Positions 1-64,000 of a stretch of DNA of 64,000 nt are shown here, in pieces (within the stretch, counting starts at the first letter, position 1; each line of letters opens with the position of its first letter). A model generated the notes under the pieces. It had not been told where the DNA came from. It saw only the letters and a list, made by a program, of their open reading frames with translations, and did no database searches. Location: assembly GCA_963761255.1 (NCBI GenBank), contig CAVXGH010000004.1, positions 507,204 through 571,203 on the forward strand, in the 5' to 3' direction. Both the position numbers and the translations under genes were made by a program. The stretch is from an uncultured delta proteobacterium (lineage in GTDB: Bacteria > Desulfobacterota > Binatia > Binatales > Binataceae).

Positions 1-10
1 GAGATAGAAC

Positions 11-448
11 ATGGGGACAACGGTTTCGTCAATCCTGAAGCACAAAGGTCATGATGTAGTCACCGTCGCGCCCCAGCAGACCGTCACCTGGGTCGTCGAG
101 GTACTCGCCCAAAACCGGATCGGAGCTGTTCCGGTTGTCAACGAGGGAGGTCAACTCATTGGGATCATCTCCGAGCGCGACATCATCCGCGGCATGTCGA
201 AGCACGCCGAAGCGGTGCTGACACTTCCGGCACATCAATTGATGACCCGTGAGGTTAAGACCTGCACAAGCGAGGACCAACTTGTTGATATCATGGGGGT
301 GATGACGCTGCAGCGTATCCGGCATCTGCCCGTAGTTGAGAGCGGGGAACTTCACGGCATCGTTAGCATCGGTGATGTCGTGAAGCAGCGGCTGGAAGAG
401 GTCCAGTCCGAAGCGGAAGAGCTTCGGAGTTATATTCGCTCGCCGTAG
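11..448 (+). CDS. CBS domain pair protein
   Basis: 145-aa ORF with two CBS-like repeats (NRIGAVPVVNEGGQLIGIISERDI and RIRHLPVVESGELHGIVSIGDV). Confidence 0.85.
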   Translation: MGTTVSSILKHKGHDVVTVAPQQTVTWVVEVLAQNRIGAVPVVNEGGQLIGIISERDIIRGMSKHAEAVLTLPAHQLMTREVKTCTSEDQLVDIMGVMTLQRIRHLPVVESGELHGIVSIGDVVKQRLEEVQSEAEELRSYIRSP

Positions 449-571
449 CAGTGACGTTCTGAACAGAGGTCTCAGTTTCATCAAGATCGCAAGACGATCG
501 CTGCCTGATTGCGACGGCATTCGGAACGTCGTGCCGTCTGCACATCGAACTGCGAATGGCTCTACCGGGGA

Positions 572-796
572 TCACCGCGGCTGTTCAATCTTCGAGAGCT
601 CAGGCTTCCATTTCGCTTGCCGCCCGCGCTCCCATTCGATGATCCACTCGCTGACACTGCTTCGCAGACTCACAGAATCGCGACCTATCTGCTGTTGTAT
701 TTCCGCCACCGACTTTCCTTCGAGCCAAAGTCGGAATGACAATTCCTGTGTGCGTCCCCGGTCGGCATAGTCATCTCCTTCCTGAGTCGGTTTCAC
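572..796 (-). CDS. small helix-turn-helix-like protein (hypothetical)
   Basis: A GTG at 796-794 overlaps the thiD-tenA TGA stop (GTGA coupling). The segment LWLEGKSVAEIQQQIGRDSVSLRSSV looks like an HTH. The upstream part of the tracked ORF (to 901) overlaps thiD-tenA and is probably not translated. Confidence 0.3.
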   Translation of the reverse strand: MKPTQEGDDYADRGRTQELSFRLWLEGKSVAEIQQQIGRDSVSLRSSVSEWIIEWERGRQAKWKPELSKIEQPR

Positions 797-2319
797 AGGG
801 GCCAGGAGGACTGGTTCCAGGCCATTTCCCAAAACAGAAATTCGTAGCGGCTGCTGGTCAGAAAGAGCGTCTCCAAATACGCCAACTCGCGCGCGGGCCA
901 TCCAGCGGTGAGATCGTCGAGCAATGAGCCGAGCTTTTCCGCGCCGCTGATGAACTCCTGCGACGAGTAGGTTTTAATCCACTCGGCGTATTTCGGATTC
1001 GCGCCGCTGCGGCTTTCGCCTGCCAGCGTCGTCGCGATTTCCGCGTAACCGAGTTGACAGGGAAGCACCGCTGCCACGATGTCTGCGATTGAGCCGCCGT
1101 ACGCGACGGTCGGCAGATGGCGCGTGTAGCCGTGAGTGACTGGCGCTGGTGCAATCCTCTCAAGATCGCTTTCCGTAATTCCAAGCCGCCGGCAGTAGTC
1201 GCGATGCAATTGCATCTCGGTGTTGAGCGTCTCGTCGAGCAAGCGGGTAAATAGTCCAATCGTCTGGAGGTCGCGAGCTTTGGCTGCGGCAAGTGCGAAG
1301 ACTCGGGAGTATTCGACAAGAAATACATAGTCCTGCGCGAGATAGAAGCGGAAGCGATCGAACGAGAGCGTCCCGTCGGCGAGGCCGCGCACGAAGGGAT
1401 GCTTCAGTTCGCGGTCCCAAATCGGTTGCGTCTTACCGCGAATCGCACGCGTGAATGAATTTCGGGGCGCCATCGAGTGAGTCTCACTGCCTCTTTGGAT
1501 ACGCCGAGCGATGCCGGCACCGAATGGTTCAGCGGTCTCGCGCCGTGACCGATCGGGGGAGCATTCTGCAGCGCGAGGGTCACGTACCGTTTTCGCAGCG
1601 CCGATTGCATTTTCGAGAGATTCTCCCCGCGCGAGCGACGCGGCGATGGCGGCGGAAAGCGTGCAGCCCGCGCCATGAACGCGGCCGACAGCGACTCGCG
1701 CTGCGCGAAACTCGCGGAAATGGTGACCATCGTAGAGAATGTCGGTTGCATCCTGATCTTGGACGTCATTCGCGCGCAAAACGTAGGCGCTCCCGCCTTT
1801 TACCAAGGCTGCTCGCGCACCCAGAGCTACGAGCGCTCGCGCGGCATCCCTCATCGCATCGCGATTTGAAACCTCGTGGCCGGTTAGGATGCTAGCCTCG
1901 CGCAAATTTGGGGTTACGACAGTCGCCAATGGGAGCATCAAGTCACGCATCATCACGATCGCAGCGGGTTCGAGGAGGATGTCCCCACTGGCCGTGACCA
2001 TCACGGGATCGACCACTAAATTCGCGATCTGACGAATGTGTATTCGATCCGCGACGGTCCGTATTATCTCAGTACGGGAAAGCATTCCGGTTTTTGCGGC
2101 TGCGATCGTGAAGTCATCTGCGACGGCATCGATCTGCATGGCGATGAAGGCGGGATCCAAGTCAACAATTGCACTCACGGCGCGCGTATTTTGCGCGGTT
2201 AGCGCGGTGATGGCGCTGGTGCCGAAGACGGCAAACGCGGCGAAGGTCTTGAGGTCCGCCTGGATTCCCGCACCTCCGCTGGAATCCGAGCCTCCGATGG
2301 TAAGTGCTATAGCGGTCAT
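793..2319 (-). CDS. thiD: bifunctional hydroxymethylpyrimidine/phosphomethylpyrimidine kinase (ThiD) fused to TenA-type thiaminase II
   Basis: The N-terminus [24 protein letters not shown] and VVDPVMVATSGD-like core are typical ThiD. The C-terminal half ([42 protein letters not shown]) is typical TenA. Confidence 0.9.
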
Positions 2320-2487
2320 GACGCAGGAAAGCGTAGCACGAAACCGGGTGTTTCTCCCCGAAGAGGAGGTTGCAAGACCCTGGTAGGTTCTGGGTGGATG
2401 CCGGGCGGTTCGTGTTTAACACGGCGCGCACAGACGTCTGCACCGAATCTCTTGACGAGGGATCTCAGCGGTTATAGTTCACGGCTG

Positions 2488-3043
2488 ATGGCGTGGCGGC
2501 ACGAAAGCTTGATTCCCCTTTCGCACGATCATCATGACGCCTTGCTGCTGGCGTGGCGACTGCGCACTGGCGACCTATCCAAGCGCGAGCCTGAACTGCG
2601 CGCCAGTCACGTTAGTGCATTTCGAATTTCGGCTGATCAATCATTTCAAGGTCGAAGAGGAATTGTTATTCCCCGAGTTTCGCGAAGTGTTGGGGTTGGA
2701 AGGGTCGCTGATCGAGGTGCTGCTCGGCGACCATCAGGAATTGCGGGCGCAAGCCGCCGCGATCAAGGCCGGCGCGAACGACCTGGTGGACAATTTTTGT
2801 GTCTTGCTCGAACGCCATATCCGGGCCGAGGAGCGTCAACTGTTCGTGCTGGCGCAAAATCGGATGAAGCCAACAAGGATGGCGGAGCTGGGGCGGCAGA
2901 TAAAGCTCAGCTTAAATGACGCGCGCAGCACTACAACGGGCGCAAAGTGCCAAGGGCACTCCGGCTCGCATGCCCCGCAGTCAATGCACTCGTCCGGATT
3001 TATGAAGAGCTGTTTGGGGAACATACGGTTGTCCTCGCGCTGA
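2488..3043 (+). pseudogene. hemerythrin (HHE cation-binding) domain protein, apparent frameshift
   Basis: The N-terminal part MAWRHESLIPLSHDHHDALLLAWRL is in one frame (from 2488). The core INHFKVEEELLFPEF...GDHQELR...[14 protein letters not shown] is in the next frame. Joining them needs a frame change near 2590-2610. The 3' tail overlaps the convergent ferredoxin ORF. Confidence 0.5.
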
Positions 3044-3114
3044 CAACGGTAGATGCAATCGACTGCGCATACCGACACGCAGGCGGTATCCATACAGTCG
3101 AAGCCGCGTGGCAA
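2836..3114 (-). CDS. 4Fe-4S ferredoxin-like protein
   Basis: [14 protein letters not shown] ... [19 protein letters not shown] matches the [12 protein letters not shown] cluster motif of actinobacterial-type ferredoxins. The start is a TTG. The first Cys of the N-terminal cluster lies upstream of any start codon (..[12 protein letters not shown]..), and CPVDC is replaced by CAVDC. Confidence 0.5.
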
Positions 3115-3241
3115 TCCAAGGCATGGCTTTTCTTTCCTCCGGATTGTAGTTGAGTGCTCCGCCGGAGCCCGCGAATGGAGCAGGCCAAGCGTCCCGCTCT
3201 ATTCACATTTCCGGCGGAGGATTTGCCAGCGCACGAAACGC

Positions 3242-5575
3242 TTATGGGGGTTCTACGCGCGCGGGCGTGCTCTTATGCCAAGGCGTGCCTGCGATCCAGT
3301 CGCGATCCTCGCTGCCCGTGAGTTCGTTGGGCCCAACGCCGGCCTGAACTCTCTGGCCGTCCCTTCCGGGAAAATCGAGACCGAGCCCGTTCGGCAAAGC
3401 GAGATGGCCGCGCTGCATACGGTCAGAAACTTGCACCAACACCTCGACACTTCCGCGGCGGGTGCTGAGTCTCGCGTGCTTTCCATCGGCGACGCCGACG
3501 CTCTCGGCGTCATCAGGGTTGATGCGCAATGCGCCGCCAGCATCCTTTCGTCGCCAATCAGGGTTGCGGATGATCGTGTTGGCGGTGAACGAACGCCGTT
3601 CGCCGGCAGAGAGCATGAACGGGTACTCCCTCGTCACAAGGGACGGAGCCGCCGTAGCAAGCGCGTCGAGTTCAGCGAACAGTTCGGGAATCGCCAAGTG
3701 CGCCTTATGGTTCGGCGTGCGCAATCGCTCGAAGCACTCGTCCCAACTGTCGATCGCGAATACCACACCGCTTTTCGCGGCCAGGATCGCGTCGAACAGG
3801 GCATCGCCGGCCTCACCCGGCTCGCCCCTGAATCCGGCGCGAGCCAGAGAAGCTCCTTGGGTTTGGGCTGCGCTTTGGCATAGCAGCCACGCCCCCGCGG
3901 CTTCTGCCAATCCTTCCGGCAGCAGATCGCCTATCGCTCGATAGAGCAGTGCTGGCGCGACCGCGATCACACGAGGATCGCTCATTGCGAGCTCGGTGAA
4001 CTTCTGCCTGAAAGACTTGCGGCCTTCCTTCCAAGCCGCGCGCAGCGCGGCAATCGGTTCAGCGGGCGACTCGCCGAGGGCTTCGAGAAGCCGACAGTGC
4101 AGTTCAGCTTCGGAGAACAGGCCCGGCAGTGGGGCCATCAGTGGCTTGCGAACATGGAAGTAGTTCTCCGGGAACTCGAAATTGAAAAAGGTGGCCTCAG
4201 CCTTCTCGAATTGGCTTGCGACGGGAAGCACATAATGCGCAAGGCGAGCGGTCTCGGTGAAAGCGACGTCGATCACTACCAGCAAGTCGAGCGACGCGAG
4301 CGCCTCACGCATGCGCGCGCTGTCTGCCACCGAATGCGCGGGGTTGCCGCTCTCGACCAGCATCGCGCGAAATCGCCTCGGATGATCAGTGAGGATCTCA
4401 TCCGGAATCACGTTACACGGCGTGAGACCTCCGATCAGGCGCGAACCTGTCACGGGAGTGCCTTTCTTTACTCCCGCGCCCTGTCGGTCATCCGACGATA
4501 TTACCTCGATTCCCGCTCCGCCCTCATGTCCGACAGTAAACGGCGCCAACATCGTCGGGATGTACGAGGATCCCTTCTTTCCAAAATTGCCAGTTAGCAG
4601 CATGAGCAGCTTGTGAAGATAAGACACGAGCGTGGAATGCCGATTCATCTGCACACCGAGATCCTCGAAGGAGGCCACACTCGAGGCCGACGCAATCCGC
4701 TTCGCGGCCTTGCGCACCAGTTCCTCTGGTACGCCACAAGCCTCGCAGTATTTCGCTATCGGCAGTTCGGCAAAGTGCGGCAACACTTCGCCCAGTCCAG
4801 TCGCATGCAGAGCGAGCCACTCGCTGGCAATGAGTTTTTCCTCCACCAGGACAGCGAGCATCGCGGCCAGCAGCCACGCGTCTGTGCCGGGTTTTACCTG
4901 AAGGTGAATATCGGCAAGTTCGGCGGTCTCGGTGCGGCGCGGATCCACCACGATAAGGCAGCGGGCAGGGTCTTTGGCGATCTCTTTCAGCGTAACGCGA
5001 GCTTGCGGGATGCTGTGCGACATCCAGGGGTTCTTACCAAGGAAAAAGGCGACCTCGCAGTTATGGAAGTCAGCTCTCGTGTAAAATCCAACCATCTTAG
5101 TCGCGACCCAGAACTCCCCCGTCTTCTCCTGGGAAAGCGCGTTCGCGCGATGTACGGAGCCGAGGACGGCGCGGGTTGTGTTGCCGTAGATAGCGGGAAA
5201 ATGGTTACCCTGGCCTCCCCCGCCGTAGTAGAAGATCGTGTTGCCGCCATACTCTTTGCGTACGGCGGAGAACCGAGCGGCCACCTCCGCGATCGCAGTC
5301 TCCCAGTCAATCTCTTCGAAGCTTCCATCACTGCGCCGGCGTAGCGGTTTCGTCAGCCGATGAGGGCCGTTCTGATAGAAGTCGAGTCGATGTGCCTTCT
5401 CGCAGGCATAGCCCTTTGAGGCGGGATGCGCATCGTCGCCGCGCACTTTCACCAAATGGCGGCCGTCTTCGCCGCCGAGTTGAACTTCGACGCCGCAGTT
5501 ACACTCGCACAGAATGCACGCGGTCGACTTCCACTCCGAGTTGGCGACACCAGAAGCGGGGAGATTAGCTGACAT
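3242..5575 (-). CDS. molybdopterin (MopB-family) oxidoreductase catalytic subunit
   Basis: N-terminal Fe-S motif CILCECNCGVEV...GYACEK, followed by a long MopB-like body. AAGGAGG lies 5 nt upstream of the ATG at 5575 (MSANLPASG), so the tracked start at 5692 is probably too long. Confidence 0.85.
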   Translation of the reverse strand: MSANLPASGVANSEWKSTACILCECNCGVEVQLGGEDGRHLVKVRGDDAHPASKGYACEKAHRLDFYQNGPHRLTKPLRRRSDGSFEEIDWETAIAEVAARFSAVRKEYGGNTIFYYGGGGQGNHFPAIYGNTTRAVLGSVHRANALSQEKTGEFWVATKMVGFYTRADFHNCEVAFFLGKNPWMSHSIPQARVTLKEIAKDPARCLIVVDPRRTETAELADIHLQVKPGTDAWLLAAMLAVLVEEKLIASEWLALHATGLGEVLPHFAELPIAKYCEACGVPEELVRKAAKRIASASSVASFEDLGVQMNRHSTLVSYLHKLLMLLTGNFGKKGSSYIPTMLAPFTVGHEGGAGIEVISSDDRQGAGVKKGTPVTGSRLIGGLTPCNVIPDEILTDHPRRFRAMLVESGNPAHSVADSARMREALASLDLLVVIDVAFTETARLAHYVLPVASQFEKAEATFFNFEFPENYFHVRKPLMAPLPGLFSEAELHCRLLEALGESPAEPIAALRAAWKEGRKSFRQKFTELAMSDPRVIAVAPALLYRAIGDLLPEGLAEAAGAWLLCQSAAQTQGASLARAGFRGEPGEAGDALFDAILAAKSGVVFAIDSWDECFERLRTPNHKAHLAIPELFAELDALATAAPSLVTREYPFMLSAGERRSFTANTIIRNPDWRRKDAGGALRINPDDAESVGVADGKHARLSTRRGSVEVLVQVSDRMQRGHLALPNGLGLDFPGRDGQRVQAGVGPNELTGSEDRDWIAGTPWHKSTPARVEPP

Positions 5576-5789
5576 TACGACCTCCTTGAGCCTGAACGTT
5601 GTTTTTCGACTGCCTGACCAGAAAAACTGGATTGTTGATTTTCTCTCAGCTGGAGCGCGGTTGAGTTTCTTGCTTGCTTGGCTGAACGTCATGACTAGCC
5701 GCCTGGAATCGAGCCTTCCGACCGTATTCAGAAGTGTTGGCGATCCTGTTCAGGAGAACGAAGGTCTGCTCCAACGTCTTGAGCGCCAG

Positions 5790-6572
5790 TCACCATCGTT
5801 CGACCCACGGTCGTAGCACCACCTCGAACGCCCAAGTCGACCGATGCTGGCGATGCAGCTGCAGATAGGTTTCCGCGATGCGGTCCGGGTCGGCCATGTT
5901 GTCGTCGACACTGGTTCCTGCCAGTCGGTGCGCGCGCGTACCGTCTTCCTGCGTCCAGCCAATCGCGGCGTCGATCGGCACATTTGCCACGTGAATACCC
6001 TGCGGCATCAGTTCTCTTGCCATGCTCTGTGCGAGTCCAGACTTGGCCTGACACGCCATCGCAAAGGCACCGCTCAAGGGGAAGCCTTTAAGGCTTGCGC
6101 TGGCGTTGGTGAAGATGATCGTTCCCTTCGCGCCGTTGGCGTTGGGTTTATTTTCGCGCATGAGTCGAGCTGCCTGCTGACCTACCAAGAATGCGCTGAA
6201 CGCTGAGTTCCGGACAGTTTCGAGCGCCAAGCTTGGGTCCGCTTCGGTAATCCCTTTGCGAAAAATGCCCTCAACCCGACCGTCAATGTTGTGCACCAGA
6301 AGGGTAGGAGTCCCAAGGTCTCGGACAACATTCTGGAACAGCAGCGCCACCGCCGCTGGTTCGCTTGCATCGCATCCGTAGCGGCGCACGCGGTGCTTCT
6401 TCTCAAGATCCTGCAGGACCGATTTGTCCGGATTCCTCGCTGCGATGGCGACACGCATGCCGTTTTTAGCGAACAGCCTGGCGCAACTGGAACTGATGCC
6501 GGGGCCGCCCCCTACTACGAGTGCAATATCCTGCACAGAAGATTGAGCGTCGCGTTCGTCGGATTGAGTCAT
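5790..6572 (-). CDS. SDR-family short-chain dehydrogenase/reductase
   Basis: Rossmann motif ALVVGGGPGISSSCARLFAKNG, typical length 260 aa. Paralogous to the next gene (shared ETYLxLxxQHRSTWxFE tail). Confidence 0.85.
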   Translation of the reverse strand: MTQSDERDAQSSVQDIALVVGGGPGISSSCARLFAKNGMRVAIAARNPDKSVLQDLEKKHRVRRYGCDASEPAAVALLFQNVVRDLGTPTLLVHNIDGRVEGIFRKGITEADPSLALETVRNSAFSAFLVGQQAARLMRENKPNANGAKGTIIFTNASASLKGFPLSGAFAMACQAKSGLAQSMARELMPQGIHVANVPIDAAIGWTQEDGTRAHRLAGTSVDDNMADPDRIAETYLQLHRQHRSTWAFEVVLRPWVERW

Positions 6573-6638
6573 GTTTTGTTTGCTCCCATATTCCGTTAAG
6601 GAGATGAGTAAGGACTCGCAGATTCGATCTCGATTTGC

Positions 6639-7403
6639 TCAGTGATTCCACCACGGACGATCGGAGAACGCCCGCAGATCGATCTCGAAGGTCCAGGTGG
6701 ATCGGTGTTGTTGAGCGAGATGGAGGTAGGTCTCCGCGATCTGCGTAGGGAGCATCAGTCCATCATGCTCGTTCCCTCGGGTTTCTCTCAGCTGTTGGAA
6801 CTTTTCCGGCCCGAGCATTTTTCCCAAAGTGTCGGGGGCATCCACGGCGCCGTCGATCACGATATGTACGACGTGGATTCCTTTCGACGCGAACTCCGCG
6901 TTGAGTGTCTGGCACAGCATTCGTCGTCCTCCCATGGCAGCCGCGTGGGAATGTTGACCACCGTTCCCACGCATCGCGGCTGTTGCCGAGGTCACGAGGA
7001 CTGTTCCTTTGCCTCGTGCTTCCATCAGTGGGCAAACGGCTGCCGCAAGACGAAACAGACCAAACGTCCCCAAGCGCCAGCCTGTTTCAAACGCCTTGAG
7101 CGAGGTGTCCTTCAATGCCCTATCGCCGATCTGGGCGCCCAAATTGTAAACCACGACTTCAATCGGGCCGATGTTGGCCTCGATGTTGGCAACCCTCTCT
7201 TCGATGGAGTCTGCCTCGATCGCATTGAGGAGAAATCCGGTTGCGGAACCTCCATCGTTCGTGATCGTGTCCACCATTCTATTCAGGCCTTCCAAGTCGC
7301 TGCGCCGACCCAGACAAGCGTGATAGCCCGCTTGCGCAAAGCGTCGTGCGACATTTCCGCCGATACCCGCACCGGCACCTATCACTAGACAAACAGGTTT
7401 CAT
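6639..7403 (-). CDS. SDR-family short-chain dehydrogenase/reductase
   Basis: CLVIGAGAGIGGNVARRFAQAGY glycine-rich motif, 254 aa. Confidence 0.85.
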   Translation of the reverse strand: MKPVCLVIGAGAGIGGNVARRFAQAGYHACLGRRSDLEGLNRMVDTITNDGGSATGFLLNAIEADSIEERVANIEANIGPIEVVVYNLGAQIGDRALKDTSLKAFETGWRLGTFGLFRLAAAVCPLMEARGKGTVLVTSATAAMRGNGGQHSHAAAMGGRRMLCQTLNAEFASKGIHVVHIVIDGAVDAPDTLGKMLGPEKFQQLRETRGNEHDGLMLPTQIAETYLHLAQQHRSTWTFEIDLRAFSDRPWWNH

Positions 7404-7548
7404 GTTCGCTCCCTCCTATGATCAAGCACAGCGCTCGATAGACTCATAAGCCGTATCTGGATCTCGTAGAATGCCCATGACCGCTCCCGAAGGCTGCTCG
7501 CCCTGGGAGTCACCGGCGTCGCATTTACGCAAGTGGACATCGGCATCG

Positions 7549-8334
7549 CTAGCGGCCTTGGAAGATGACCTTGTCACGAAACTTGCGCGGCCCATGTTCG
7601 ATCAGGCCATTAACACCCGCGCGCATGTCAGCAGTCTCGAATAGCGCAGGGGCGATCTCGTCGACCACGGCGTCGGCGGCACGGATGCCACTCTCCAGAT
7701 ACGCTCTTACGATCTTCTTGCCGGCCGCATAGGCGAGCGTTGCACCACTGGCGAGTCGCTCAGCAAAGGCTCGTGTCTCCCGCTCAAGGATTTCGTCCGG
7801 AACAACTTTGTTCACGATGTTCCATCGCTCGAACGTTGCGGCGTCGTATTGTTCGGCGGTGTAGATGATTTCGCGTGCGCGACTCGGGCCGGCCCGCTCA
7901 GCCAGACGTTGGACGCCACCCAGCAGCGTGGTCGTTCCAATCGATGCCTCGACCTGTCCGAAGCGGGCCGAAGAACCCGACCATATAAGATCGCATGCCA
8001 ATGCGAGTTCCAGTCCCGCCGCCATGCACGCCCCCTGCACGGCAGCAATGGTTGGAAACGGCAATTCCTCGAGGTCGGCGATCATTCGTAGATGGCCGGT
8101 GAAGCGCTCGCGCGCTTGGTTCGCGGTCTTGTCCTTGAAGATCGCAACATCAGCGCCGCCGGAGAAGTTTTTACCCTCGGCGCGCACCAGCAGTGCTCTC
8201 AGCGGATGCTGCCGGGCCTGGTCAACCGCCGCTCGAAGGCCTTCGATTAGTTCCTGGTCGAACAGATTTAGTGGTGGATTTGCCAGAGTAAGCATGCCGA
8301 GAGCACCAGCTGTTTCGAAACTCACCTTACCCAT
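7549..8334 (-). CDS. enoyl-CoA hydratase/isomerase (crotonase) family protein
   Basis: LTLANPPLNLFD...FSGGADV...AAVQGACMAAGLELALACD is the crotonase oxyanion-hole signature. Confidence 0.85.
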   Translation of the reverse strand: MGKVSFETAGALGMLTLANPPLNLFDQELIEGLRAAVDQARQHPLRALLVRAEGKNFSGGADVAIFKDKTANQARERFTGHLRMIADLEELPFPTIAAVQGACMAAGLELALACDLIWSGSSARFGQVEASIGTTTLLGGVQRLAERAGPSRAREIIYTAEQYDAATFERWNIVNKVVPDEILERETRAFAERLASGATLAYAAGKKIVRAYLESGIRAADAVVDEIAPALFETADMRAGVNGLIEHGPRKFRDKVIFQGR

Positions 8335-8461
8335 CGTTAGTCTCCGGTGGCTGCATTTCGTGGATCGTTGCTTCTATTTTAGAACCGACTCTTGACTAAG
8401 TTCTATTTTGGAACCTAGTATCTGTCAAGGGACAACTTCTCGCGCAGGCAGGAGCATCACG

Positions 8462-8953
8462 ATGATCCGGAAATTCAAGTTTGAGGCTGAGGTCTACGAG
8501 TCGCTTAATTGCCTTCCGATGGCGGCGCGCAGAAAGCTGGATGCAGTCGGGATTAAACTTCATCTGGCGCAATGGGAGAAGCTCGGACGCGGCGAGAGGT
8601 TGATGATCTGTCACGCTCCCGCGGATTCAGAGGACGAACAAGGTGCGCTGAGGACCTTCATCGAAGAGGTCGCGCTGGCGCGCACTAATTCTCCTGCCAA
8701 GATTCTCCCCGACGATGCGCGCCGTGCCGCGAATCCGCCCGATCATCCGCCGCAGGTGCTGGTTCAGCACGCGCGGGCTTTCGGCATCGAGCTCAACGAC
8801 ACGGCATGGGCGGCACTCGACGACGACCAGCGCTACGCCCTGATTAAACTCGGCGATTCGGAAAGGCCGAGCCATAACCTGGAGCTTGCGCTTCAGGAGT
8901 TCTTTGAAACTGGCGCGCAAGCAGAGACTTCAAGAATCGGTACCGTTGATTGA
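8462..8953 (+). CDS. nitrate reductase-associated protein-like
   Basis: FKFEAEVYESLNCLPMAARRKLDAVGIKLHLAQWEKL...RYALIKLG resembles the conserved 'nitrate reductase associated protein' family. A CAGGAG-like RBS precedes the ATG at 8462. It lies near the MopB oxidoreductase. Confidence 0.55.
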   Translation: MIRKFKFEAEVYESLNCLPMAARRKLDAVGIKLHLAQWEKLGRGERLMICHAPADSEDEQGALRTFIEEVALARTNSPAKILPDDARRAANPPDHPPQVLVQHARAFGIELNDTAWAALDDDQRYALIKLGDSERPSHNLELALQEFFETGAQAETSRIGTVD

Positions 8954-9013
8954 TTGGCGCTCAAACTGGGCCGGATCTCGCGGCGCCAATAACGAAAACA
9001 AGGAGCATGTACG

Positions 9014-9604
9014 ATGGCGGACGTGGATTTCTTCTTCGATTTTATCAGTCCCTACACTTATCTTGCCCGGACGCAACTCGATGGTATCGCCGCCCGCACC
9101 GGCGCGCGGTTCAGGATGTGGCCGATGCACATTCTCAATCTGATGAAGATCGTAGGCAATAGTCCCACAACTGTTTTGTGCAAGAACAAGCGGAACTACG
9201 CCGGCCAGGACATCGCAAGATGGTGCGCTCGCTACGAGGTTCCGTTCAAGATGAATCCGCATCTTAAGAAAGGCGATCACAGCCTCACGTTGAAGGGTGC
9301 GCTGGTTGCGCAGGAAATGAATCTTGAAGACCGATACAATGCCGCGATGTTTTCCGCGTACTGGACTGTCGCGGTGAACATTAACGACCGCGGCGAACTC
9401 GTTCGGCACCTCGAAGCCGCTGAACTGGATGGGAGCGCGATTCTGACGAACGCGGAAAGACCCGAATACGCTAAGCGCCTGGAATCCAACACACAGATCG
9501 CAGCCGATCGCGGTGCTTTCGGCTCCCCAACTTTTATCGTCGGTGACGACATTTTCTTCGGGAACGACCGGCTGGACTTCCTCGAGCAACGACTCCTTCG
9601 CTAG
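9014..9604 (+). CDS. 2-hydroxychromene-2-carboxylate isomerase / DsbA-like thioredoxin-fold protein
   Basis: VDFFFDFISPYTYLA at the N-terminus and GAFGSPTFIVGDDIFFGNDRLDFLE at the C-terminus are family hallmarks. Confidence 0.85.
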   Translation: MADVDFFFDFISPYTYLARTQLDGIAARTGARFRMWPMHILNLMKIVGNSPTTVLCKNKRNYAGQDIARWCARYEVPFKMNPHLKKGDHSLTLKGALVAQEMNLEDRYNAAMFSAYWTVAVNINDRGELVRHLEAAELDGSAILTNAERPEYAKRLESNTQIAADRGAFGSPTFIVGDDIFFGNDRLDFLEQRLLR

Positions 9605-9697
9605 GTACGCCGCCACATCGAAAGGAGTAAAGAGCGAAGTCGAAGACGTTGGAAGAGAAGACGCTGGAACAAAGACTGACAAATGGAGGTCAATAAA

Positions 9698-9992
9698 ATG
9701 GGTGTCATGGTACTTGTTGAAATGCAGGTTAAACTGGAAGCGGTGAACGAGGCGAAAGGGCTTCTGAAACAGATGCTGCCGGATACGCGCGCCTACGACG
9801 GCTGCCAGAAGCTCGATAATCTATGGCAACGTGGACGATACGGGCAATCTGGTGTTTTATGAACTGTGGCAAACGCGCGACCACCATCAGCGCTATCTCG
9901 CTTGGCGCACCCAGACCGGGGCCCTCGGCAAACTCGGCGAGAAGTTAACCGGACCACCGAAGATTCGCCACTACGACCGGGTACATGTCTGA
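9698..9992 (+). pseudogene. antibiotic-biosynthesis-monooxygenase (ABM) domain protein, frameshifted
   Basis: GGAGG RBS with ATG at 9698. MGVMVLVEMQVKLEAVNEAKGLLKQMLPDTRAYDGCQKLD stops at 9862. The rest of the domain (IYGNVDDTGNLVFYELWQTRDHHQRYLAWRTQTGALGKL...HYDRVHV*) continues in the next frame from about 9819 to 9992. Neither piece is in the ORF track. Confidence 0.6.
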
Positions 9993-10047
9993 ACGCAGCC
10001 GCTCCGGCTGCATCACTCACACTAGGTAGAAACAAAAGATTAATGCA

Positions 10048-11115
10048 CTAGTGGCCTGTAACAGGTGAAATGGTATCAATACTGATTCGATGTGTGGGGT
10101 CGCGGTAGGTCCACTTGATGGGTTTGGGGGCGTGATTATCGTGACCGATGTAGCGCTTAAGTTTGCGCGCCAGATGCTTGACCGAGGTGAAGACTCCGCG
10201 GGCAATGACATCGCGCTCGATCTTGGCGAACCAGTTTTCTACCTGATTGAGCCAGGAGGAGTAGGTCGGGGTGTAGTGGAGATGGACTTTCGGGTGGGCG
10301 GCGAGGAATTGCCCAACCCGCTTGGTCTTGTGGGCCGAGAGATTGTCGGCAATGAGGTGAATCTCCTTGCCGCGCGGCTGATTGGCGACCAGCTCGGCGA
10401 GGAAGGCCACGAACTCCTGGCTGGTGTGACGCGCGGCGGTTTTGCCCACCACCGCGCCGCTCTTGGTGTCAAGCGCCGCGTACAGCGAAAGCGTGCCGTG
10501 GCGATAGTATTCAAAACCGTGGCGTTCCAGCCGCCCGGGCGACAAAGGCAACACCGGATCCAGCCGGTCCAGGGCTTGAATGGCGGTCTTTTCGTCTACG
10601 CAAAACACCGCCGCATGCTGCGGCGGTTTGACGTACAGTCCGATAATATCGGCTGCCTTAGTCTCAAAGTCGGGATCGTCGGAGGCCATGTAGCGTTCGA
10701 TCCGATGCGGCCTAAGCCCGGCGCGCTGCCACACCCGCGCCACCATCATGTGGCTGATGCCCAGGTGGCGGGCCAACTTGCGGCTGCTCCAGTGGGTGGA
10801 GCCATCGGGCGGAGGTCTGCGGGTCCATTCCAGAATTTTGGCTTCCAGCGCCGGGGTTCGTTTCTCCACCGCGCGTCCGCGGTAGTGCGAGTACAAGCCC
10901 GCCAGCCGCTCGGCTTCGAAACGACCCTTCCAGCGACTGATATAGTTGGGGTTGCAGCCCAGCACCTGGCGGATGGCCGAATAAGATTTTCCCTCCACCA
11001 GCAACAGGATCAGCCGCGCACGGCGCACATCCTCGGCCGGCAAGGTCCGCGAGCGCATCCTATCCCTCAGTTCCGCGCGCTCACTCGACCTCAAGCGTAA
11101 CTCCCCTTTAGGCAT
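10048..11115 (-). CDS. IS630-family DDE transposase
   Basis: 355 aa with an N-terminal HTH (GKSYSAIRQVLG). DDE-like residues lie in FCVDEKTAIQAL, IADNLSAHKT and LNQVENWFAKIE. The TAG stop is formed by the flanking TA plus the next host base. Confidence 0.9.
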   Translation of the reverse strand: MPKGELRLRSSERAELRDRMRSRTLPAEDVRRARLILLLVEGKSYSAIRQVLGCNPNYISRWKGRFEAERLAGLYSHYRGRAVEKRTPALEAKILEWTRRPPPDGSTHWSSRKLARHLGISHMMVARVWQRAGLRPHRIERYMASDDPDFETKAADIIGLYVKPPQHAAVFCVDEKTAIQALDRLDPVLPLSPGRLERHGFEYYRHGTLSLYAALDTKSGAVVGKTAARHTSQEFVAFLAELVANQPRGKEIHLIADNLSAHKTKRVGQFLAAHPKVHLHYTPTYSSWLNQVENWFAKIERDVIARGVFTSVKHLARKLKRYIGHDNHAPKPIKWTYRDPTHRISIDTISPVTGH

Positions 11116-11162
11116 GCCTCATGATACATGAAGCCCATACCAATGTCACTGTTACAGGCCAC
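10051..11162 (-). mobile_element. IS630-family insertion sequence, apparently intact
   Basis: Perfect 14-bp terminal inverted repeats GTGGCCTGTAACAG (10051-10064) and CTGTTACAGGCCAC (11149-11162). Each is flanked by TA (10049-10050 and 11163-11164), the IS630/Tc1 target duplication. A single transposase ORF lies inside. Confidence 0.9.
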
Positions 11163-11254
11163 TAACCACTGCGAAATCACGTTACCTCAACACATTAGGC
11201 GTTTCAGTGAGATGGATAGAAAACGAAGAACATTAGTGAAAGTGCCGCTAGAAT

Positions 11255-12015
11255 TCACAATCCAACAGGTACTTCCCAGGCGCGCTCCGCGATTAGCTTG
11301 AATATCGGATACAGAACCAGACCGGCAGTGATACCTATCCTAATGTTGAAGGTGGAGCTCATCAGCGCGATGGTAGCGAAGGCAGGAAGTAACTCGGTCG
11401 GATCATCGAAATTGATTTTCGCGATCGGCGCCATCATCGAGCCGACCACAGTCAACGCCGGACGACAGGCAGCCGCAGGAATCGCAGTAACAGCGGGCGC
11501 GAAAAAGAGCGCCAGCGCGAACATCGCGGCCACGACGATTGCGGTGAACCCGGTCCTGCCGCCCACACCTATAAAGTGAGGAAGAGTCCAATGCCAGCCG
11601 CGAAGCTGTGACTGAGAGTGGATGGAAGCGCTTCGACCATCCATTCGCGGACTTTGACCAGAGTGAGCAGCATAAAGGCCACCCCCGCGATGAACACAGC
11701 TCCCAACGCGGTCTGCCACCGGTAGCCCATCGCGCGGACCACGGTGAACGCGACGAATGCGTGTTCTCCCATGTAAGGAGCGATTGCGAAGGGCCGGTTT
11801 GGGATTAGCCCCATCGCGAGCGAGCCGAAAATCGCGGTTACGATGGTGGCCGTCATCGAGGCGCCTTCCGGAATGCCGGCTGCCTTGAGGATCGCGGGAT
11901 TGACCGCGATGATGTACGACATGGTGACGAAGGTCGATACGCCGGCTACCAACTCGTGTTTGTAGATGGTCTTATAGCGCTCGAATTCGAAGAACTCCGC
12001 AATCCGCTGGCGCAT
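11255..12015 (-). pseudogene. NCS2/AzgA-family purine (adenine/guanine/hypoxanthine) permease remnant
   Basis: The N-terminal third (FFEFERYKTIYKHELVAGVSTFVTMSYIIAVNP...FAAGIGLFLTL*) and the C-terminal quarter (FIGVGGRTGFTAIVVAAMF...PALTVVGSMMAP...LVLYPIF) sit in different frames. The whole central block of helices found in PbuG/AdeP-type permeases is missing between them. Confidence 0.75.
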
Positions 12016-12031
12016 CAACGCTAGTAAAGAG

Positions 12032-13936
12032 TCATGGCGCCAGAGACCAGTCCTCGCGATCGAGAGTAAGGTGATGGCCATAGTAAGGATCCGGTTGCTT
12101 CAAACAGTGGTCCCATCGCTTGACAAATCCTTCCAGGTCACCCGAGACATGCATGCGCCGCCGGGTCGCGCTCTCATAATGATAGAGCAGGGCGAACGGC
12201 GTGTAGACGATCCGATAGCCACGATGTCTCACGCGCAGACAAAGATCGATGTCGGCGAAATCGACCAGGAATTTTTCGTCGTAACCTGCTACCTCATCAA
12301 ACACCGAGCGCCGCATCATCATGCAGGCTGCGGTTACCGAGCTGCAGTCACGGATGACATCACTGAGTCCAAAGTAGTGAGGCTCGTTGCCAGCCGTCAG
12401 CCTGAAAGCGTGACCGACCATGCCTCCGATACCGAGTACCGCGCCCGCGTGCTGAACCCGCCCATCGGCAAAAAGTAACTTGGCACCGACCGCACCGATC
12501 TGGGGCCGCTGAGCTTGCTCAATAAGCGCGCGCATCCAATCAGAGCGAATGACCTGGGTGTCATTGTTTAAAAAGAGAAGCAATTCTCCTTTCGCCTTCG
12601 ATACCCCATAGTTGTTGATTGCCGAGAAGTTAAACCGTCCCGGATAGCGATGAACCTGCACCTTGCCGGCGATCTGATCGAAGTAAGCGAGAGTGTCAGG
12701 CTCGGTGCTATCGTTATCCAGAACTATGATCTCGTAATTCTTATAGTCGGTGTTGCGCTCGATACTTTCGAGACATTGGCGGAGCAAGTGGCACTTGTCG
12801 CGAGTAGGAATCAGGATCGAAACGAGAGGCTCACCGCGAATCTCGTGGCGAACGGCATACAAACCCGGACCTACAACTTCCACTCTGCCGGCCTCTCCAC
12901 GCCGATGCAGGGCTTCATCAAGTGCCTGCATGGATTGCCTTTCGCACTCGGCCTCGCTCTCGACCTGAGGGACCTCGCTACGATGGGATAGAACGTCCGG
13001 AATGTGAACAATGCTGTTACTGAGGTCTACCGCGCGAAGCGCGAAGTCATAGTTCTGGCAAGTCCCAAAGCTATGGCGGGGACCACCGATTTGTTTTGCG
13101 AGTGCGGTTCGGATGATGAAGGAGTCGCCCAGGTAGTTCATCGAGAAAAGCAGCTCAGGACTCCAGTCCGGTTTAAAAAACGGCTTCGTCCGTCGCCCCT
13201 CGGAATCGATGCGGTCATCGTCCCAATAAATGATATCGACCGCGCCATTGCGATTCAGGAGTTTCACAACCGCATAGAAGTTCCCGGCGCTGAGCGATCC
13301 GGTATAAGCCATGAAGATGCTGAATTCGCCCTCTGCCAGATCGAGAAGATCGACTGCGGTAGGAGAAGCCTCCCCGCCTGGCATCCGATGTCTTAAAGAG
13401 ATGCGCGCGTCGCCAGCGGCATAGCGTGACAGCATCGCCTCAATCGGCTGCGGAATAGTTGCGTCTATTACGATGCGCAGCTGCCAGTTATCATAAATTT
13501 GCGCCCGAACCGATTCGACGGCGGCCTTAAGCCCACTCTCGGTGGCCGCATTATCTGCGACTTCAAGCACTACGCTGATGAGTGGACGATAGGGGAACGT
13601 CGCGGCAGCAGACCTGGCGGCCTCGAGGCTCTCCGGAGTCATCTCATGCGCTTCGAGCCAGAGCTGATAATTGACGCTATCATCACGGTGGCTGCCCACG
13701 CTCCTATCCAGCACCCAGACCGCGAGCTTCTCATAGAGGCGAACCGCCGAATTATCACGATGACGTTCGATCCAGCGACGATAGCGCTTGACGATCTTCC
13801 AGGCGTAGCTCCGCTGGATCTGACGGAGCTCGCGTCTAACCGTATCGCGTTCGGTTTCGAGGCGCTGAATTTCGCGATTGAGAAAATCGTTGGAAGCTTT
13901 GGAGTTCGACGTTTCCGCTGACCGATCCGAGTTCAT
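12032..13936 (-). CDS. family 2 glycosyltransferase with N-terminal coiled coil (two GT2-like halves)
   Basis: VSILIPTRDKCHLLRQCLESIERNTDYKNYEIIVLDNDSTEP...LLLFLNNDTQV is a GT-A/GT2 signature. A second degenerate GT2-like region (ISVVLEVADN...) precedes it. There is a 4-nt overlap with rmlC. Confidence 0.8.
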   Translation of the reverse strand: MNSDRSAETSNSKASNDFLNREIQRLETERDTVRRELRQIQRSYAWKIVKRYRRWIERHRDNSAVRLYEKLAVWVLDRSVGSHRDDSVNYQLWLEAHEMTPESLEAARSAAATFPYRPLISVVLEVADNAATESGLKAAVESVRAQIYDNWQLRIVIDATIPQPIEAMLSRYAAGDARISLRHRMPGGEASPTAVDLLDLAEGEFSIFMAYTGSLSAGNFYAVVKLLNRNGAVDIIYWDDDRIDSEGRRTKPFFKPDWSPELLFSMNYLGDSFIIRTALAKQIGGPRHSFGTCQNYDFALRAVDLSNSIVHIPDVLSHRSEVPQVESEAECERQSMQALDEALHRRGEAGRVEVVGPGLYAVRHEIRGEPLVSILIPTRDKCHLLRQCLESIERNTDYKNYEIIVLDNDSTEPDTLAYFDQIAGKVQVHRYPGRFNFSAINNYGVSKAKGELLLFLNNDTQVIRSDWMRALIEQAQRPQIGAVGAKLLFADGRVQHAGAVLGIGGMVGHAFRLTAGNEPHYFGLSDVIRDCSSVTAACMMMRRSVFDEVAGYDEKFLVDFADIDLCLRVRHRGYRIVYTPFALLYHYESATRRRMHVSGDLEGFVKRWDHCLKQPDPYYGHHLTLDREDWSLAP

Positions 13937-14490
13937 TTAATGCAACGAGGCAATCGATCGGGATCGATATTTGCCAACAGAGGATATTGCGCATCGCGAG
14001 ACGCTAACTCAGGGTTGCCGATGCCCCAGGTAATCGCCAACGACGGATCGCTCCATAGCACGCCCGCTTCAGCCTCCGGATGATAGAAGTCATCGCACGT
14101 GTAGATGAACTCGGCAATCTCCGATCGCACGATGAACCCGTGCGCGAAGCCGCGCGGGATAAAAATCTGGCGCCGATTGGCGGCGGACAAAGTCACTCCG
14201 ACCCAGCGGCCAAAGGTCTTCGAGCCGAGACGGATATCGACCGCGACATCGTAGACCTCGCCCGCGACTACGCGACAGAGTTTGGCTTGCTGATGGGGAA
14301 GCTGATAGTGCAATCCTCGCAACACGCCTTTGCGGGTGAGGGATTGATTCTCCTGGATAAAGGCAACATCGATTCCGAGAACTTCAAACTTGCGTTGATG
14401 GTAGGTCTCGAAAAAGCATCCTCGGGAATCCTCGAAAACTGTTGGTTCGATGATGTAAACGCCGGGCAGTTCCGTATCGATGCGATTCAT
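13933..14490 (-). CDS. rmlC: dTDP-4-dehydrorhamnose 3,5-epimerase
   Basis: FEDSRGCFFETYHQRKF...QENQSLTRKGVLRGLHYQ...GFAHGF is the classic RmlC cupin. Confidence 0.9.
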   Translation of the reverse strand: MNRIDTELPGVYIIEPTVFEDSRGCFFETYHQRKFEVLGIDVAFIQENQSLTRKGVLRGLHYQLPHQQAKLCRVVAGEVYDVAVDIRLGSKTFGRWVGVTLSAANRRQIFIPRGFAHGFIVRSEIAEFIYTCDDFYHPEAEAGVLWSDPSLAITWGIGNPELASRDAQYPLLANIDPDRLPRCIK

Positions 14491-15563
14491 TACCGACGTT
14501 GACTATAGTTGATGTTGTCCCACAAACGGAAAGCTTCCCCATCCGCAACCGCGCTCACCCACTCGAGATTCCCCAAGTACCATCGCACTGTTTTCTCCAA
14601 CCCCGTCCCGAAACTCTCCGATGCCCTCCAAGCAGTCTCGCGCTCCAATTTTGAGGCATCTAAAGCATAACGACGGTCATGTCCGGGACGATCCGTCACA
14701 TGCGTGATGAGATCCGCGTAAGTCCCTGATTTCCTTGGATATTCCCGGTCCAGCACCGCGCATATCGCCCGCACCACCTCGAGGTTGGTCCGCTCCGCCC
14801 GGGCGCTGATGTTATAAACCTCGCCAAGCCGCCCCCGCGCGATGATACTGCGCAACGCCGCGCAATGGTCATCTACGTAGAGCCAATCGCGAATCTGCCT
14901 GCCATCGCCATAGATCGGCAACGGCTCTTCCCTAATTGCCCGATGGATTATGTGGGGTATCAGCTTTTCCGGATGCTGATAGGGCCCGTAATTGTTGCAA
15001 CATCGCGCGATTATCGCCGGTAGCCCATAGGTTTGATGGAATGCGCGCACAAACTGGTCCGCTGCCGCCTTGCTCGCCGCATAAGGGCTGTTCGGTTCGG
15101 GGTTTTTCCGCTCATCGCACGGCGGCGCGTCCGGCGCCAGCGACCCATAAACCTCATCGGTCGAGACCTGCAGGAATCGAAAGCCCGCCTTCTCCGCGTC
15201 CGGCATCGCGCTCCAGTAATGCCGCACCTGGTCGAGCAGGTTAAAAGTTCCAATAACATTGGATTGGAGGAACTCGTCGGGATAATGGATCGAGCGATCG
15301 ACGTGGGTTTCGGCCGCAAAGTTGATGACCGCCGAGGGCCGATGTTCCAGCAGCAGCTCCCGGATCAAATCGCGGCTGGCGATATCGCCGGTGACAAACC
15401 GATGGCCCTCCGCGACCGTGTCCGACCACCCATTCGCCTTCGAGGCGTACGTCATCTTGTCGATGTTGATGACCTGGCCGCCTGAATCCCCGAGCCAGCG
15501 TTGGATAAAGTTGGATCCGATGAATCCGGCTCCCCCGGTAACCAGAATGATCGGCTTGGTCAT
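14490..15563 (-). CDS. rmlB: dTDP-glucose 4,6-dehydratase
   Basis: ILVTGGAGFIGSNF...STDEVYG...YAASKAA...PGHDRRYALD. TAATG stop/start overlap with rmlC. Confidence 0.92.
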   Translation of the reverse strand: MTKPIILVTGGAGFIGSNFIQRWLGDSGGQVINIDKMTYASKANGWSDTVAEGHRFVTGDIASRDLIRELLLEHRPSAVINFAAETHVDRSIHYPDEFLQSNVIGTFNLLDQVRHYWSAMPDAEKAGFRFLQVSTDEVYGSLAPDAPPCDERKNPEPNSPYAASKAAADQFVRAFHQTYGLPAIIARCCNNYGPYQHPEKLIPHIIHRAIREEPLPIYGDGRQIRDWLYVDDHCAALRSIIARGRLGEVYNISARAERTNLEVVRAICAVLDREYPRKSGTYADLITHVTDRPGHDRRYALDASKLERETAWRASESFGTGLEKTVRWYLGNLEWVSAVADGEAFRLWDNINYSQRR

Positions 15564-16088
15564 GATGACGGCTTAATTAAGCCGGTGTTCCCCCTGGATA
15601 ATACGAATCATGCAGCGACCGAATACGCCGCGCCAATTGAGGTTAAAGCGTCCGGCTTGAATCAATACTCGAATGCCTCGCCTGATACAATCGAGAATTG
15701 CTCGATCGCGATTGCCGAATCTGCATGGAGGCGCGTGCGCCGTGGGCGCCCGCGCATCGAGGATTTCAGACAAAGGAGCAGACAAAAAGCAGGCAAAAGA
15801 GCAGGATGGCACTCCGGTCGCAGAGAGAAAGCAGAGCGACCGTCGCGCCATCCTCCCCACCCCGCCAGGGGGGCCGTCACGCCCGTCGCAAGAAAAGAGC
15901 GACGGCGGCGCCGCCCTCCACCCCCCTTTTGGGCAAACGCGCGTCTCGATTGGTATAGTTGGTGGGATGTCTTCAACGGGGTGAGCTCAAACGGAAGCGT
16001 TACCGGTGTTGGTTTCTCAGCCGGTATTGGTGAGGGCGTGGATGCATCCGTCATCGGAACTAACACTTTCGCTTGGTGAACCATTCCA

Positions 16089-16376
16089 ATGTTCAACCAG
16101 TTGAACCTGAAGCGCTTGGCGTCGTTTTTGGGAACCTGTTTTATCCTGTGCCTTTTAGCCGGAGAATTTTTTTCTTATACGCGCCCGCGAACGCCCATCA
16201 TGAGTGCCGGTCGGGTATATCCATTCAATGAGCATGGCACGATCGTCTATCTAAATTTCCGCGAATATTTAGTTGCCGGTACGCCGACGTCGGCGCTAAT
16301 TTTTGCTTTGCTCGTGGTTTCCCTGCTCCTCGCAAAAGCGCGCCAGAGCACAGATGACAGGAATACCAAGCCATGA
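16089..16376 (+). CDS. hypothetical small membrane protein
   Basis: 95-aa ORF with two hydrophobic segments. No recognisable family. Confidence 0.3.
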   Translation: MFNQLNLKRLASFLGTCFILCLLAGEFFSYTRPRTPIMSAGRVYPFNEHGTIVYLNFREYLVAGTPTSALIFALLVVSLLLAKARQSTDDRNTKP

Positions 16377-16476
16377 CCCCTCGGCTATTCTCCCAGATCG
16401 TCCCAATGGTTCCGGTTCCGAGTACCTAACGTGAAGCGTCGAAAAATGTGCCGTGACTTCTTGTGAGAAGTTCGCT

Positions 16477-17022
16477 ATGAAATTGACGAGCTCAATTCGC
16501 GATAGGGCTGCCTTCGCGGTTATGTTCTGGTACCTCATTGGGTCCGGAGGATTTGTCCCCGCGACCTCTGGCCAACAGTATATGTGCGAAGGCATGATCT
16601 GGTCGGTTCCGGATCCGGGCGCAAAGAAAGCCTGGACAAATTCTCTAGCGTCTGTCGGGCCGTTTCAGAATAAGACTGGCTGTGAAGAGCAATTGCACCA
16701 GAACCCGGCGCTTTGGCAAGGCGCCGTCTGCCTCCCCGAAAACGATTCTCGCGTAGATCCAGAGATGCGAGAGTACTACCACTTGCCGACGGATCCGAAA
16801 ACCGGCGAGCACATTATGCCCGCGGATTTTGCCAAACGACATCCGGAGAAGATCGGACACGGCAATATCGACATCAATCGCCCTTGTCCGCCCGGAGTCA
16901 ATCCTCCAGCCAACCTTCTTGAAGCAAGGCGGCAAGCGGAGCGGCTCAGGCCCGAGCTCGAGCGGCAATTGCTACTTCAACGGGAGCGCGCGGCGAACAA
17001 GAGCGATTCTATGAATCACTAG
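16477..17022 (+). CDS. hypothetical secreted Cys-containing protein
   Basis: MKLTSSIRDRAAFAVMFWYLIGSGGF looks like a signal/anchor sequence. No recognisable family. The start was chosen at an internal ATG. Confidence 0.4.
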   Translation: MKLTSSIRDRAAFAVMFWYLIGSGGFVPATSGQQYMCEGMIWSVPDPGAKKAWTNSLASVGPFQNKTGCEEQLHQNPALWQGAVCLPENDSRVDPEMREYYHLPTDPKTGEHIMPADFAKRHPEKIGHGNIDINRPCPPGVNPPANLLEARRQAERLRPELERQLLLQRERAANKSDSMNH

Positions 17023-17143
17023 CGTTCTTTGGATCGATCCATTCCCAGGCTCATGGTCCTCCTGCCTCTCAGGGGGATCACTGGCAGCGGGACCGCGCAT
17101 GTGCTTTATGGTCTCGGTATGGATGAGCAGCTATGCGCGCTTC

Positions 17144-18436
17144 CTACATCTGCAGCCACGCCAAAAATTGCGGATGTTCCCAGTCCCAGACCCGCTCCGG
17201 ATGCGAGTTGATCGGGGGATGATCGTTCCAGTCGATAGCCGCCGAGGAAGAGAACGCCCCGATCGCGTTCATCCCGATGCTCACGATCAGAAATAGACTA
17301 CCGGCCAGAACAACGATCGTGCGTTCCTGCCTACTCGGTTGCTGATCGCTGATAAAGGCCTTGATGCCAAGAATTGCGAGTAGGACAAACCATGGAATGG
17401 TATCCAGTAGATCGCGCGGGCCATATGACCCTCCTCCCCACCAAGGCTTATAGAAACAAAGGATAACGATATGCAGAGTGATAACGAGGAGCGCCAGGGT
17501 CGCCAGTTTTTTCTCAGGTAAGATCCGCCAGTGCCTTATCGCCAGATAGAGAGGCAACAAAGCGATCGGCACAAAGACGAATAGCCCTCGCGACGGACTT
17601 AGCAAGACGCCGTACAGCCTCATCAGGAGGTCGCGCCGCAAAGCCAGATAACTCATCGGATACGCCGCCGCGAACGGAGTGCCTTCGAAGTACATCATCA
17701 TCCCCGCGAAGGCCAGTGTCCATGCGGCGCCGGTTGCGGCATAGCGCAAAAACAGAGCCATTCCGTATTCGAAAAAGACATAAACACTTATCAGGGCGAT
17801 AGTCGCTGGCGCGCCCGGACGCGTCAGACAGGTCCAGGCTAGTAGCGTTCCCAACAGGACCGGACGTTTCCGCTCCTGGGTGAGGATCCATAGCGCGAGT
17901 GCTATCAATAGAACGTACCAGGTCTGAGGCCAGAGGCTTCGACTTGCGCTTGACCACATCTGAGTTCCGAAGGCGGCGCCCGATGCGATAGCCAACGCCC
18001 AGCCCAGCGGCAACATGGAACTGGCCGTCTCAAAGAAGACCCATACTGTTAGCGCGCACAGTAACGCGGTGAGAATCGCCTGCATCGCCATTTCATGGTT
18101 TTCCTCATAAACATGATTGGGAGCGATTTGGTATCCGGCCGCATCGAAGGCCGCCACCGCTGGTAAAGAGAGCAATGCACCTCCCCATGGAAAAACATAC
18201 AAAAGCCGGCCTTTCACCATATCCATGGTCCACAGATAGCCGTGATTGGTGTATGGGCCACCGTCTCCCCGAGGAACCTGGTAACGGATCATGTTTGGGG
18301 TGCCGTAGTGCAGGATTGCCTCGTCCATCAGAAGCGAGAAGCGGCTGTCTGAGAGGTAGTGAACTCGCGATCCATAGAACGTTCCGGCAACAGAGAGGAA
18401 AACCAGCAGACCGATTATGGCTCGTTCACGATTCAA
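17144..18436 (-). CDS. polytopic membrane protein, GT-C-like (putative glycosyltransferase/polymerase)
   Basis: 430 aa with at least 10 hydrophobic helices. An acidic motif sits in the first loop (SLLMDEAILHYG), as in GT-C enzymes. Family not identified. Confidence 0.6.
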   Translation of the reverse strand: MNRERAIIGLLVFLSVAGTFYGSRVHYLSDSRFSLLMDEAILHYGTPNMIRYQVPRGDGGPYTNHGYLWTMDMVKGRLLYVFPWGGALLSLPAVAAFDAAGYQIAPNHVYEENHEMAMQAILTALLCALTVWVFFETASSMLPLGWALAIASGAAFGTQMWSSASRSLWPQTWYVLLIALALWILTQERKRPVLLGTLLAWTCLTRPGAPATIALISVYVFFEYGMALFLRYAATGAAWTLAFAGMMMYFEGTPFAAAYPMSYLALRRDLLMRLYGVLLSPSRGLFVFVPIALLPLYLAIRHWRILPEKKLATLALLVITLHIVILCFYKPWWGGGSYGPRDLLDTIPWFVLLAILGIKAFISDQQPSRQERTIVVLAGSLFLIVSIGMNAIGAFSSSAAIDWNDHPPINSHPERVWDWEHPQFLAWLQM

Positions 18437-18541
18437 CGCGGTTCTCTCCGTTCAACCAGAAGATCCTTGTGCCAAGCTTAAATTGGCATTTGCACTGAGC
18501 GACAAAACTGGTCAAGGAGGGTTTCCTCTTCCCGGCTGTGG

Positions 18542-20815
18542 CTATTCTTTCAGAACGGCGGCCTGTTCAATTCCTTCCCGGTCGAAGATCAGAAGCAACT
18601 GACCCGATTCGTCAGGCCCTGGATCCTTGAGCCCGCGCGGGTAGGGAAAGAGTACATGATTGGCGTAGGGTCCAAATTTCTTGATTACCGGTTCGAGATC
18701 GTCGAAGCGTCCGAAGATGCCAATTCCGACGTCTGCTTTTCCCATTGGTCCGAGCCAAAGGTTGTGCCACCAATTGTTGTCCGCATCCTCGAAGCGGATC
18801 GGTTCCGGAAGATCCAGCGCTTTCAGCCGTTGGGCGTTCCAGGGAGTTAGCTTTGCAAGTGGAGAGCCGCTACTTAAGTAGCGGTTGGTGGCGCCTATCA
18901 ACATTGCGACCGAAGCCAGCGCCTCGCGTCGGGCTATTTCATGCGGCGTCGCGGTAGCGTAGGAATTCAAGATCGCGGGAGAGACCCGATAGAGTAAAAC
19001 TCCGTCAACCGCCACCGGAGCTAGCTGCAGCTTCGCCAGCAGTGCGGGCCAGTGATGCTGCTTGCCTTCCTCGACTACGATCGTATTTACGTGATTTGCT
19101 CCCAGAAAGGCCTCTAGCTCTTCTACAAAACCTCCGATAGCCTCGTCGCTATCGAAGGACTGCAAGATCGGCCAGCCCGCCGACGTAGGCGGTGTCATAC
19201 CAACACGCCCGGTGGCGATGTTGTAGTAAAACCCGCTCTCAGCCTGCCATAGCAGGCTCATGCTTTCCCCACCATGCGGCAGGAAGAGTACGTTGTCGCC
19301 CGGCGCGATATATTGTCTGTATCTCTCGGACCTGACGAGCAAGGGTTGGTCGGCTTCCGAGTCAGTGATGAACACGCGCGAAGAACTCGGCGCCAGGAAT
19401 GCGAGGCAAACTATTGCCAGCCCGACCGCAAACCATAGCGGATATTTAGTCTCGCTGAGGACGATGGCCGCCATTAGCGCAGCCGCCAGATACATGTACA
19501 TGCCGAAACGGCCGGGTAGCGCCTGATTGGTCAATGGCAGCTTGCTGAACACCCACCATGGCATCGGGATCGTCGGAGTGCCTCGAACATGAAGGATCGG
19601 CCCCAACGAAAGTATCGCTATCAGTGCCAGACTCACCGTCAAGAGCTTTCCAACCGGTTCACGCCACTTCGCGATGACGAAGAGAGCCACCATCACCAGG
19701 AGTCCCGGGCCGAGATACCCAGACATTTCCCACCATCCGCCCATCATTGCGGTGGCGGAATCGAAGATATGACCGCCTATCATTAAGGCTGGAGTGGGAA
19801 TGAAAAGAGCAAGCAAATCGTTGGAGTACTCGGAACCGGGATTGATCGGACCAGGCACCCCTTGAGCAAAGACATAATAGAGGTATGGCGACAATACTAC
19901 GATCAGGCTCGCATAAGTGATCGCGAGATCCGGCAGGAGTCTCTGTAATGCGCGGCGAGTCTCCCCTCCGCATATCAGGTATGCCAGCACGATCAGAAAG
20001 GTGCCGAACACACTCGTGGTGGCGAACAGTTCGGTGGAACTTAGGAACTCGAAGGCTAAGACGATAGTCAGTAGGACTACCAGGGTTGCGCGGCGAAGCT
20101 CTCCATTCATACGCCGCAGCACCAGCAGTATCGCCAGCGGCACCGGAAATATGAATAAGAGAAATATATGCGCCATTGATTGCGCCATCGCATACGGCGA
20201 GAACGCGAAGATGAGTCCACCCAGCAGCGCGGGCCAGAAGCTCTTCGCCACGTACCTGCACAACAGGAACATCGAGAACCCATTGGCCAGCGGGCAAAGG
20301 ATGTTCAGGATGTTGTATGAGACCACCGGCCCCCAGAGCATCGTTATAGGAGTCATCAGGAGACTCGGTCCCGGAATGCTGGTTGCCCACGCTAGGTTCG
20401 CGCCTTTGGGCGCCCAGATCGCGGTGGTAAGAAACGGATTGATGCCATGCAGGATCGCATGCGGCCACCATGCGATGGCCCACAGAAAGATCGTCGGATC
20501 GGCGCCGACCCCGACATAGCTGGTAGTGAAATGCCCGCGGAGTGGGAGGCCATAGATGAGGAGCGAGATTGTGATGTAGATGAGTAAGGCGCCGCAAATT
20601 TCAAGGTTAGCGGCTCCCGCGATAGCTCGCCGCCCCAGATACGGTAACCTCGGTTCAACCGCGGCATTCTCCGAAGTCGGGTTTATGTCGAATTTCACAA
20701 GGCCACGCGCAAGCGGTTTCGGCGAGCAATCCACATCGCGAGGCATCCTCCGCAGAGTTATGTCCCAAGTCAAGTGTTTCGTCTTATGTTCGCCTTTCGG
20801 CGAAATCGAGCACAC
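18542..20815 (-). CDS. large polytopic membrane protein with C-terminal soluble domain (GT-C-like)
   Basis: 757 aa. The N-terminal roughly 480 aa are multi-pass (GADPTIFLWAIAWWPHAILHGINPF...) and the C-terminal roughly 270 aa are soluble. The start is uncertain. Confidence 0.6.
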   Translation of the reverse strand: MCSISPKGEHKTKHLTWDITLRRMPRDVDCSPKPLARGLVKFDINPTSENAAVEPRLPYLGRRAIAGAANLEICGALLIYITISLLIYGLPLRGHFTTSYVGVGADPTIFLWAIAWWPHAILHGINPFLTTAIWAPKGANLAWATSIPGPSLLMTPITMLWGPVVSYNILNILCPLANGFSMFLLCRYVAKSFWPALLGGLIFAFSPYAMAQSMAHIFLLFIFPVPLAILLVLRRMNGELRRATLVVLLTIVLAFEFLSSTELFATTSVFGTFLIVLAYLICGGETRRALQRLLPDLAITYASLIVVLSPYLYYVFAQGVPGPINPGSEYSNDLLALFIPTPALMIGGHIFDSATAMMGGWWEMSGYLGPGLLVMVALFVIAKWREPVGKLLTVSLALIAILSLGPILHVRGTPTIPMPWWVFSKLPLTNQALPGRFGMYMYLAAALMAAIVLSETKYPLWFAVGLAIVCLAFLAPSSSRVFITDSEADQPLLVRSERYRQYIAPGDNVLFLPHGGESMSLLWQAESGFYYNIATGRVGMTPPTSAGWPILQSFDSDEAIGGFVEELEAFLGANHVNTIVVEEGKQHHWPALLAKLQLAPVAVDGVLLYRVSPAILNSYATATPHEIARREALASVAMLIGATNRYLSSGSPLAKLTPWNAQRLKALDLPEPIRFEDADNNWWHNLWLGPMGKADVGIGIFGRFDDLEPVIKKFGPYANHVLFPYPRGLKDPGPDESGQLLLIFDREGIEQAAVLKE

Positions 20816-21089
20816 GCTTTATTTATTAACTTGAACCTCAGCAGCAATTATGAGAAGCCTTGATAGCAAGCCGATACTCGTTTGCTCGTAATTTCGAAAG
20901 ATCCCTCGGCGAGCCGAACGCCAGCCTTCGAAATGAAGCTCATCCCGGATTTCGCGACGGGGAACGCCCCGCTTCGCAGAGACACGGCGCGGTGAACGAC
21001 TGATCGGATCGAGCATTATCGATATCGCAAGGGGGAAAGTTCCAGGAGGCACGATCCCACAGCTTCCGGGAGGTTTTTTTAATCACTGA

Positions 21090-22532
21090 ATGTCTAATGT
21101 TGATGTAGCCAAAGTGATGGGCGAACTTCGCGCGGGCATCAGGAAAGCTCGTGCCGGCGCCGCAACCTCGCGCAACGGCCAGTCGATGGATCAAAACGGC
21201 CGAACCTTGGACGATCCGCTCAATCACTCGAACGGAGCAGCGCTGCCCCCCTTCAATGACTCCATCGGCGCGGACCTCGCCAGTCTTCACTACGGTTACG
21301 ATATCGTTCGCGCGCCCTTTTACTCGCATCGCAAGCGGATGAGTCGCGCCATTATCGCGGCCAAGAATTTCGCCCGCGAACTGCTCATGCAGGTTCTGGT
21401 CCGCCAGGTCATGTACAACGGCGCGAATGCTCGGGTGGTTAGCCATCTGCAGCACGAGGTTGGAACCCTGCGCAATCAGCTCGAGCATGCGAGCGCGGAC
21501 TCCGAGTTTGGGAAAGCAGCGATGCGCGCGGAGCTGGAAACAAATCTGCGGGCCTCGATCCGCAGTGAGTTACTGGCTGAACTGCGAACCCAGCTACGCA
21601 GCGAGTTGCAGGCGGAATTGAGCGCTTCGATTGCCCAAGACTTAAGGGCTGACTTGCGGACCGACTTGCATACAGAGTTAGGCGCTGAATTGGGCTCATT
21701 GCGCGGAGAGTTATTGACTGCCTTGCGGGCCGAATTTGAGACCCAGATGCAGTCCGCGCTGGTGGACGCGGCAGAGGAACACCAACGCGAGCGCAACTTC
21801 TCCGGCTTCGAGCAGGAATATTTTCAGTTCGAGCAGCAGCATCGCGGCAGTGAAGCCGAGATCGCGGCGCGTCAGGCCGCCTACCTCGCGGCCTATGCCG
21901 GACAAGCTGAAGTTCTCGACATAGGATGCGGCCGCGGCGAATTTCTCAGCCTCCTGCGCGAGGCCAACATAACCTGCCGGGGTGTCGATGCTAATCCCGC
22001 TATGGTGACTCGTTGTCGGGGTAAGGGTCTCGACGTAATTCAAGCGGAGGGTATCGAATACCTCGCGGGACTGCCTAACCAGACCCTTGGCGGTGTCTTC
22101 TGCGCGCAAATGATCGAACATCTCGAACCCGCGCGTGTCATCGGCTTCGTGCAGCTTTGTTCTCGGAAGCTAAGACCAGGCGGAGTGCTGATTATCGAGA
22201 CCCCCAATCCTGGCTGCCTGTCGGTGTTCGCTGACGGATTCTATAAGGATTTCACCCACGTTCGACCTTACCATCCGGCCAGTCTTAAATTTCTGCTCGA
22301 ATCGGCTGGGTTTTTGAATATAGAACTCAAGTTCAGCTCGCCGGTCGAGCCGTCCTTAAGGATGACGCGACTCAACGAGGCGGCTGGCCCGGAGGTTCGC
22401 AGCTTCAATCATGGAATCGAGCTGGCTAACGATCTCCTCTACGGCTTCCAGGACTACGCGGTCGTCGCGAGCAATGGCTCGACGCCTGACATCGGAACTT
22501 CCAGGCACGCAAGTCTTAAACAGTGCGGATAG
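21090..22532 (+). CDS. class I SAM-dependent methyltransferase with N-terminal repeat coiled coil
   Basis: C-terminal VLDIGCGRGEFLSLL...GGVFCAQMIEHLEP...LRPGGVLIIETPN is a SAM-binding fold. The N-terminal half is helical with a 4-residue repeat. Confidence 0.8.
   Translation: MSNVDVAKVMGELRAGIRKARAGAATSRNGQSMDQNGRTLDDPLNHSNGAALPPFNDSIGADLASLHYGYDIVRAPFYSHRKRMSRAIIAAKNFARELLMQVLVRQVMYNGANARVVSHLQHEVGTLRNQLEHASADSEFGKAAMRAELETNLRASIRSELLAELRTQLRSELQAELSASIAQDLRADLRTDLHTELGAELGSLRGELLTALRAEFETQMQSALVDAAEEHQRERNFSGFEQEYFQFEQQHRGSEAEIAARQAAYLAAYAGQAEVLDIGCGRGEFLSLLREANITCRGVDANPAMVTRCRGKGLDVIQAEGIEYLAGLPNQTLGGVFCAQMIEHLEPARVIGFVQLCSRKLRPGGVLIIETPNPGCLSVFADGFYKDFTHVRPYHPASLKFLLESAGFLNIELKFSSPVEPSLRMTRLNEAAGPEVRSFNHGIELANDLLYGFQDYAVVASNGSTPDIGTSRHASLKQCG
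21531..21734 (+). repeat. in-frame 12-nt tandem repeat (about 17 units) encoding an (E/D)L(R/x)(A/T/S) tetrapeptide repeat
   Basis: ELET NLRA SIRS ELLA ELRT QLRS ELQA ELSA SIAQ DLRA DLRT DLHT ELGA ELGS LRGE LLTA LRAE, read directly from the sequence. Confidence 0.8.
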
Positions 22533-23557
22533 CAATCTGCACTGTCATGGTGCCTTTTATATCGGGCGGGGCAGAAGCATGCGCGACGGGGCTGCGGCAG
22601 GCGCTCCTTGCACACGGTCATGCGGTGGAAGTCGTAGCCATTCCATTCAAATGGTATCCGCCCGATGAGATTGTCCGGCAAATGCTGATCTGGGAATTAC
22701 TCGATCTGACCGAAGCTAACGGCAAAACTATCGATAAGGTGATCGCGCTAAAGTTTCCCGCCTACCTGATAAAACATCCAGACAAGGTGGTCTGGCTGGT
22801 TCATCAACATCGCCAGGCCTACGATCTATGGGGAACCCAATATGGCGATCTGGAAGGCCCCGAGGGAGTTAGAGTACGGGACATCATCGCGCGGGCCGAC
22901 AATCGAGCATTAAGCGAGGCGCGCAAGGTCTTTACCATTTCTCGGAAGGTTTCCGAGCGATTGCTCGACCATAATTCGATTTCCAGCACGCCGTTGTATC
23001 CTCCAGTCGTTCAACGCGAGCGCTTCTTTTGCGGCGACTATGGGGACTATATCTTTTGCCCTGGCCGGCTCGATGCGCTCAAGCGCCAGGACCTGCTTAT
23101 CGAAGCGATGTCACTGGTCAAGTCAGACGCCAGATGTGTGATAGCGGGACAAGGGGGTGACGAGCGCGAGTTACGCGACCTCATCGCCAGGCTCGGCCTC
23201 GCGGGGAAGGTAGCGATTGCTACCTCTACCAGCGATAGTGAGCTCGCCAGCTACTATGCCAATTCACTGGCGGTATTCTTTGGCCCCTTTCAGGAGGACT
23301 TCGGTTTTGTGACTGTGGAGGCTTTGTATTCAAGGAAGCCGGTTATCACGCTCACCGACAGTGGCGGCCCGCTGGAATTCATCCAGGATGGCCTCAATGG
23401 AATGGTCGTGGCGCCCAATGCCGCGGCTATCGCGCAGGCTATTGACACCCTCTTTGAAGATCGCCCGCGTGCCCGCGCGATGGGTGAGCATGGTTACCAG
23501 ACCGTCGATGAGTTGCGAATGGACTGGCCGGGTGTGGTGAAAAAGCTGCTTTCATGA
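22523..23557 (+). CDS. family 4 (GT-B) glycosyltransferase
   Basis: GTG start overlapping the methyltransferase stop. MRIAICTVMVPFISGGAE N-terminus and EDFGFVTVEALYSRKPVI (E-x7-E region). Confidence 0.85.
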   Translation: MRIAICTVMVPFISGGAEACATGLRQALLAHGHAVEVVAIPFKWYPPDEIVRQMLIWELLDLTEANGKTIDKVIALKFPAYLIKHPDKVVWLVHQHRQAYDLWGTQYGDLEGPEGVRVRDIIARADNRALSEARKVFTISRKVSERLLDHNSISSTPLYPPVVQRERFFCGDYGDYIFCPGRLDALKRQDLLIEAMSLVKSDARCVIAGQGGDERELRDLIARLGLAGKVAIATSTSDSELASYYANSLAVFFGPFQEDFGFVTVEALYSRKPVITLTDSGGPLEFIQDGLNGMVVAPNAAAIAQAIDTLFEDRPRARAMGEHGYQTVDELRMDWPGVVKKLLS

Positions 23558-24858
23558 AGATTGCTCATTTTAATCCTCTACCTCCTGATCGTACCGGCGT
23601 TGCGGACTATTGCGCGGAGCTATTGCCGGAGCTCGCACGCCACGCGGAAGTCAACGTCTGGATCGAACAGGGACGCGAGGCAGTCCCGCCTCCAGGCTGT
23701 CGTATAGTCGAGTGGAACCGAGAGACCAGTGTCGCCGCGCAATTGTCGCGCTACGATGCGGCCATCTACCATTTCGGCAATTCGAAATATCATAGCGGCC
23801 TCTATGAAGCATTTCTCCAGCATCCGGGAACGATAGTGATGCATGACTTCGTCCTGCATCATTTCTTTGCCGAGTGTTTTCTCGCGGATGCCCCCGAAAG
23901 ATATCTTGAAGAAATGGAATACAACTATAGCTTGATGGGTGGAGCCATGGCACGGGACATCTGGGCTGGCAGGTTAGCTCCTTTATGGGAGACGCAACCG
24001 ATGCAGTTTCCGCTTAACAAGAGAGTTCTTGATTTAGCCACTGGTGTGATCGTTCATTCGGAGTTTTCTCGCCAACTGGTTCAACAAACCCATCCTCATC
24101 TGCCGGTCAGAAAAATCAACCTGCCGACTAAAGAAACCGGGCACAGTAAGGATGTGCAGCTGATTAAACGGCGTCACGCAATCCCCTCCGACCGAGTCAT
24201 CCTGGCCTCCTTCGGTATGGCGACTCCGCACAAGCGCATCGAAACAGTGCTCCGGGCGGTTGCAAGACTTCAGCATCAAAATGTCATTTACCTACTGGTG
24301 GGAGAGCTAAGCGGTCGGGTCGAAAAGATGATCAAGGATGCAGGACTCGATAGCATCGTCCGCGCAACAGGTTACCTGGATACCAAGTCATTTGAGGATT
24401 ACTGCGCAATCGCCGACATTTGTATTAATCTCCGGTTTCCCACTTATGGAGAGACTTCCGCCAGCGTTTGCAAGCTGATGGGCGCCGCGAAGGCTTGCAT
24501 CGTCTCTGACATCGGATGGTTCTCAGAGTTACCCGACAATTGCGTAGCCAAGGTCGATGTCGATGAATTCGAGGAGGAGACGTTGCTAACCTACCTCGAG
24601 CGCCTGGTTGCCAGCCGGGCGCTGAGGATGACTATGGGCGCGAACGCACAAGCTTACGTGCGAGCGAATCACTCTCTCAGTGTCGCCGCAAGCCATTACA
24701 TTGAATTTCTATCCGAGGTCAGAGAACATTCTCACAAGCGGCGCTTCGATGCTCGCGTGGTTTCCGGAATCGCCGGCGACCTTGCGCGCCTCGGCCTCAC
24801 CGATGAGGACCTGTACCTTATCGAACGGCCCGCGGAAATCCTCGCGCGATTGTTGTAA
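23554..24858 (+). CDS. family 4 (GT-B) glycosyltransferase
   Basis: ATGA overlap with the upstream GT4. MKIAHFNPLPPDRTGVADY N-terminus and YGETSASVCKLMGAAKACIV core. Confidence 0.8.
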   Translation: MKIAHFNPLPPDRTGVADYCAELLPELARHAEVNVWIEQGREAVPPPGCRIVEWNRETSVAAQLSRYDAAIYHFGNSKYHSGLYEAFLQHPGTIVMHDFVLHHFFAECFLADAPERYLEEMEYNYSLMGGAMARDIWAGRLAPLWETQPMQFPLNKRVLDLATGVIVHSEFSRQLVQQTHPHLPVRKINLPTKETGHSKDVQLIKRRHAIPSDRVILASFGMATPHKRIETVLRAVARLQHQNVIYLLVGELSGRVEKMIKDAGLDSIVRATGYLDTKSFEDYCAIADICINLRFPTYGETSASVCKLMGAAKACIVSDIGWFSELPDNCVAKVDVDEFEEETLLTYLERLVASRALRMTMGANAQAYVRANHSLSVAASHYIEFLSEVREHSHKRRFDARVVSGIAGDLARLGLTDEDLYLIERPAEILARLL

Positions 24859-24870
24859 TCGTTGAAAGTC

Positions 24871-27054
24871 CTATTGAGAATGCAAGCCCGGCATCGCCCG
24901 AATGACGCGAATACTGCTAACGGCGATTCCCAAAGGCCGCGGATCAGCGGTGTGTTCGAACTCAGCGGGCGATATCGGGACCATTCCGCTGAACTCCAGA
25001 AAGTTCGCAGGCTCTTTCAGCGCGCCGGTGATCGTGACCTCGGTGTCCGCTCCTGAGACGGACACCTGCCGCTTGAGGTTGCCCACCTTCAGCGTAAGCG
25101 GCCTTCCGGAGTTGGGTCCATAAGCATGCGCTTTGACAGTGAGTTGAACCTCGCCTGAGATGGGAGCGTCGAAATAGACGCGCGCTACCGCATCGCGCGT
25201 CCACACCGAGCCTTCCTCCGGAAGATTGAAGCCCGAAAGCGAGACCTGTCGAGTACCCTTGCGAGAGAGATCATAGAGGCGCGGATAGGATTCCAGATTC
25301 CTCCCAGAAGCCGTCGATAGAGGAGTCGGCGAAAGCGTGACAAGTTCGAAACCCTGCCCCACGATTCGCGAATAATAAGGCACTTCGATCCAATATGGAT
25401 CGAGTAGTAGAATCCACTTCACTCCGGGAGGAATGTCGCGATTGGATAAAGCGGGCTGATCGAGAATGCGTCTCTCAGAAAGCGAATATAATTGGAGCAT
25501 CACTCGATAGCTGCGAGGGTCGTGCTCGACCTTGGAGAATACCATGCCGTCATCGATATGGTCCCTCACCAGATTGCGTACCGCAATTCCGGCAAGGTCC
25601 TCCCGAGGCGGACCTGCCACCTGTGCGAGCTGGTCGCGAAAGATCGCAGCCGAACTCAGCAGTGCCAAAACAACCAGCGCACCGCAATAAACGATACGTG
25701 CCAGAGTCGCGTTACCAAAGGCCAGGACAATCGCTGTCACAATGCAGCCGCCAACCGCAAAACCAAGATTCAGGTTGTTGGCAGCGAGCCATCTGACCTC
25801 CGGATAATCAACGAAATTTATGCAATATGGTGAGCGCGCATAGTAGACTAAGGCACCCGTTGTGACAGCGCCTGTGATCGCCAGAAGTTTGAATAAGACC
25901 GCATGTCGGGGTTGAAAGCGATTTGGACGCGTCTTCACCAGGAACAAAAGAACAAGAGCCGGAAACACAAAGTCGTAGTAGCGACCATGGAGACGACAAA
26001 CCTCGACCTCGAATAGAGAGGCGAAGTCGACGCCAACCACCGCCGCAGCGGCAAGAAAGAGAGCCAGCGCCGAAAGTGAAAAGCCCAATAACAATACATA
26101 GCTGAGACTTGCCCGTCGCGTTTCACTCACGGACTCACTCGGCCAGAACGCCAGCAACAACGCAGGCCAGAACAGTACCGATAGATCGGCTAAATGTCCT
26201 TCCAGAAAGTGCCATAAGAAGTACCCCAGGCCCAATACCAGCGCAGGATGATTTGGGCTCTTAGCCGTCCAATGAAGAACTACCGCGGCCGGCGGACGCT
26301 TGGACACCACCTGGTAAAGCGTGCCGAAGGGCATCACGGTGAAATCGCCGTGCGCGAGGTATTGGATGGCAAATCGACCGACCACAAATGCCTCGAAGCA
26401 TCCAACTGACGCTTCGATTAATTGGCCCACACTTATTCCGTCTGGGTCGCAAAAATAGAGTATGCTGAATACCACCGGAAATGTTCCGAATATAATCAGT
26501 CCGTGTGGCTTGATTGCCGATAGCGCCGCAGTAGCGAAGCCCAGATAGACCCCGCCGTAGATGATGTTGGTCGGTAATTTGACTACCACCAGATACGCCA
26601 CAACCCAGAAGGCAAAAAAGAACATCGCTTCGGGCATGACATAAACAGAGTAGGAACTGATCGGAGAAAGGACCACGGCGACAGAAAAGAGATAGGCGCC
26701 GATTTTGGACAGGAATTGGCGCGCGATCGCATACAAAGGCAGTAACGACATCGCAAAGAACGTAGCATTCAAAAGTTTTGTAATCGCGAGGTGATTCGCT
26801 CCAAACCATGATGCCGAATGATAAATGAAAAAGAAGAGAACATTCGGCATCTGAATCGTAAAGCGTGGATTGTTGAGAAACTTGGCATGCAGCGCATAGA
26901 GCTCTTCATCTGCTAAAATCACGGGATATTGAATGTAAAGCGCACGCAAGAAGAGGATGCCGGCTACTCCGAGCACGGTCAGAGCCAGCAGGAGGCCGAG
27001 GCCGCCTCTTCGGTTTCGAGGCGATTCCGCGGGGGTGCGCGAGTTCATCCTCAA
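24871..27054 (-). CDS. large polytopic membrane protein with C-terminal beta-rich domain (GT-C-like)
   Basis: 727 aa. First-loop acidic motif ILADEELYALHAKF, about 13 helices, and a C-terminal roughly 180-aa soluble domain. Confidence 0.6.
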   Translation of the reverse strand: MRMNSRTPAESPRNRRGGLGLLLALTVLGVAGILFLRALYIQYPVILADEELYALHAKFLNNPRFTIQMPNVLFFFIYHSASWFGANHLAITKLLNATFFAMSLLPLYAIARQFLSKIGAYLFSVAVVLSPISSYSVYVMPEAMFFFAFWVVAYLVVVKLPTNIIYGGVYLGFATAALSAIKPHGLIIFGTFPVVFSILYFCDPDGISVGQLIEASVGCFEAFVVGRFAIQYLAHGDFTVMPFGTLYQVVSKRPPAAVVLHWTAKSPNHPALVLGLGYFLWHFLEGHLADLSVLFWPALLLAFWPSESVSETRRASLSYVLLLGFSLSALALFLAAAAVVGVDFASLFEVEVCRLHGRYYDFVFPALVLLFLVKTRPNRFQPRHAVLFKLLAITGAVTTGALVYYARSPYCINFVDYPEVRWLAANNLNLGFAVGGCIVTAIVLAFGNATLARIVYCGALVVLALLSSAAIFRDQLAQVAGPPREDLAGIAVRNLVRDHIDDGMVFSKVEHDPRSYRVMLQLYSLSERRILDQPALSNRDIPPGVKWILLLDPYWIEVPYYSRIVGQGFELVTLSPTPLSTASGRNLESYPRLYDLSRKGTRQVSLSGFNLPEEGSVWTRDAVARVYFDAPISGEVQLTVKAHAYGPNSGRPLTLKVGNLKRQVSVSGADTEVTITGALKEPANFLEFSGMVPISPAEFEHTADPRPLGIAVSSIRVIRAMPGLHSQ

Positions 27055-27124
27055 CTGAGAATCCCTAGCACGAGTCCTGCGCCCCTCGGTATCCGAGCAA
27101 ACAAGTTGTGAGATTGGCTCGAAA

Positions 27125-27736
27125 TCATTGTTTGCGCAGCTTCTTGGCGAACAGCACGATCAACGTGGTAAGGGCGGCGCAGAGCGCCAAGGCGAGGCCA
27201 GCTGCCCGAAAGACAACGTCGGCTTCGAGACCCGTGAGGCGATCGAGTTTGTCCGACAGAATCATGTAGGGATCGTCGGTAGATAGTTGGGCGACGAGAG
27301 TCTGGCCTTCGAGTGAGAGCACGACGTCATTGAGAGGATAGATGGTATGCCATAATTCGTGCGCCAGGTCGATTTTGACCAAACGGTATCTGCCTATGAC
27401 CACGTTACGCAGCGCTATCAGGCCGGGTTGCTGAAGCGGATCTAACCTGATCTGACGAATCGGTCTGAGCGTCGGCAGTTTTAGCTGATAGGTTTGGAAT
27501 TGCCCTAAAGGCCGTGGCCGGTAGTCGAAGCAGATCTGTTGTGCCGCGGAAAATCCCTGCCCGGTATCCCAATAGAGACACGGGTCCATGCTGTGGTGTT
27601 TTCCCGGGGGAGCTTCATACACCGCCATGTCGAATGAGACCTGAGTCGGCGTGTGCAGGCGCTGGACCACCAGTATAATCCCGCAAAGTGCCACCCAGGC
27701 GAAGATGAAGCGTCGTACACCAGTTTCCAGACTCAT
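27125..27736 (-). CDS. stand-alone TM-domain-TM module protein (paralog of the N-termini of the next two genes)
   Basis: 203 aa: TM helix, then VSFDMAVYEAPPG...CLYWDTGQGFSAAQQICFDY...IRLDPLQQPGLIALRNV...LSLEGQTLVAQLSTDDPYMIL, then a C-terminal TM helix. Confidence 0.65.
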   Translation of the reverse strand: MSLETGVRRFIFAWVALCGIILVVQRLHTPTQVSFDMAVYEAPPGKHHSMDPCLYWDTGQGFSAAQQICFDYRPRPLGQFQTYQLKLPTLRPIRQIRLDPLQQPGLIALRNVVIGRYRLVKIDLAHELWHTIYPLNDVVLSLEGQTLVAQLSTDDPYMILSDKLDRLTGLEADVVFRAAGLALALCAALTTLIVLFAKKLRKQ

Positions 27737-27770
27737 TAGCGCCGCACACCTTCACGAAGAAGTGACTGAC

Positions 27771-30386
27771 TCACCGCGTAACAGGCCTCTCCGCCTTCGC
27801 CGTCTCAGCTTCCATGTGTCGTGGGAACGCCTGTTCCAGGTAGTGGACCTGGTAGAAGTACCATTGGATGAGCTGCTGCTTTCGCTGTCGTATCTCTTCC
27901 GGCGGTTGCGTGGCAACGATGTTGTTTCGCTCGTCAGGATCGGTAGTCAGATCAAATAAATAGCTAAGGTCTTTGCTCGGCAGGTATACGAACTTCTCAG
28001 GTCCAGGTCCTTCAACCATGCCTAATTTGAAGTCACCATAAACATTGCTCATGTATACGGGGTCATCCGGCTGTTTCGAGAACGCCACTTCAGACTGTCC
28101 AAGCTGTTCATCATCGCCGAGCAAATAGAGCAGCGTCGCCGGCACGTCCTTCATCGAAATGCGTCCATAGAAGTCCTGCCGTTGCGGAAACAGGGAGGAG
28201 CTGTAGAGCAGCATCGGAATACGCACCGACTGGTTGTACAAGTAATTGCCATGGAGCTGATCGCCGGTGTGCTCGTTGAACGCCTCGCCATGGTCGCCGA
28301 AGATCATGACCAGTGGATGGCGGCCGGTTTTCTCGAGGCCCGCGATCAAGTCGCCGACGGCGGCGTCGGATGAGTAGATACAATTGTCGTACTGATCGAT
28401 GACATTGTGCTCGGGAAACTTTTTGGTCGTCGCCCAGTAGGGGTGATGCGCTCCGGCGAACCAGATTACCGCCGCGACGGGCTCCGTCCGCGCGCCATAC
28501 CAATGGAGGAAGTCATCGACCAGGACGGTGTCGCTGCCCATGGTACCTGGTGGTCTAGCTGCTGATCCATAGCTGGAAAGCAGGTCCGCCGCACCTACCG
28601 TTTTAACCAGGGCGGGTCCCATTGCGGCTTTCATAAGAGGCGCGAAATGATCCGATTCGGGGTTCGCATTGACACCCAGGTAGCCCTTGTAGCCGCGTCC
28701 AGCCAGAATACCCCAAAAGGTCGGCCGTCCCAGAACCCTATCCGGATTGTAGTTCACTGCTTCGATACGAGGATCGGGGTAAGTACCGAGAGTGAAGGCC
28801 TCCATCGTTTTAGCGCTCCTGGGTTGTGCGACATAAACATTGGAGAACACCATCGCATGCTGGGAGAGGCGAGTGAGGTTCGGCGTTGTCTCGCGAGGAT
28901 AGCCATAGAGTGACACATCAGCTCTGCGCACGGACTCCAGCACGACAAAGATAACGTCCTGGCCAGCAGCGGCGCCATGATAGTGTAGGTACGCGGATGG
29001 AACCGGGCGCGCCGGCGGATAATGGAAGCTCGCGAAGTCGGCCGGGGCTATCTTCGGATCCAGCTCACCGCTCAAATCCGGACTGGTTTGCAGCGCCAGG
29101 ACGATGGGCGAGGAAACCGAAGGATCATAGGCATAGGGTGCGCGCAGAGGGCTCAAAGCGCCCAGTGACCACACCGCGGATATAGAGGCGAATGCTATCA
29201 CCATGCGCTTCGGAATTTGGCGGCGCCGCAACGACCGAAAGGCGAAGACGCAAAACATCAGCACCGCCACGCCGGCCAGCCCCGCAACCATCGCCGGTGC
29301 GCGGGTGAGGTAGTAGTGCAAGCTATCGGGGGTGGGAGATTCGTACGCGAGCAGAATCAGGCTCCCATCCACATAGGCGCCCCATTCCCAGAAGACGTAG
29401 GCGCAGAGGATTTCGAAGAGCGCCAGAATTATCAGAGCCACTGACATCGTGAGCTCAATAACTGCTAGCAGCACGCGCAACGGGCGCGTCCATTGACTTC
29501 GGGCGCATAGGTTGTCGATTCCCATGACGATCAGGATAGCTACCAAAGCTAGCAGTCCGATCGCGACAGTCTCAGCGGGAGCTGCTCCCAGGTCTGACAA
29601 CGAGACATGCCGGCCGTAGCGAATCGCGCTGGTCAGAATCGCGAAGACCTTGGCACCAAACATGGTGACGAGAAATGCCGTGAACGCTGCTGCCGTGGCC
29701 ACGCGTGCCCATGTCACGAACGCCAGGGCATAGGGTTGCAGGATATCAACATAGAGCTCGATGACCGACAAAAGGCCCGCCCATCGCAAGACCTCGAACA
29801 GCGCCACCACGGCGGTCGAAAGTACCAGGGAGAGGATGGCGGCTTGAAGCAAAGCGCCGATTCCGGACGCCACGCGGCGACGTGCGGTGTTTACCATCAA
29901 CATGAAATAGGGATCGCCGCCCGTGACCCTAGCGACCAGCGTATCGCCTTCCAGAGCGAGCACCGAGGCGTGGAGAGGGAGGACGGTATGGCCAAAGTCC
30001 CGCGCCAGACTGATTGCGCCAAATCGGAATAGGTCGAGGGTGTAGCGGCCTCGATCCACAGCTACATCGCGAAGCGCTACAACTCCGGGTTCCTCGAGGG
30101 GATCGAATCGCAGCTGATAGATAGACCTCCAGGTCGGCAGCGTGATCTGGTAATTCTGAAACGCGTTTAATGGTTTGCGATCGTAATCAAAGCAGGTCTT
30201 CTCCGCCTCTGAGAATCCGCTCCCGGTGTTATAGTAGAAACATGGAGTGAGATAGGGTCCGGGAGCTGCTTCCCGTACGGCGATCTGGAAGGAGACCGTG
30301 GTGGGGGCGCCGAAGCGCTGGACGAATAGAATCAGACCGCACGCGATCATCGATAGGTAGATAAGCCGGCGCCAGAGTGTAGTCAT
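27771..30386 (-). CDS. LtaS/OpgB-type alkaline-phosphatase-superfamily transferase with N-terminal novel module
   Basis: One module copy (nt 29787-30386), then about 5 TM helices, then the catalytic domain VIFVVLESVRRADVSLYGYPRETTPNL...QPRSAKTMEAF...GDHGEAF. A Thr lies at the nucleophile position (KT) and there is no C/S-x-P/A-x-R sulfatase motif. The start was moved to the internal ATG (MTTLWRRL). Confidence 0.8.
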   Translation of the reverse strand: MTTLWRRLIYLSMIACGLILFVQRFGAPTTVSFQIAVREAAPGPYLTPCFYYNTGSGFSEAEKTCFDYDRKPLNAFQNYQITLPTWRSIYQLRFDPLEEPGVVALRDVAVDRGRYTLDLFRFGAISLARDFGHTVLPLHASVLALEGDTLVARVTGGDPYFMLMVNTARRRVASGIGALLQAAILSLVLSTAVVALFEVLRWAGLLSVIELYVDILQPYALAFVTWARVATAAAFTAFLVTMFGAKVFAILTSAIRYGRHVSLSDLGAAPAETVAIGLLALVAILIVMGIDNLCARSQWTRPLRVLLAVIELTMSVALIILALFEILCAYVFWEWGAYVDGSLILLAYESPTPDSLHYYLTRAPAMVAGLAGVAVLMFCVFAFRSLRRRQIPKRMVIAFASISAVWSLGALSPLRAPYAYDPSVSSPIVLALQTSPDLSGELDPKIAPADFASFHYPPARPVPSAYLHYHGAAAGQDVIFVVLESVRRADVSLYGYPRETTPNLTRLSQHAMVFSNVYVAQPRSAKTMEAFTLGTYPDPRIEAVNYNPDRVLGRPTFWGILAGRGYKGYLGVNANPESDHFAPLMKAAMGPALVKTVGAADLLSSYGSAARPPGTMGSDTVLVDDFLHWYGARTEPVAAVIWFAGAHHPYWATTKKFPEHNVIDQYDNCIYSSDAAVGDLIAGLEKTGRHPLVMIFGDHGEAFNEHTGDQLHGNYLYNQSVRIPMLLYSSSLFPQRQDFYGRISMKDVPATLLYLLGDDEQLGQSEVAFSKQPDDPVYMSNVYGDFKLGMVEGPGPEKFVYLPSKDLSYLFDLTTDPDERNNIVATQPPEEIRQRKQQLIQWYFYQVHYLEQAFPRHMEAETAKAERPVTR

Positions 30387-30435
30387 CGATCTGGACTCAC
30401 TCACGAAGAGCCCTGCGTTTCGATCATGGCCGGGA

Positions 30436-33400
30436 TCATTGTGGAGCCTTTGCCGCACTAACGGCGAGGCGGCGAGGAAATTCCTGATCGAGGTAGTGGG
30501 TCTGGTAGAAATACCATTGAATCAGTTCTTGTTCTCGCTGCCGGATTTCCTCCGGTGAACGCGAGGGAACCAGGTTCGTTTCCTCGCCAGGATCGGTGGC
30601 GAGATCGAACAGATAGTCAAGTTTCGTGCTCGGAAAATACATGAACTTCTCCGGCGCGAGACCGTCTACCATTCCGAGCTTGAAGCCTCCATAGACATTG
30701 CTCATGTAGACGAGATCGCCCGGTTGTTTGGAGAACGCCACTTCTGATTGCCCGATCGGTTCTTGCTGACCCAGAAGATAGAAGATGGTTGCCGGGACAT
30801 CCTTCATGGAAATGCGCCCATCGAAATCCTGTCGCTCAGGAAAGACCGCCGAGTCATAGAGCATCATTGGGATGCGGACTGACTGGTTGTATAGATACCT
30901 GCCATGAAAGCGATCGCCCGCGTGTTCGCCGAATGACTCGCCGTGGTCTCCAAAGATTAGGACTAACGGATGTCGCCCGGTCTTTTCCAGCTCATCGACC
31001 AAATGACCTATGGCCGCGTCGGCCGAGTAGATGCAGTTGTCGTACTGATCGACCAGGCCATGCTCCGAGAACTTTTTCGTTGTAGCCCAGTACGGATGGT
31101 GCGCTTCGGCGAACCAGACCACCGCGGCTGCCGGTCCCTTGCGTGCCCGGTACCACTGGAGGAAGTCGTCAACCATAACTGTATCGTTACCCATGCTTCC
31201 GACTGGTTTGGCTATCTCTCCATAATGAGCCGTCAAGTACGACTGTCCAACGGTGCGGTCCAAGGCAGGTCCCGCAGCGGCACGCATAAAGGCACCGAAC
31301 CCGTCGTTCTCGACGTCGGCGTTAACACCCAGGTAGACCTTGTAGCCGTGTTGGGAGAGTATGCTCCAGAACGATGGGTGCCCGAGAATTCGATCGGCGT
31401 CCCAGGCCAAAGAGTCAAACCGAGGATCGGGGTAGGTGCCGAGCGTGAAAGACTCCATGGTCTTGCAGCTTCTCGGCTGCGAGACATAGACGTTGGAGAA
31501 CACCATCGCATGATGAGATAGGCGCTCCATATTCGGTGTGGTTTCCCGTGCATAACCATAGAGGGAGACATCAGCTCTGCGCACTGATTCCAGCACTACG
31601 AAGATCACGTCCTGTCCCGCGGCGGCGCCAAGATAATGTTGATACGCAGCGGGGACAGGGCGGGGCGGGGGCAGATGGAAGTCCGCCAGCTTTGGCGCGT
31701 CAACACTGGAGTCCAAAGCCTCGCCCAAATCATAGGAGCTCCGCTGCGCGACTACCATCGGCGAGGAAACCGCTGGGTCATAACCGTCGGGTGCGCGCAA
31801 AGGCTTAAGCGCCTCCAGCGACCAGATCGCGGCTATGGACGCGAGCGCGACCACCAAGCCTCGAGGAATTCCGCGCCGACGAAAAAACCTGAAAGAAAAG
31901 ACGCCAAACCACGCCACGGCGACTACGGCAAGCGCCACGATCGCCGCCGGAGGACGAGTAAGGTAGTAGCGCAGGCTGTCTGGAGTAGGTGAGTGGTAGG
32001 CAATCTCGATAAGGCTTCGGTCGAGATAGGAGCCCCACTCCCAGAACACATAGCAACAAAGGATTTCGAAGAGCGCCAAGAGCACCAGGACGCTCGCGAC
32101 CAGAGACTCGCACGCAAACAACAGAACCCGAAGCGGAGTTGTCCACCAACTTCTCGCGCAAAGGTCGTCCGCCCCAACGAGGAGCAAGACGACGGTCATG
32201 GCGAGCAGTCCGAGGGCAGCGCTCTCGGCCGGGGCAACTGCAAGATCGGCGAGTGAAATCGCGCGCCCGTAATGGAAGGCGCTGGTCAGTAGGGCAAAAG
32301 CCTTGCCGCCGATCATCGCAACCCAAAATGCCGCCAACGCTGCGAGGGTAACCGCGCGCGTCGCGGCGAATAACTGGGGGGTGCGCCGGCGCGCAAGACC
32401 GAGCCAGGTCTCATTGCGCTGCCACCTGCCGGTCTTACGCGCCCACTCCACCAGCGCGAACAAACCCGCCCATAGCAGCAACGAGGTCGCGATTCTCTGG
32501 AGCACTACCCGAGCACCGGGACCGGTCCTTCGATCGAACCCATCTACCAACATAAAATGCGGATCGGTGGTAGAGAGGCGGGCAACCAAGGTATCGCCTT
32601 CAATGCTGAGCTGAGTCTGGTGCAGCGGGTAAAGAGTATGTCCGAATTCTTTCGCAAGATTGATCTCGGCGAACCGATAGCGGCCAATCCTGAGATTACG
32701 CAGCGCGATGACTCCCGGTTCTGCGAGCGGATCGAAGCGGAGTTGATGGACCGTCCGGTGAGTCGGAAGCGTTATTTGGTACCTTTGAAATCCCGCCTGC
32801 AAACCCTGGTGGTAATCGAAGCAGACAGTTTCGGTCTCGGAGAAACCGTGTCCGGTGTCGTAAAAGAAACACGGGTAGAAGCCGCGTCCCCAGATATCCG
32901 CCTCTCGGATGGCAATCTCAAATGACACCGTCGTCGGGGTTCTGAGTTGCTCAACCAGCAGCACCATGCTGTAGACCGCGAGCAACACCAAAAGCCACGG
33001 GATAGACCCACGCATCCAGAGGACGGTCCCCCGTATTGAGGCGGCCAGCGACGGATCGTGGCGTACCCAAACCACGCCATCGCGCAGGTGCGCCCACAAT
33101 TTGGTTCTGGGAACCAGGGTCCACAAAACTGCCGCGATGAAACATATGAGAAGCGCGATGATCTCAGCGCGGAGGATAGCGCCGATATCGAGAGCAGTCT
33201 GTCGATCAAGCTGATCTGACAACATGAAGTACGCATCAGCGGTCGACAGCCGAGCGACAAGGCTTTCTCCTTCAAGACTGAGCGGCGAGTCGTGGAGTGG
33301 ATAGAGGGAGTGTCCGAACTCTCGCTTAAGATCGACCACTGTTCGTCGGTAGCTTGCGGGAGTAAACCGGGCGCGTGACCTGCCCATCGCGAGACTACGA

Positions 33401-33816
33401 AGAGCTATGGTCCCCGGCTCTCGCAAAGGGGCAAATCGCAAACGCAAAACCGGCCAGCGCGTTGGCAGGATGACCAGGTAGTCCTGGAACTGATTCGGCG
33501 AGGGGGGACCGTATCTGAAGCAGGTCTTTTCGGCTTCCGAGAATCCATGCCCGGTGTCGAAGTAAAAGCATCCGCGCAAATTGCCGCCGGGGGTCGCGTC
33601 ACGCACTGCGAGTTGGAACGAGACTGTGGTCACCGCCAGGAAGCGCTGGAGGAACAGGATCAGAACGCAGAGGACTACCGAGGCAGGGAGCAAACCAAGC
33701 GCGAAACACGGAAGCCGGAACTCAGGCCGTGCAATTCCCCAACGTGGCGCGGCGAGGGGTTCCCCCACCTGATTGCTGAAGCGCCGAAAAAAACTGCGCA
33801 ATCGGAATTCCCCCAT
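30436..33816 (-). CDS. LtaS/OpgB-type transferase with two N-terminal copies of the novel module
   Basis: Module copies at nt 33115-33711 and 32443-33006, then TM helices, then a catalytic domain nearly identical in motifs to the downstream paralog (VIFVVLESVRRADVSLYGYARETTPNM...QPRSCKTMESF...GDHGESF). Confidence 0.8.
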   Translation of the reverse strand: MGEFRLRSFFRRFSNQVGEPLAAPRWGIARPEFRLPCFALGLLPASVVLCVLILFLQRFLAVTTVSFQLAVRDATPGGNLRGCFYFDTGHGFSEAEKTCFRYGPPSPNQFQDYLVILPTRWPVLRLRFAPLREPGTIALRSLAMGRSRARFTPASYRRTVVDLKREFGHSLYPLHDSPLSLEGESLVARLSTADAYFMLSDQLDRQTALDIGAILRAEIIALLICFIAAVLWTLVPRTKLWAHLRDGVVWVRHDPSLAASIRGTVLWMRGSIPWLLVLLAVYSMVLLVEQLRTPTTVSFEIAIREADIWGRGFYPCFFYDTGHGFSETETVCFDYHQGLQAGFQRYQITLPTHRTVHQLRFDPLAEPGVIALRNLRIGRYRFAEINLAKEFGHTLYPLHQTQLSIEGDTLVARLSTTDPHFMLVDGFDRRTGPGARVVLQRIATSLLLWAGLFALVEWARKTGRWQRNETWLGLARRRTPQLFAATRAVTLAALAAFWVAMIGGKAFALLTSAFHYGRAISLADLAVAPAESAALGLLAMTVVLLLVGADDLCARSWWTTPLRVLLFACESLVASVLVLLALFEILCCYVFWEWGSYLDRSLIEIAYHSPTPDSLRYYLTRPPAAIVALAVVAVAWFGVFSFRFFRRRGIPRGLVVALASIAAIWSLEALKPLRAPDGYDPAVSSPMVVAQRSSYDLGEALDSSVDAPKLADFHLPPPRPVPAAYQHYLGAAAGQDVIFVVLESVRRADVSLYGYARETTPNMERLSHHAMVFSNVYVSQPRSCKTMESFTLGTYPDPRFDSLAWDADRILGHPSFWSILSQHGYKVYLGVNADVENDGFGAFMRAAAGPALDRTVGQSYLTAHYGEIAKPVGSMGNDTVMVDDFLQWYRARKGPAAAVVWFAEAHHPYWATTKKFSEHGLVDQYDNCIYSADAAIGHLVDELEKTGRHPLVLIFGDHGESFGEHAGDRFHGRYLYNQSVRIPMMLYDSAVFPERQDFDGRISMKDVPATIFYLLGQQEPIGQSEVAFSKQPGDLVYMSNVYGGFKLGMVDGLAPEKFMYFPSTKLDYLFDLATDPGEETNLVPSRSPEEIRQREQELIQWYFYQTHYLDQEFPRRLAVSAAKAPQ

Positions 33817-34445
33817 TGAACAGAGATGCCCAGAACCGAACCTGTCGCACGAATCCCGACGATCCGGAAAGACCTGGCAGGACCAACCCAGCCCATGCCG
33901 AGGCTTTGATCGCGTGCCTTCCGTCGGATGTCAGACAGTTTGACGAGATGCGCGAGACTGCCCCGAGCAGTAGGTGCCGTCGGGCCTTCATCTGTTGAAT
34001 CTAGCCGCTAAACCTAGCATAACAGGTTTACGAAGCGCCAACGTGGGCGACTCTCCCCGCTGGCCCTCGCATCAGGTTTCCGCCCGGGATACTCCACCAG
34101 GCAACCGCCCGTTCCCCTGCAGCAGGGTGCTGCATCTAAAATCGTACCACTCGCACGTTTTTATACCGGCGCCTTGAGGCGATAGTGGCAAAGCCTGACT
34201 ATCAGACTGCGCGGATAGTAGTCGGGCCAATCAGCGGTCAACGTCGTGGTCTAGCAGTAGCGTTGCCAACGGCAGTATTCCGAATTCTGGGCGTATCGGC
34301 GCAACCGCGGGAGGAACCTTTGGCGCCGGTGTCGTCTGGCACCGAGAAACCACCCCGATCCAACGGAACACGGTTTCTAGTCAGCGGCTAACAGCGACTG
34401 GTGCGAATTCGTGGTAAATGGTGCGGAGGAGAATTTGGAGGAGAC

Positions 34446-37400
34446 ATGCTCGACAGCTCGCGGCGCGTGATCGTCGTCCTCGGGATGCATCGCAGCGGCA
34501 CCAGTGTTTTCGCGCGCGGCCTGCCGGTGCTGGGGGTCGAACTCGGCGATCGGCTGATGGCGCCGGATCCCTACAATCCGCGCGGATTCTGGGAGGACCT
34601 GGATGTCGTAGGCATAAACCAGCGAGTGTTGGCTACGTTGGGAAGGGATTGGCGGAGTCCAACTCTTATCGACCCCGCGGATTGGGGTTCCGCGGTCCTG
34701 GATCCGATGGTGTCCGAAGCCGAGCAGTTGCTGAACTCGCGATTGGAACGGTACCGCACGTGGGGCTTCAAGGACCCACGTCTATGTTTACTGTTACCCT
34801 TCTGGCAACCGATTTTTCGGCGCCTGGGACTGCGCGAGAGCTATCTGATAGCATTGCGCAACCCCCGCGCAGTCGCCGATTCGCTGGAAACGCGCGATCA
34901 GATCTTCCCGGACCTGTCCCATCTCCTGTGGCTCCTGCATCTGGATGCCGCTCTATTGAATACCGTGGGGAAGCCACGGGTGGTGGTCGACTACGACGAA
35001 ATGCTCCTTAGACCGCGGGCGCAACTCGATCGGATCGCGAAAGAGCTTGAGTTTGCGCCGCCGGTTGCCGACGATCCGGTCTTGCACAGTTATGAGGCAA
35101 GATTCCTCGATCCGAAATTGCGGCATCACCGACATTCGGACGACGTCTCTCCCTCTGACTCGCATCTGACCAAGTTGGCGCTCGCAGTATTTCGATCCCT
35201 TCAGGCGGTCGCGCTCGAGCGACCAGGACTGGGCGATAGAGATCTGCGAGCGGTCGCCGAGGAGGTTAAATCCGAACTCGAGGCCTTCGCCAAGGTGCTT
35301 CCGTTAGCGCATCAACTTGACCTGCGCGTACAGGCGCGCCAAACCGAGTTGGCTGCGGCGCATGCGCAAGTCCGCGCGACGCAAGCGCGGGTCCGGACGT
35401 TAGCTCTCGAAGTGACGAAACTTCGCGCCGAGCTCGTGCCGGCGCGCCGCCTCGCGTTTGAAGAAACCCACCATCTGTGGAACTCCAGTTCGTGGCAGTT
35501 GCTGCGACCGATGCGCGATCTGCTCCGCGGATGGCGTGGCGTCAGCAAGGAGGCCGAACCAACCCCAGCCTCCACGTCGGACGCGCTGCGAAGCATGATC
35601 GAGGTTCGTCAATCGCTATCGTGGGAACTGACCTCGCCCGTGCGGGTGGTGCATCGGCTGCTATCACGAACCATGGCGTTCGGTTCATCGCGGTTTGATA
35701 GGCAGCATCGGGTCGCTGCTGATGCGCCGAAATCCGTCGAGTTCAAGTCACCCTACGCGCCGGAGTCGAGCGCCTGCAACGAGTTGCTGGCCCGAGGCGC
35801 TTTGATACGGTGGCGCAACGCGCCGCCCGGGGAATCGAAGCGGCCTCAAATCGTGTTCGCCTCCCATGAAGCGACTAGAACTGGAGCTCCCCTGATTCTG
35901 CTTTCGCTGGTGCGTCATTTCGCGCAATCCGGAAATTATGAGCTGTGGGTTTTTTGCGACCGTCCGGGGCCCTTGTTGGAAGCCTTCGCGGAACATGCCC
36001 ATGTCATCGATGGCTCGCGACACGACCTGTTCGCGAATTCGCCGGCTATCGACGAGCTGCTGGCCGCGTTTGGGAGCCGCCGCCCGATTTTGGCCTTTTG
36101 CAATACTTCTGTGGTTAATCGTTATGCGGTCGAATTCAAGCGCCTGGGTCTGCCGGTAATCACTCTGATTCACGAAATTGCCGGTCGCTACGCAGAAAGC
36201 GATTTTCGCGAGATCTATGCGACCTCCGACCGAGTGGTCTTTCCCGCTGAATTTGCGCGCAATGCAGCTCATCGGCAGGCAGTCCTTCCCACCGGAAAAG
36301 CACTGGTGATCCCGCAGGGTCTGCTCGATGAAAACTTCGCGGCAGGTGACCGCGAGAAAGCACGTCGCGCGGTCCTGAAGGAACTCCATCTTCCGGAAGA
36401 TAGCTTCCTCGTGCTCGGCTGCGGCACCATCGACCTAAGAAAAGGAATCGACCTGTTTGTGGAACTTGCGGAAAAGATCACCGGATCGAGCGAGGGTGAT
36501 GGAATCCACTTCGCCTGGTTGGGTAGTTTCGGGGAATTATCGGAGTGGCTGCAAAGCGAGATCGGAGTGCGCGGATTAGCCTCCCGGGTTCACTTACTCG
36601 GCGAGCGCAGCGCCCCCGCGCCGTTCTTCATGGCGGCAAATGCTTTCGTGCTTCCTTCCAGAGAGGATCCCTTTCCGTGCGTGGTGCACGAAGCGATGGC
36701 ATCGGAAACGCCGGTCATCGTGTTTGCTGGAGTTGGCGGCGCACCGGAAGCCCTGGAAGGCGGATGCGGAATAGCGGTGCCATTCGGTGACATCGGCGCA
36801 ATGGCCGACGCGGTGGTCGGACTTTACCGCGACCCGGAGGCCGCTGCGCGAATGGCGAAACTCGCTAAACAGCGAGTGCTAACGAGGTATCGCTTCGAAG
36901 ATTACTATCGCGCATTAACGCATGTCGCCCATGATGAATTGGGGGTGCCGCTCGCGGGTGATGATCTGAAACCGGGGAGTCGCGCTGCCAGGATCAGATC
37001 GGAATCCGAGGAACATGATTTTCTTTTGATTCGCAACGACGCCGCCTTCGACCGGGATTTTTACCTTCCGCCATCATCGCCACGAATGACTCGCGACGAT
37101 GCAATCCGGCAATTCATGCGCGAATATGCGACCGCCGGCAGCGGCAGGAAGCCTTTCAGTGGATTCAACCCTCAAACCTACGCGGAGCAAGCGATGCAGC
37201 CGCGGGATCTGGAAACGAGAAATCCATTGGCGCATTTCATCGAACAGGGAAAGCCTCTCGGGCCATGGCTGACCCCGCTGATACGCGCGTCGGCTGACCC
37301 TCCCAAGGCAACGAGGCTGCGGACAGCGCTTCACGTGCACGCGTTCTATCCGGAACTGATCGAAGAGTTGCGGCAGTGCCTGGCGGGAAATTTGTCCCAA

Positions 37401-38033
37401 TGCGATCTATTCCTTACCACCAGCCGCGAGGAGGATATCGCGCATCTGGAAACCATCCTGGCGTCATATGATCGCGGCAAAGTCGAACTTTGCGTCGTGC
37501 CCAATCGGGGACGTGACATCGGACCGTTTCTCACCCAGTACGAATGGCGAAAGACCGGCTACGATCTGCTCGGCCATCTCCATTGCAAAAAAACTGCTCA
37601 TCTCAACGCGGAGGTCGGGGAAACCTGGAGAAACTTCCTGTGGTCGAATCTGGTCGGCAATCGGCTTCCGATGATGGATGTAATCGCCAACAATTTCGAA
37701 GCCGATCAGCGCCTCGGCCTGGTGTTCCCCGATGATCCTCATGTAGTCGGATGGTGGAGCAACAAAGAGCGCGCCGAGGCATTGGCCAAGAAAATGGGTT
37801 TGACCCAGGACCTGCCACAAGCGTTTGAGTTTCCGGTCGGAACTATGTTCTGGTGCCGGCCGGCGGCGCTGCGGCCGCTCTTCGAACTCGGCTTGACCTG
37901 GGAAGACTATCCTGCCGAGCCGCTACCAAATGACGGAACAATACTGCACGCGATAGAGCGCCTGTTGCCATTGGTCGCTCTCAACGAAGGGTACCGCGTC
38001 GCGGCAACCTACGTGCCCGGAGTGACGAGGTAA
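34446..38033 (+). CDS. three-domain fusion: sulfotransferase-like / GT4 glycosyltransferase / RgpF-like rhamnan-synthesis domain
   Basis: GGAGGAG RBS before the ATG at 34446. N-terminal VIVVLGMHRSGTSVFA...NPRGFWED...KDPRLCLLLPFW (PAPS-binding-type motifs). A coiled coil follows around 35300-35450. The middle has EDPFPCVVHEAMASETPVIVF (GT-B E-x7-E). The C-terminal has LHVHAFYPELIEEL...VPNRGRDIGPFL...GHLHCKKT (RgpF-type). Confidence 0.85.
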   Translation: MLDSSRRVIVVLGMHRSGTSVFARGLPVLGVELGDRLMAPDPYNPRGFWEDLDVVGINQRVLATLGRDWRSPTLIDPADWGSAVLDPMVSEAEQLLNSRLERYRTWGFKDPRLCLLLPFWQPIFRRLGLRESYLIALRNPRAVADSLETRDQIFPDLSHLLWLLHLDAALLNTVGKPRVVVDYDEMLLRPRAQLDRIAKELEFAPPVADDPVLHSYEARFLDPKLRHHRHSDDVSPSDSHLTKLALAVFRSLQAVALERPGLGDRDLRAVAEEVKSELEAFAKVLPLAHQLDLRVQARQTELAAAHAQVRATQARVRTLALEVTKLRAELVPARRLAFEETHHLWNSSSWQLLRPMRDLLRGWRGVSKEAEPTPASTSDALRSMIEVRQSLSWELTSPVRVVHRLLSRTMAFGSSRFDRQHRVAADAPKSVEFKSPYAPESSACNELLARGALIRWRNAPPGESKRPQIVFASHEATRTGAPLILLSLVRHFAQSGNYELWVFCDRPGPLLEAFAEHAHVIDGSRHDLFANSPAIDELLAAFGSRRPILAFCNTSVVNRYAVEFKRLGLPVITLIHEIAGRYAESDFREIYATSDRVVFPAEFARNAAHRQAVLPTGKALVIPQGLLDENFAAGDREKARRAVLKELHLPEDSFLVLGCGTIDLRKGIDLFVELAEKITGSSEGDGIHFAWLGSFGELSEWLQSEIGVRGLASRVHLLGERSAPAPFFMAANAFVLPSREDPFPCVVHEAMASETPVIVFAGVGGAPEALEGGCGIAVPFGDIGAMADAVVGLYRDPEAAARMAKLAKQRVLTRYRFEDYYRALTHVAHDELGVPLAGDDLKPGSRAARIRSESEEHDFLLIRNDAAFDRDFYLPPSSPRMTRDDAIRQFMREYATAGSGRKPFSGFNPQTYAEQAMQPRDLETRNPLAHFIEQGKPLGPWLTPLIRASADPPKATRLRTALHVHAFYPELIEELRQCLAGNLSQCDLFLTTSREEDIAHLETILASYDRGKVELCVVPNRGRDIGPFLTQYEWRKTGYDLLGHLHCKKTAHLNAEVGETWRNFLWSNLVGNRLPMMDVIANNFEADQRLGLVFPDDPHVVGWWSNKERAEALAKKMGLTQDLPQAFEFPVGTMFWCRPAALRPLFELGLTWEDYPAEPLPNDGTILHAIERLLPLVALNEGYRVAATYVPGVTR

Positions 38034-38044
38034 TCGCTCCTCTT

Positions 38045-38069
38045 CATCGAGACTTACCAACCCTCGATG
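38045..38069. terminator. hairpin between convergent genes (possible bidirectional terminator)
   Basis: CATCGAG-11 nt-CTCGATG, a 7-bp stem with no clear U-tract. Confidence 0.25.
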
Positions 38070-38089
38070 TCTAAGTCTGAAGGCATCGA

Positions 38090-40234
38090 CTACCCCAGGC
38101 GCGGTTTGCGACCATACCTCAGCGCGAGTTGATTAGTAGCGCTCCAGATCGAAAGCAATGGTGCGATTGTGATCGGGGCATAGGCCGGTGACAGATAAAG
38201 GAAATGCATGGCGGGGAACGAGGAAACATGGATTATCGCCAGCAGAACCAGACGGCAGGGAACCAGGACCCAGATTGCTGTCGCAAGCCAAAAGACAGGA
38301 TCAACCATGGCTCGCCGCGCGCCCATCATCAATGCCCCAAGGGGAAAAGCGAAAATGCCGACCCAGAACAGGGGTAGCATGAGGAATCTGTAGGCGTGCA
38401 CCAAAAAGGCGCGAGTACCTACTGCCCATCTGACCCGCCAGTCGGAAAAAGGATCCGGTTCTGAACCTGTGTCTGACACGGCAACCACGTCGAAGATGCC
38501 TGGCAAGCGGCACGCCGCACTATCCCCGTTGATCATCGCGTAAGCCGAAACCGAAGCAGCGGATTTCGCGTAACCCTGCCAGCCGGTGCTTGGGCCTGTA
38601 GTCCCAATCGCGCCAACAATATCGGGCCGGTCGAGCCCTCCCGAGGCCAAGCCCACGATGGTGCCGCCAGCGTCAACCAGCGCTATATAGTCCGGGGTGA
38701 TTTTCTCGCCAGGTGACCACGCCCAACCAGTCACCTGCGCTCCGCCGGCAACGACTACTGAGTGGGAAACGTCATCAACATGACCAAGGCATGAGTCTGA
38801 CGGTGCAAGCTTGGCCACCTGGTTGAGGGGTTGCCCTAACCAGTTTTGCTGCCGGGTGGGAAATTTGGCGAATTCGTCCCGAAGCGAGCTTGTCCCTGCC
38901 ATTGGCGTACGAACGGGGCGATTGAGAAACTGCCAGTCCGCGATAACCTGCTCCGGATTGCCGCTGGATCCCGCCTCGATGACCGGCGGTGGAGAGCCAA
39001 ACAGCAGGATATCGAGTCCCTGCCAGAGCAATTGTGGAATCTGCCTCATCTGTTCGCTGGTCAGATGAGGAACCAGCCCATAGGCCTGGCTGTCGCAGAC
39101 CAACAATTTTTGTTGACACGCCGAGGTTACTTCATCGTGAACCTCACGAAAAAACTGCGCGGCTGTCACGGGGCTCTGATAATGACCCGCCGCCTGCGCC
39201 GCGTATCGGAGCACCCATAAAAACCAGCCGCCCGCTATGTCTCCGCAAGTCCACGGGTACCATCTGCAGCCTGACTGACCGATCGGCGCGCCAACGGGGT
39301 CAAGATATTTCTGTAACGATGCGAATGCGGGACTGACTCGATAGACCTTAAGTCGGACTTGCCTGGGAACCGGAAGATACGGAACTGGATTTCCCACCCT
39401 CACATTCTGCAAGGCCTGGACGGCGCTAACGAAATTGGATTCCTGGAAATCGACCCCCACGAAGCTTCCGTAGGCGATAAAATTCAGGCAGCGGAAGGTC
39501 AACATCGTCAAGCCGAAGAAGCATAACATCGAGAGCGTCACAGTTAGGGGAAGACGGACGTTCCGCGACCGCAACCATGTACTAACGAGGGCGCCCAAAA
39601 TCAAAATCGCCACGGCCGGCAGGATCCAGACTCCCTCCTCACGGGTTAGCCAGAACCATCCGAGGACCAGGCCGGCGATCGATCCGCACCATACCGCGGG
39701 TCTTTGCCGGGACGCACAGAACAGAGCGTATGTCAGGATCGCGATTAGCAGCAGGGTTTGTCCGGGATATATCGTCTCACGGACCATCCCATGCAGAACC
39801 AACCCCGGATTCCAAAGGGTGAGTATAAAAATTGCCCACGCCAGGATGTGCGAACCGGTTAGTCGCTTTACCACCCAGGCTAACGCGCCGACCGCGATGC
39901 ATTTGAAAATGCCCTGGCTGATCGTAATTGGAAGTCCGCTCCAGGACGAAATCGCGAGGAAAAGCGGATAGCCCGGCCCCTTCGCCAGGGTGGTTTGACT
40001 ATACGGTCCAAGCCAATAGCCCGCTGCGAGATACTGCCCGTGGGAAAGAAACAACTGGTCATCCAGGGCGGCATTCGCATAGATGGAAATGGGGGTAAAG
40101 GCGCACAGCCCGACATAAAGTGCCGAGAGCAGGCCGGCCAGCATACAGGAAATCAGATTTTTGCGACTGGAAGCGTCGCGGAAGGTTTGCAAATCTCGCC
40201 TACGTTCGCACGGTATCCGAGGTCTTTCAGTCAA
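38090..40234 (-). CDS. large polytopic membrane protein with internal soluble domain (GT-C-like)
   Basis: 714 aa. First-loop motif AALDDQLFLSHGQYLAAGYWLGPY...KGPGYPLFLAI, about 9 N-terminal helices, a soluble beta-rich domain (VTGWAWSPGEKITPDYIALVD...GLDRPDIVG), and C-terminal helices. Confidence 0.6.
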   Translation of the reverse strand: MTERPRIPCERRRDLQTFRDASSRKNLISCMLAGLLSALYVGLCAFTPISIYANAALDDQLFLSHGQYLAAGYWLGPYSQTTLAKGPGYPLFLAISSWSGLPITISQGIFKCIAVGALAWVVKRLTGSHILAWAIFILTLWNPGLVLHGMVRETIYPGQTLLLIAILTYALFCASRQRPAVWCGSIAGLVLGWFWLTREEGVWILPAVAILILGALVSTWLRSRNVRLPLTVTLSMLCFFGLTMLTFRCLNFIAYGSFVGVDFQESNFVSAVQALQNVRVGNPVPYLPVPRQVRLKVYRVSPAFASLQKYLDPVGAPIGQSGCRWYPWTCGDIAGGWFLWVLRYAAQAAGHYQSPVTAAQFFREVHDEVTSACQQKLLVCDSQAYGLVPHLTSEQMRQIPQLLWQGLDILLFGSPPPVIEAGSSGNPEQVIADWQFLNRPVRTPMAGTSSLRDEFAKFPTRQQNWLGQPLNQVAKLAPSDSCLGHVDDVSHSVVVAGGAQVTGWAWSPGEKITPDYIALVDAGGTIVGLASGGLDRPDIVGAIGTTGPSTGWQGYAKSAASVSAYAMINGDSAACRLPGIFDVVAVSDTGSEPDPFSDWRVRWAVGTRAFLVHAYRFLMLPLFWVGIFAFPLGALMMGARRAMVDPVFWLATAIWVLVPCRLVLLAIIHVSSFPAMHFLYLSPAYAPITIAPLLSIWSATNQLALRYGRKPRLG

Positions 40235-40512
40235 CGTGCCATTTTGGCGCTGCGAGGAGCCGACCGCAACCGAAGGTGGCTTCGGGCGCTGCGTAAGACC
40301 AAAGTACCACTGTACGCTGAGCCCGCTTCGATCAAGAATTTGCGCAGTGCGAAGGGAGAACGACGGACCGAATGTCCGCGCGGAGCTATGACGCTTAGTG
40401 GCGTTTCCGATCGCCGCGCGGCTGGCTTCACGAGCCAGCTAACGGATCGCTTGAGTGCCGGGCACCTCGCTTCTCGGGCAGTCGGCTCCTCCTTATCGCA
40501 CATAGGGATGCC

Positions 40513-41070
40513 GTGAATCACAGTTTTCGCGAACGACTTTCAAAAATGCCCTCGACGTTCGGGCACGCGCTGATGGATTTGGTGCGCGAGATGGCGCCGG
40601 TGGTGCTTTTTTTCTTCATCGTCTTCGGCCTCATCGGTCTGTTGTACAAGCTTTTCGTGTCGCAGTACGCGATCGAATTCTCGGCGTTCACCAAAGCGGC
40701 GATCGCCGCGCTCATCATGGGCAAGGTGGTTCTACTGCTCGACTGGGCCGGAACCGGACATCGCTTCGAGCGGGACTTTCCCCGCGCCCTCGTGATCCTG
40801 ATCAAAACGATAATTTACGCCTTCGCTGTGATCCTGGTCGGAATGGGCGAGCGGATCAGGCACGCTGTCCACGAGGCAGGCAGCTTTAATGCCGGCATCA
40901 ACATGATGATAGCCGACGCAAATGTCGATCGATTCCTTGGCTTTGTGTTGCTTATCAGCCTGATCGTCGGATTTTACCTGATGGTCCAGCAGATCAGCCA
41001 GGCGATGGGAAAAGGCGCCTTGATCAGATTGTTTTTCGAGCCACCCGCACACAAGCCCGAATCACCATGA
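40513..41070 (+). CDS. hypothetical membrane protein
   Basis: 185 aa, GTG start, four hydrophobic helices. Family not recognised. Confidence 0.5.
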   Translation: MNHSFRERLSKMPSTFGHALMDLVREMAPVVLFFFIVFGLIGLLYKLFVSQYAIEFSAFTKAAIAALIMGKVVLLLDWAGTGHRFERDFPRALVILIKTIIYAFAVILVGMGERIRHAVHEAGSFNAGINMMIADANVDRFLGFVLLISLIVGFYLMVQQISQAMGKGALIRLFFEPPAHKPESP

Positions 41071-41296
41071 TCGTCAACCTCTGCCCGCGGGTTGTCAGGA
41101 GACCCTCGTGAATCCGGTGTCCTCGACCTTCCTTTTCAAGGCCTCATGCTTATCTCGAATGGTTGCCGCGCTGCCCTCTCGCTCATCTCGGCTGATAGCC
41201 GGGCTGTGATTGCTCGGACAACAAGGTCTCGGCTCTTCGACAGTACGACCAAGGTCTTATATGCAACATCGCGACGACTCGCCAAGATCGGTGGCT

Positions 41297-43816
41297 ATGA
41301 GGATCAAACGGCATCGTCTTAGCCTAATGCTATTTGCAGTATTAGCATTGACAGCGCTATCTACCGCCTCCACTGCGCGCGCACAGCAAATCAATGGGGT
41401 CCCGGGTTCTGCGAACGCCACGGTGACGCTGGAGGGCAAGCAATTGCCGCCGCCGCCGATGCCGTTCGGCGGCGTCATCAAGGAAACCGCCAAGGATTCC
41501 ACGCCTTACTGGCCGCCACGTGTAGTGCCGCCTAAGGGCGCGCCCAATATCCTCCTCATCATGACTGACGATCAGGGCTACGGAGTCTCCAGCACCTTCG
41601 GCGGTGTCATTCCGACGCCGGCATTGGATAGGATTGCCAAGGCCGGGCTGCGCTACACCCAGTTCCACTCCACCGCGCTCTGTTCACCGACGCGCGCGGC
41701 GCTCATCACGGGCCGCAATCATCATTCAGTAGGCTTCGGCGTGATCGGAGAGTTATCCACGGGTTATCCGGGCTATGACTCTGTTATCGGGCCCGATAAT
41801 GCCACCATCGGCACGATTCTCCGCGACAACGGTTACGCCACCTCGTGGTTTGGCAAGAACCACAACACTCCGGGTTTCCAATACAGTGTCGCGGGACCCT
41901 TCGACCAATGGCCGGTCGGGATGGGTTTCCAGTATTTCTATGGATTCATGGGTGGTGAAACCGACCAGTGGACGCCTTACCTATTCCGGAATACGACGCC
42001 GGTCTTTCCATGGATCGGCAAGCCAGGGTACAACCTCACCACCGATCTTGCCGATGACGCTGTGAAGTACATCCACGATCTAAACGCGGCAGCTCCGGAC
42101 AAGCCGTTCTTCGTCTACTATGTTCCCGGCGGCTCTCATTCACCTCACCAGCCGACCAAGGAATGGATCGACAAATTTCACGGTAAGTTTGACATGGGCT
42201 GGGAGAAGCTGCGCGATCAGATTTTCGCCAACCAGAAGCGGCTGGGAGTGATACCGTCGGATACTCAGCTAACTCCGTGGCCCGAAGGGCAGGACGCGTA
42301 TGGTGGTGCTAAGTTACCGCGCTGGGACTCGCTTTCGCTGATCCAAAAGAAGCTTTACGCGCGAGAGGCTGAAGTCTTCGCCGCATACACCGCCTATACC
42401 GACTATGAGATCAATCGCGTGATCCAGGAGGTTTCCGACGAAGGCAAACTGGACAACACTCTGATTATTTACATTTGCGGAGACAACGGTACCAGCGCCG
42501 AAGGTACCTTGGAGGGTACCTTCAACCAACTGACTGCCTATAACGGGATTCTCACCCTCCCCGAAGCGATCCAGATGATGCACTACGAAGACTGGGGCTC
42601 CGACAAGACCTATCCGCACATGTCGGTAGCATGGTCATGGGCATTCGACACTCCGTTCAAGTGGACCAAGCAGGTGGCGTCGCATTTCGGTGGTACCAGG
42701 CAGGGGCTTGCGATCTCGTGGCCCGGACATATAACCGACGCAGGCGGAATCCGCACTCAATTCCACCATGTCATAGATGTAGTTCCGACCATCCTCGAAG
42801 CCACTGGCATTCCAGCTCCTGAGACGGTTGACGGGATCAAACAGAAGCCGATCGAAGGCGTGAGCATGGCTTACACCTTTGACAAGGCGAATGCCAACGC
42901 GCCTTCCACTCACACTATCCAATACTTTGAGATGGTAGGGAATCGCGCGATTTACCACGACGGTTGGATTGCGGCAACCACTCCGCCCGCCCCGCCATGG
43001 GAATTAGGCACCGGCACGCTACCCGACCTTATGACCGGGTACAAATGGGAGCTTTACAACATCAACCAGGATTATTCGGAGAACAACGATCTCGCATCCA
43101 AAGAGCCAGACAAGCTGAAGGAGATGCAGGCGTTGTTCATGACCGAGGCGCCCAAATATAATGTTTTTCCTCTCGATAACTCTGGCTTCGTACGTCTTCT
43201 GACGCCGCGCCCAAGCGCTGTCGCCGGGAAAACCGTCTTCACTTATACGGGTGAGAATTCCGGTATCCCGGTTGGAAATGCGCCCGACATTATGGACAAG
43301 GACTATACCATCACCGCCGAGGTGACGATTCCCAAGGGCGGTGCCGAAGGGATGATCGTGACTCTAGGTGGCCGCTTCGGCGGTTACGGCCTCTACTTGC
43401 ACAAAGGCAAACCGGTCTTCGTTTACAACCTCCTCGATCTCGAGCGGTTTCGATGGGAGGGTGGCCCACTAGGCCATGGCGCGCTCGCAGAGGCCCTGAA
43501 GCCTGGCAAGCATACGCTTGTATTCGACTTTAAATACGATGGACCCGGCCCCGGTAAAGGCGGCACCGGGGTGTTCACAGTTGACGGCGAGGAGTTAGCC
43601 CGCAAGACGATCAAGCACACGATCCCCTTGCTCATGTCCATCGACGAGACCTTCGACGTTGGTGTCGATACCCGCACGCCGGTTGACAACGACTACCAGT
43701 TGCCGTTTCGCTTCACCGGCACCATCGACAAGCTGACCTTCAAGCTGGGACCCTCGCAGTTGACCCCGGCCGACCAGAAAGCCCAGGCGGCAGCGATTAG
43801 TAACGTCAACAACTAG
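41297..43816 (+). CDS. arylsulfatase (formylglycine type) with large C-terminal domain, secreted
   Basis: Signal peptide MRIKRHRLSLMLFAVLALTALSTASTARAQ. PNILLIMTDDQGYG and the sulfatase signature LCSPTRAALITGRNHH are present. Confidence 0.85.
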   Translation: MRIKRHRLSLMLFAVLALTALSTASTARAQQINGVPGSANATVTLEGKQLPPPPMPFGGVIKETAKDSTPYWPPRVVPPKGAPNILLIMTDDQGYGVSSTFGGVIPTPALDRIAKAGLRYTQFHSTALCSPTRAALITGRNHHSVGFGVIGELSTGYPGYDSVIGPDNATIGTILRDNGYATSWFGKNHNTPGFQYSVAGPFDQWPVGMGFQYFYGFMGGETDQWTPYLFRNTTPVFPWIGKPGYNLTTDLADDAVKYIHDLNAAAPDKPFFVYYVPGGSHSPHQPTKEWIDKFHGKFDMGWEKLRDQIFANQKRLGVIPSDTQLTPWPEGQDAYGGAKLPRWDSLSLIQKKLYAREAEVFAAYTAYTDYEINRVIQEVSDEGKLDNTLIIYICGDNGTSAEGTLEGTFNQLTAYNGILTLPEAIQMMHYEDWGSDKTYPHMSVAWSWAFDTPFKWTKQVASHFGGTRQGLAISWPGHITDAGGIRTQFHHVIDVVPTILEATGIPAPETVDGIKQKPIEGVSMAYTFDKANANAPSTHTIQYFEMVGNRAIYHDGWIAATTPPAPPWELGTGTLPDLMTGYKWELYNINQDYSENNDLASKEPDKLKEMQALFMTEAPKYNVFPLDNSGFVRLLTPRPSAVAGKTVFTYTGENSGIPVGNAPDIMDKDYTITAEVTIPKGGAEGMIVTLGGRFGGYGLYLHKGKPVFVYNLLDLERFRWEGGPLGHGALAEALKPGKHTLVFDFKYDGPGPGKGGTGVFTVDGEELARKTIKHTIPLLMSIDETFDVGVDTRTPVDNDYQLPFRFTGTIDKLTFKLGPSQLTPADQKAQAAAISNVNN

Positions 43817-43840
43817 GCCCGCTCTAATACAAACCTGCGA

Positions 43841-43865
43841 GGCAGGTGTTCGAAATACACCTGCC
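43841..43865 (+). terminator. stem-loop downstream of the arylsulfatase gene
   Basis: GGCAGGTGT-tcgaaat-ACACCTGCC, a 9-bp perfect stem 25 nt after the stop, with no U-tract. Confidence 0.3.
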
Positions 43866-43880
43866 CGCATTCGAGATGCG

Positions 43881-44249
43881 ATGAGCCATTTGCTCGCCCT
43901 GACAGCTATCATAGAAGTGCCCACTGGATTGGGCTTGTTGACCGCACCCTCGATGGTGGTTTTACTGCTGCTCGGTTCCGCGCTCGAGACGTCTGCCGCG
44001 GTGACTCTCGGACGCGTGGCCGGCTCCGCTTTAGTGGCACTGGGCGTGGCGTGCTGGATCGCTCGCGGTGACGCGCAAACCAGCGCCGCGGAAGGATTGG
44101 TCGTCGCGATGGTGGTCTACAATTTGGGCGCGGTCGCCATCTTTGCGGCCGTTGGCGTCAGTTCGGAGCCGCGTGGCTTAGCTTTGTGGCCCGCGGTCGT
44201 ATTGCATGCAGTAATGGCCGCCTGGTGTATAGCTGTTCTGATGATCTAA
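43881..44249 (+). CDS. hypothetical small membrane protein
   Basis: 122 aa with four Ala/Val/Leu-rich hydrophobic segments. Confidence 0.4.
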   Translation: MSHLLALTAIIEVPTGLGLLTAPSMVVLLLLGSALETSAAVTLGRVAGSALVALGVACWIARGDAQTSAAEGLVVAMVVYNLGAVAIFAAVGVSSEPRGLALWPAVVLHAVMAAWCIAVLMI

Positions 44250-44328
44250 CATTAACCGGCAGGTGAGCGACCTTCGGTCAGCTATCGTCGCAGGGACGTT
44301 GCCCGGCTTGGATCGGTGTTTGCTGAAC

Positions 44329-45108
44329 CTAGTTACCGGGCTCCTGGACCTTACCTTCGGGATTGTTCGTCGCTTGGCTCATCTGCAGGCCCACCAGGCG
44401 CGCTACCAGGATTGCGAGGTAAAACTGTCCGGTGATTGCTTCGGCAACCGTGGCATAGCGAGCTTGCAAACTGACTGGGGCTATATCGCCTGCTCCAATG
44501 GTCGATATAGTGCCCAGACTGTAATAGCCGAGAATCGGGAAGATCGGCTGGATGTCGAAGGCGCGACTGGAATTGGGCAACACCAGACTCGCGAACGCTC
44601 CCGGTTGGAGCTGGAAAATAATTATGTACAGGAAGCCCCAGGTCACTGCGAGGAGCAGGTACACCGAGATCGCCATGCTGATGGTTTCGGTCGTGACCTG
44701 TCGCTGCTTGAGAACGCTGCGCAACTCGCTCAAGGTAACGAAGACCAGGAACATGAGCCAGCAAATCGCCCCTGCCACATTCACCGCCCGGTCATGCACG
44801 AAAAAGAGCGCTAGGCGTTCCGAAATAGCAGCCGCTGCAAGCACACCTCCAATGATGCGCCGTCGCCTGGCTTGGACAAGTAATCTTCCTCTTTCACCAA
44901 TCAGCTCATCGACGTTGATGTTGTAAAGAGCAACCAGCAGAAGCATCACCAGTACGATGCTGAAAAGTATGGGGCCAGCTCCCACGTCTCCAATGAGCGG
45001 ACGCACCGCAAAGGCGGCTATTATCGCAACCAGCAGAGCCGTATGTCTGTGCGGGGAAAAATAGCGCTTAACTGCACGTCGAAGGTGTTTTAGCACTGTC
45101 GCTCTCAC
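44329..45108 (-). CDS. ion-channel protein (K+-channel-like pore domain, variant filter)
   Basis: Pore-helix/filter region YYSLGTISTIGAGDIAP between two hydrophobic helices. ATGA overlap with the upstream gene. Confidence 0.7.
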   Translation of the reverse strand: MRATVLKHLRRAVKRYFSPHRHTALLVAIIAAFAVRPLIGDVGAGPILFSIVLVMLLLVALYNINVDELIGERGRLLVQARRRRIIGGVLAAAAISERLALFFVHDRAVNVAGAICWLMFLVFVTLSELRSVLKQRQVTTETISMAISVYLLLAVTWGFLYIIIFQLQPGAFASLVLPNSSRAFDIQPIFPILGYYSLGTISTIGAGDIAPVSLQARYATVAEAITGQFYLAILVARLVGLQMSQATNNPEGKVQEPGN

Positions 45109-45917
45109 CTGGTCATGAGAACTTTGCCCGCGGTGCTATCGATATTGTAGATCCAGAAGGCCGATACGTCCTCCTGCATGATCATCGCTACCATGCCAAC
45201 TCCCGGAGCGAAGAAATTGTAGGCTGTGTTCTGAGTATGAGCCGGACCGACCCTGCCTTCGCATTTGACCCTGAAGAGTACGGCAGGGTAGATTCCCGCC
45301 GGAACTGTTACCTGATAGGTTCCGACGTAGGTATAGGTGCCGTTCAAGGTCCCAGAGTATCTTTGGTCGGTCGGATCATCGAGGTAATTGACCGAGACCT
45401 GCTGCGAGTATGCGCGCGTCTCACCCGGTTGCATGCCTCTGGGTACGAATGGGTTGGCGGGCGTAGTTACAACTACCACACCTTCGCCTGGATCGTTGAC
45501 GGCGGGCATCACAAGATCGCCTTCGGGAGTCTGACGGATAAAGCCTGCGAGCGAAGGCGACATTTGAAAGCGCCAAGCTTGCTTGCCGTTCGCCCGATGA
45601 GTCTTAACCAGCGCCAGCGTCTGCGTGTTCCCGGCATTGCGGCCGCCCGTGACCTGATAGGTCGGAGCCCTATCTTGAAGCGGGAAATAAGTTGAAGCAT
45701 CTCCGATAGCAACGCTGGGCAGCGCGCTACCAACCACGCCGGGGCCGAGTTGAGCCGTGATTGTCTGTTGATCCTCCGGCGGTAGAGGCAGCACGACGCC
45801 CTGGGCGCGTCCCGACCCTTGGAGGAAAAGGATCGCTACAAGTGTTACAGCTATAGAGGTTAACAAGGATCGGGCCCGGCGGCTCCTAACCAATGGCTTT
45901 CCCGTAAGATACTTCAT
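45105..45917 (-). CDS. hypothetical secreted protein
   Basis: The internal start MKYLTGKPLVRSRRARSLLTSIAVTLVAILFLQGSGRAQG looks like a signal peptide. The longer tracked ORF overlaps pqiC. The body is beta-rich and the family is not recognised. Confidence 0.55.
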   Translation of the reverse strand: MKYLTGKPLVRSRRARSLLTSIAVTLVAILFLQGSGRAQGVVLPLPPEDQQTITAQLGPGVVGSALPSVAIGDASTYFPLQDRAPTYQVTGGRNAGNTQTLALVKTHRANGKQAWRFQMSPSLAGFIRQTPEGDLVMPAVNDPGEGVVVVTTPANPFVPRGMQPGETRAYSQQVSVNYLDDPTDQRYSGTLNGTYTYVGTYQVTVPAGIYPAVLFRVKCEGRVGPAHTQNTAYNFFAPGVGMVAMIMQEDVSAFWIYNIDSTAGKVLMTR

Positions 45918-45990
45918 ACAAATTCCATCCTTTTTGATGACGATGATCGGCCAACGCCCCACACAAGCAATCGCGTTGGACCTCGGATCG

Positions 45991-46587
45991 TTATTGCTTC
46001 TCGTTTGCCTCGGCCCGGATGGTCGTGGCGATGTCGTTGCTGACCGTCGCGAGTGCCCGGCTATGTGCGGCCGCGAGCGCATCGAAACTGTCGCCCTGCA
46101 CCTCCTCGTGCGCGGTGCTGCGGCCGGAAAGAGTTTCACCGGTCGTGGTCTTACGCACCGACCACACCGCGTCTATGAGCGCGGTCTTGCCGCGGGTGGA
46201 TTCGAAGCGCTGGACCTCAATCGTGACCACGTAGTCCGGGTTGAAGTTTGGCAGCCGCGTGGTCGCCACATTGGGTGTGCCGAGTTGCGCGGCGAGGTCA
46301 CCGGCGACGGCACGCGCGATGCTGTCGTTGAGCGGCGCGGCCCAGCGATTGAATTCGTCGATTTCAACCCGGTTGGCAGCGACTTGAACCACAAACTGTG
46401 GCTGATCGACCGAGGCGGGTACCGCGACCGATCCGATCATGACGGAAGCAGGCGCCGGGAGTGCCGCCCCCGCCGGCGCGGTTGAATCGAGAGTATAGAA
46501 CCGCGACGGAGCGGTAGGGCTGCAACCGGCGGCTATCGCTGTGACGACTCCGAAAGTGAGCAGGAGTGCAATTCGAGCCCGCATCAT
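45991..46587 (-). CDS. pqiC: PqiC-like lipoprotein (ABC-type transport auxiliary component)
   Basis: Lipobox AIAAGC followed by SRFYTLDS, the typical PqiC/YmbA N-terminus. 4-nt overlap with pqiB. Confidence 0.75.
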   Translation of the reverse strand: MMRARIALLLTFGVVTAIAAGCSPTAPSRFYTLDSTAPAGAALPAPASVMIGSVAVPASVDQPQFVVQVAANRVEIDEFNRWAAPLNDSIARAVAGDLAAQLGTPNVATTRLPNFNPDYVVTIEVQRFESTRGKTALIDAVWSVRKTTTGETLSGRSTAHEEVQGDSFDALAAAHSRALATVSNDIATTIRAEANEKQ

Positions 46588-48152
46588 TTTGGCTCCCCTT
46601 TCTTGCCACGAATTAGCGCCTCAGGATGGCGATCGAGATAGTCCGCGAGCACCCGCACCGAGCGCGCGGCCCGCCGAACCTCTTCCAGCGTGCTATCCAG
46701 TTGTTGAGCCTGCGGGGAATTCGGTTTGACGACCGTACCGGCGTTATCGATGGTACCGCGCGCGCTCACCAGGGTCAGATCGAGGTCACCCATCGCCTTC
46801 AACAGACTTTGTGAGATCTGGTCCAGGGGGAGTTTGTTCACTTTCTTGATGATGCCTTCGACGCTCGCTTCCATCGTCTGAAGTTGACCAGGCATCGTTG
46901 GCAACTGCACCGGATCCTGCGACCAATCCACGGTGGCAGGAGGCGCGCCAGGGAAAAAATCGAAGGCGACTATCGCGGATCCGGTCAGGAGATTTCCAGA
47001 CTGCAACTGCGCTCGGACTCCGTGAGCTACCAGAGTGTCGATGAACCTTCGGCGAACGGCTCTGAGATCGGTTCCAGCCGGCAAATCGAGGACTTTGACT
47101 CCGAGTCTCTGCGGGTCGAGATGAATAGTCACCGGCACCGAGAACTTCGCGGTCTTGGCATCGAACTGCGCCCGAACGTCAGCCACCTCGCCAATCTGGA
47201 TGCCGCGCATCTCGACCGGTGCGCCAGGCGATAGACCACGAACCGAGTCCTTGAAGTTGAGCACATAGGTCTGAGGCTCTCGCGGCGGCGCCTTAAAGGC
47301 CTCGTCACGGCTTTCGAACAAAGGAAAGACACTATTGGCTTCCGCGGGCGGAAGCACCGGATCGCTGGCCGCGGTCTCGAACGCGACGCCGCCAATCAAG
47401 ATGGACAGCATCGACTGGGTCTGTACTTTGAGGCCGGTCGCGGAGAGCGACACATCGACTCCGCTCGCATGCCAGAAGCGCGTGTTAGGGTTCACGTACT
47501 GATCGTACGGCGCGCGTACGAAAGCGATAACGGTTAGCGCCTTGCCATCAGGATCAAGCTCATAGGAGGCGACCTGTCCCACTTGCAGGCGGCGAAAAAA
47601 TATCGGCGTACCATCGTCGAGCGAGCCCAGGTCGGAGGTCTTGAGCCTGAACAGCCGCCCGGGAACCTCGCCGGTTACAATCGGCGGAGTCTCGAGGCCT
47701 ACAAACTCGCGCTTGGTTTCCGTTGAAGTTCCGATCTCGAGTCCGATGTATGCCCCGGAGATAAGAGTCCCGAGTCCCGACACATTAGCGCCGGAGATGC
47801 GCGGCCGCACCACCCAGAACTGCGTGTCTTGCGATAGAAACGATTCCGTCTTAGGCGCCATCTGCACGTTGATGATGACAGTCTTATGGTCATCAGCCAG
47901 ACGGATAGTCGTCACCGTACCGATATCGACGCCGTTGTAGTGGATTTTGGTCTTACCCGCTTCAAGGCCCTCGGCCGACTGGAAAACGATCGTGATCTTG
48001 GGTCCTTCGCTGAGGATCCTCGTGACTGCTATCCACACGCCCGCCAGCGCGGCCACGATCGGAATTATCCAGACCAGCGATAGCCGGGTGCGACTCCTGG
48101 GAACCGCCTTCGACTCAGGAACCGAAGGTGTTGGCGCGCCGGGATCAGGCAT
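46584..48152 (-). CDS. pqiB: PqiB-like multi-MCE-domain intermembrane transport protein
   Basis: N-terminal anchor SLVWIIPIVAALAGVW and repeated MCE segments (GLEAGKTKIHYNGVDIGTV, VSLSATGLKV..., GLSPGAPVEMRGIQIGEV). Confidence 0.85.
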   Translation of the reverse strand: MPDPGAPTPSVPESKAVPRSRTRLSLVWIIPIVAALAGVWIAVTRILSEGPKITIVFQSAEGLEAGKTKIHYNGVDIGTVTTIRLADDHKTVIINVQMAPKTESFLSQDTQFWVVRPRISGANVSGLGTLISGAYIGLEIGTSTETKREFVGLETPPIVTGEVPGRLFRLKTSDLGSLDDGTPIFFRRLQVGQVASYELDPDGKALTVIAFVRAPYDQYVNPNTRFWHASGVDVSLSATGLKVQTQSMLSILIGGVAFETAASDPVLPPAEANSVFPLFESRDEAFKAPPREPQTYVLNFKDSVRGLSPGAPVEMRGIQIGEVADVRAQFDAKTAKFSVPVTIHLDPQRLGVKVLDLPAGTDLRAVRRRFIDTLVAHGVRAQLQSGNLLTGSAIVAFDFFPGAPPATVDWSQDPVQLPTMPGQLQTMEASVEGIIKKVNKLPLDQISQSLLKAMGDLDLTLVSARGTIDNAGTVVKPNSPQAQQLDSTLEEVRRAARSVRVLADYLDRHPEALIRGKKGEPK

Positions 48153-48786
48153 ACTGAACCTCTTTGGGGATTGCTGAATCCCAGATAAGCCGCGGGTCGA
48201 AGGACTCGACCGCCAGCATCGTCAAGACGACCACGGCCGCAAAGAAGAGCAAGCCCGGGCCCGGTTCTACCGACATCAGCGGCTGCAGCTGAATGAGTGC
48301 CGCGGTGAAAGTATCGACGAAAACGTCAACCATCGACCAGCGACCGATAAACTCAACCATCCGGTAAAGCCTGATTCGCTGCGCATTGTTCTTGATCGAT
48401 CCACGCTGGGTGGTCACCAGCAGGTAGCCAAGCGCCAGGATCTTCGCGCTAGGGATCATTATGCTCGCGACCAGCACGATGATTGACAAGGGCCAGCCGG
48501 TCGGTGACCAGAGCAATACGACGCCTTGCAGGATAGTATCGGAATCGGCGCCACCGGCAGTGGTCGTGGTAAGTACGGGTAGGACGTTGGCGGGGATGTA
48601 GCAGACTGCCGCGCCGATCAGGTAAGCCCAGGTGCGTTGGATGCTGTCATGCTTGCGAAACGCCAGTTCCTCGTCGCAGCGCGGGCAGCGAGGTTCGTCA
48701 TCGCCGGCCGCTGGACGCGAGAGCAGTCCGCAAGTCTCACAACTTTGCAGACCCTGTTGCATCGCGGTCAGGGCACCGACGCTCAT
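48145..48786 (-). CDS. pqiA: PqiA-domain membrane protein (second half-size pqiA)
   Basis: CETCGLL...RCPRCDEEL zinc-ribbon-like motif followed by four TM helices. Confidence 0.8.
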   Translation of the reverse strand: MSVGALTAMQQGLQSCETCGLLSRPAAGDDEPRCPRCDEELAFRKHDSIQRTWAYLIGAAVCYIPANVLPVLTTTTAGGADSDTILQGVVLLWSPTGWPLSIIVLVASIMIPSAKILALGYLLVTTQRGSIKNNAQRIRLYRMVEFIGRWSMVDVFVDTFTAALIQLQPLMSVEPGPGLLFFAAVVVLTMLAVESFDPRLIWDSAIPKEVQYA

Positions 48787-49457
48787 AATGAGGTCTCCAC
48801 TCTCCGCTCACCAGCAGTGTTTGGGGCGGTTCGTCCCGTGGCCCATTCAATCTGATCCCATGCCAGCCGAGGATCGAAGTTCGCCTGGATGGCAGCGAGC
48901 AGGAAGACCAGCGACCAGAGCACAAACAAAGCCACCCCGGGAATTACCGTCGCATAGTCAGCGATCTTGATGAGGGCGACCAGGACGCCAAGCATCATGA
49001 CTTCGATCATGCTCCAGGTGCGCGTCGCCGGATGGTAGCGGAGCAGCGTCCCGATCCATCGCGGCGTGCGCTTGAAGTCGACCGCCAGCACGATGATCAG
49101 CATAAAGCCGATCTGCAGCGCCGGCGCGATTACCGCGGTGAAGAGAACTAATACTCCGACCAACACCTGCCCATTTTCCCATAGGTGTCGGGCGCCCCCG
49201 ATGACGGTAGTAGAGGCGTCGCGCCCTACGATGGTGAGACCTAGCATCGGAACCGAGTTGGCGATGACATAGAGGATGGCAGCCCCGATGGTCAGTGCGA
49301 GGGTTCGATTAACCGAGTCCTCTCGACGCCGCCATAGCTCCTTGTTGCAGCGCGGGCATCGTGCCGACGCGCCGGGCGCGAGGTCGGGAAGGCGCTGCAA
49401 CAGGTCGCAGTGCAGACACGCGATAATAGCGCCGTCGGCTAAAGGTTGGTTGAACAC
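48783..49457 (-). CDS. pqiA: PqiA-domain membrane protein (first half-size pqiA)
   Basis: CHCDLLQRL...RCPRCNKEL motif plus TM helices. 4-nt overlap with the next pqiA-like gene. Confidence 0.8.
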   Translation of the reverse strand: MFNQPLADGAIIACLHCDLLQRLPDLAPGASARCPRCNKELWRRREDSVNRTLALTIGAAILYVIANSVPMLGLTIVGRDASTTVIGGARHLWENGQVLVGVLVLFTAVIAPALQIGFMLIIVLAVDFKRTPRWIGTLLRYHPATRTWSMIEVMMLGVLVALIKIADYATVIPGVALFVLWSLVFLLAAIQANFDPRLAWDQIEWATGRTAPNTAGERRVETSL

Positions 49458-49536
49458 CGCCTCAAAGCACCGCCCTTAAAGCATTATCCGTGTCATAATG
49501 CACGGCCGCTGGCTCTCTCACTGCTATCACCAAGAC

Positions 49537-50118
49537 TTACGGCATCTGATCCTGGATCTCGATGTTGATGCGACGATTTTTCTCACGCCCCTCCGGGGTA
49601 TCATTCGGCGCGACCGGATGATACCTGCCGAAAGAGACGGCCGATAGCTGGTTAGCATCGATTCCTTGCTCCTCGAAGTAGCGAACCACCGAGACCGCGC
49701 GACCCGCGGCCAGATCCCAGTTGGTGGGGAAACGCTCTGAGAGCGGCCGCTCGATCGGCAGGCTATCGGTAAATCCTTGAATTACGATCTGTTTACCGGA
49801 AAGGCCCTGCAATGCCGGCAGAACCTTGGCTAATTGTTGCCGGCCCTGCTGATGAACCTCCCATCCGCCTTCTGTAAAGAGAATGGAGTTCACCATCGTA
49901 ACTTCAAGACGGTTCTGTAACTGCTTGATCTGAACCTGGTTGGCGGAAACCTCAGTCTGCAGGTTTTGGTTGAGCTGTTGATAGGTGCCATTCAGATACA
50001 GCAGCTGCTGGTTCTGTTGAGCTTCCTGGTTGTATTGCGATTGCGGAACGCATCCCGCCAGGGTCACGATCGCGGCCACTAAAATCAGATTGGTAATTCT
50101 CATTCCCTTTTCCTTCAC
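49537..50118 (-). CDS. OmpA/MotB-domain lipoprotein with Gln-rich coiled coil
   Basis: Lipobox LAGC. C-terminal IVIQGFTDSLPI...NWDLAAGRAVSVVRYF...NRRINIEI is an OmpA-like peptidoglycan-binding domain. Confidence 0.8.
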   Translation of the reverse strand: MKEKGMRITNLILVAAIVTLAGCVPQSQYNQEAQQNQQLLYLNGTYQQLNQNLQTEVSANQVQIKQLQNRLEVTMVNSILFTEGGWEVHQQGRQQLAKVLPALQGLSGKQIVIQGFTDSLPIERPLSERFPTNWDLAAGRAVSVVRYFEEQGIDANQLSAVSFGRYHPVAPNDTPEGREKNRRINIEIQDQMP

Positions 50119-51434
50119 TAAAATTTCCAGATCACGTTGACGCCGACGAAATTGAGATAGTTGGTCGAATAATGTCCTTGCAGGGTTCCGGCGAGCGGCC
50201 CCCGTCTGTTACTGAACGGTCCGGGTCCCGCATCCAGAAGCTCGGCCGCGACGCCTGCCGTCACGTCTTTATTTACCTCATATTGAATCCCGGTCCCGTA
50301 GCGGAGCTGGCGATCGATGGCGAGCACGGCGCTGCGGTTGGTCTTCGACACCGGCGAACTGTCATACGCGAATCCTGCCGACCATAGCCACTTCTCGGCA
50401 AATCGAAATTGCTGGCCGATCGCGATTGAGCAGGTGTCCGAGAAATGCAGATTAGTTTCGACGCTCCGCTGGTTAATCGCGGAGATTCCAACTGGAAACT
50501 CCCCGAAGGCCGACCAATTTTGCCATCCGACGTTACCCATCAGACTAAGGTTAGGAGTAAGCTCATACAGCGCGCTGGCCATAATTCGTTGCGGTTCGGT
50601 CAAAGGAATATTGATCTTGGTTCCGCCGATTCGGTTGCGAATCGCTTCAGTGACCGGACCTAGTCCAGTGATGTGCGGACGAAAGCCGAATTTGTAGTCC
50701 TCGGGTGACTGATAGATAAATCCGAGACGAAGTTGCTTGATCGGCGTAACGAGGAATCCGACATTACCACCGAAAGCCTCGTCCCATGATTCCAGCGAGA
50801 GGCCGCCATCCTGCACGCGCGGAAGCGCATTGTTAATCTTTGATTGAAAGCCGAGGCGGCCGACGCCAAAGCTGAAGCCTGCTCCCACTGAAAGCCATTC
50901 GTTCACCGCATACGCGATCTCGGGACTGACCTTGCTGCTGAAGATAGACTCTTGGGTCAGGTAGTAACGTCCCGCCCATTTTTTACCGAAATCGACACCA
51001 AGGCCGTAGTCTGAATAGGTGGCAATGCCGATTCGGATCTTCTCGGAAAGTTTGTAGACAAAAAAGAACGACCCGAGGGGCGTGAATACCCCGGCATTAC
51101 CACCACCACCGCCCGAGGTCGTCGTTTGCGGCGCAACGTCGAAGTTGGTCGAAGGAAGCAGCGCTCCCGCCGCGCCCATCAGTTGGGTTCGGTCGAGCTG
51201 AGTCATGCCGGCAGGATTGGAGGCCGCAGTCGAAGCATCGGCCGCCATCGCCGCGCGTCCGGCGCTTGCCGTTCCCAGATCGGGTGCGCCGGTTTCATAC
51301 AGCTCCAACGCGGCGCCCCACACCTGGTGCGCCGACAGCATGACACTCAACACGACAGCCATAGCCAGCGATACACTTACGCGAGCAGTTCGGCACGGTT
51401 GGGCTGGACTGACCGCAAGAGCCACTTTTTTCAC
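50118..51434 (-). CDS. FadL/OmpP1/TodX-family outer-membrane hydrophobic-compound channel
   Basis: Signal peptide, LELYETGAPDLGTASAGRAA N-terminal hatch motif, beta-strand periodicity, C-terminal ...VNVIWKF. Confidence 0.8.
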   Translation of the reverse strand: MKKVALAVSPAQPCRTARVSVSLAMAVVLSVMLSAHQVWGAALELYETGAPDLGTASAGRAAMAADASTAASNPAGMTQLDRTQLMGAAGALLPSTNFDVAPQTTTSGGGGGNAGVFTPLGSFFFVYKLSEKIRIGIATYSDYGLGVDFGKKWAGRYYLTQESIFSSKVSPEIAYAVNEWLSVGAGFSFGVGRLGFQSKINNALPRVQDGGLSLESWDEAFGGNVGFLVTPIKQLRLGFIYQSPEDYKFGFRPHITGLGPVTEAIRNRIGGTKINIPLTEPQRIMASALYELTPNLSLMGNVGWQNWSAFGEFPVGISAINQRSVETNLHFSDTCSIAIGQQFRFAEKWLWSAGFAYDSSPVSKTNRSAVLAIDRQLRYGTGIQYEVNKDVTAGVAAELLDAGPGPFSNRRGPLAGTLQGHYSTNYLNFVGVNVIWKF

Positions 51435-51469
51435 AATCCCTTTGACCTCATTCTGTGTTTAAACCCTGC

Positions 51470-52330
51470 TCAGCCTAAGAGGTTTCCCTTGACGAGTTTC
51501 GGAATGACAGGAGTTATCGCAAACTGGAGGTTCCATTTTTGTCCGAACCCGTCCGGGTGAACCGGCATGTATTGTCCCTGAAACTGCAGCTTTACCGGCA
51601 AAGGTCCAAGCTTGATCACTTTGCTCACATTCAGTCCGACCGGGACGGTCAGCATATTGCCGGCTTTGTTGGCGTACCAATTAACCAGGATATTCGGTGA
51701 GGTGCCGATTCCCCATCCGTCGCCCGGCAGGTAAACAAAGAAATACTGAATGTTCATCTGACTTACGGTCTGGGAGCCATTGCCGCCAACCGAGAACCAT
51801 TGTTGTGGAAAGACTCCCGCGAGCCATTTGTCGCCGAGATATCCAAGCACTCCCGCAGGTCCAAACTGCCATTTGTTCTGTCCCAGCCGCGAATTGGTCG
51901 CGGAGGGAAAAATGAAGCTTGGCCCAAGCCCCAGGAGCCATGGCCCCGCAAGCTTGGGACTGGGCGACAGCAATGTCGCGAGGATGGTATCGCCGAAGCC
52001 GGTGACCCGATGAAGATTGCCGCTCTGATTCACATAGGGCGTGGAGTTCATCACTTGAAAGACCGGCCGTGTGATCAGATTCCAGTCATCGGTGAGGGCC
52101 AGCGGCAGAACCGGTTGAAACTGCAGATTCACGAGATTACGGTCCGGTTTGTTAAGCCAATAAGTGTTTTCCTGAAGCTGGAGCGCCCAGATACTGGAGA
52201 TCGGGTTCGACAGCTCCTTGTTAACTTCATCAAGCGATTTGCTCTCCGTGTCCTGCGCGGCAACGGGGCGAGTAACCGCCAAGACAAGAATTGCGATCAG
52301 AGCAAGGAACCGCGCAAATTGAGACATCAC
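51470..52330 (-). CDS. outer-membrane beta-barrel protein (MetA-pathway/'transporter'-like family)
   Basis: Signal peptide MMSQFARFLALIAILVLAVTRPVAAQ and an alternating hydrophobic pattern (VNLQFQPVLPLALTDDWNLITRPVFQV). Confidence 0.55.
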   Translation of the reverse strand: MMSQFARFLALIAILVLAVTRPVAAQDTESKSLDEVNKELSNPISSIWALQLQENTYWLNKPDRNLVNLQFQPVLPLALTDDWNLITRPVFQVMNSTPYVNQSGNLHRVTGFGDTILATLLSPSPKLAGPWLLGLGPSFIFPSATNSRLGQNKWQFGPAGVLGYLGDKWLAGVFPQQWFSVGGNGSQTVSQMNIQYFFVYLPGDGWGIGTSPNILVNWYANKAGNMLTVPVGLNVSKVIKLGPLPVKLQFQGQYMPVHPDGFGQKWNLQFAITPVIPKLVKGNLLG

Positions 52331-52356
52331 TCCGATAGTCCTTGGTCGCGATGCCG

Positions 52357-53175
52357 CTAGGAGCCCCGCACTACGATCATCGCTTGCGTGGTCGGCAATT
52401 CGATGATCGAAGCGGCGCGCTTTTCGGTTACAAATTCGGCACAGGCTCGCGCGACGCCGGGCAGAGTCGAGTAGTCATGCGTGATGATGATGCCACCCGG
52501 CAGCATCCGCGGATAAAAATACTCCAGGCCGGCCAAAGTACTGGAGTACAAATCCGCGTCCAAATGAACGAAGCTGAAGCGTGCCGGAGGAAGGCTAGCG
52601 GCGGACTTGGGAAATTCTCCCGGGCAGAACGTCACATTGTCATACCCGCGGAGCAGGTTCTTGACCCGCGAAAGACCCGCGGCGAATTGTCCCTTCTTCA
52701 GGAAATCGGTCTCATTCGGTCCCGGATCCGGCATCCCCGCGAACGTGTCGAACAAATAGAGTGGGCGACTCTTTTTCGCTTCGCAAATAATTTGCGCCGA
52801 GCTGCCCTGAAAAACCCCAAGCTCAGCCATCGCGCCGTTAAGATCGCACTGAGCTCGAGCCGAAGAATAAAGAAAAAAGGCCTCATTCCCGGTCAGCAAC
52901 GACTCAGCGTCGCGACGGCAACGCTTTATTTTGCTTAGGGTCTCAGGATTCTTGTGGCCTCCGAGGATCAGGAGCTCCAGCCTCGCGAAGACGCCAACTG
53001 TCAGACGTCGTAGCAATTTATTGCAACCAACCATCCGCTGCGCGCGCGCATACTTCATCCAGGTACGCTGCGCCGACAATGGAACCTCCGTCCGGCGATC
53101 TGCAAATGAGATTCCGACCGCCGGACGGCGCTCGACGCCGCAAACTGTCTCTATTTGTCGCTCAGCTGATTGCAC
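52357..53175 (-). CDS. TylF/MycF-like class I SAM-dependent O-methyltransferase
   Basis: AELGVFQGSSAQII...LYLFDTFAGMP...FVHLDADLYSSTLAGLEYFYPRMLPGGIIITHDY. The true start may be the internal MKYARAQ (53058). Confidence 0.75.
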   Translation of the reverse strand: MQSAERQIETVCGVERRPAVGISFADRRTEVPLSAQRTWMKYARAQRMVGCNKLLRRLTVGVFARLELLILGGHKNPETLSKIKRCRRDAESLLTGNEAFFLYSSARAQCDLNGAMAELGVFQGSSAQIICEAKKSRPLYLFDTFAGMPDPGPNETDFLKKGQFAAGLSRVKNLLRGYDNVTFCPGEFPKSAASLPPARFSFVHLDADLYSSTLAGLEYFYPRMLPGGIIITHDYSTLPGVARACAEFVTEKRAASIIELPTTQAMIVVRGS

Positions 53176-53228
53176 TGGATCCTCAACTCACTGGACCGTC
53201 GTTGCGATGACTGTCTGAACCGTCGAGG

Positions 53229-54866
53229 CTATTGGCCGGTACCTTTGCTCGCCGCCTCTGCCTCGGCCATTCTTTTCGCCATCTCAGCTTTCAGGGCGTC
53301 GAGGTTAAAGCTCGCGCCGCGCTGCATCGGCGGGTACTCGAGGAAGGTCTGGATTTCCTTGGCCATCAACTGCTGGACGAACACGAACCGCCAGAACTGA
53401 AACTTGAACCAATCGAAATATTGTTCGGAACCTTGCTTGGTCAGATCTTCAGGCCAGCCTGTTCGTTCGAACGGATCGAGGCGCAGGTTGGTGATTACCG
53501 GCACGTCGGGATGGGTCTTTTCACCCAACCAACCGCCCGGCTGGTCAATGAAACGATACTTATAGTCATCGATGCGCACCGCACCCACCGTGCTCTCACC
53601 AAGGTAGAAGATTTCGTGACGTGTGGATGGGCCTTTGCCGGTGATGGCGGCCATCTGATTGTAACCGTCCAGATGATTCCTGTAGGTCCGGTCGCCGAAG
53701 GTCTTACCCTTGAGCAACTCCTGGGTGACGTTCGGATCGCCGGCCGCCGCGGCGAAGGTCGGAAGCCAATCCAGGCCCGAGAAGATGCCGTTCTGGACGG
53801 AGTCTGCCGGCGTGTGGCCGGGCCAGCGCAGAAGGCAAGGCACCCGGAAACCGCCCTCGAGGACCGTCCCCTTCGACTGCGCGAACGGGGTCTGACCGCC
53901 ATCGGGCCAGGTGAAGACTTCAGTACCGTTGTCGGTGGTGAACACTACGATGGTATTGTCGTCCACACTCAGGTCCTTGAGCTTCTTCATCACCAGCCCG
54001 ACGTCGTCATCGAGCTGAGCCATGCCGGCTTCCTCTTCCGACCAGCCATTCTCGGAGTTACGCATCGCTTCGTACTTCGGCGAGAGATGCGTGACGATGT
54101 GCATCCGGGTCGGATTGAGCCAGACGAAGAACGGCTTGCCATCGCTATGGGCTTTATCGATGAACTTCAGACTCAGGTCGCGGATCTCGTCATCAACTGT
54201 TTCCATCCGTTTCGGATAGAGTGGACCGGCGTCTTCGATCTTCTGCTTGCCGATCTTGCCCCAGCGCGGCATCTCGGTGGCGTCGTCCGTGTCGGTCGCC
54301 CAGCTATGAACCATGTTGCGCGGCCCGACCACATTGAGCAGGTTCTGCGGATAGTTAGGATGTGCCGGGTCTTCCATCGCATCGAGGTGATAGAGATAGC
54401 CAAAGAATTCATCGAAGCCGTGGACCGTCGGCAGAAATTCATTCCGATCGCCGAGGTGGTTCTTGCCGAACTGGCCGGTTTCATAGCCCATGGACTTAAG
54501 CACGGTGGCGATGGTGACCGCTTCTGCCGGAATACCGATCTTGGCGCCCGCTTGACCGACTGTGGTCATGCCGGTGCGGATGGGCAATTCGCCGGTGATG
54601 AAGTTCGCGCGACCCGCCGTGCAGCTAGCCTCGGCATAGTAGTCGGTAAACATCATGCCTTCTTTGGCGAGCTTGTCCAGGTTCGGCGTCCGCCCCGCCA
54701 TCATGCCGCGATGATAGGCGCCAAGATTCCACATGCCGATATCATCGGCCATGATGACGATGATGTTAGGCTTCTTTTCCTGCGCCCGCGCCGACGGGGC
54801 AACAGTCATGTTGAATAGGAGCCCCATCGCTAATGAGATCGCGAGGGCCATTTTCAAACTACGCAT
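53229..54866 (-). CDS. arylsulfatase (secreted), C-T-A-G-R variant signature
   Basis: Signal peptide, PNIIVIMADDIGMWNLG, and signature SCTAGRANFITGELPIRTG. Confidence 0.85.
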   Translation of the reverse strand: MRSLKMALAISLAMGLLFNMTVAPSARAQEKKPNIIVIMADDIGMWNLGAYHRGMMAGRTPNLDKLAKEGMMFTDYYAEASCTAGRANFITGELPIRTGMTTVGQAGAKIGIPAEAVTIATVLKSMGYETGQFGKNHLGDRNEFLPTVHGFDEFFGYLYHLDAMEDPAHPNYPQNLLNVVGPRNMVHSWATDTDDATEMPRWGKIGKQKIEDAGPLYPKRMETVDDEIRDLSLKFIDKAHSDGKPFFVWLNPTRMHIVTHLSPKYEAMRNSENGWSEEEAGMAQLDDDVGLVMKKLKDLSVDDNTIVVFTTDNGTEVFTWPDGGQTPFAQSKGTVLEGGFRVPCLLRWPGHTPADSVQNGIFSGLDWLPTFAAAAGDPNVTQELLKGKTFGDRTYRNHLDGYNQMAAITGKGPSTRHEIFYLGESTVGAVRIDDYKYRFIDQPGGWLGEKTHPDVPVITNLRLDPFERTGWPEDLTKQGSEQYFDWFKFQFWRFVFVQQLMAKEIQTFLEYPPMQRGASFNLDALKAEMAKRMAEAEAASKGTGQ

Positions 54867-54968
54867 AGTAGTGGTTCCTTGGGCGGACGTGGGATAGGTC
54901 TGGGCCGGCCCGCGCTGGCTTATCTCAAGTCTGCGGTTGATTCAGACCAATGCCGGCCCGGGACGGTC

Positions 54969-55259
54969 TTATTGAGTTTGCAACTGCTGAATGGTGATGT
55001 TGCCGTTCTTATCGGTGTGCAAACACTCGACCGGAGTTCCGGCATAGTCAGGGTTGCAGATCGGCTTGTCGATCGAGGGACACTTGTACAAGCCGGCACC
55101 GAGCATTTCGCATTTGTTGATGTTGAAACTCAACTCGGTCTTATTCAGTGATGGATCCGCTGCGGGCGCCGGGGTTGCCGCACATCCCGCCAGCGAGAGC
55201 ATAAGAGCCGCCGACACGAATCCCATAGCTATGGTGCTACGTTTTCTGAAGTTACCCAT
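54969..55259 (-). CDS. small Cys-rich lipoprotein (hypothetical)
   Basis: Lipobox LSLAGC, 96 aa, four further Cys. Confidence 0.5.
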   Translation of the reverse strand: MGNFRKRSTIAMGFVSAALMLSLAGCAATPAPAADPSLNKTELSFNINKCEMLGAGLYKCPSIDKPICNPDYAGTPVECLHTDKNGNITIQQLQTQ

Positions 55260-55332
55260 GGTTTTCCTCTCTCCTTAGTTAGCGGTCCGGTTATCGGACC
55301 ACGTTTATCCTTTGCTGGTCGATTCCGTACTG

Positions 55333-56097
55333 TCAGTTTGATGCGACTGCGCCGTTATGTTGAACACCCAAAGTCACCAGGCGCTCATCGAGTCCCTTGG
55401 CCCAGTAGTTGATGGCGTTTTCAGCGTCGCCCCACTGGAAGACGTCGACGTTCGTGATCGAAGTGCCTCCGACCCGTTTGTCCGCCCATGCGGCGAGCAA
55501 CTGTCCGGATACCGAATCCGTGAGTTTGGCTTCACCCTGGGCCGACCCGACGAAGGCGTAGGTGCCGGTGCCGGCCATCTTGATGGCGCTCAGCACGCGG
55601 GCCTGCGGAACGACCACCGAAATGCTGCGTAAACCGGGAACCGCCGCGGTGGCGTCAGTCAGCGCGATGGAAAGCTTCGCGACCCCGGGGCCGGGCTGAT
55701 CGACGATGGTGAAATTCTTACTGAAGTCCGTGGTGAAGGTATTGAATGCGTAGTTGCACAGATTCTGCTGGTCGGCGGCGGATACTTTCGAATCATCGGC
55801 AGCCCAGAAAGTGACCGGGGCGATCATGATCTTGTTGTAGGAAGTAAAGTTCGCGCTCATGTCGGTATAGGCCAGCATCGCCTTCTGCCCGGATCCCTCA
55901 GCGGGAGGCTTGAGCAATGAGTAATCGCTACCGAGGAATCCGGTCGGCGGCGGGGGTGCCACGGTCTCGCCCTGCGCGCGCTGGATAATGGTTGGTTCGG
56001 GCGCCGCGGTTTGGGAGCACCCCGCGAGCATCGATGCGAGCAGCGTTGCCGACGCCGCGCCGGCAAGAATTTTCCGTAGGTTCATTCGGCGAATCAT
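55333..56097 (-). CDS. DUF3313-like lipoprotein
   Basis: GGAGA RBS before MIRRMNLRK, lipobox MLAGC, and FLGSDYSLLKP...YNKIMIAPVTFW typical of DUF3313. The tracked ORF start (56316) is probably too long. Confidence 0.65.
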   Translation of the reverse strand: MIRRMNLRKILAGAASATLLASMLAGCSQTAAPEPTIIQRAQGETVAPPPPTGFLGSDYSLLKPPAEGSGQKAMLAYTDMSANFTSYNKIMIAPVTFWAADDSKVSAADQQNLCNYAFNTFTTDFSKNFTIVDQPGPGVAKLSIALTDATAAVPGLRSISVVVPQARVLSAIKMAGTGTYAFVGSAQGEAKLTDSVSGQLLAAWADKRVGGTSITNVDVFQWGDAENAINYWAKGLDERLVTLGVQHNGAVASN

Positions 56098-56237
56098 GGT
56101 CATCTCCAAGTCGTTCCAATGTTGATGGATTTCCTTCGATCCCGTCACATTTCGGTCAATCGAGGGCGATGGTGATGGTTTTTGGAGCGGAAGAATATGG
56201 GACGTTAGTCCCATGCCGTCGATGGGACCTTGGTACA

Positions 56238-56693
56238 ATGGCCGCGCGGTTGCTTCGCAGGGCATATTGGGTCGAAGGCATACGGGGGTCGGCACCTCGG
56301 GGACCATCGTTGGCAAGCAGTCAGAAGACTACAGTGATAGTGATCGACGACGACATTTCCATTCGTCGCGCGTTGAAAACTCAGTTGGAGATTCTGGGAT
56401 TCGAAGTACTCGCACTCGCGAGTGCGGAAGATTTGCCCGCCCTCGAAACTCTCGATCGCGCGACCTGCGTGCTATCCGATGTGTATCTGCCCGGGATGAG
56501 CGGCATCGAACTCTGTCAGCATTTGGCCAATGCAGGTTCGCAGGTGCCCACGATCCTGATGACCGGCCGCGATGACCAAAACACCCGACGCCGGATGCGA
56601 GAAGCCAAGCCGATCGCGTGCCTTTTCAAACCCTTCGATGAAACCGCCCTGTTGCGGGCGATTCGAAAGGCCACTGCCCCGCGGCCGAAATAA
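56238..56693 (+). CDS. stand-alone response regulator receiver protein
   Basis: VIVIDDDISIRRAL...VLSDVYLPGMSGIEL...ILMTGRDD...CLFKPF contains the CheY-like D-D-K residues. The start is uncertain (ATG 56238 or TTG 56311). Confidence 0.75.
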   Translation: MAARLLRRAYWVEGIRGSAPRGPSLASSQKTTVIVIDDDISIRRALKTQLEILGFEVLALASAEDLPALETLDRATCVLSDVYLPGMSGIELCQHLANAGSQVPTILMTGRDDQNTRRRMREAKPIACLFKPFDETALLRAIRKATAPRPK

Positions 56694-56875
56694 TCCACGC
56701 TAGCAGACGCCCGATTCCCGAGCGCAAAATTCGGTGACCGAGGCGACCAAATTTCCGCATTTGGCCTGATCAATTCGGCTGGCTTTTCTGTTATAAAGAT
56801 GACGCAAAACCACCAATGAAGAGCATTGTGACTTCCTGAGATAATCACGTTCCCGCGTGGTCCGCGTGCCTAATT

Positions 56876-58234
56876 GTGAATCGGCCAGCAAGAAACCCTA
56901 ACCCGGCCCCCCGCAATCCGAGCCGAACCAATGACCGGCAACGCCGCGAGGCGGAGAGGTTCGAATCTCTGGTGGGGGAACTCTCTGCCGCGATGGCACA
57001 AACGCTGGCGGAAGCGGTCGATAATGAAATAGATACGTGGCTGAGCAGGATTTGCCTCGCTCTGGATCTCGACCGCAGCGCAGTCTATGAGCGCGACGCA
57101 CCTGGCTCGCAGGTGCGCACCTCGCATACCTGGTTGCGGGAGAATGTTCCGCCGTTCCCAAAGAAATACGATCCGGAAAAGTTGCTTCGGGAAACAACTC
57201 AGTGGGTCCTGGCGGGCAATCGGGTGGTGTTCTCTCATCCGGACGAGATCCCTGTCGATCTGGCGGATTTCAAGAAATTCGTGCGTCGATACGGCCCCAA
57301 GGCATCCGCGGTGTTCCCGATGTGGGCTGGCGGTCGAGTTATCGGAGGCGCTAGTTTCGGAAGGTTTCGCTCTCCACGTAGCTGGAGTCCCCAGCTCGTG
57401 GAGCAGCTCGCGCTGGTTGCGCGAATTTTCGGAGCCGCGATCGAAAGGAAGCAAGCGGAGGAGGCAGCCCGCCTGGTTCGCGAGGAGCTCGCGCTCGCAC
57501 AGCGCCGGAGCATGATGGGTGAACTGGTCGCGTCGTTGACTCATGAACTCAATCAGCCCCTTGGAGCAGTCCTCAGTAATCTGGGTGGGCTGGCACGCTT
57601 GGTCTCGCAAGGAAATCCGGATCCCGCGCTAGCCACGAGAGCGGTTAACAATGCGATTGAAGATGCCAAGCGAGCGGGTGAGATCGTCCGGCGGGTCCGG
57701 GCTTTGTTCAAGGGCAATGGCGCAAAAAAAACCTCGATCGATATCGGCGCGCTGGTTAGTGAGGTCGTTGCGCTGCTCGCTAGCGAGGCCGCACTGCGCA
57801 AGATACGCATCGAAATCCCGGCGCGCCAATCGTCCCTCACCGTGTATGGAGATCGGATTTTGCTCCAGCAATGCGTTCTGAACCTGCTGATGAACGCATT
57901 CGATGCCACCGCGAAGGTCGAAACTGCCAACCGCAAGGTGACTATCGAGATAGCGCCGGAGAAGCCGGGATGGATCGACGTCGCAGTGATTGACCGCGGG
58001 CCGGGTATCGATCCATCGGTAAAGGAACGCCTTTTCGAACCGTTTGTCACCACCAAATCCCACGGAATGGGCTTGGGGCTGCTGGTCACGCGTTCGATAA
58101 TCGAAGATCATGGGGGAAGGATCGCGGTGAAGGCGAGCGCGCAGGGTGGAACTGCGTTTACCCTCACGCTTCCGACTGTGGGCCGGAAACTTCCCCGCGC
58201 CTCGCGAGGCGCATCGAGAGCTCTGCAGCGCTGA
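56876..58234 (+). CDS. GAF-domain sensor histidine kinase
   Basis: H-box SLTHELNQPL, N-box LLMNAFDA, G-boxes DRGPGI and GMGLGL. The N-terminal roughly 190 aa are GAF-like. Confidence 0.85.
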   Translation: MNRPARNPNPAPRNPSRTNDRQRREAERFESLVGELSAAMAQTLAEAVDNEIDTWLSRICLALDLDRSAVYERDAPGSQVRTSHTWLRENVPPFPKKYDPEKLLRETTQWVLAGNRVVFSHPDEIPVDLADFKKFVRRYGPKASAVFPMWAGGRVIGGASFGRFRSPRSWSPQLVEQLALVARIFGAAIERKQAEEAARLVREELALAQRRSMMGELVASLTHELNQPLGAVLSNLGGLARLVSQGNPDPALATRAVNNAIEDAKRAGEIVRRVRALFKGNGAKKTSIDIGALVSEVVALLASEAALRKIRIEIPARQSSLTVYGDRILLQQCVLNLLMNAFDATAKVETANRKVTIEIAPEKPGWIDVAVIDRGPGIDPSVKERLFEPFVTTKSHGMGLGLLVTRSIIEDHGGRIAVKASAQGGTAFTLTLPTVGRKLPRASRGASRALQR

Positions 58235-58423
58235 CTAACGAACAACGGGCGTATTCATTGCCTCGCCGGCGCGAGCAAGCCTCAGCAGCAGATGACTCAA
58301 AAGCCGATTCTGTCGAGGCGATCGCCTCTCTCGGAAGGAGAGCTCGCGCCATCCGATGGCGCGGATGAGGGTCCTTTCGAAACTACGATTCTTCTATCTG
58401 GCCCATGCCTTCTTCTCGCGCTT

Positions 58424-58575
58424 GTCATCCTCAGCAAGGCCGCCGAGTCGCCAAGCTCGCGTGTCGCGAGCGTCTCCAGAAAGGATCTACGCGCAGCGAT
58501 TCGACCGCGAGGCGCGTCCGAGCGGTCGCTCTGAATCCGGCGAAGGGCCTACGCGCGGCGATTCTCTTGAGCCCT
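58424..58575. repeat. REP/MITE-like GC-rich palindromic element (degenerate)
   Basis: GTCATCCTCAGCAAGG...GAAAGGATCTACGCGC...GCTCTGAATCCGG...GGCGATTCTCTTGAGC. It shares the GTCAT(C/T)C / GA(A/T)TGAC-type arms with the elements at 61754-61936. Confidence 0.3.
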
Positions 58576-58616
58576 CCACTCGGCGTATAATCGATCCTGC
58601 ATAAGGGATTAATTAT

Positions 58617-59198
58617 ATGAAAGAATTCACCCCCACCGAGGCCGCAGCAATCATCGATCTGCCGGTGCGTTTCGTTCAGAAGGCAATCGATGAAGGCCCT
58701 CTTGGCGCGGCGCGAAACCGTAAAGGTCGCGCTTTGGATCTCGAAGATCTCGTCTTCCTCTATCTGATTGGCCGGCTAGATTCAGGATTCGTCAGGCTGA
58801 CCTCCGCGGCAAAGCGACAGCTCCGAAAGAAGCTCGGCGAGTCGCTTCGCGCGAGTACTGCTCTCGACATTGGCGGATGCGTCTTCCAGGTTAAGTCCGC
58901 GTTCCGCACGATCCGGACGCGGCTCGCGAAACTTCAGACAGCCAAGCGCAAGGTGGTTTCAGATCCAGAAATCCGCGGCGGCCTGCCAGTCATCAAAGGC
59001 ACCAGGATCGGCGTCTACGAAATCGCCGCGATGCTTGAACAGGAGCCAAATGAGGCCGAATTCCTCGAGGAGTATCCCTCTCTCCAAGCACAGGACCTCG
59101 AAATCGCGAAGATCTACTCCGCCGCATATCCGCGTCGCGGCCGCCCTCCGCGTCATCCGTGGCACATCGCGCAGAGGCCGCGCGAAGTTGCGGCGTGA
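58617..59198 (+). CDS. DUF433 domain protein with N-terminal HTH (antitoxin-like)
   Basis: The C-terminal VSDPEIRGGLPVIKGTRIGVYEIAAML...EYPSLQAQDLEIA is the DUF433 signature. Confidence 0.75.
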   Translation: MKEFTPTEAAAIIDLPVRFVQKAIDEGPLGAARNRKGRALDLEDLVFLYLIGRLDSGFVRLTSAAKRQLRKKLGESLRASTALDIGGCVFQVKSAFRTIRTRLAKLQTAKRKVVSDPEIRGGLPVIKGTRIGVYEIAAMLEQEPNEAEFLEEYPSLQAQDLEIAKIYSAAYPRRGRPPRHPWHIAQRPREVAA

Positions 59199-59299
59199 AA
59201 TTTCTCATCGATGAGTGTTGCGCCAAAAGCCTGGTGCGGATTGCACAGTCGCACACGAACTTCAGCGCAGCTCTTCTCACATTTGAGTCTCGTTGTTAA
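59195..59299 (+). pseudogene. truncated DUF5615 (Mut7-C/PIN-like toxin-like) gene
   Basis: GTGA overlap with the DUF433 stop. VKFLIDECCAKSLVRIAQ matches the MKFLIDE.. N-terminus of DUF5615 partners, but the ORF ends after 34 codons where the AT-richer insert begins. Confidence 0.45.
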
Positions 59300-59339
59300 T
59301 AATTATTGCCAGGTCAAAACAAAAGGGCATCTCCGCAAA

Positions 59340-60329
59340 ATGGCTGTAGAAATAGCACCACGCAACCCGACCCGTCACCGCTACTCGGTGAGCCTCATAC
59401 AGCAAAACCGGTTTCAATTTTATAGTCTAACAATGCCGACCGACGTGCTGGCGCGAACGGCGTTCGTTACGACCCGTGACGAAGATCCCCAGAAGGGATT
59501 TCAACGAATTCTTGACAAGAAGCGAGCGCAAGAGATCGCAGATTATATTGACAACTCGAAGAACAGTATTCCGAGCGCGATAGTGCTTTCGGCGCAAGCC
59601 GATGCTGAGCTCAGATATGATCGAAAAAACAAGACCATCGATTTTCTGGATACCCCACGCGCGTTTCTGATACTCGATGGTCAACATCGCGTGTACGGAT
59701 TCTCTCTCGCGAAGACGGTACTGCGAGTTCCGGTCGTTATCTACAACAATCTGGATAGGACAGAAGAGTCGCGGTTATTCATTGACATTAATACTAAGCA
59801 ACGGCCGGTGCCGAATGAACTTCTCCTTGACATAAAGAGCCTAGCGGAATACGAAAACGACGCCGAGCAGCTTCTTCGTGACACTTTTGACAGATTTTCT
59901 GCTGATCCCAAGAGCCCACTGTTGGGATTGCTTAGTCCCGCGTCAAAAGTACCCGGAAAGCTCACGCGCGTATCGTTCAATGCCGCCTTCAAGCCTCTCA
60001 TTCCTACATTCGGCGAGGCCGATACAGAAATGATATTTCTAACCACTCGGAACTATCTAGAGGCGTTCGCAGTCGGTCTGGAATCCATGGCGGCCCGCAA
60101 AAGCTTGGTAAATCCAATCACTTTTCGCGCGATAATGTCCCTCTTCCCTGAAGTCGCGCAGCGGGTCAAAGACCGATTCGCAGCGACTTATACAACGGAA
60201 AACTTTTCTGCTGTCCTAGCCCCAATTTTTGGCAAGGTTAAGGGATCGACGTTCTTGAAGCCTGGGTCCAGCGTTAGATCATTGCATGATGTTTTGTTCA
60301 ATCTCTTCACGAAGTCGTTCACTCTCTAG
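59340..60329 (+). CDS. DGQHR-domain protein (DndB/DpdB-like, ParB/Srx superfamily)
   Basis: Literal motif FLILDGQHRVYGF (DGQHR at nt 59676-59690) plus RLFIDINTKQRPVPNELLLDI. 329 aa from the ATG at 59340; the upstream part of the tracked ORF crosses the truncated gene. Confidence 0.8.
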   Translation: MAVEIAPRNPTRHRYSVSLIQQNRFQFYSLTMPTDVLARTAFVTTRDEDPQKGFQRILDKKRAQEIADYIDNSKNSIPSAIVLSAQADAELRYDRKNKTIDFLDTPRAFLILDGQHRVYGFSLAKTVLRVPVVIYNNLDRTEESRLFIDINTKQRPVPNELLLDIKSLAEYENDAEQLLRDTFDRFSADPKSPLLGLLSPASKVPGKLTRVSFNAAFKPLIPTFGEADTEMIFLTTRNYLEAFAVGLESMAARKSLVNPITFRAIMSLFPEVAQRVKDRFAATYTTENFSAVLAPIFGKVKGSTFLKPGSSVRSLHDVLFNLFTKSFTL

Positions 60330-60336
60330 AATCCCG

Positions 60337-61311
60337 ATGCCAGTCATCGCTGACGCGTTAAGACCGTTTTGGGCTGCAAATATAAACGCCGTGAATGGCC
60401 GACCAGAATTTGGTCTTCAGGATTGGTTCACTCTTCGCGAGTATCAAGTACTCCAACCGCTTCAGCCAAACAGCGCAACAATAGTAATTTCGGACGCAAC
60501 GAAATTCTTGCGCGCTCTGGCGTTCGACTACAATCGAATGTCGACAGCGGCATTCGAGACGATGTCGGTAATCACGCGCAGTCCCGTATTCCCGAACTCG
60601 ACTGCTTGGCTTCTAATTCAAACCTACTATGCGGCATTTTTCGCGGCGCAGGCGTTAATGAGGGTTCTAGGAGTCAGCTATACGCAGATAGATACTGTGA
60701 CCGCGAGAGACGTAGACCGCGTTTCGCAAATATACGGTATGAAGGGCGCCCACTCTTTTGCAGCTGGAAACTATCGATGTTCATACGTGCTGGGGCCCTA
60801 CGGGGATCAACTTGTCTGCGATTCTTCTCGAGGTCAAGGCTCTGGCGTACATGAGGCGATGTGGATTGGATTTCTAGCCGTTATCAAAAAGCTAAGCAGG
60901 GACATTCTCGCCTCGAATCAAAACCAGTATCAGGAAGTGTCCCTAAAACTCGACGAACTTGCCGCCGCACTGTCATCTGGAACTCGGCAGAATGGCGGGT
61001 GGCTCTCTTACATGCGAAACATGATCAACTACAGACATTCTTTTGGTTGCTGGCATCCGTACCGAGCATCTCGTCGGCAAGCCGACGCGTTATTTGCACG
61101 ACTGCGTGGAAATGCTTGGACGAGAGATCCAATGGACATTTCGTTAGGCCCTCCCAGGTTCGACTTCGAAGAGGTCGAGTTTTTTCAGCGCATTTGCCAA
61201 TTTCTAGTAGGAATGTGCAGAACGATTACCGAAGACCTGGAAAATCGCTGCCCGGCCGGGAAATCCTTTCTGAACGGCGGCGCAATGACGGTACTAAGCC
61301 GAGCCGCGTGA
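60337..61311 (+). CDS. hypothetical helical protein, possible HEPN-like effector
   Basis: The ATG lies 7 nt after the DGQHR stop; 324 aa. Helix AWLLIQTYYAAFFAAQALMRVLG, and later LSYMRNMINYRHSF (R-x6-H at nt 61015-61038). No family recognised by eye. Confidence 0.65.
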   Translation: MPVIADALRPFWAANINAVNGRPEFGLQDWFTLREYQVLQPLQPNSATIVISDATKFLRALAFDYNRMSTAAFETMSVITRSPVFPNSTAWLLIQTYYAAFFAAQALMRVLGVSYTQIDTVTARDVDRVSQIYGMKGAHSFAAGNYRCSYVLGPYGDQLVCDSSRGQGSGVHEAMWIGFLAVIKKLSRDILASNQNQYQEVSLKLDELAAALSSGTRQNGGWLSYMRNMINYRHSFGCWHPYRASRRQADALFARLRGNAWTRDPMDISLGPPRFDFEEVEFFQRICQFLVGMCRTITEDLENRCPAGKSFLNGGAMTVLSRAA

Positions 61312-61560
61312 CGGCCGGCGAAAACCTACCACAAACTCGCGATGCGTTCCCGTGGGGAAGCATCGCGAAAACGTTCTTCAGAAACAAATTGATTCAGGTC
61401 TGACGGTAAGTCACAATATTTGTACAGGGCAGCGCGCCCGAGTTATTCGAGGAGGTCATCGATAGCGGCATAGAAAGACACCCTCACTCTTGTCTCTCCC
61501 ACGTAAGACGCAGGAGAGATGATGAAGAAGCGGCGTTTTTCGTCCATAATTACCGAGAGT

Positions 61561-61722
61561 AGCGCCAGACTCGCGCATCGCGCGAGTTAACGAGGTGGAA
61601 GCTTATCGAAAGATTCGGCGGATGGCTTCCCGGTTCCACAATCGTCAGAGTCGGACAAACCGCGCGGGTGACCGCACGACAAATCCCGGCTCAAGTGGGT
61701 GAAGCGGAGTGGCTTCACATCA
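61561..61722 (+). ncRNA. glmS ribozyme: glmS ribozyme (GlcN6P-activated self-cleaving riboswitch)
   Basis: Near-consensus core read directly: A|GCGCCAGA, P1 hairpin CTCGCGC-atc-GCGCGAG, TTAACGAGG, TGGAAGC, TTATCGAAAGATTCGGCGGATG, GCTTCCCGGTT, GCGGGTGACCGC, ACGACAAA, GGGTGAAGCGGAGTGGCTTCAC. The predicted cleavage site lies between A61561 and G61562. Same strand as, and upstream of, glmS. Confidence 0.88.
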
Positions 61723-61753
61723 GGAATTTCTAAACTCTCCCCCACACATAATC

Positions 61754-61936
61754 GTCATTCGAACGTGCGAGGCTCCGGAACGTCGCTTCGCGGAGATTCT
61801 TCGCGCGCGGCGGCAGGGTCCGCTTAGAATGACAGGGTAGGAAATTTGGCGTCATCTCAAGCCGACGCGCAACCGTACCGCATCGGGGAACGTCCTTGAG
61901 TGCGGTGCATCGAGTGCGCGGGGCGCTCGGGATGAC
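61754..61936. repeat. two REP-like imperfect palindromic units in the glmS leader
   Basis: Unit 1 runs from GTCATTCgaacg (61754) to cttaGAATGAC (61833). Unit 2 runs from GTCATCTCAAGCCGACGCGC (61851) to GCGCGGGGCGCTCGGGATGAC (61936). Confidence 0.4.
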
Positions 61937-62014
61937 AAAGAAGAGAGCATCGGAGTGCGTGGAGCGCCCGCCACCGTCGGGCGCGGACGCCCTCCGGCTC
62001 TCACCCGGTCGTCA

Positions 62015-62134
62015 CAGTTGTCGCGAAATCCAGGAGCGACAACTGCGCCGCCCACCCTCTCTCGCATCGCGAGAGAGGGGATTACGAAAGACGGCCTCGA
62101 CCACCTTCTTCCCCTTCCACTTCAGGGGAAGGGG
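62015..62134 (+). promoter_or_regulatory. three consecutive strong stem-loops immediately upstream of the glmS start
   Basis: CAGTTGTCGC-11 nt-GCGACAACTG (62015-62045). CCCTCTCTCGC-atc-GCGAGAGAGGG (62055-62079). CCCCTTCC-8 nt-GGAAGGGG (62111-62134). An AGGAGA RBS lies at about 62150. Confidence 0.5.
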
Positions 62135-62162
62135 CCAGGGGTTAGGTCACAGGAGAATCTGT

Positions 62163-64000
62163 ATGTGCGGAATTGTTGGATACGTAGGAAAGCAGGATGC
62201 CTATCCAATCCTCATCGGAGGATTGCAGCGGCTGGAATATCGCGGCTATGACTCCGCCGGGATCGCGACTCTCGTCGCGAACGGCGCGATGCATATTCGG
62301 CGCGCCAAGGGCAAACTCGAAAACCTCCGCGCGATGGTCGGGCAGGCGCCGCTCGGAGGGCATATCGGAATCGGACATACGCGGTGGGCCACCCATGGCA
62401 AACCGTCCGAGGAAAACGCGCATCCGCATAAGGCCGGGCCCGTCGCCGTCATCCATAACGGGATCGTCGAGAACTTCGTCGCGCTGCGCGCCGCACTCGT
62501 CGCGCGCGGCCATAAGATGAAATCGGAGACCGATACCGAGCTGATTTCGCATCTTATCGAGGAGAATCTTGGATGCGGGACCTGCGGCGCTCCCGCCGGC
62601 GATGGCTCTACCAACCTCGGCTCCAAGGGACTGACCGAGGCGGTCCGCGCCGCGGTCGGTGAGCTGCGCGGCTCGTTTTCGATCGTCGTGATGTCGGAAA
62701 GCGAGCCCGACAAGCTGGTGGCGGCCAAGACCGCCACCCCGATGGTGCTCGGCTATGGCGAAGGCGAAAACTTTATCGCGTCGGACATCCCCGCACTGCT
62801 GGAGCATACGCGGATGACGCTGGTGCTGGAGGACGGGGAGCTGGCGGAAGTGACCGCCTCGGGCATCAAAGTGATGTTATTCGATGGAACCCCGGTTACG
62901 CGGGCGCCGCGGCGGGTCGAATGGAGCTCGGCGGTGGCTACTAAAGGTGGCTATAAGCATTATTTGCGCAAGGAAATCGCCGAGCAGCCTCAAGCATGGA
63001 TCGACACGATGGCGGGGCGCGCATCGGCTAATTCGGCCTCGGTAAGCTTTGAGACCGACCTGATGCCTCCCGCCGGCGCCGAATCGATCAAGCGTATCGT
63101 GATGCTGGGGGCCGGCGCGTCGTGGATAACGGCCAATATCGGCAAATTCATCATCGAGGAGATCGCGGGTGTGCCCGTCGAGGTCGATTACGCGGGCGAG
63201 TTTCGCTATCGGCGGCCGCCGGTCGGCGAGGGCACGGTGGTCATTGCGGTGTCGCAGTCAGGCGAGACGGCGGACACGCTGGCTGCGATGGAGGAAGCGG
63301 CCTCGCGCGGGGCACATCTTATCGCGCTGACGAACACCGTGGATTCGTCGATCGCGCGGAAGGCGAATGCGCAAATATACACGCGATGCGGGCCGGAGAT
63401 CAGCGTAACCACGACTAAATGCTTCATAACTCAGATAGAGGCGTATTACCTGTATGCGATACATCTTGGCGTAAAGCTGGGTAAGCTATCGGAAGCGCAG
63501 GTATCGGAGCTGCTGAAGGCGGCCTTCGCCATTCCTTCGCAGATCGAGGCGGTCATCAGCAGTGAGAAGCACATAGAAGCAGTTGCTCGCAAATATGCTT
63601 CGGCAACGGATTTTCTCTTCCTGGGGCGCGGGATCGACTACCCGGTCGCCTTCGAAGGAGCTCTCAAGCTCAAGGAGATTTCCTACATCCATGCCGAGGG
63701 GTATTCGGCCAGCGAGATGAAGCATGGCCCGATCGCGCTCATCGATGACAAGATGCCGGTCGTCGTTCTCATCCCCAATGATCATCTGTACGAAAAGTCG
63801 CTGTCCAATATGAAGGAAGTCGAGTCGCGCAACGGCCGGATTATCGCTGTCACGGATCGAAAGTCGCCGGAGCTCGAGCGCATCGCCGCCGATATCATCG
63901 AGGTCCCAACGACGTCGCCGCTGCTGATGCCCATCCTCATGACGGTGCCACTACAGTTGATGGCCTACCACATCGCGGTGGAGCGCGGCACCGACGTTGA
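62163..64000 (+). CDS. glmS: glutamine--fructose-6-phosphate aminotransferase (partial, runs off window end)
   Basis: MCGIVGYVGKQDAYPILIGGLQRLEYRGYDSAGIA N-terminus (Ntn Cys2). SIS domains (GACGTSWxx-like GAGASWITA, SQSGETADTL) and ...MAYHIAVERGTDVD near the C-terminus. About 10 codons are missing. It is not in the supplied ORF track because no stop lies in the window. Confidence 0.93.
   Translation, partial: MCGIVGYVGKQDAYPILIGGLQRLEYRGYDSAGIATLVANGAMHIRRAKGKLENLRAMVGQAPLGGHIGIGHTRWATHGKPSEENAHPHKAGPVAVIHNGIVENFVALRAALVARGHKMKSETDTELISHLIEENLGCGTCGAPAGDGSTNLGSKGLTEAVRAAVGELRGSFSIVVMSESEPDKLVAAKTATPMVLGYGEGENFIASDIPALLEHTRMTLVLEDGELAEVTASGIKVMLFDGTPVTRAPRRVEWSSAVATKGGYKHYLRKEIAEQPQAWIDTMAGRASANSASVSFETDLMPPAGAESIKRIVMLGAGASWITANIGKFIIEEIAGVPVEVDYAGEFRYRRPPVGEGTVVIAVSQSGETADTLAAMEEAASRGAHLIALTNTVDSSIARKANAQIYTRCGPEISVTTTKCFITQIEAYYLYAIHLGVKLGKLSEAQVSELLKAAFAIPSQIEAVISSEKHIEAVARKYASATDFLFLGRGIDYPVAFEGALKLKEISYIHAEGYSASEMKHGPIALIDDKMPVVVLIPNDHLYEKSLSNMKEVESRNGRIIAVTDRKSPELERIAADIIEVPTTSPLLMPILMTVPLQLMAYHIAVERGTDV

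Follow-up and report, generated by a model that had tools for sequence, protein, structure and literature searches.

Three consecutive genes in the window (the whole 64,000-nt stretch of DNA analysed here) carry four copies of a module in which a β-sandwich lies between two transmembrane (TM) helices. This module is a member of a wider β-sandwich family not described in any of the libraries searched here (Pfam, NCBIfam, PDB and BFVD). Because it is also present on many unrelated enzymes that modify sugar polymers, it is probably a helper domain shared among them, and its β-sandwich most likely binds or positions a glycan or a lipid-linked glycan acceptor. The two enzymes that carry it in the window, encoded by ORFs B and C, are of an ordinary class.

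Results

Four copies of the module in three genes

The three consecutive minus-strand ORFs of the original prediction are present, at the positions listed in Table 1. The four copies of the module (about 190 aa each) were aligned end to end; the other three are 46-47% identical to ORF A, with 48 invariant columns, most of them outside the TM helices, and comparison of all pairs gave 47-54%. When the whole window was scanned in six frames with an HMM, all four were recovered at domain E-values of 1e-60 to 1e-107; no fifth copy was found, nothing else scoring better than E 0.7. Since the scan finds only those four, four is the exact number, and it lies far above what chance would give. The start of ORF B is the ATG at 30386, the open frame continuing to a GTG at 30458, and the database protein P0009 (871 aa) is identical to ORF B.

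The AlphaFold2 (AF2) model of ORF A (mean pLDDT 93.7, pTM 0.83) consists of a TM helix (residues 3-28), a β-sandwich of about 130 aa with its strands between residues 31 and 161, and a second TM helix (residues 172-202). The proposed unit of TM helix, β-rich domain and TM helix in four copies is thus upheld by alignment, HMM scan and model. A similarity confined to the TM helices was ruled out, the conservation sitting in the β-sandwich. The motifs previously listed as common to all four copies contain small errors: ORF A reads TQVSFDMAVYEAPPG, with Q, M and Y in place of the claimed T, I/L and R, while C2 reads CFFY and C1 reads FQDYLVILPT. Family-wide, the motifs of the β-sandwich are (F/Y)YDTGxGF(S/N)E, LP, LRFDP, G105 and DP155-156 (ORF A numbering), and the best-conserved residues are D57, G59, G61, E64, R97, D99, P100, G105, D155 and P156. 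The Cys pair described as invariant is restricted to the close family. It was found in 27 of 86 modules, both positions being mostly E/Q and K/R elsewhere.

Table 1. Positions in the window of the module-bearing genes, their parts and the flanking genes
Feature	Position	Strand	Description or basis
ORF A	27125..27736	-	203 aa, stand-alone module: TM1 residues 3-28, β-sandwich ~29-165, TM2 172-202, K/R-rich C-terminal tail; ORF call, alignment, AF2 model
ORF A β-sandwich	27242..27652	-	residues 29-165, with the family-wide motifs
ORF B	27771..30386	-	871 aa, one module + 5 TM + LtaS-like catalytic domain
Module copy B1	29787..30386	-	B residues 1-200
B five-TM domain	29145..29702	-	residues 229-414; hydropathy, AF2 helices
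B catalytic domain (PF00884)	28116..28961	-	residues 476-757; profile match, 130.8 bits
B Ser524 codon	28815..28817	-	predicted catalytic nucleophile (QPRS)
ORF C	30436..33816	-	1126 aa, two tandem modules + 5 TM + LtaS-like catalytic domain
Module copy C1	33115..33711	-	
Module copy C2	32443..33006	-	
C five-TM domain	31816..32373	-	residues 482-667
C catalytic domain (PF00884)	30769..31614	-	residues 735-1016; profile match, 135.7 bits
C Ser783 codon	31468-31470	-	predicted nucleophile
Polytopic membrane protein	24871..27054	-	727 aa, C-terminal DUF7024; immediately downstream, same orientation as ORFs A-C
GT4/GT1 + RgpF protein	34401..38033	+	1210 aa, rhamnan synthesis; divergently transcribed

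Membrane topology

For B and C, the predicted topology is that of the original prediction: N-terminus in, module domain out, five TM helices and an external catalytic domain. It is supported by hydropathy, by the AF2 helices, by K+R enrichment in the "in" loops and by parity, an even number of TM helices (six) lying between β-sandwich and catalytic domain. The five predicted helices directly precede the catalytic domain, as in the LtaS/EptA-type class. Based on TM parity and loop charges, the TM-flanked version of the module is predicted to be periplasmic, as had been proposed; the domain core is not exclusively so, since TM-less copies occur in cytoplasmic-type enzymes (see below).

A substrate-recognition or ruler role had been suggested for the module and would be plausible. 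A hairpin of TM helix, periplasmic domain and TM helix in a polysaccharide locus is also what Wzz/PCP proteins have, and the module could by analogy be a chain-length ruler or co-polymerase analogue that sets polymer length or the spacing of decorations. Such a ruler is nevertheless very improbable: the Wzz/PCP periplasmic domain is a long helical coiled coil, whereas the periplasmic part of the module is a compact β-sandwich of about 130 aa with no homology to it and no Wzz match in Pfam, and the module is fused to decorating enzymes rather than encoded beside a polymerase.

The enzyme core of B and C

The PF00884 scores of both proteins exceed the Pfam gathering cut-off of 25 bits. In Foldseek searches, their catalytic domain is structurally closest to LtaS, LtaP, VP1736 and PbgA (3lxq at E 8e-17; LtaS at TMt 0.69-0.70, with 4uor at 0.70 and an rmsd of 4.8). 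The alignment to full-length PbgA spans 661-669 columns, and EptA/MCR structures are absent from the top 50 matches. The C/S-x-P-x-R formylglycine motif is absent from B and C, their S-A-K-T-M having neither its P nor its R. These results agree with the earlier assignment to LtaS-like enzymes and not to formylglycine sulfatases. None of the curated NCBIfam cut-offs (LtaS, EptA, CptA, EptB, MCR) is reached by B or C; the best score is 64 bits for CptA (cut-off 404), and LtaS scores 21 bits (cut-off 970).

A Thr nucleophile had been proposed, and this was not upheld. Alignment and model instead predict the Ser of QPRS as nucleophile: B Ser524 and C Ser783 align with the formylglycine Cys of sulfatases and the catalytic-Thr region of EptC, all 25 aligned homologues have Ser or Thr there, and Ser524 begins a helix (524-533) in the model. 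The Thr of KT was rejected on the basis of this alignment and conservation, and because its own position varies (A/G/S) in distant homologues. Of the predicted metal ligands of B, E484 does not vary across 25 sequences, in which D698 and H699 are at least 90% conserved.

Identity between B and C is 69.8% for the catalytic domain and 61% for the TM domain. The former is too low for the near-identity that had been claimed, and at this level, set against the 83-86% between B and its orthologues from other genomes, the B/C duplication is not recent.

Distribution and partners of the module

An exhaustive profile search led to 231 protein clusters with the module, 57 of these at E<=1e-10. The 166 mapped matches include 68 with a single N-terminal module, 34 with an N-terminal tandem and 36 stand-alone copies, the last being proteins of about 200 aa. 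The TM-flanked module precedes, singly or in tandem, LtaS-like, GT-C-like, DUF7657 and AlgX-like enzymes; fusion partners include Sulfatase, DUF7657 and ALGX as well as the GT-C-like DUF2142, YfhO, DUF6056 and GT87. Moreover, TM-less copies were found in cytoplasmic GT2, GT4, methyltransferase and pyruvyltransferase proteins, which act on Und-PP-linked polymers and lie beside Wzt ABC transporters. The only common feature of the partner enzymes is action on membrane-proximal surface polysaccharides, and their common denominator would be the glycan acceptor or the membrane surface.

The orthologues of ORF A have 203-213 aa and are 61-80% identical. ORF A is under purifying selection; its dN/dS is 0.17-0.20 against the orthologues of loci L001 and L002.

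The main rival to binding of a glycan acceptor is homotypic pairing. The cassettes would pair within C, and that of B with the free ORF A, dimerising several decorating enzymes or clustering them in a single membrane complex through a β-sandwich that serves as a protein-protein interface. Tandem copies (34/166 matches) fit this explanation. So does the free copy that adjoins a single-module enzyme in the window and in L001, L002 and L014, and independently in L013, a distant lineage where a stand-alone copy of independent origin lies beside a module-bearing sulfatase-like enzyme. The modules of one locus are mutual closest relatives: A, B1, C1 and C2 form one clade within the close family, and the free copy of L013 is nearest in sequence to the module of its neighbour, both of which are expected if partners co-evolve. 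Nevertheless, the single-module enzymes of L015 and L016 have no free copy nearby, L014 holds three modules (1+1+1), so that a strict rule of two per unit fails, and the TM-less repeats of cytoplasmic enzymes need no membrane pairing device. We consider homotypic assembly rather unlikely.

Comparison of the module with known families

ORF A matched no Pfam and no NCBIfam family at E<=1. When 64 diverse modules were searched in the same way, no family was matched by more than one member, and in distant homologues every Pfam match falls outside the module. Of the PDB searches with module profiles, one gave no match and the other FixH alone, at E 0.12. Profile-profile comparison showed no match to DUF7654 or DUF7024, which lie at the C-terminus of partner or neighbouring proteins. 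The Pfam, NCBIfam and PDB sequence and Foldseek searches revealed neither a ligand nor a binding site, and no likeness to known carbohydrate-binding modules (CBMs). The module was thus correctly described as unrecognised.

Foldseek against the PDB and BFVD gave no match at E<=1e-3. The best matches, all non-significant, are PLAT/LH2 domains of lipoxygenases, lipoprotein lipase and alpha-toxin, and also C2 domains (E 0.008-0.06, TMq <=0.33, rmsd 6-10 Å), with a Foldseek probability of up to 0.94 for some PLAT matches and of 0.07-0.21 for C2. PLAT/LH2 and C2 domains are membrane-surface β-sandwiches, as the module appears to be; at such TM-scores, and with nothing at E<=1e-3, homology is not established. 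These weak likenesses are the only structural ones, and they could point to a lipid-binding domain that holds a lipid head group and presents it to the enzyme on either membrane face; the ligand could be the phospholipid donor, a polyprenyl-phosphate sugar or the acceptor's Und-PP anchor. The substrates of most partners are lipid-linked, among them those of the enzymes with TM-less copies beside Wzt.

The best-conserved residues, with their invariant acidic and Gly-rich loops, are unchanged across lineages whose glycans must differ greatly. They therefore fit a constant ligand (a metal ion or the lipid carrier) or a structural core better than a glycan-specific site. Lipid binding is still unlikely in our view, as a domain with two TM anchors has no need of membrane targeting and the AlgX-like SGNH partners have no lipid donor, in addition to the non-significance of the fold matches.

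Genomic neighbourhood

The neighbourhood with the DUF7024 membrane protein is also found in L001 and L014, and the GT4/GT1 + RgpF gene is syntenic in L001, L014 and L016. The protein encoded by the latter probably synthesises the glycan that B and C would decorate. The gene content of the locus comprises RgpF, GT4/GT1, GT2, methyltransferase and sugar-nucleotide dehydratase. The host is a diderm, with FadL/TodX and MlaD encoded.

Discussion

Our best explanation, which we put forward tentatively, is that B and C are LtaS/EptA-type phospho-substituent transferases whose cassette is a non-catalytic domain that binds or positions the glycan acceptor. Both would be inner-membrane proteins in which five TM helices lead into a periplasmic domain of alkaline-phosphatase fold whose nucleophile is a Ser. 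If they act as others of their class do, they would take a phospho-alcohol head group, of glycerol-phosphate or phosphoethanolamine type, off a membrane phospholipid and transfer it onto the rhamnan-like surface glycan of the locus. One (B) or two (C) topologically neutral cassettes would precede this core, each with a TM helix running outward, a β-sandwich of about 130 aa seated at the periplasmic face and another TM helix running back inward; ORF A would be the same cassette alone. The β-sandwich would keep the nascent or lipid-linked acceptor at the membrane surface beside the active site, extra cassettes, tandem or stand-alone, adding avidity or partners. Tandem repetition is typical of binding modules.

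LtaS has five TM helices, and in its family, as in B and C, an extracytoplasmic PF00884 domain comes after a multi-TM N-terminal domain; the metal site of Glu, nucleophile and Asp-His is kept. Within this family, the streptococcal glycerol-phosphate transferases GacH and SccH decorate rhamnose polysaccharides. The RgpF-type rhamnan synthesis gene gives B and C a similar context (for the GacH paradigm see bioRxiv 10.1101/337519). B and C differ from the LtaS family by their one or two extra N-terminal cassettes, by a predicted Ser in place of Thr as nucleophile and by their diderm host.

Similarly, the phosphoethanolamine transferases (EptA/MCR, EptC, CptA, OpgE, BcsG) have superfamily and membrane layout in common with B and C. 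CptA is the best NCBIfam partial match, EptC is a PDB sequence match, and homologues are named "glucan phosphoethanolaminetransferase" by JGI; BcsG also has a Ser nucleophile and a polysaccharide acceptor. However, B and C score well under the cut-offs of these families, and we know of no phosphoethanolamine transferase that carries such a cassette. The CBMs of glycan-assembly proteins (Wzt_C and the C-terminal CBM of AlgX) are, like the module, small accessory β-sandwiches, often in tandem, but they match it neither in sequence nor in fold, and a CBM would not usually lie between two TM helices.

In a broader reading, which we regard as improbable, the cassette is a hitherto unrecognised, widely distributed organiser of bacterial surface-glycan assembly on both membrane faces, its periplasmic form flanked by TM helices and its cytoplasmic form without them. 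Its β-sandwich would recognise something that lipid-linked glycan intermediates have in common (for example, the end next to Und-PP) or pair homotypically, and would recruit unrelated LtaS-like, GT-C, SGNH acyltransferase, GT2/GT4 and methyltransferase enzymes to one substrate or complex.

New accessory β-sandwich domains turn up regularly, and in that respect the finding is incremental. The decorations that LtaS/EptA-type and GT-C-type enzymes add to O-antigens, teichoic acids, rhamnans and capsules shape phage recognition, immune recognition and antibiotic resistance. To our knowledge, little is understood of how membrane decorating enzymes reach their polymeric acceptor. A portable, conserved domain on many of these enzymes, present here in four copies in one operon, one of them free-standing, offers a concrete way into that question. 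The module is a candidate Pfam/InterPro family, by which at least 231 clusters of now-blank sequence would gain annotation.

Four copies of a membrane-flanked module in three tandem genes

The module is a cassette of about 190 residues in which a β-sandwich is flanked by two TM helices. Copies are carried by ORF C (C1 and C2), ORF B (B1) and ORF A (A), three minus-strand genes of the surface-glycan locus that lie head to tail in the same direction. The four segments could be aligned end to end with 48 invariant columns and 46-47% identity to ORF A, and all six pairs were 47-54% identical over 173-189 residues. HMMs built from the copies and applied to all six-frame ORFs in the window recovered these four at domain E values of 1e-60 to 1e-107, and no further copy better than E 0.7; divergent extra copies sought in the window's remaining large membrane ORFs were not found either. 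With exactly four recoveries, the presence of four copies across three genes, as first noticed by reading the sequence, is confirmed and reflects neither chance nor low complexity. The conserved motif strings listed in that original prediction stand apart from small inaccuracies: ORF A has TQVSFDMAVYEAPPG, C2 has CFFY and C1 has FQDYLVILPT. ORF A is a real gene; its length is conserved, a proper stop is present, and dN/dS against its orthologues in two other genomes (loci L001 and L002) is 0.17-0.20.

Positions of the features discussed (unprefixed coordinates refer to the window; L-numbers are loci from other genomes)
Feature	Position	Strand	Remarks
ORF C	30436-33816	minus	1126 aa
ORF B	27771-30386 (from ATG)	minus	871 aa; open frame reaches GTG at 30458
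ORF A	27125-27736	minus	203 aa
Polytopic ORF, DUF7024 at C-terminus	24871-27054	minus	727 aa; next after ORF A; large ORF of glycan locus
Large ORF of glycan locus	38090-40234	minus	no Pfam match
Large ORF of glycan locus	18542-20815	minus	no Pfam match
Large ORF of glycan locus	17144-18436	minus	no Pfam match
GT4, GT1 and RgpF gene	34401-38033	plus	1210 aa
PF00884 gene	41210-43816	plus	motif CSPTR
PF00884 gene	53229-54866	minus	motif CTAGR
IS-type transposase	10048-11115	minus	DDE_3 and HTH domains
DndB-like gene	59211-60329	plus
glmS ribozyme	61550-61702	plus	Rfam RF00234, 80.5 bits
Open frame after ribozyme	61833-64000	plus	runs off window end
TM-less domain core	L003 9722-12043		inside GT2-GT2/methyltransferase protein
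TM-less domain core	L004 8339-10402		inside GT2-GT2/methyltransferase protein
TM-less domain core	L008 9608-12043		inside GT2-GT2/methyltransferase protein
Three genes in a row	L013 520-4671		phosphatidyltransferase, P0114, P0090
Split C-type gene	L016 9042-12583		frameshifted inside module 1

The enzymes carrying the module

In B and C, the module or modules are followed by five TM helices and a PF00884 catalytic domain (131 and 136 bits, respectively). NCBIfam gave partial, sub-threshold matches alone (best CptA, 64 bits against a cut-off of 404), and homologues are labelled 'glucan phosphoethanolaminetransferase' by JGI. The structures closest to the B model were VP1736 (3lxq), LtaP and LtaS (TMt 0.70, rmsd 4.8 Å), and full-length PbgA could be aligned with it over ~665 columns. 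Alignment of 25 homologues showed conservation of the active-site residues E484, D698 and H699. At the nucleophile region B and C read S-A-K-T-M, which lacks the formylglycine motif's P and R, and this, together with the Ser position, argues that they are LtaS/EptA-like transferases with a predicted Ser nucleophile. The assignment to the LtaS type and not to formylglycine sulfatases thus holds, since the motif is absent and LtaS and LtaP are among the closest structures. The Thr nucleophile originally proposed is replaced by the Ser of QPRS. In phmmer alignments this residue stands opposite the formylglycine Cys when paired with an S1_8 sulfatase and opposite the RPYT region when paired with EptC, and in the B model it begins helix 524-533. 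In the 25-sequence alignment, members of the close family have Ser here and the distant homologues that bear the module have Thr, and in the latter the Thr of 'KT' is replaced by A, G or S.

Two other PF00884 genes of the window look like true sulfatases by their classical formylglycine motifs; their products have apparent N-terminal signal peptides, judged by eye.

The catalytic domains of B and C had been described as near-identical and the duplication as recent. They are 69.8% identical (61% in the TM domain), compared with 83-86% between B and its orthologues in other genomes, and the C-B-A arrangement is also present in L002, so the duplication is old.

Predicted topology

TM helices were called from hydropathy and from full-length B modelled with AF2 (pLDDT 82.6), giving seven in B and nine in C. 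The predicted inward loops are K/R-rich (7, 6, 7, 2 and 4 K+R in C; 2, 3 and 6 in B), the short outward loops have 1-2 K+R each, and ORF A ends in KKLRK. Characterised LtaS/EptA-type enzymes are all established to have their catalytic domain outside the cytoplasm. Six TM helices separate the β-sandwich of B from the catalytic domain, which puts both on the same side, and genes for a FadL/TodX outer-membrane protein and for MlaD, both in the window, mark the host as a diderm. The TM-flanked β-sandwich is thus predicted to be periplasmic, as was originally proposed. Because the cassette brings two TM helices, it leaves the downstream topology unchanged, so different enzymes can be preceded by one, two or three copies.

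Other features of the window

Among the large ORFs of the glycan locus without a Pfam match, the one at 38090-40234 has a positional counterpart in L014, a 727-aa gene with a weak PMT_2 (GT-C) match. In the 1210-residue protein, GT4, GT1 and RgpF fall within the C-terminal 730 residues and the N-terminal ~480 residues have no Pfam match; the syntenic gene of L001 has Methyltransf_24 in the N-terminal region instead. The polysaccharide locus has the transposase inserted at its edge. Shortly ahead of the glmS ribozyme region comes the DndB-like (DNA-sulfur-modification-associated) gene, and the C-terminus of the frame after the ribozyme looks GlmS-like by eye. Such ribozymes are mostly reported from Gram-positive lineages; the present host is a diderm.

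Structure and conservation of the module

As far as the libraries covered (Pfam, NCBIfam, PDB and BFVD) can tell, the module is absent from curated collections, in keeping with its description as unrecognised. ORF A had no Pfam or NCBIfam match at E<=1, and no Pfam family was matched at that threshold by more than one of 64 diverse modules. PDB profile searches returned nothing or a single FixH match (9g6b_C, E 0.12), which spans a TM helix and 'YYDxGxG' and was taken as chance. Foldseek gave no match at E<=1e-3 against PDB or the BFVD viral folds; the best-scoring folds, none above a TM-score of 0.34, were a phage receptor-binding protein and the β-sandwiches of PLAT/LH2 and C2 domains. No published description of the domain was found in a literature search. 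Kinship with DUF7024 of the neighbouring 727-aa ORF, or with DUF7654, the C-terminal domain of DUF7657 partners, was rejected (hhalign probability <1% for each).

The AlphaFold2 model of ORF A, made with a 64-sequence alignment of diverse members (mean pLDDT 93.7, pTM 0.83), has a helix at 3-28, about ten β-strands within residues 31-161 and a helix at 172-202. Among 86 module sequences of the wider family, conservation sits in the β part, which excludes a similarity confined to the TM helices: it comprises the stretch (F/Y)55-Y-D57-T-G59-x-G61-F-(S/N)-E64 and F70, Y72, F80, Y83, L87-P88, R97-F-D99-P100, G105, P134-L135 and D155-P156. The Cys pair noted as invariant is confined to the close family: Cys53 and Cys69 co-occur in 27/86 sequences, every one from the close family, and elsewhere these positions are mostly E/Q and K/R, so the pair is no family-wide feature. 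The pattern fits two contacting residues that would be joined by a disulfide in one clade and form a polar pair in the rest.

The wider family

Word-indexed searches with module profiles returned 8-9 proteins only, so that an exhaustive search was required. An HMM search over 1.84 billion representatives gave 231 clusters at E<=1e-3, of which 57 reached E<=1e-10. The close family, ~25 clusters that come from soil and metagenome assemblies and include one labelled uncultured delta proteobacterium, consists of module, five TM helices and PF00884, or of a free 203-213-aa protein. Mapping of 166 matches gave 68 in which one N-terminal module precedes a polytopic protein, 34 with modules in tandem at the N-terminus, 36 TM-bearing proteins 130-290 aa long and 12 with no TM helix. 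Pfam partners in the 66 proteins scanned include Sulfatase (7), DUF7657 with DUF7654 (6; DUF7654 matches are C-terminal, off the module), an AlgX-type SGNH domain (5) and DUF2142 (4), as well as YfhO, DUF6056 and GT87.

The TM-less copies lie within methyltransferase-GT2-GT2, GT4, PRTase-GT4 and pyruvyltransferase proteins. Three such loci, L003, L004 and L008, come from cultured isolates and MAGs (Beijerinckiaceae, Blautia and Salinicola) and have the look of O-polysaccharide loci that depend on an ABC transporter. Their copies neighbour genes for ABC transporters of the Wzt type: an ABC-transporter ATPase gene adjoins the copy in L003, and a Wzt_C-bearing one that in L004. Named carriers of the family include Halomonadaceae, Beijerinckiaceae, Opitutia, Blautia and Lachnospiraceae. 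Some stand-alone matches, in the error-prone metagenome contigs L012 and L017, adjoin fragmented GT87 ORFs, may therefore be frameshift fragments, and were not counted as evidence. The sole feature common to module-bearing proteins is action on membrane-proximal surface polysaccharides.

Copy number and candidate functions

The modules of one locus are each other's closest relatives. In L013, from a distant lineage, P0114, a module-sulfatase enzyme of 874 aa, has next to it a free module of 249 aa, P0090, which is most similar to the module of its neighbour, so an enzyme with a module plus a free module arose at least twice. The gene upstream of P0114 encodes a CDP-alcohol phosphatidyltransferase, which might synthesise a dedicated lipid donor. 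The pairing of enzyme and free module is optional: modules are arranged 1+1+1 in L014, and in L015 and L016 the surroundings of the single-module enzymes contain no free copy, which also contradicts a rule of two modules for each functional unit. In L016 the B-type gene has no free A-type gene after it, and the C-type gene there is split (HMM positions 6-115, then 114-196 in the next frame), by either pseudogenization or assembly error.

We tentatively favour, as the first-ranked model, a module that binds or positions the acceptor. Kinship within loci, the L013 pair and the variable copy number agree with a binding domain for which the number of copies is important. Homotypic pairing of modules, which we rank second and regard as rather unlikely, would fit kinship and copy number about equally well. 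Binding of a lipid or carrier comes third and seems unlikely; a constant ligand, metal ion or lipid carrier, would be consistent with acidic and Gly loops that are invariant despite different glycans among the lineages, and with the weak PLAT/C2 resemblance. A Wzz-like ruler, ranked last, is highly improbable.

The overall description of a membrane-tethered β-sandwich cassette, present in four copies and fused to predicted LtaS-like transferases, is borne out. The enzymes are of an ordinary, known class; what is new is the undescribed accessory domain that B and C carry, which belongs to a much wider family found on many glycan-modifying enzymes, including cytoplasmic TM-less versions.

Follow-up and report, generated by a model that had tools for sequence, protein, structure and literature searches.

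Here we identified a glmS ribozyme in the 5' untranslated region (5' UTR) of glmS from an uncultured member of the Binataceae (phylum Binatota), and we estimate at roughly three in four the probability that it senses GlcN6P and still controls this gene, the long spacer between the two being an accretion of hairpins. This reading is carried by the identity of the ribozyme, the purifying selection acting on it, the covariation of its helices, the varying copy number of the repeats in the leader and the conservation of an upstream promoter, whereas we infer that the promoter is active, that the RNA cleaves itself and what becomes of the cut message.

A diderm genome with a glmS ribozyme ahead of glmS

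An initial annotation of the window, that is, of the whole 64-kb stretch of DNA analyzed here, had read a near-consensus ribozyme core by eye and proposed a covariance-model search as a check. That core is real: the Rfam model RF00234 matched positions 61550 to 61702 on the plus strand over its full length (model positions 1 to 167) with 80.5 bits, well above the gathering score of 37 (E = 6.9e-17), and this was the sole Rfam match across the window. When the region from 61300 to 62250 was searched at a permissive E-value, nothing was found besides glmS and a minus-strand whalefall-1 match in the region of the insert at 61476 to 61552 (see below), which at 21.9 bits lies under the gathering score of 37 and was taken as chance.

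Cleavage is predicted at the junction of A61561 and G61562. The conserved elements follow one another in the canonical order, namely, AGCGCC (61561 to 61566), AACGAGG, UUAUCGA, UUCGGCGGAUG, CCCGGUU, the GUGA tetraloop and ACAAA, and all parts of the conserved core of the class (A/GCGCC, (G)ACGAGG, UUAUCGA, UCGGCGGAUG, the GUGA loop and ACAAA) are found in the window. The helices P1 (61569-61587), P2 (61597-61630), P3 (61631-61644), P4 (61648-61692) and P4.1 (61661-61678) were assigned on the plus strand, together with the P3.1 pseudoknot (61636-61639 with 61695-61698). There are two blemishes: the linker AACGAGG differs from the consensus GACGAGG in one conserved base, as it does in 7 of 13 clade members, and P4.1 contains one C-A mismatch that is common to several relatives.

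The gene itself, encoding glutamine--fructose-6-phosphate transaminase, starts on the same strand with the ATG at 62163 (MCGIVG...; TIGR01135, 719 bits, cutoff of 418) and extends to 64000, where it is still open. As the initial annotation had remarked, glmS is missing from the list of open reading frames, and this is because the frame runs past the end of the window. The encoded protein has 92 to 97% identity with GlmS from some of the related contigs. A Shine-Dalgarno sequence, GGAG (62152-62155), can be read 7 nt upstream of the ATG. The ribozyme lies in the 5' UTR of glmS, and the same layout is found in 12 related contigs, in which the ribozyme scores 74 to 93 bits and GlmS is 75 to 97% identical. 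From the end of the Rfam match to the ATG there are 460 nt, an unusually long spacer close to the roughly 440 nt estimated previously, and from G61562, the first nucleotide after the cleavage site, there are 601 nt. The 5' UTR of the window is predicted to measure about 740 nt, compared with about 309 nt for the whole 5' UTR of Bacillus subtilis glmS (PMC10810187).

The host is clearly a diderm, since Pfam searches recovered the outer-membrane genes named in the initial annotation (two PqiA proteins, a PqiB-like protein with three MlaD domains, an OmpA-family protein and FadL/TodX, all between 46584 and 51434). This confirms that a diderm carries a bona fide glmS ribozyme in front of its glmS gene. 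The accompanying claim that this is unusual finds no support, as reviews of the distribution of the class already report diderm hosts. What is new is the lineage, together with a patchy distribution inside the family; in the literature searched, we found no report of a glmS ribozyme in the Binatota and no publication mentioning both Binatota and riboswitches.

Patchy distribution within the Binataceae

The closest named relatives of the GlmS protein belong to Candidatus Binataceae, and the gene appears to be vertically inherited. The ribozyme-bearing relatives were reached only via the protein database. In four other loci of the family, glmU adjoins glmS directly and there is no ribozyme. L001, L002 and L081, the closest species-level genomes and metagenome contigs as judged by GlmS, were found to lack it. 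Two basal relatives, L169 and L170, carry the ribozyme between glmU and glmS. Applied to 160 more distant glmS loci, a custom covariance model revealed one further true ribozyme, in the Chloroflexota locus L078. Weak matches to the custom model in L009 and L112 were rejected; neither locus has an Rfam glmS match.

Purifying selection and a conserved upstream promoter

The ribozyme is under purifying selection. Its core is 88 to 99% identical to that of the window, in the same range as the first and second codon positions of glmS (88 to 98%), while identity is 48 to 82% at third codon positions and 24 to 82% in the spacer. Among the eight long-leader relatives alone, the corresponding values are 96 to 99% for the core versus 75 to 82% for third positions. 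In the ribozyme helices, 96% of cells are paired and 11 pairs show double changes, a result that none of 500 shuffles equaled, and when the helices were slid out of register as a control, pairing collapsed to 34 to 43%. Compensatory changes were seen in P1, P2, P4 and P4.1, and a P1 hairpin is formed in every locus, with at least four different sequences among the loci. P3 and P3.1 are paired in all sequences but never vary and are therefore uninformative with respect to covariation. The initial annotation had made the case for the ribozyme hinge in part on the formation of P1, P2 and P2.1; compensatory changes bear this out for P1 and P2, and the nucleotides of P2.1, like those of P2.2, are invariant among the relatives.

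A relaxed hexamer scan predicted a sigma-70-like promoter, TTGATT-N17-CACAAT, at 61389 to 61417 on the plus strand, from which transcription is predicted to start near position 61425. As a consensus match it is weak in the window (8 of 12 positions), and yet TTGATT-17-CA(C/G)AAT or a near variant occupies the equivalent position in all 13 ribozyme loci, at -95 to -102 relative to the first nucleotide after cleavage (G1) or at -173 to -189 in loci with a 75- to 90-nt insert. In the window, this insert (61476-61552, plus strand) adds about 75 nt to the 5' fragment and contains the hairpin UCUCUCC...GGAGAGA; it is shared with L161, L166 and L168 and missing in the other relatives. A stock scan of the region from 60800 to 62400 returned no promoter and a single terminator-like site within the upstream open reading frame; its threshold misses the conserved upstream site, and the relaxed scan was therefore run. 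Between G1 and the ATG of the window, the relaxed scan found no sigma-70-like site, and no promoter is conserved inside the leader across the 13 loci.

Two lineage-specific additions to the ribozyme

Directly adjoining the P3.1 strand, and outside the Rfam model, lies an additional 7-bp hairpin, here referred to as P5 (61699-61718, plus strand). Both sides have changed in five of its seven pairs, 95.7% of cells pair, and it is also present in L172 and L173. Further downstream, the motif AAACUCUCCC(C) (61732-61742, plus strand) is invariant in all 13 loci although its flanks have diverged. P5 and this motif are two lineage-specific additions to the ribozyme. The motif is complementary to Shine-Dalgarno sequences, and it may also provide the 3' strand of a putative closing helix, P0, the 5' strand of which would be GAGAGU (61555-61560, plus strand), immediately upstream of the cleavage site and complementary to ACUCUC at 61734 to 61739. 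Over 11 loci, 65 of 66 P0 cells are paired, with one compensatory change (GGAAAGU/ACUUUCC in L170) and one G-U pair (L172); the support for P0 is nevertheless thin because 36 of 500 shuffles match the observed value. Unconstrained folds of whole leaders were too noisy to argue for or against P0 in the long-leader forms. A 7-bp closing-helix candidate can be drawn for the leader of the Chloroflexota locus L078, a single sequence.

These features raise the question of whether the Binataceae ribozyme has gained an expression platform of its own, in which P0 carries a Shine-Dalgarno mimic and AAACUCUCCC, once released by cleavage, sequesters the ribosome-binding site. We consider such a platform unlikely for the lineage, and it seems a shade less likely again that, after departure of the 5' fragment, the freed motif blocks the glmS Shine-Dalgarno sequence without any involvement of RNase J. 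The invariance of the motif and the nearly complete pairing of P0 with its change in L170 speak for the idea, and four relatives with short leaders (L169, L170, L172 and L173) show the signal. There, one and the same 5- or 6-mer, particular to each lineage, recurs in the 5' flank and in the Shine-Dalgarno region (GAGAGU, AGAGUA, GAAAG and GAGGG); the duplexes between motif and start region have energies of -12.5 to -15.9 kcal/mol in L169, L173 and L172, ranking no higher than the 1.5th percentile among 135 start regions of glmS used as controls; and in L169, L170 and L172, RNAfold predicts more motif-start pairing once the 5' fragment has gone. In the window leader the signal appears to be eroded. 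Here and in most long-leader relatives, the complementarity is of the generic CUCC:GGAG(A) type (20th to 45th percentile) and the 5' flank is not a Shine-Dalgarno mimic. For the window, complementarity to the translation initiation region falls at the 20th percentile, no better than for ordinary starts, the fold predicts no motif-start pairing (0.13 expected pairs), and the motif lies 420 nt away from the Shine-Dalgarno sequence. Moreover, the covariation of P0 comes down to a single event, a level reached in 36 of 500 shuffles. If true, the ribozyme would act on translation as a switch that does not depend on RNase J; should this hold for relatives with short leaders, it would bear on how glmS ribozymes bring about repression in bacteria for which RNase J1-type decay is not established.

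Hairpins of the spacer

Among the 13 loci, the distance from the ribozyme to the ATG is 148, 160, 165, 232, 293 to 362, 442 or 460 nt, the ribozyme itself remaining constant, and the window has the longest spacer. Its extra length consists of six hairpins, about 390 nt with a summed folding energy of about -190 kcal/mol. The first two are the REP-like palindromic units that had been noted before between 61754 and 61936. Unit 1 (61754-61833, plus strand, 80 nt) has the terminal inverted repeat GTCATTCGAA/TTAGAATGAC and folds with -39 kcal/mol; unit 2 (61851-61936, plus strand, 86 nt), a diverged copy, has the inverted repeat GTCATCTCAAGC/GCTCGGGATGAC, folds with -50 kcal/mol and matches the family profile with an E-value of 1e-7. 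With this profile, nhmmer detected copies outside glmS leaders in L166 (708-768 and 4292-4341), L161 (1431-1495) and L167 (1409-1459), a handful being visible in the approximately 200 kb of related DNA surveyed. In the window outside the leader there is only a weak partial copy (58480-58567, E = 0.06), a repeat search with 12-nt seeds over all 64 kb gave no second copy of any leader element, and BLAST with the leader elements of the window returned orthologous leader positions only, plus one copy of hairpin C.

A comparison of leaders among relatives, as had been suggested in the initial annotation, showed that the number of REP-like units is 0, 1 or 2. The window, L166 and L167 each carry two; in L168, one unit is clear and another can be made out only in the alignment; each of the remaining REP-bearing relatives carries a single unit; and none was detected in L169, L170, L172 and L173. 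These observations support the view that units 1 and 2 belong to a dispersed REP-like family. REP/BIME elements are repetitive extragenic palindromes of Proteobacteria. The units described here resemble them in being imperfect palindromes of 70 to 86 nt with conserved terminal inverted repeats, in their intergenic location, in a copy number that varies between close relatives and in having extra copies at other intergenic sites. In sequence, however, the family (GTCATYCTGAGCG...GAAGGATC...) has no relationship to Escherichia coli REP.

The remaining four hairpins, all on the plus strand, were recognized from inverted repeats or folding. A long, imperfect "mid" hairpin (61943-62002, -40.5 kcal/mol) is common to L162, L163, L167 and L168 and weakly resembles the REP units; no copy was found outside glmS leaders in the DNA compared. 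This hairpin and the one at 61699 to 61718 had not been listed in the initial annotation, which had pointed out three perfect stem-loops between 62015 and 62134. The latter correspond to hairpin A (62007-62053, 10-bp perfect core), hairpin B (62055-62079, 11 bp, perfect) and hairpin C (62105-62134, 8-bp perfect core followed by CCAGGGGUUAGG). Hairpin A shows compensatory changes in 7 of 15 pairs, with 86.7% of cells paired. Within the DNA compared, A and B occur in glmS leaders only, and they look leader specific rather than like generic repeats. Hairpin C has one further copy (L165, positions 8 to 44, E = 3e-5) and may therefore represent a second dispersed family.

Stem-loops close to the 5' end and REP elements can stabilize bacterial mRNAs. 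The leader could accordingly serve in processing, with cleavage mainly severing the glmS message from upstream transcription and the hairpins shielding the 5'-OH product, such that cleavage would tune expression or even stabilize the message instead of silencing it, a role that the position of the ribozyme between glmU and glmS in L169 and L170, the six successive stable hairpins downstream of the ribozyme in the window and the stem of hairpin A, maintained through seven compensatory pairs, would all suit. We regard this as quite improbable. The hairpins are missing in short-leader relatives and vary in number elsewhere and are therefore not needed for ribozyme function; the stems of palindromic repeats are also maintained for reasons that act on the DNA, and covariation is thus no proof of a role in RNA; and even in L169 and L170 a dedicated promoter-like site is located downstream of glmU and upstream of the ribozyme. 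Least probable of all is the suggestion of the initial annotation that insertion of the repeats may have broken the link between ribozyme and gene, leaving the ribozyme to drift or to play another role while glmS is transcribed from its own promoter in the spacer, downstream of 61722: the length of the spacer, the linker substitution and the P4.1 mismatch of the window fit such a relic, and Binatota promoters are uncharacterized, so that a noncanonical internal promoter is possible, but the conservation of the core in 13 loci (far above that of third codon positions in the long-leader relatives), helix pairing maintained by compensatory changes and a sigma-70-like site that is found upstream in every locus and nowhere between G1 and the ATG of the window all argue against it.

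Proposed mechanism and relation to known systems

We therefore favor the reading in which the ribozyme still provides feedback control of glmS. Transcription would begin at the conserved sigma-70-like promoter (61389-61417), and the ribozyme, lengthened by P5, would fold and, when GlcN6P is abundant, cut itself at A61561/G61562. The cut would leave a 5'-OH on a 601-nt leader attached to the glmS message and, by analogy with B. subtilis, this end would mark the message for decay, lowering GlmS synthesis and closing a negative feedback loop. Self-cleavage followed by RNase J1-dependent decay of the 5'-OH product is the established model (PMC10810187, PMC3997798). A mode of control different from this model, as considered in the initial annotation, is so far unsupported. 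RNase J is not limited to Gram-positive bacteria, delta-proteobacteria often having RNases E/G, J and Y (PMC3997798). In this reading, the 460-nt gap is a later accretion of self-contained hairpins in one sublineage rather than part of the original design; the hairpins fold on their own and are therefore tolerated between the ribozyme and the ribosome-binding site. Against decay by this route, some 390 nt of very stable hairpins separate the ribosome-binding site from the 5'-OH end and could hinder a 5'-to-3' exonuclease.

Compared with the glmS ribozymes of B. subtilis and other Firmicutes, the Binataceae representative belongs to the same family (RF00234), with the same A/GCGCC cleavage site, the same position and strand in the 5' UTR of glmS and the same P1, P2, P3/P3.1 and P4/P4.1 with a GUGA tetraloop. 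It differs in its diderm host, in the covarying P5 and the invariant AAACUCUCCC downstream of the ribozyme and, with respect to B. subtilis, in a leader that from cleavage site to ATG alone is 601 nt long, against about 309 nt for the entire 5' UTR.

In E. coli, the glmUS operon is controlled by the small RNAs GlmY and GlmZ together with RapZ. GlmZ/RapZ control is summarized in PMC3997798. Both arrangements are diderm answers to GlcN6P feedback on glmS, with glmU upstream of glmS in E. coli, where RNA processing and accessibility of the ribosome-binding site in the glmU-glmS intergenic region set the output; in L169 and L170, the ribozyme sits in this same region. However, E. coli relies on trans-acting small RNAs and RNase E, while a cis-acting, metabolite-dependent ribozyme is found here, and Rfam detected no GlmY/GlmZ family member in the window.

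Taken together, this work widens the range of the glmS ribozyme to the Binatota, an uncultured soil phylum. The lineage shows that about 390 nt of unrelated structured RNA is tolerated in a ribozyme-controlled leader, and since one and the same family has either a plain glmU-glmS operon or a ribozyme between both genes, it is a useful natural example of how a riboswitch is gained or lost.

Results

The only match to Rfam in the whole window was RF00234, the glmS ribozyme, at 61550-61702 on the plus strand, which covered the full model at 80.5 bits (gathering score 37) and so bore out, by the scan that the initial annotation had named, its reading of a glmS ribozyme upstream of glmS. The predicted cleavage dinucleotide is A61561/G61562, within GUA/GCGCCAG. 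The glmS open reading frame begins with the ATG at 62163 (MCGIVG...), scores 719 bits against the equivalog TIGR01135 (cutoff 418) and is missing from the ORF listing because it runs past the window end. The ribozyme has AACGAGG where the consensus is GACGAGG, and P4.1 contains a C-A mismatch; both features are common to several relatives.

RF00234 was also found upstream of glmS in 12 related contigs (L161-L170, L172 and L173; 74-93 bits). Identity to the window was 88-99% in the ribozyme core (116 nt, P1 excluded), 88-98% at glmS codon positions 1 and 2, 48-82% at codon position 3 and 24-82% in the spacer. When a MAFFT alignment was scored against a structure defined on the window sequence, pairing was kept in 96% of cells and 11 pairs showed changes on both sides, a level reached by 0 of 500 shuffles; slid-partner controls lowered pairing to 34-43%. 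The compensatory changes lie in P1, P2, P4 and P4.1, while P2a, P3 and the P3.1 pseudoknot do not vary and are therefore uninformative on covariation. A clean P1 hairpin is present in all loci, built from at least four different sequences. Judged from these comparisons, the ribozyme is under selection and almost certainly functional. In the closest relative, L161 (GlmS 97%), about 80 nt are inserted in the P1 loop (L161 4140-4225); the insert is itself a stable hairpin, and RF00234 still scores 87 bits.

The closest GlmS proteins with a source name come from Candidatus Binataceae/Ca. Binatus (72-74% identity), and metagenome proteins are closer (75-97%). Two PqiA genes, a gene for a PqiB-like protein with three MlaD domains, and genes for an OmpA-family protein and a FadL/TodX outer-membrane channel lie in the window, and the host was therefore correctly described as diderm. 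That this makes the ribozyme unusual did not hold, as a diderm host for this class is not new in itself. Our literature search found no paper naming both Binatota and riboswitches.

Among these relatives, the ribozyme survey covered loci outside the Ca. Binatus clade. In a neighbour-joining GlmS tree, ribozyme-bearing glmS genes fall within the Binataceae radiation, most of them in one group; L172 stands apart, beside a named Binataceae protein. From this placement, the gene looks vertically inherited and the ribozyme patchy, through gain or repeated loss. In the nearest species-level genomes and a close metagenome contig (L001, L002 and L081; GlmS 69-72%), glmS directly follows glmU, and no ribozyme was found ahead of glmS. 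The same is true of L171 (GlmS 75%), in which glmU abuts glmS with a 10-nt gap (L171 4990-5001). L171 is sister to the ribozyme-bearing L170, which suggests a recent loss or gain. In the basal relatives L169 and L170, glmU is followed by the promoter-like site, then the ribozyme and then glmS, with site and ribozyme inside the intergenic region (L169 4614-5001; L170 4605-5001). A 158-aa gene call on the minus strand of L173 (366-842) covers the ribozyme and leader, has no family match and is probably an artefact of the unannotated RNA. Outside the family, a Chloroflexota metagenome-assembled genome (L078) has an RF00234 match of 89 bits that lies 196 nt upstream of glmS (L078 3631-4001). After this ribozyme come a small hairpin and a long tract rich in C and U that holds several CUCC/CCUC motifs; CUUUCUC, a 7-bp complement to the ribozyme 5' flank GGAGAAAG, lies downstream. 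This layout may parallel that of the Binataceae.

Measured from the end of the RF00234 match to the glmS ATG, the gap is 148 nt in L169, 160 in L170, 165 in L173 and 232 in L172 (the short-leader relatives), and 293 in L165, 298 in L161, 326 in L166, 342 in L164, 348 in L163, 352 in L162, 362 in L168, 442 in L167 and 460 in the window. The two palindromic units (61754-61833 and 61851-61936, each bounded by inverted repeats) and three near-perfect stem-loops (hairpins A, B and C: 62007-62053, 62055-62079 and 62105-62134) previously described in the window spacer are all present, and two hairpins not described before lie at 61699-61718 and 61943-62002 (the latter termed mid). The stretch 61750-62138 is therefore a series of six hairpins, each predicted to fold independently.

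Both 80- to 86-nt units are members of a single family, GTCATTyGAGCG ... CGCTCAGrATGAC. Comparison of leaders agrees with the repeats being insertions, with 0, 1 or 2 units per leader. The leaders of L166 and L167, like that of the window, have two; in L168 one unit is clear and another was recognized only in the alignment; the remaining repeat-bearing relatives have one, and none was detected in the four short-leader loci. A family profile found further copies in unrelated intergenic regions (L166 708-768, L161 1431-1495 and L167 1409-1459) and, in the window outside the leader, a partial copy with a weak match at 58480-58567. The label "REP-like" is therefore justified, copies having been surveyed across the available loci. 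Thus, the window leader is lengthened by palindromic insertions. In about 200 kb of related DNA, hairpins mid, A and B had no copy outside glmS leaders, and hairpin C had one (L165 8-44). The stem of hairpin A is kept via seven compensatory pairs, which either a function in the RNA or the way palindromes are ordinarily maintained could explain. An intergenic block upstream of a DUF433 gene is conserved in three loci (window 58300-58610, L166 560-790 and L161 1280-1500) and includes a hairpin, then GGGTGAGGGTCCTTT(A/C)GAAAATACGATTCTTCT, as well as half of a REP-like unit (TGTCATCCTGAGCG...GAAGGATCTACGCG).

A relaxed sigma-70 scan of the 13 loci found TTGATT-17-CACAAT or a near variant upstream of the ribozyme at an equivalent relative position in all 13 (predicted at 61389-61417 in the window). 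Between cleavage site and ATG, the same scan found no sigma-70-like site in the window and no positionally conserved one in the relatives. Together with the selection on the ribozyme, this indirect evidence argues against the alternative that the repeats have uncoupled ribozyme and gene. Between promoter and ribozyme lies an insert of about 75 nt (61476-61552), patchily distributed (also in L161, L166 and L168, not in L162); its hairpin arms, CUCUCCC and GGAGAGA, are similar to the downstream motif and to the sequence flanking the cleavage site on its 5' side.

The 7-bp hairpin at 61699-61718 directly follows the P3.1 strand, shows changes on both sides in 5 of 7 pairs across relatives and is found in L172 and L173 too. 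Located 14 nt beyond it, the motif AAACUCUCCC (61732-61742) is invariant in the 13 loci bar a single C-to-U change in L170. Its ACUCUC complements GAGAGU (61555-61560), which ends one base 5' of the cleavage site, and a closing helix, P0, is plausible from this complementarity: 65 of 66 cells pair (11 loci), both sides are changed in L170 (GGAAAGU/ACUUUCC) and L172 has a G-U pair. The P0 covariation amounts to one event and was matched by 36 of 500 shuffles.

Elsewhere in the window, a lower-GC block (58617-61311; 50-52% versus about 57-60%) holds three genes. One is for a DUF433 protein, one for a protein with a DGQHR domain (160 bits against TIGR03187; weakly similar to DpdB/DndB), and the third is an ORF of 341 aa for which no family matched. 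Closer relatives have variable genes between glmU (visible in L165) and the ribozyme, toxin-antitoxin-like genes and a transposase among them. Where the window has this block, upstream of the glmS promoter, the cargo in relatives is different and includes DUF433-DUF5615 pairs, HicB, Fic, RelA/SpoT-like, ParA-like, transposase and GST genes; the position has the appearance of an insertion hotspot. A complete IS630-like insertion sequence with 28-nt inverted repeats at its ends occupies 10049-11164 (its DDE_3 transposase, which has HTH domains, is encoded on the minus strand at 10048-11115). Two large adjoining paralogues of 895 and 1126 aa, each with a sulfatase domain at its end and about 70% identical in DNA over matching stretches, lie at 27771-33816 within a polysaccharide-synthesis region (RmlC, a dehydratase, several glycosyltransferases and an RgpF-domain protein).

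Discussion

In the accepted mechanism, RNase J1 degrades the 5'-OH product that self-cleavage leaves (PMC10810187; PMC3997798). RNase J also occurs beyond Gram-positive bacteria, and delta-proteobacteria often have RNases E/G, J and Y (PMC3997798). Control of this glmS may therefore follow the RNase J1 model or depart from it, as the initial annotation proposed. The predicted untranslated region of the window is about 740 nt, whereas that of Bacillus subtilis glmS is about 309 nt (calculated from a 499-bp template of which 190 bp are ORF; PMC10810187).

The AAACUCUCCC motif also complements Shine-Dalgarno sequences. In the four short-leader relatives, a lineage-specific 5- to 6-mer occurs both in the 5' flank and in the Shine-Dalgarno region; motif-to-start-region duplexes in L169, L173 and L172 are stronger than those with nearly every one of the 135 glmS start regions used as controls, and folding predicts more such pairing after removal of the 5' fragment in L169, L170 and L172. 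These signals suggest that cleavage might release an anti-Shine-Dalgarno element in these relatives. In the window and most long-leader relatives, flank sharing, duplex strength and predicted pairing were not above background, and we therefore do not take this idea as the explanation for the window.

In summary, the window element is a real glmS ribozyme in a new lineage and carries a lineage-specific 3' extension, and there is a modest chance that the short-leader relatives use a new expression-platform mechanism.
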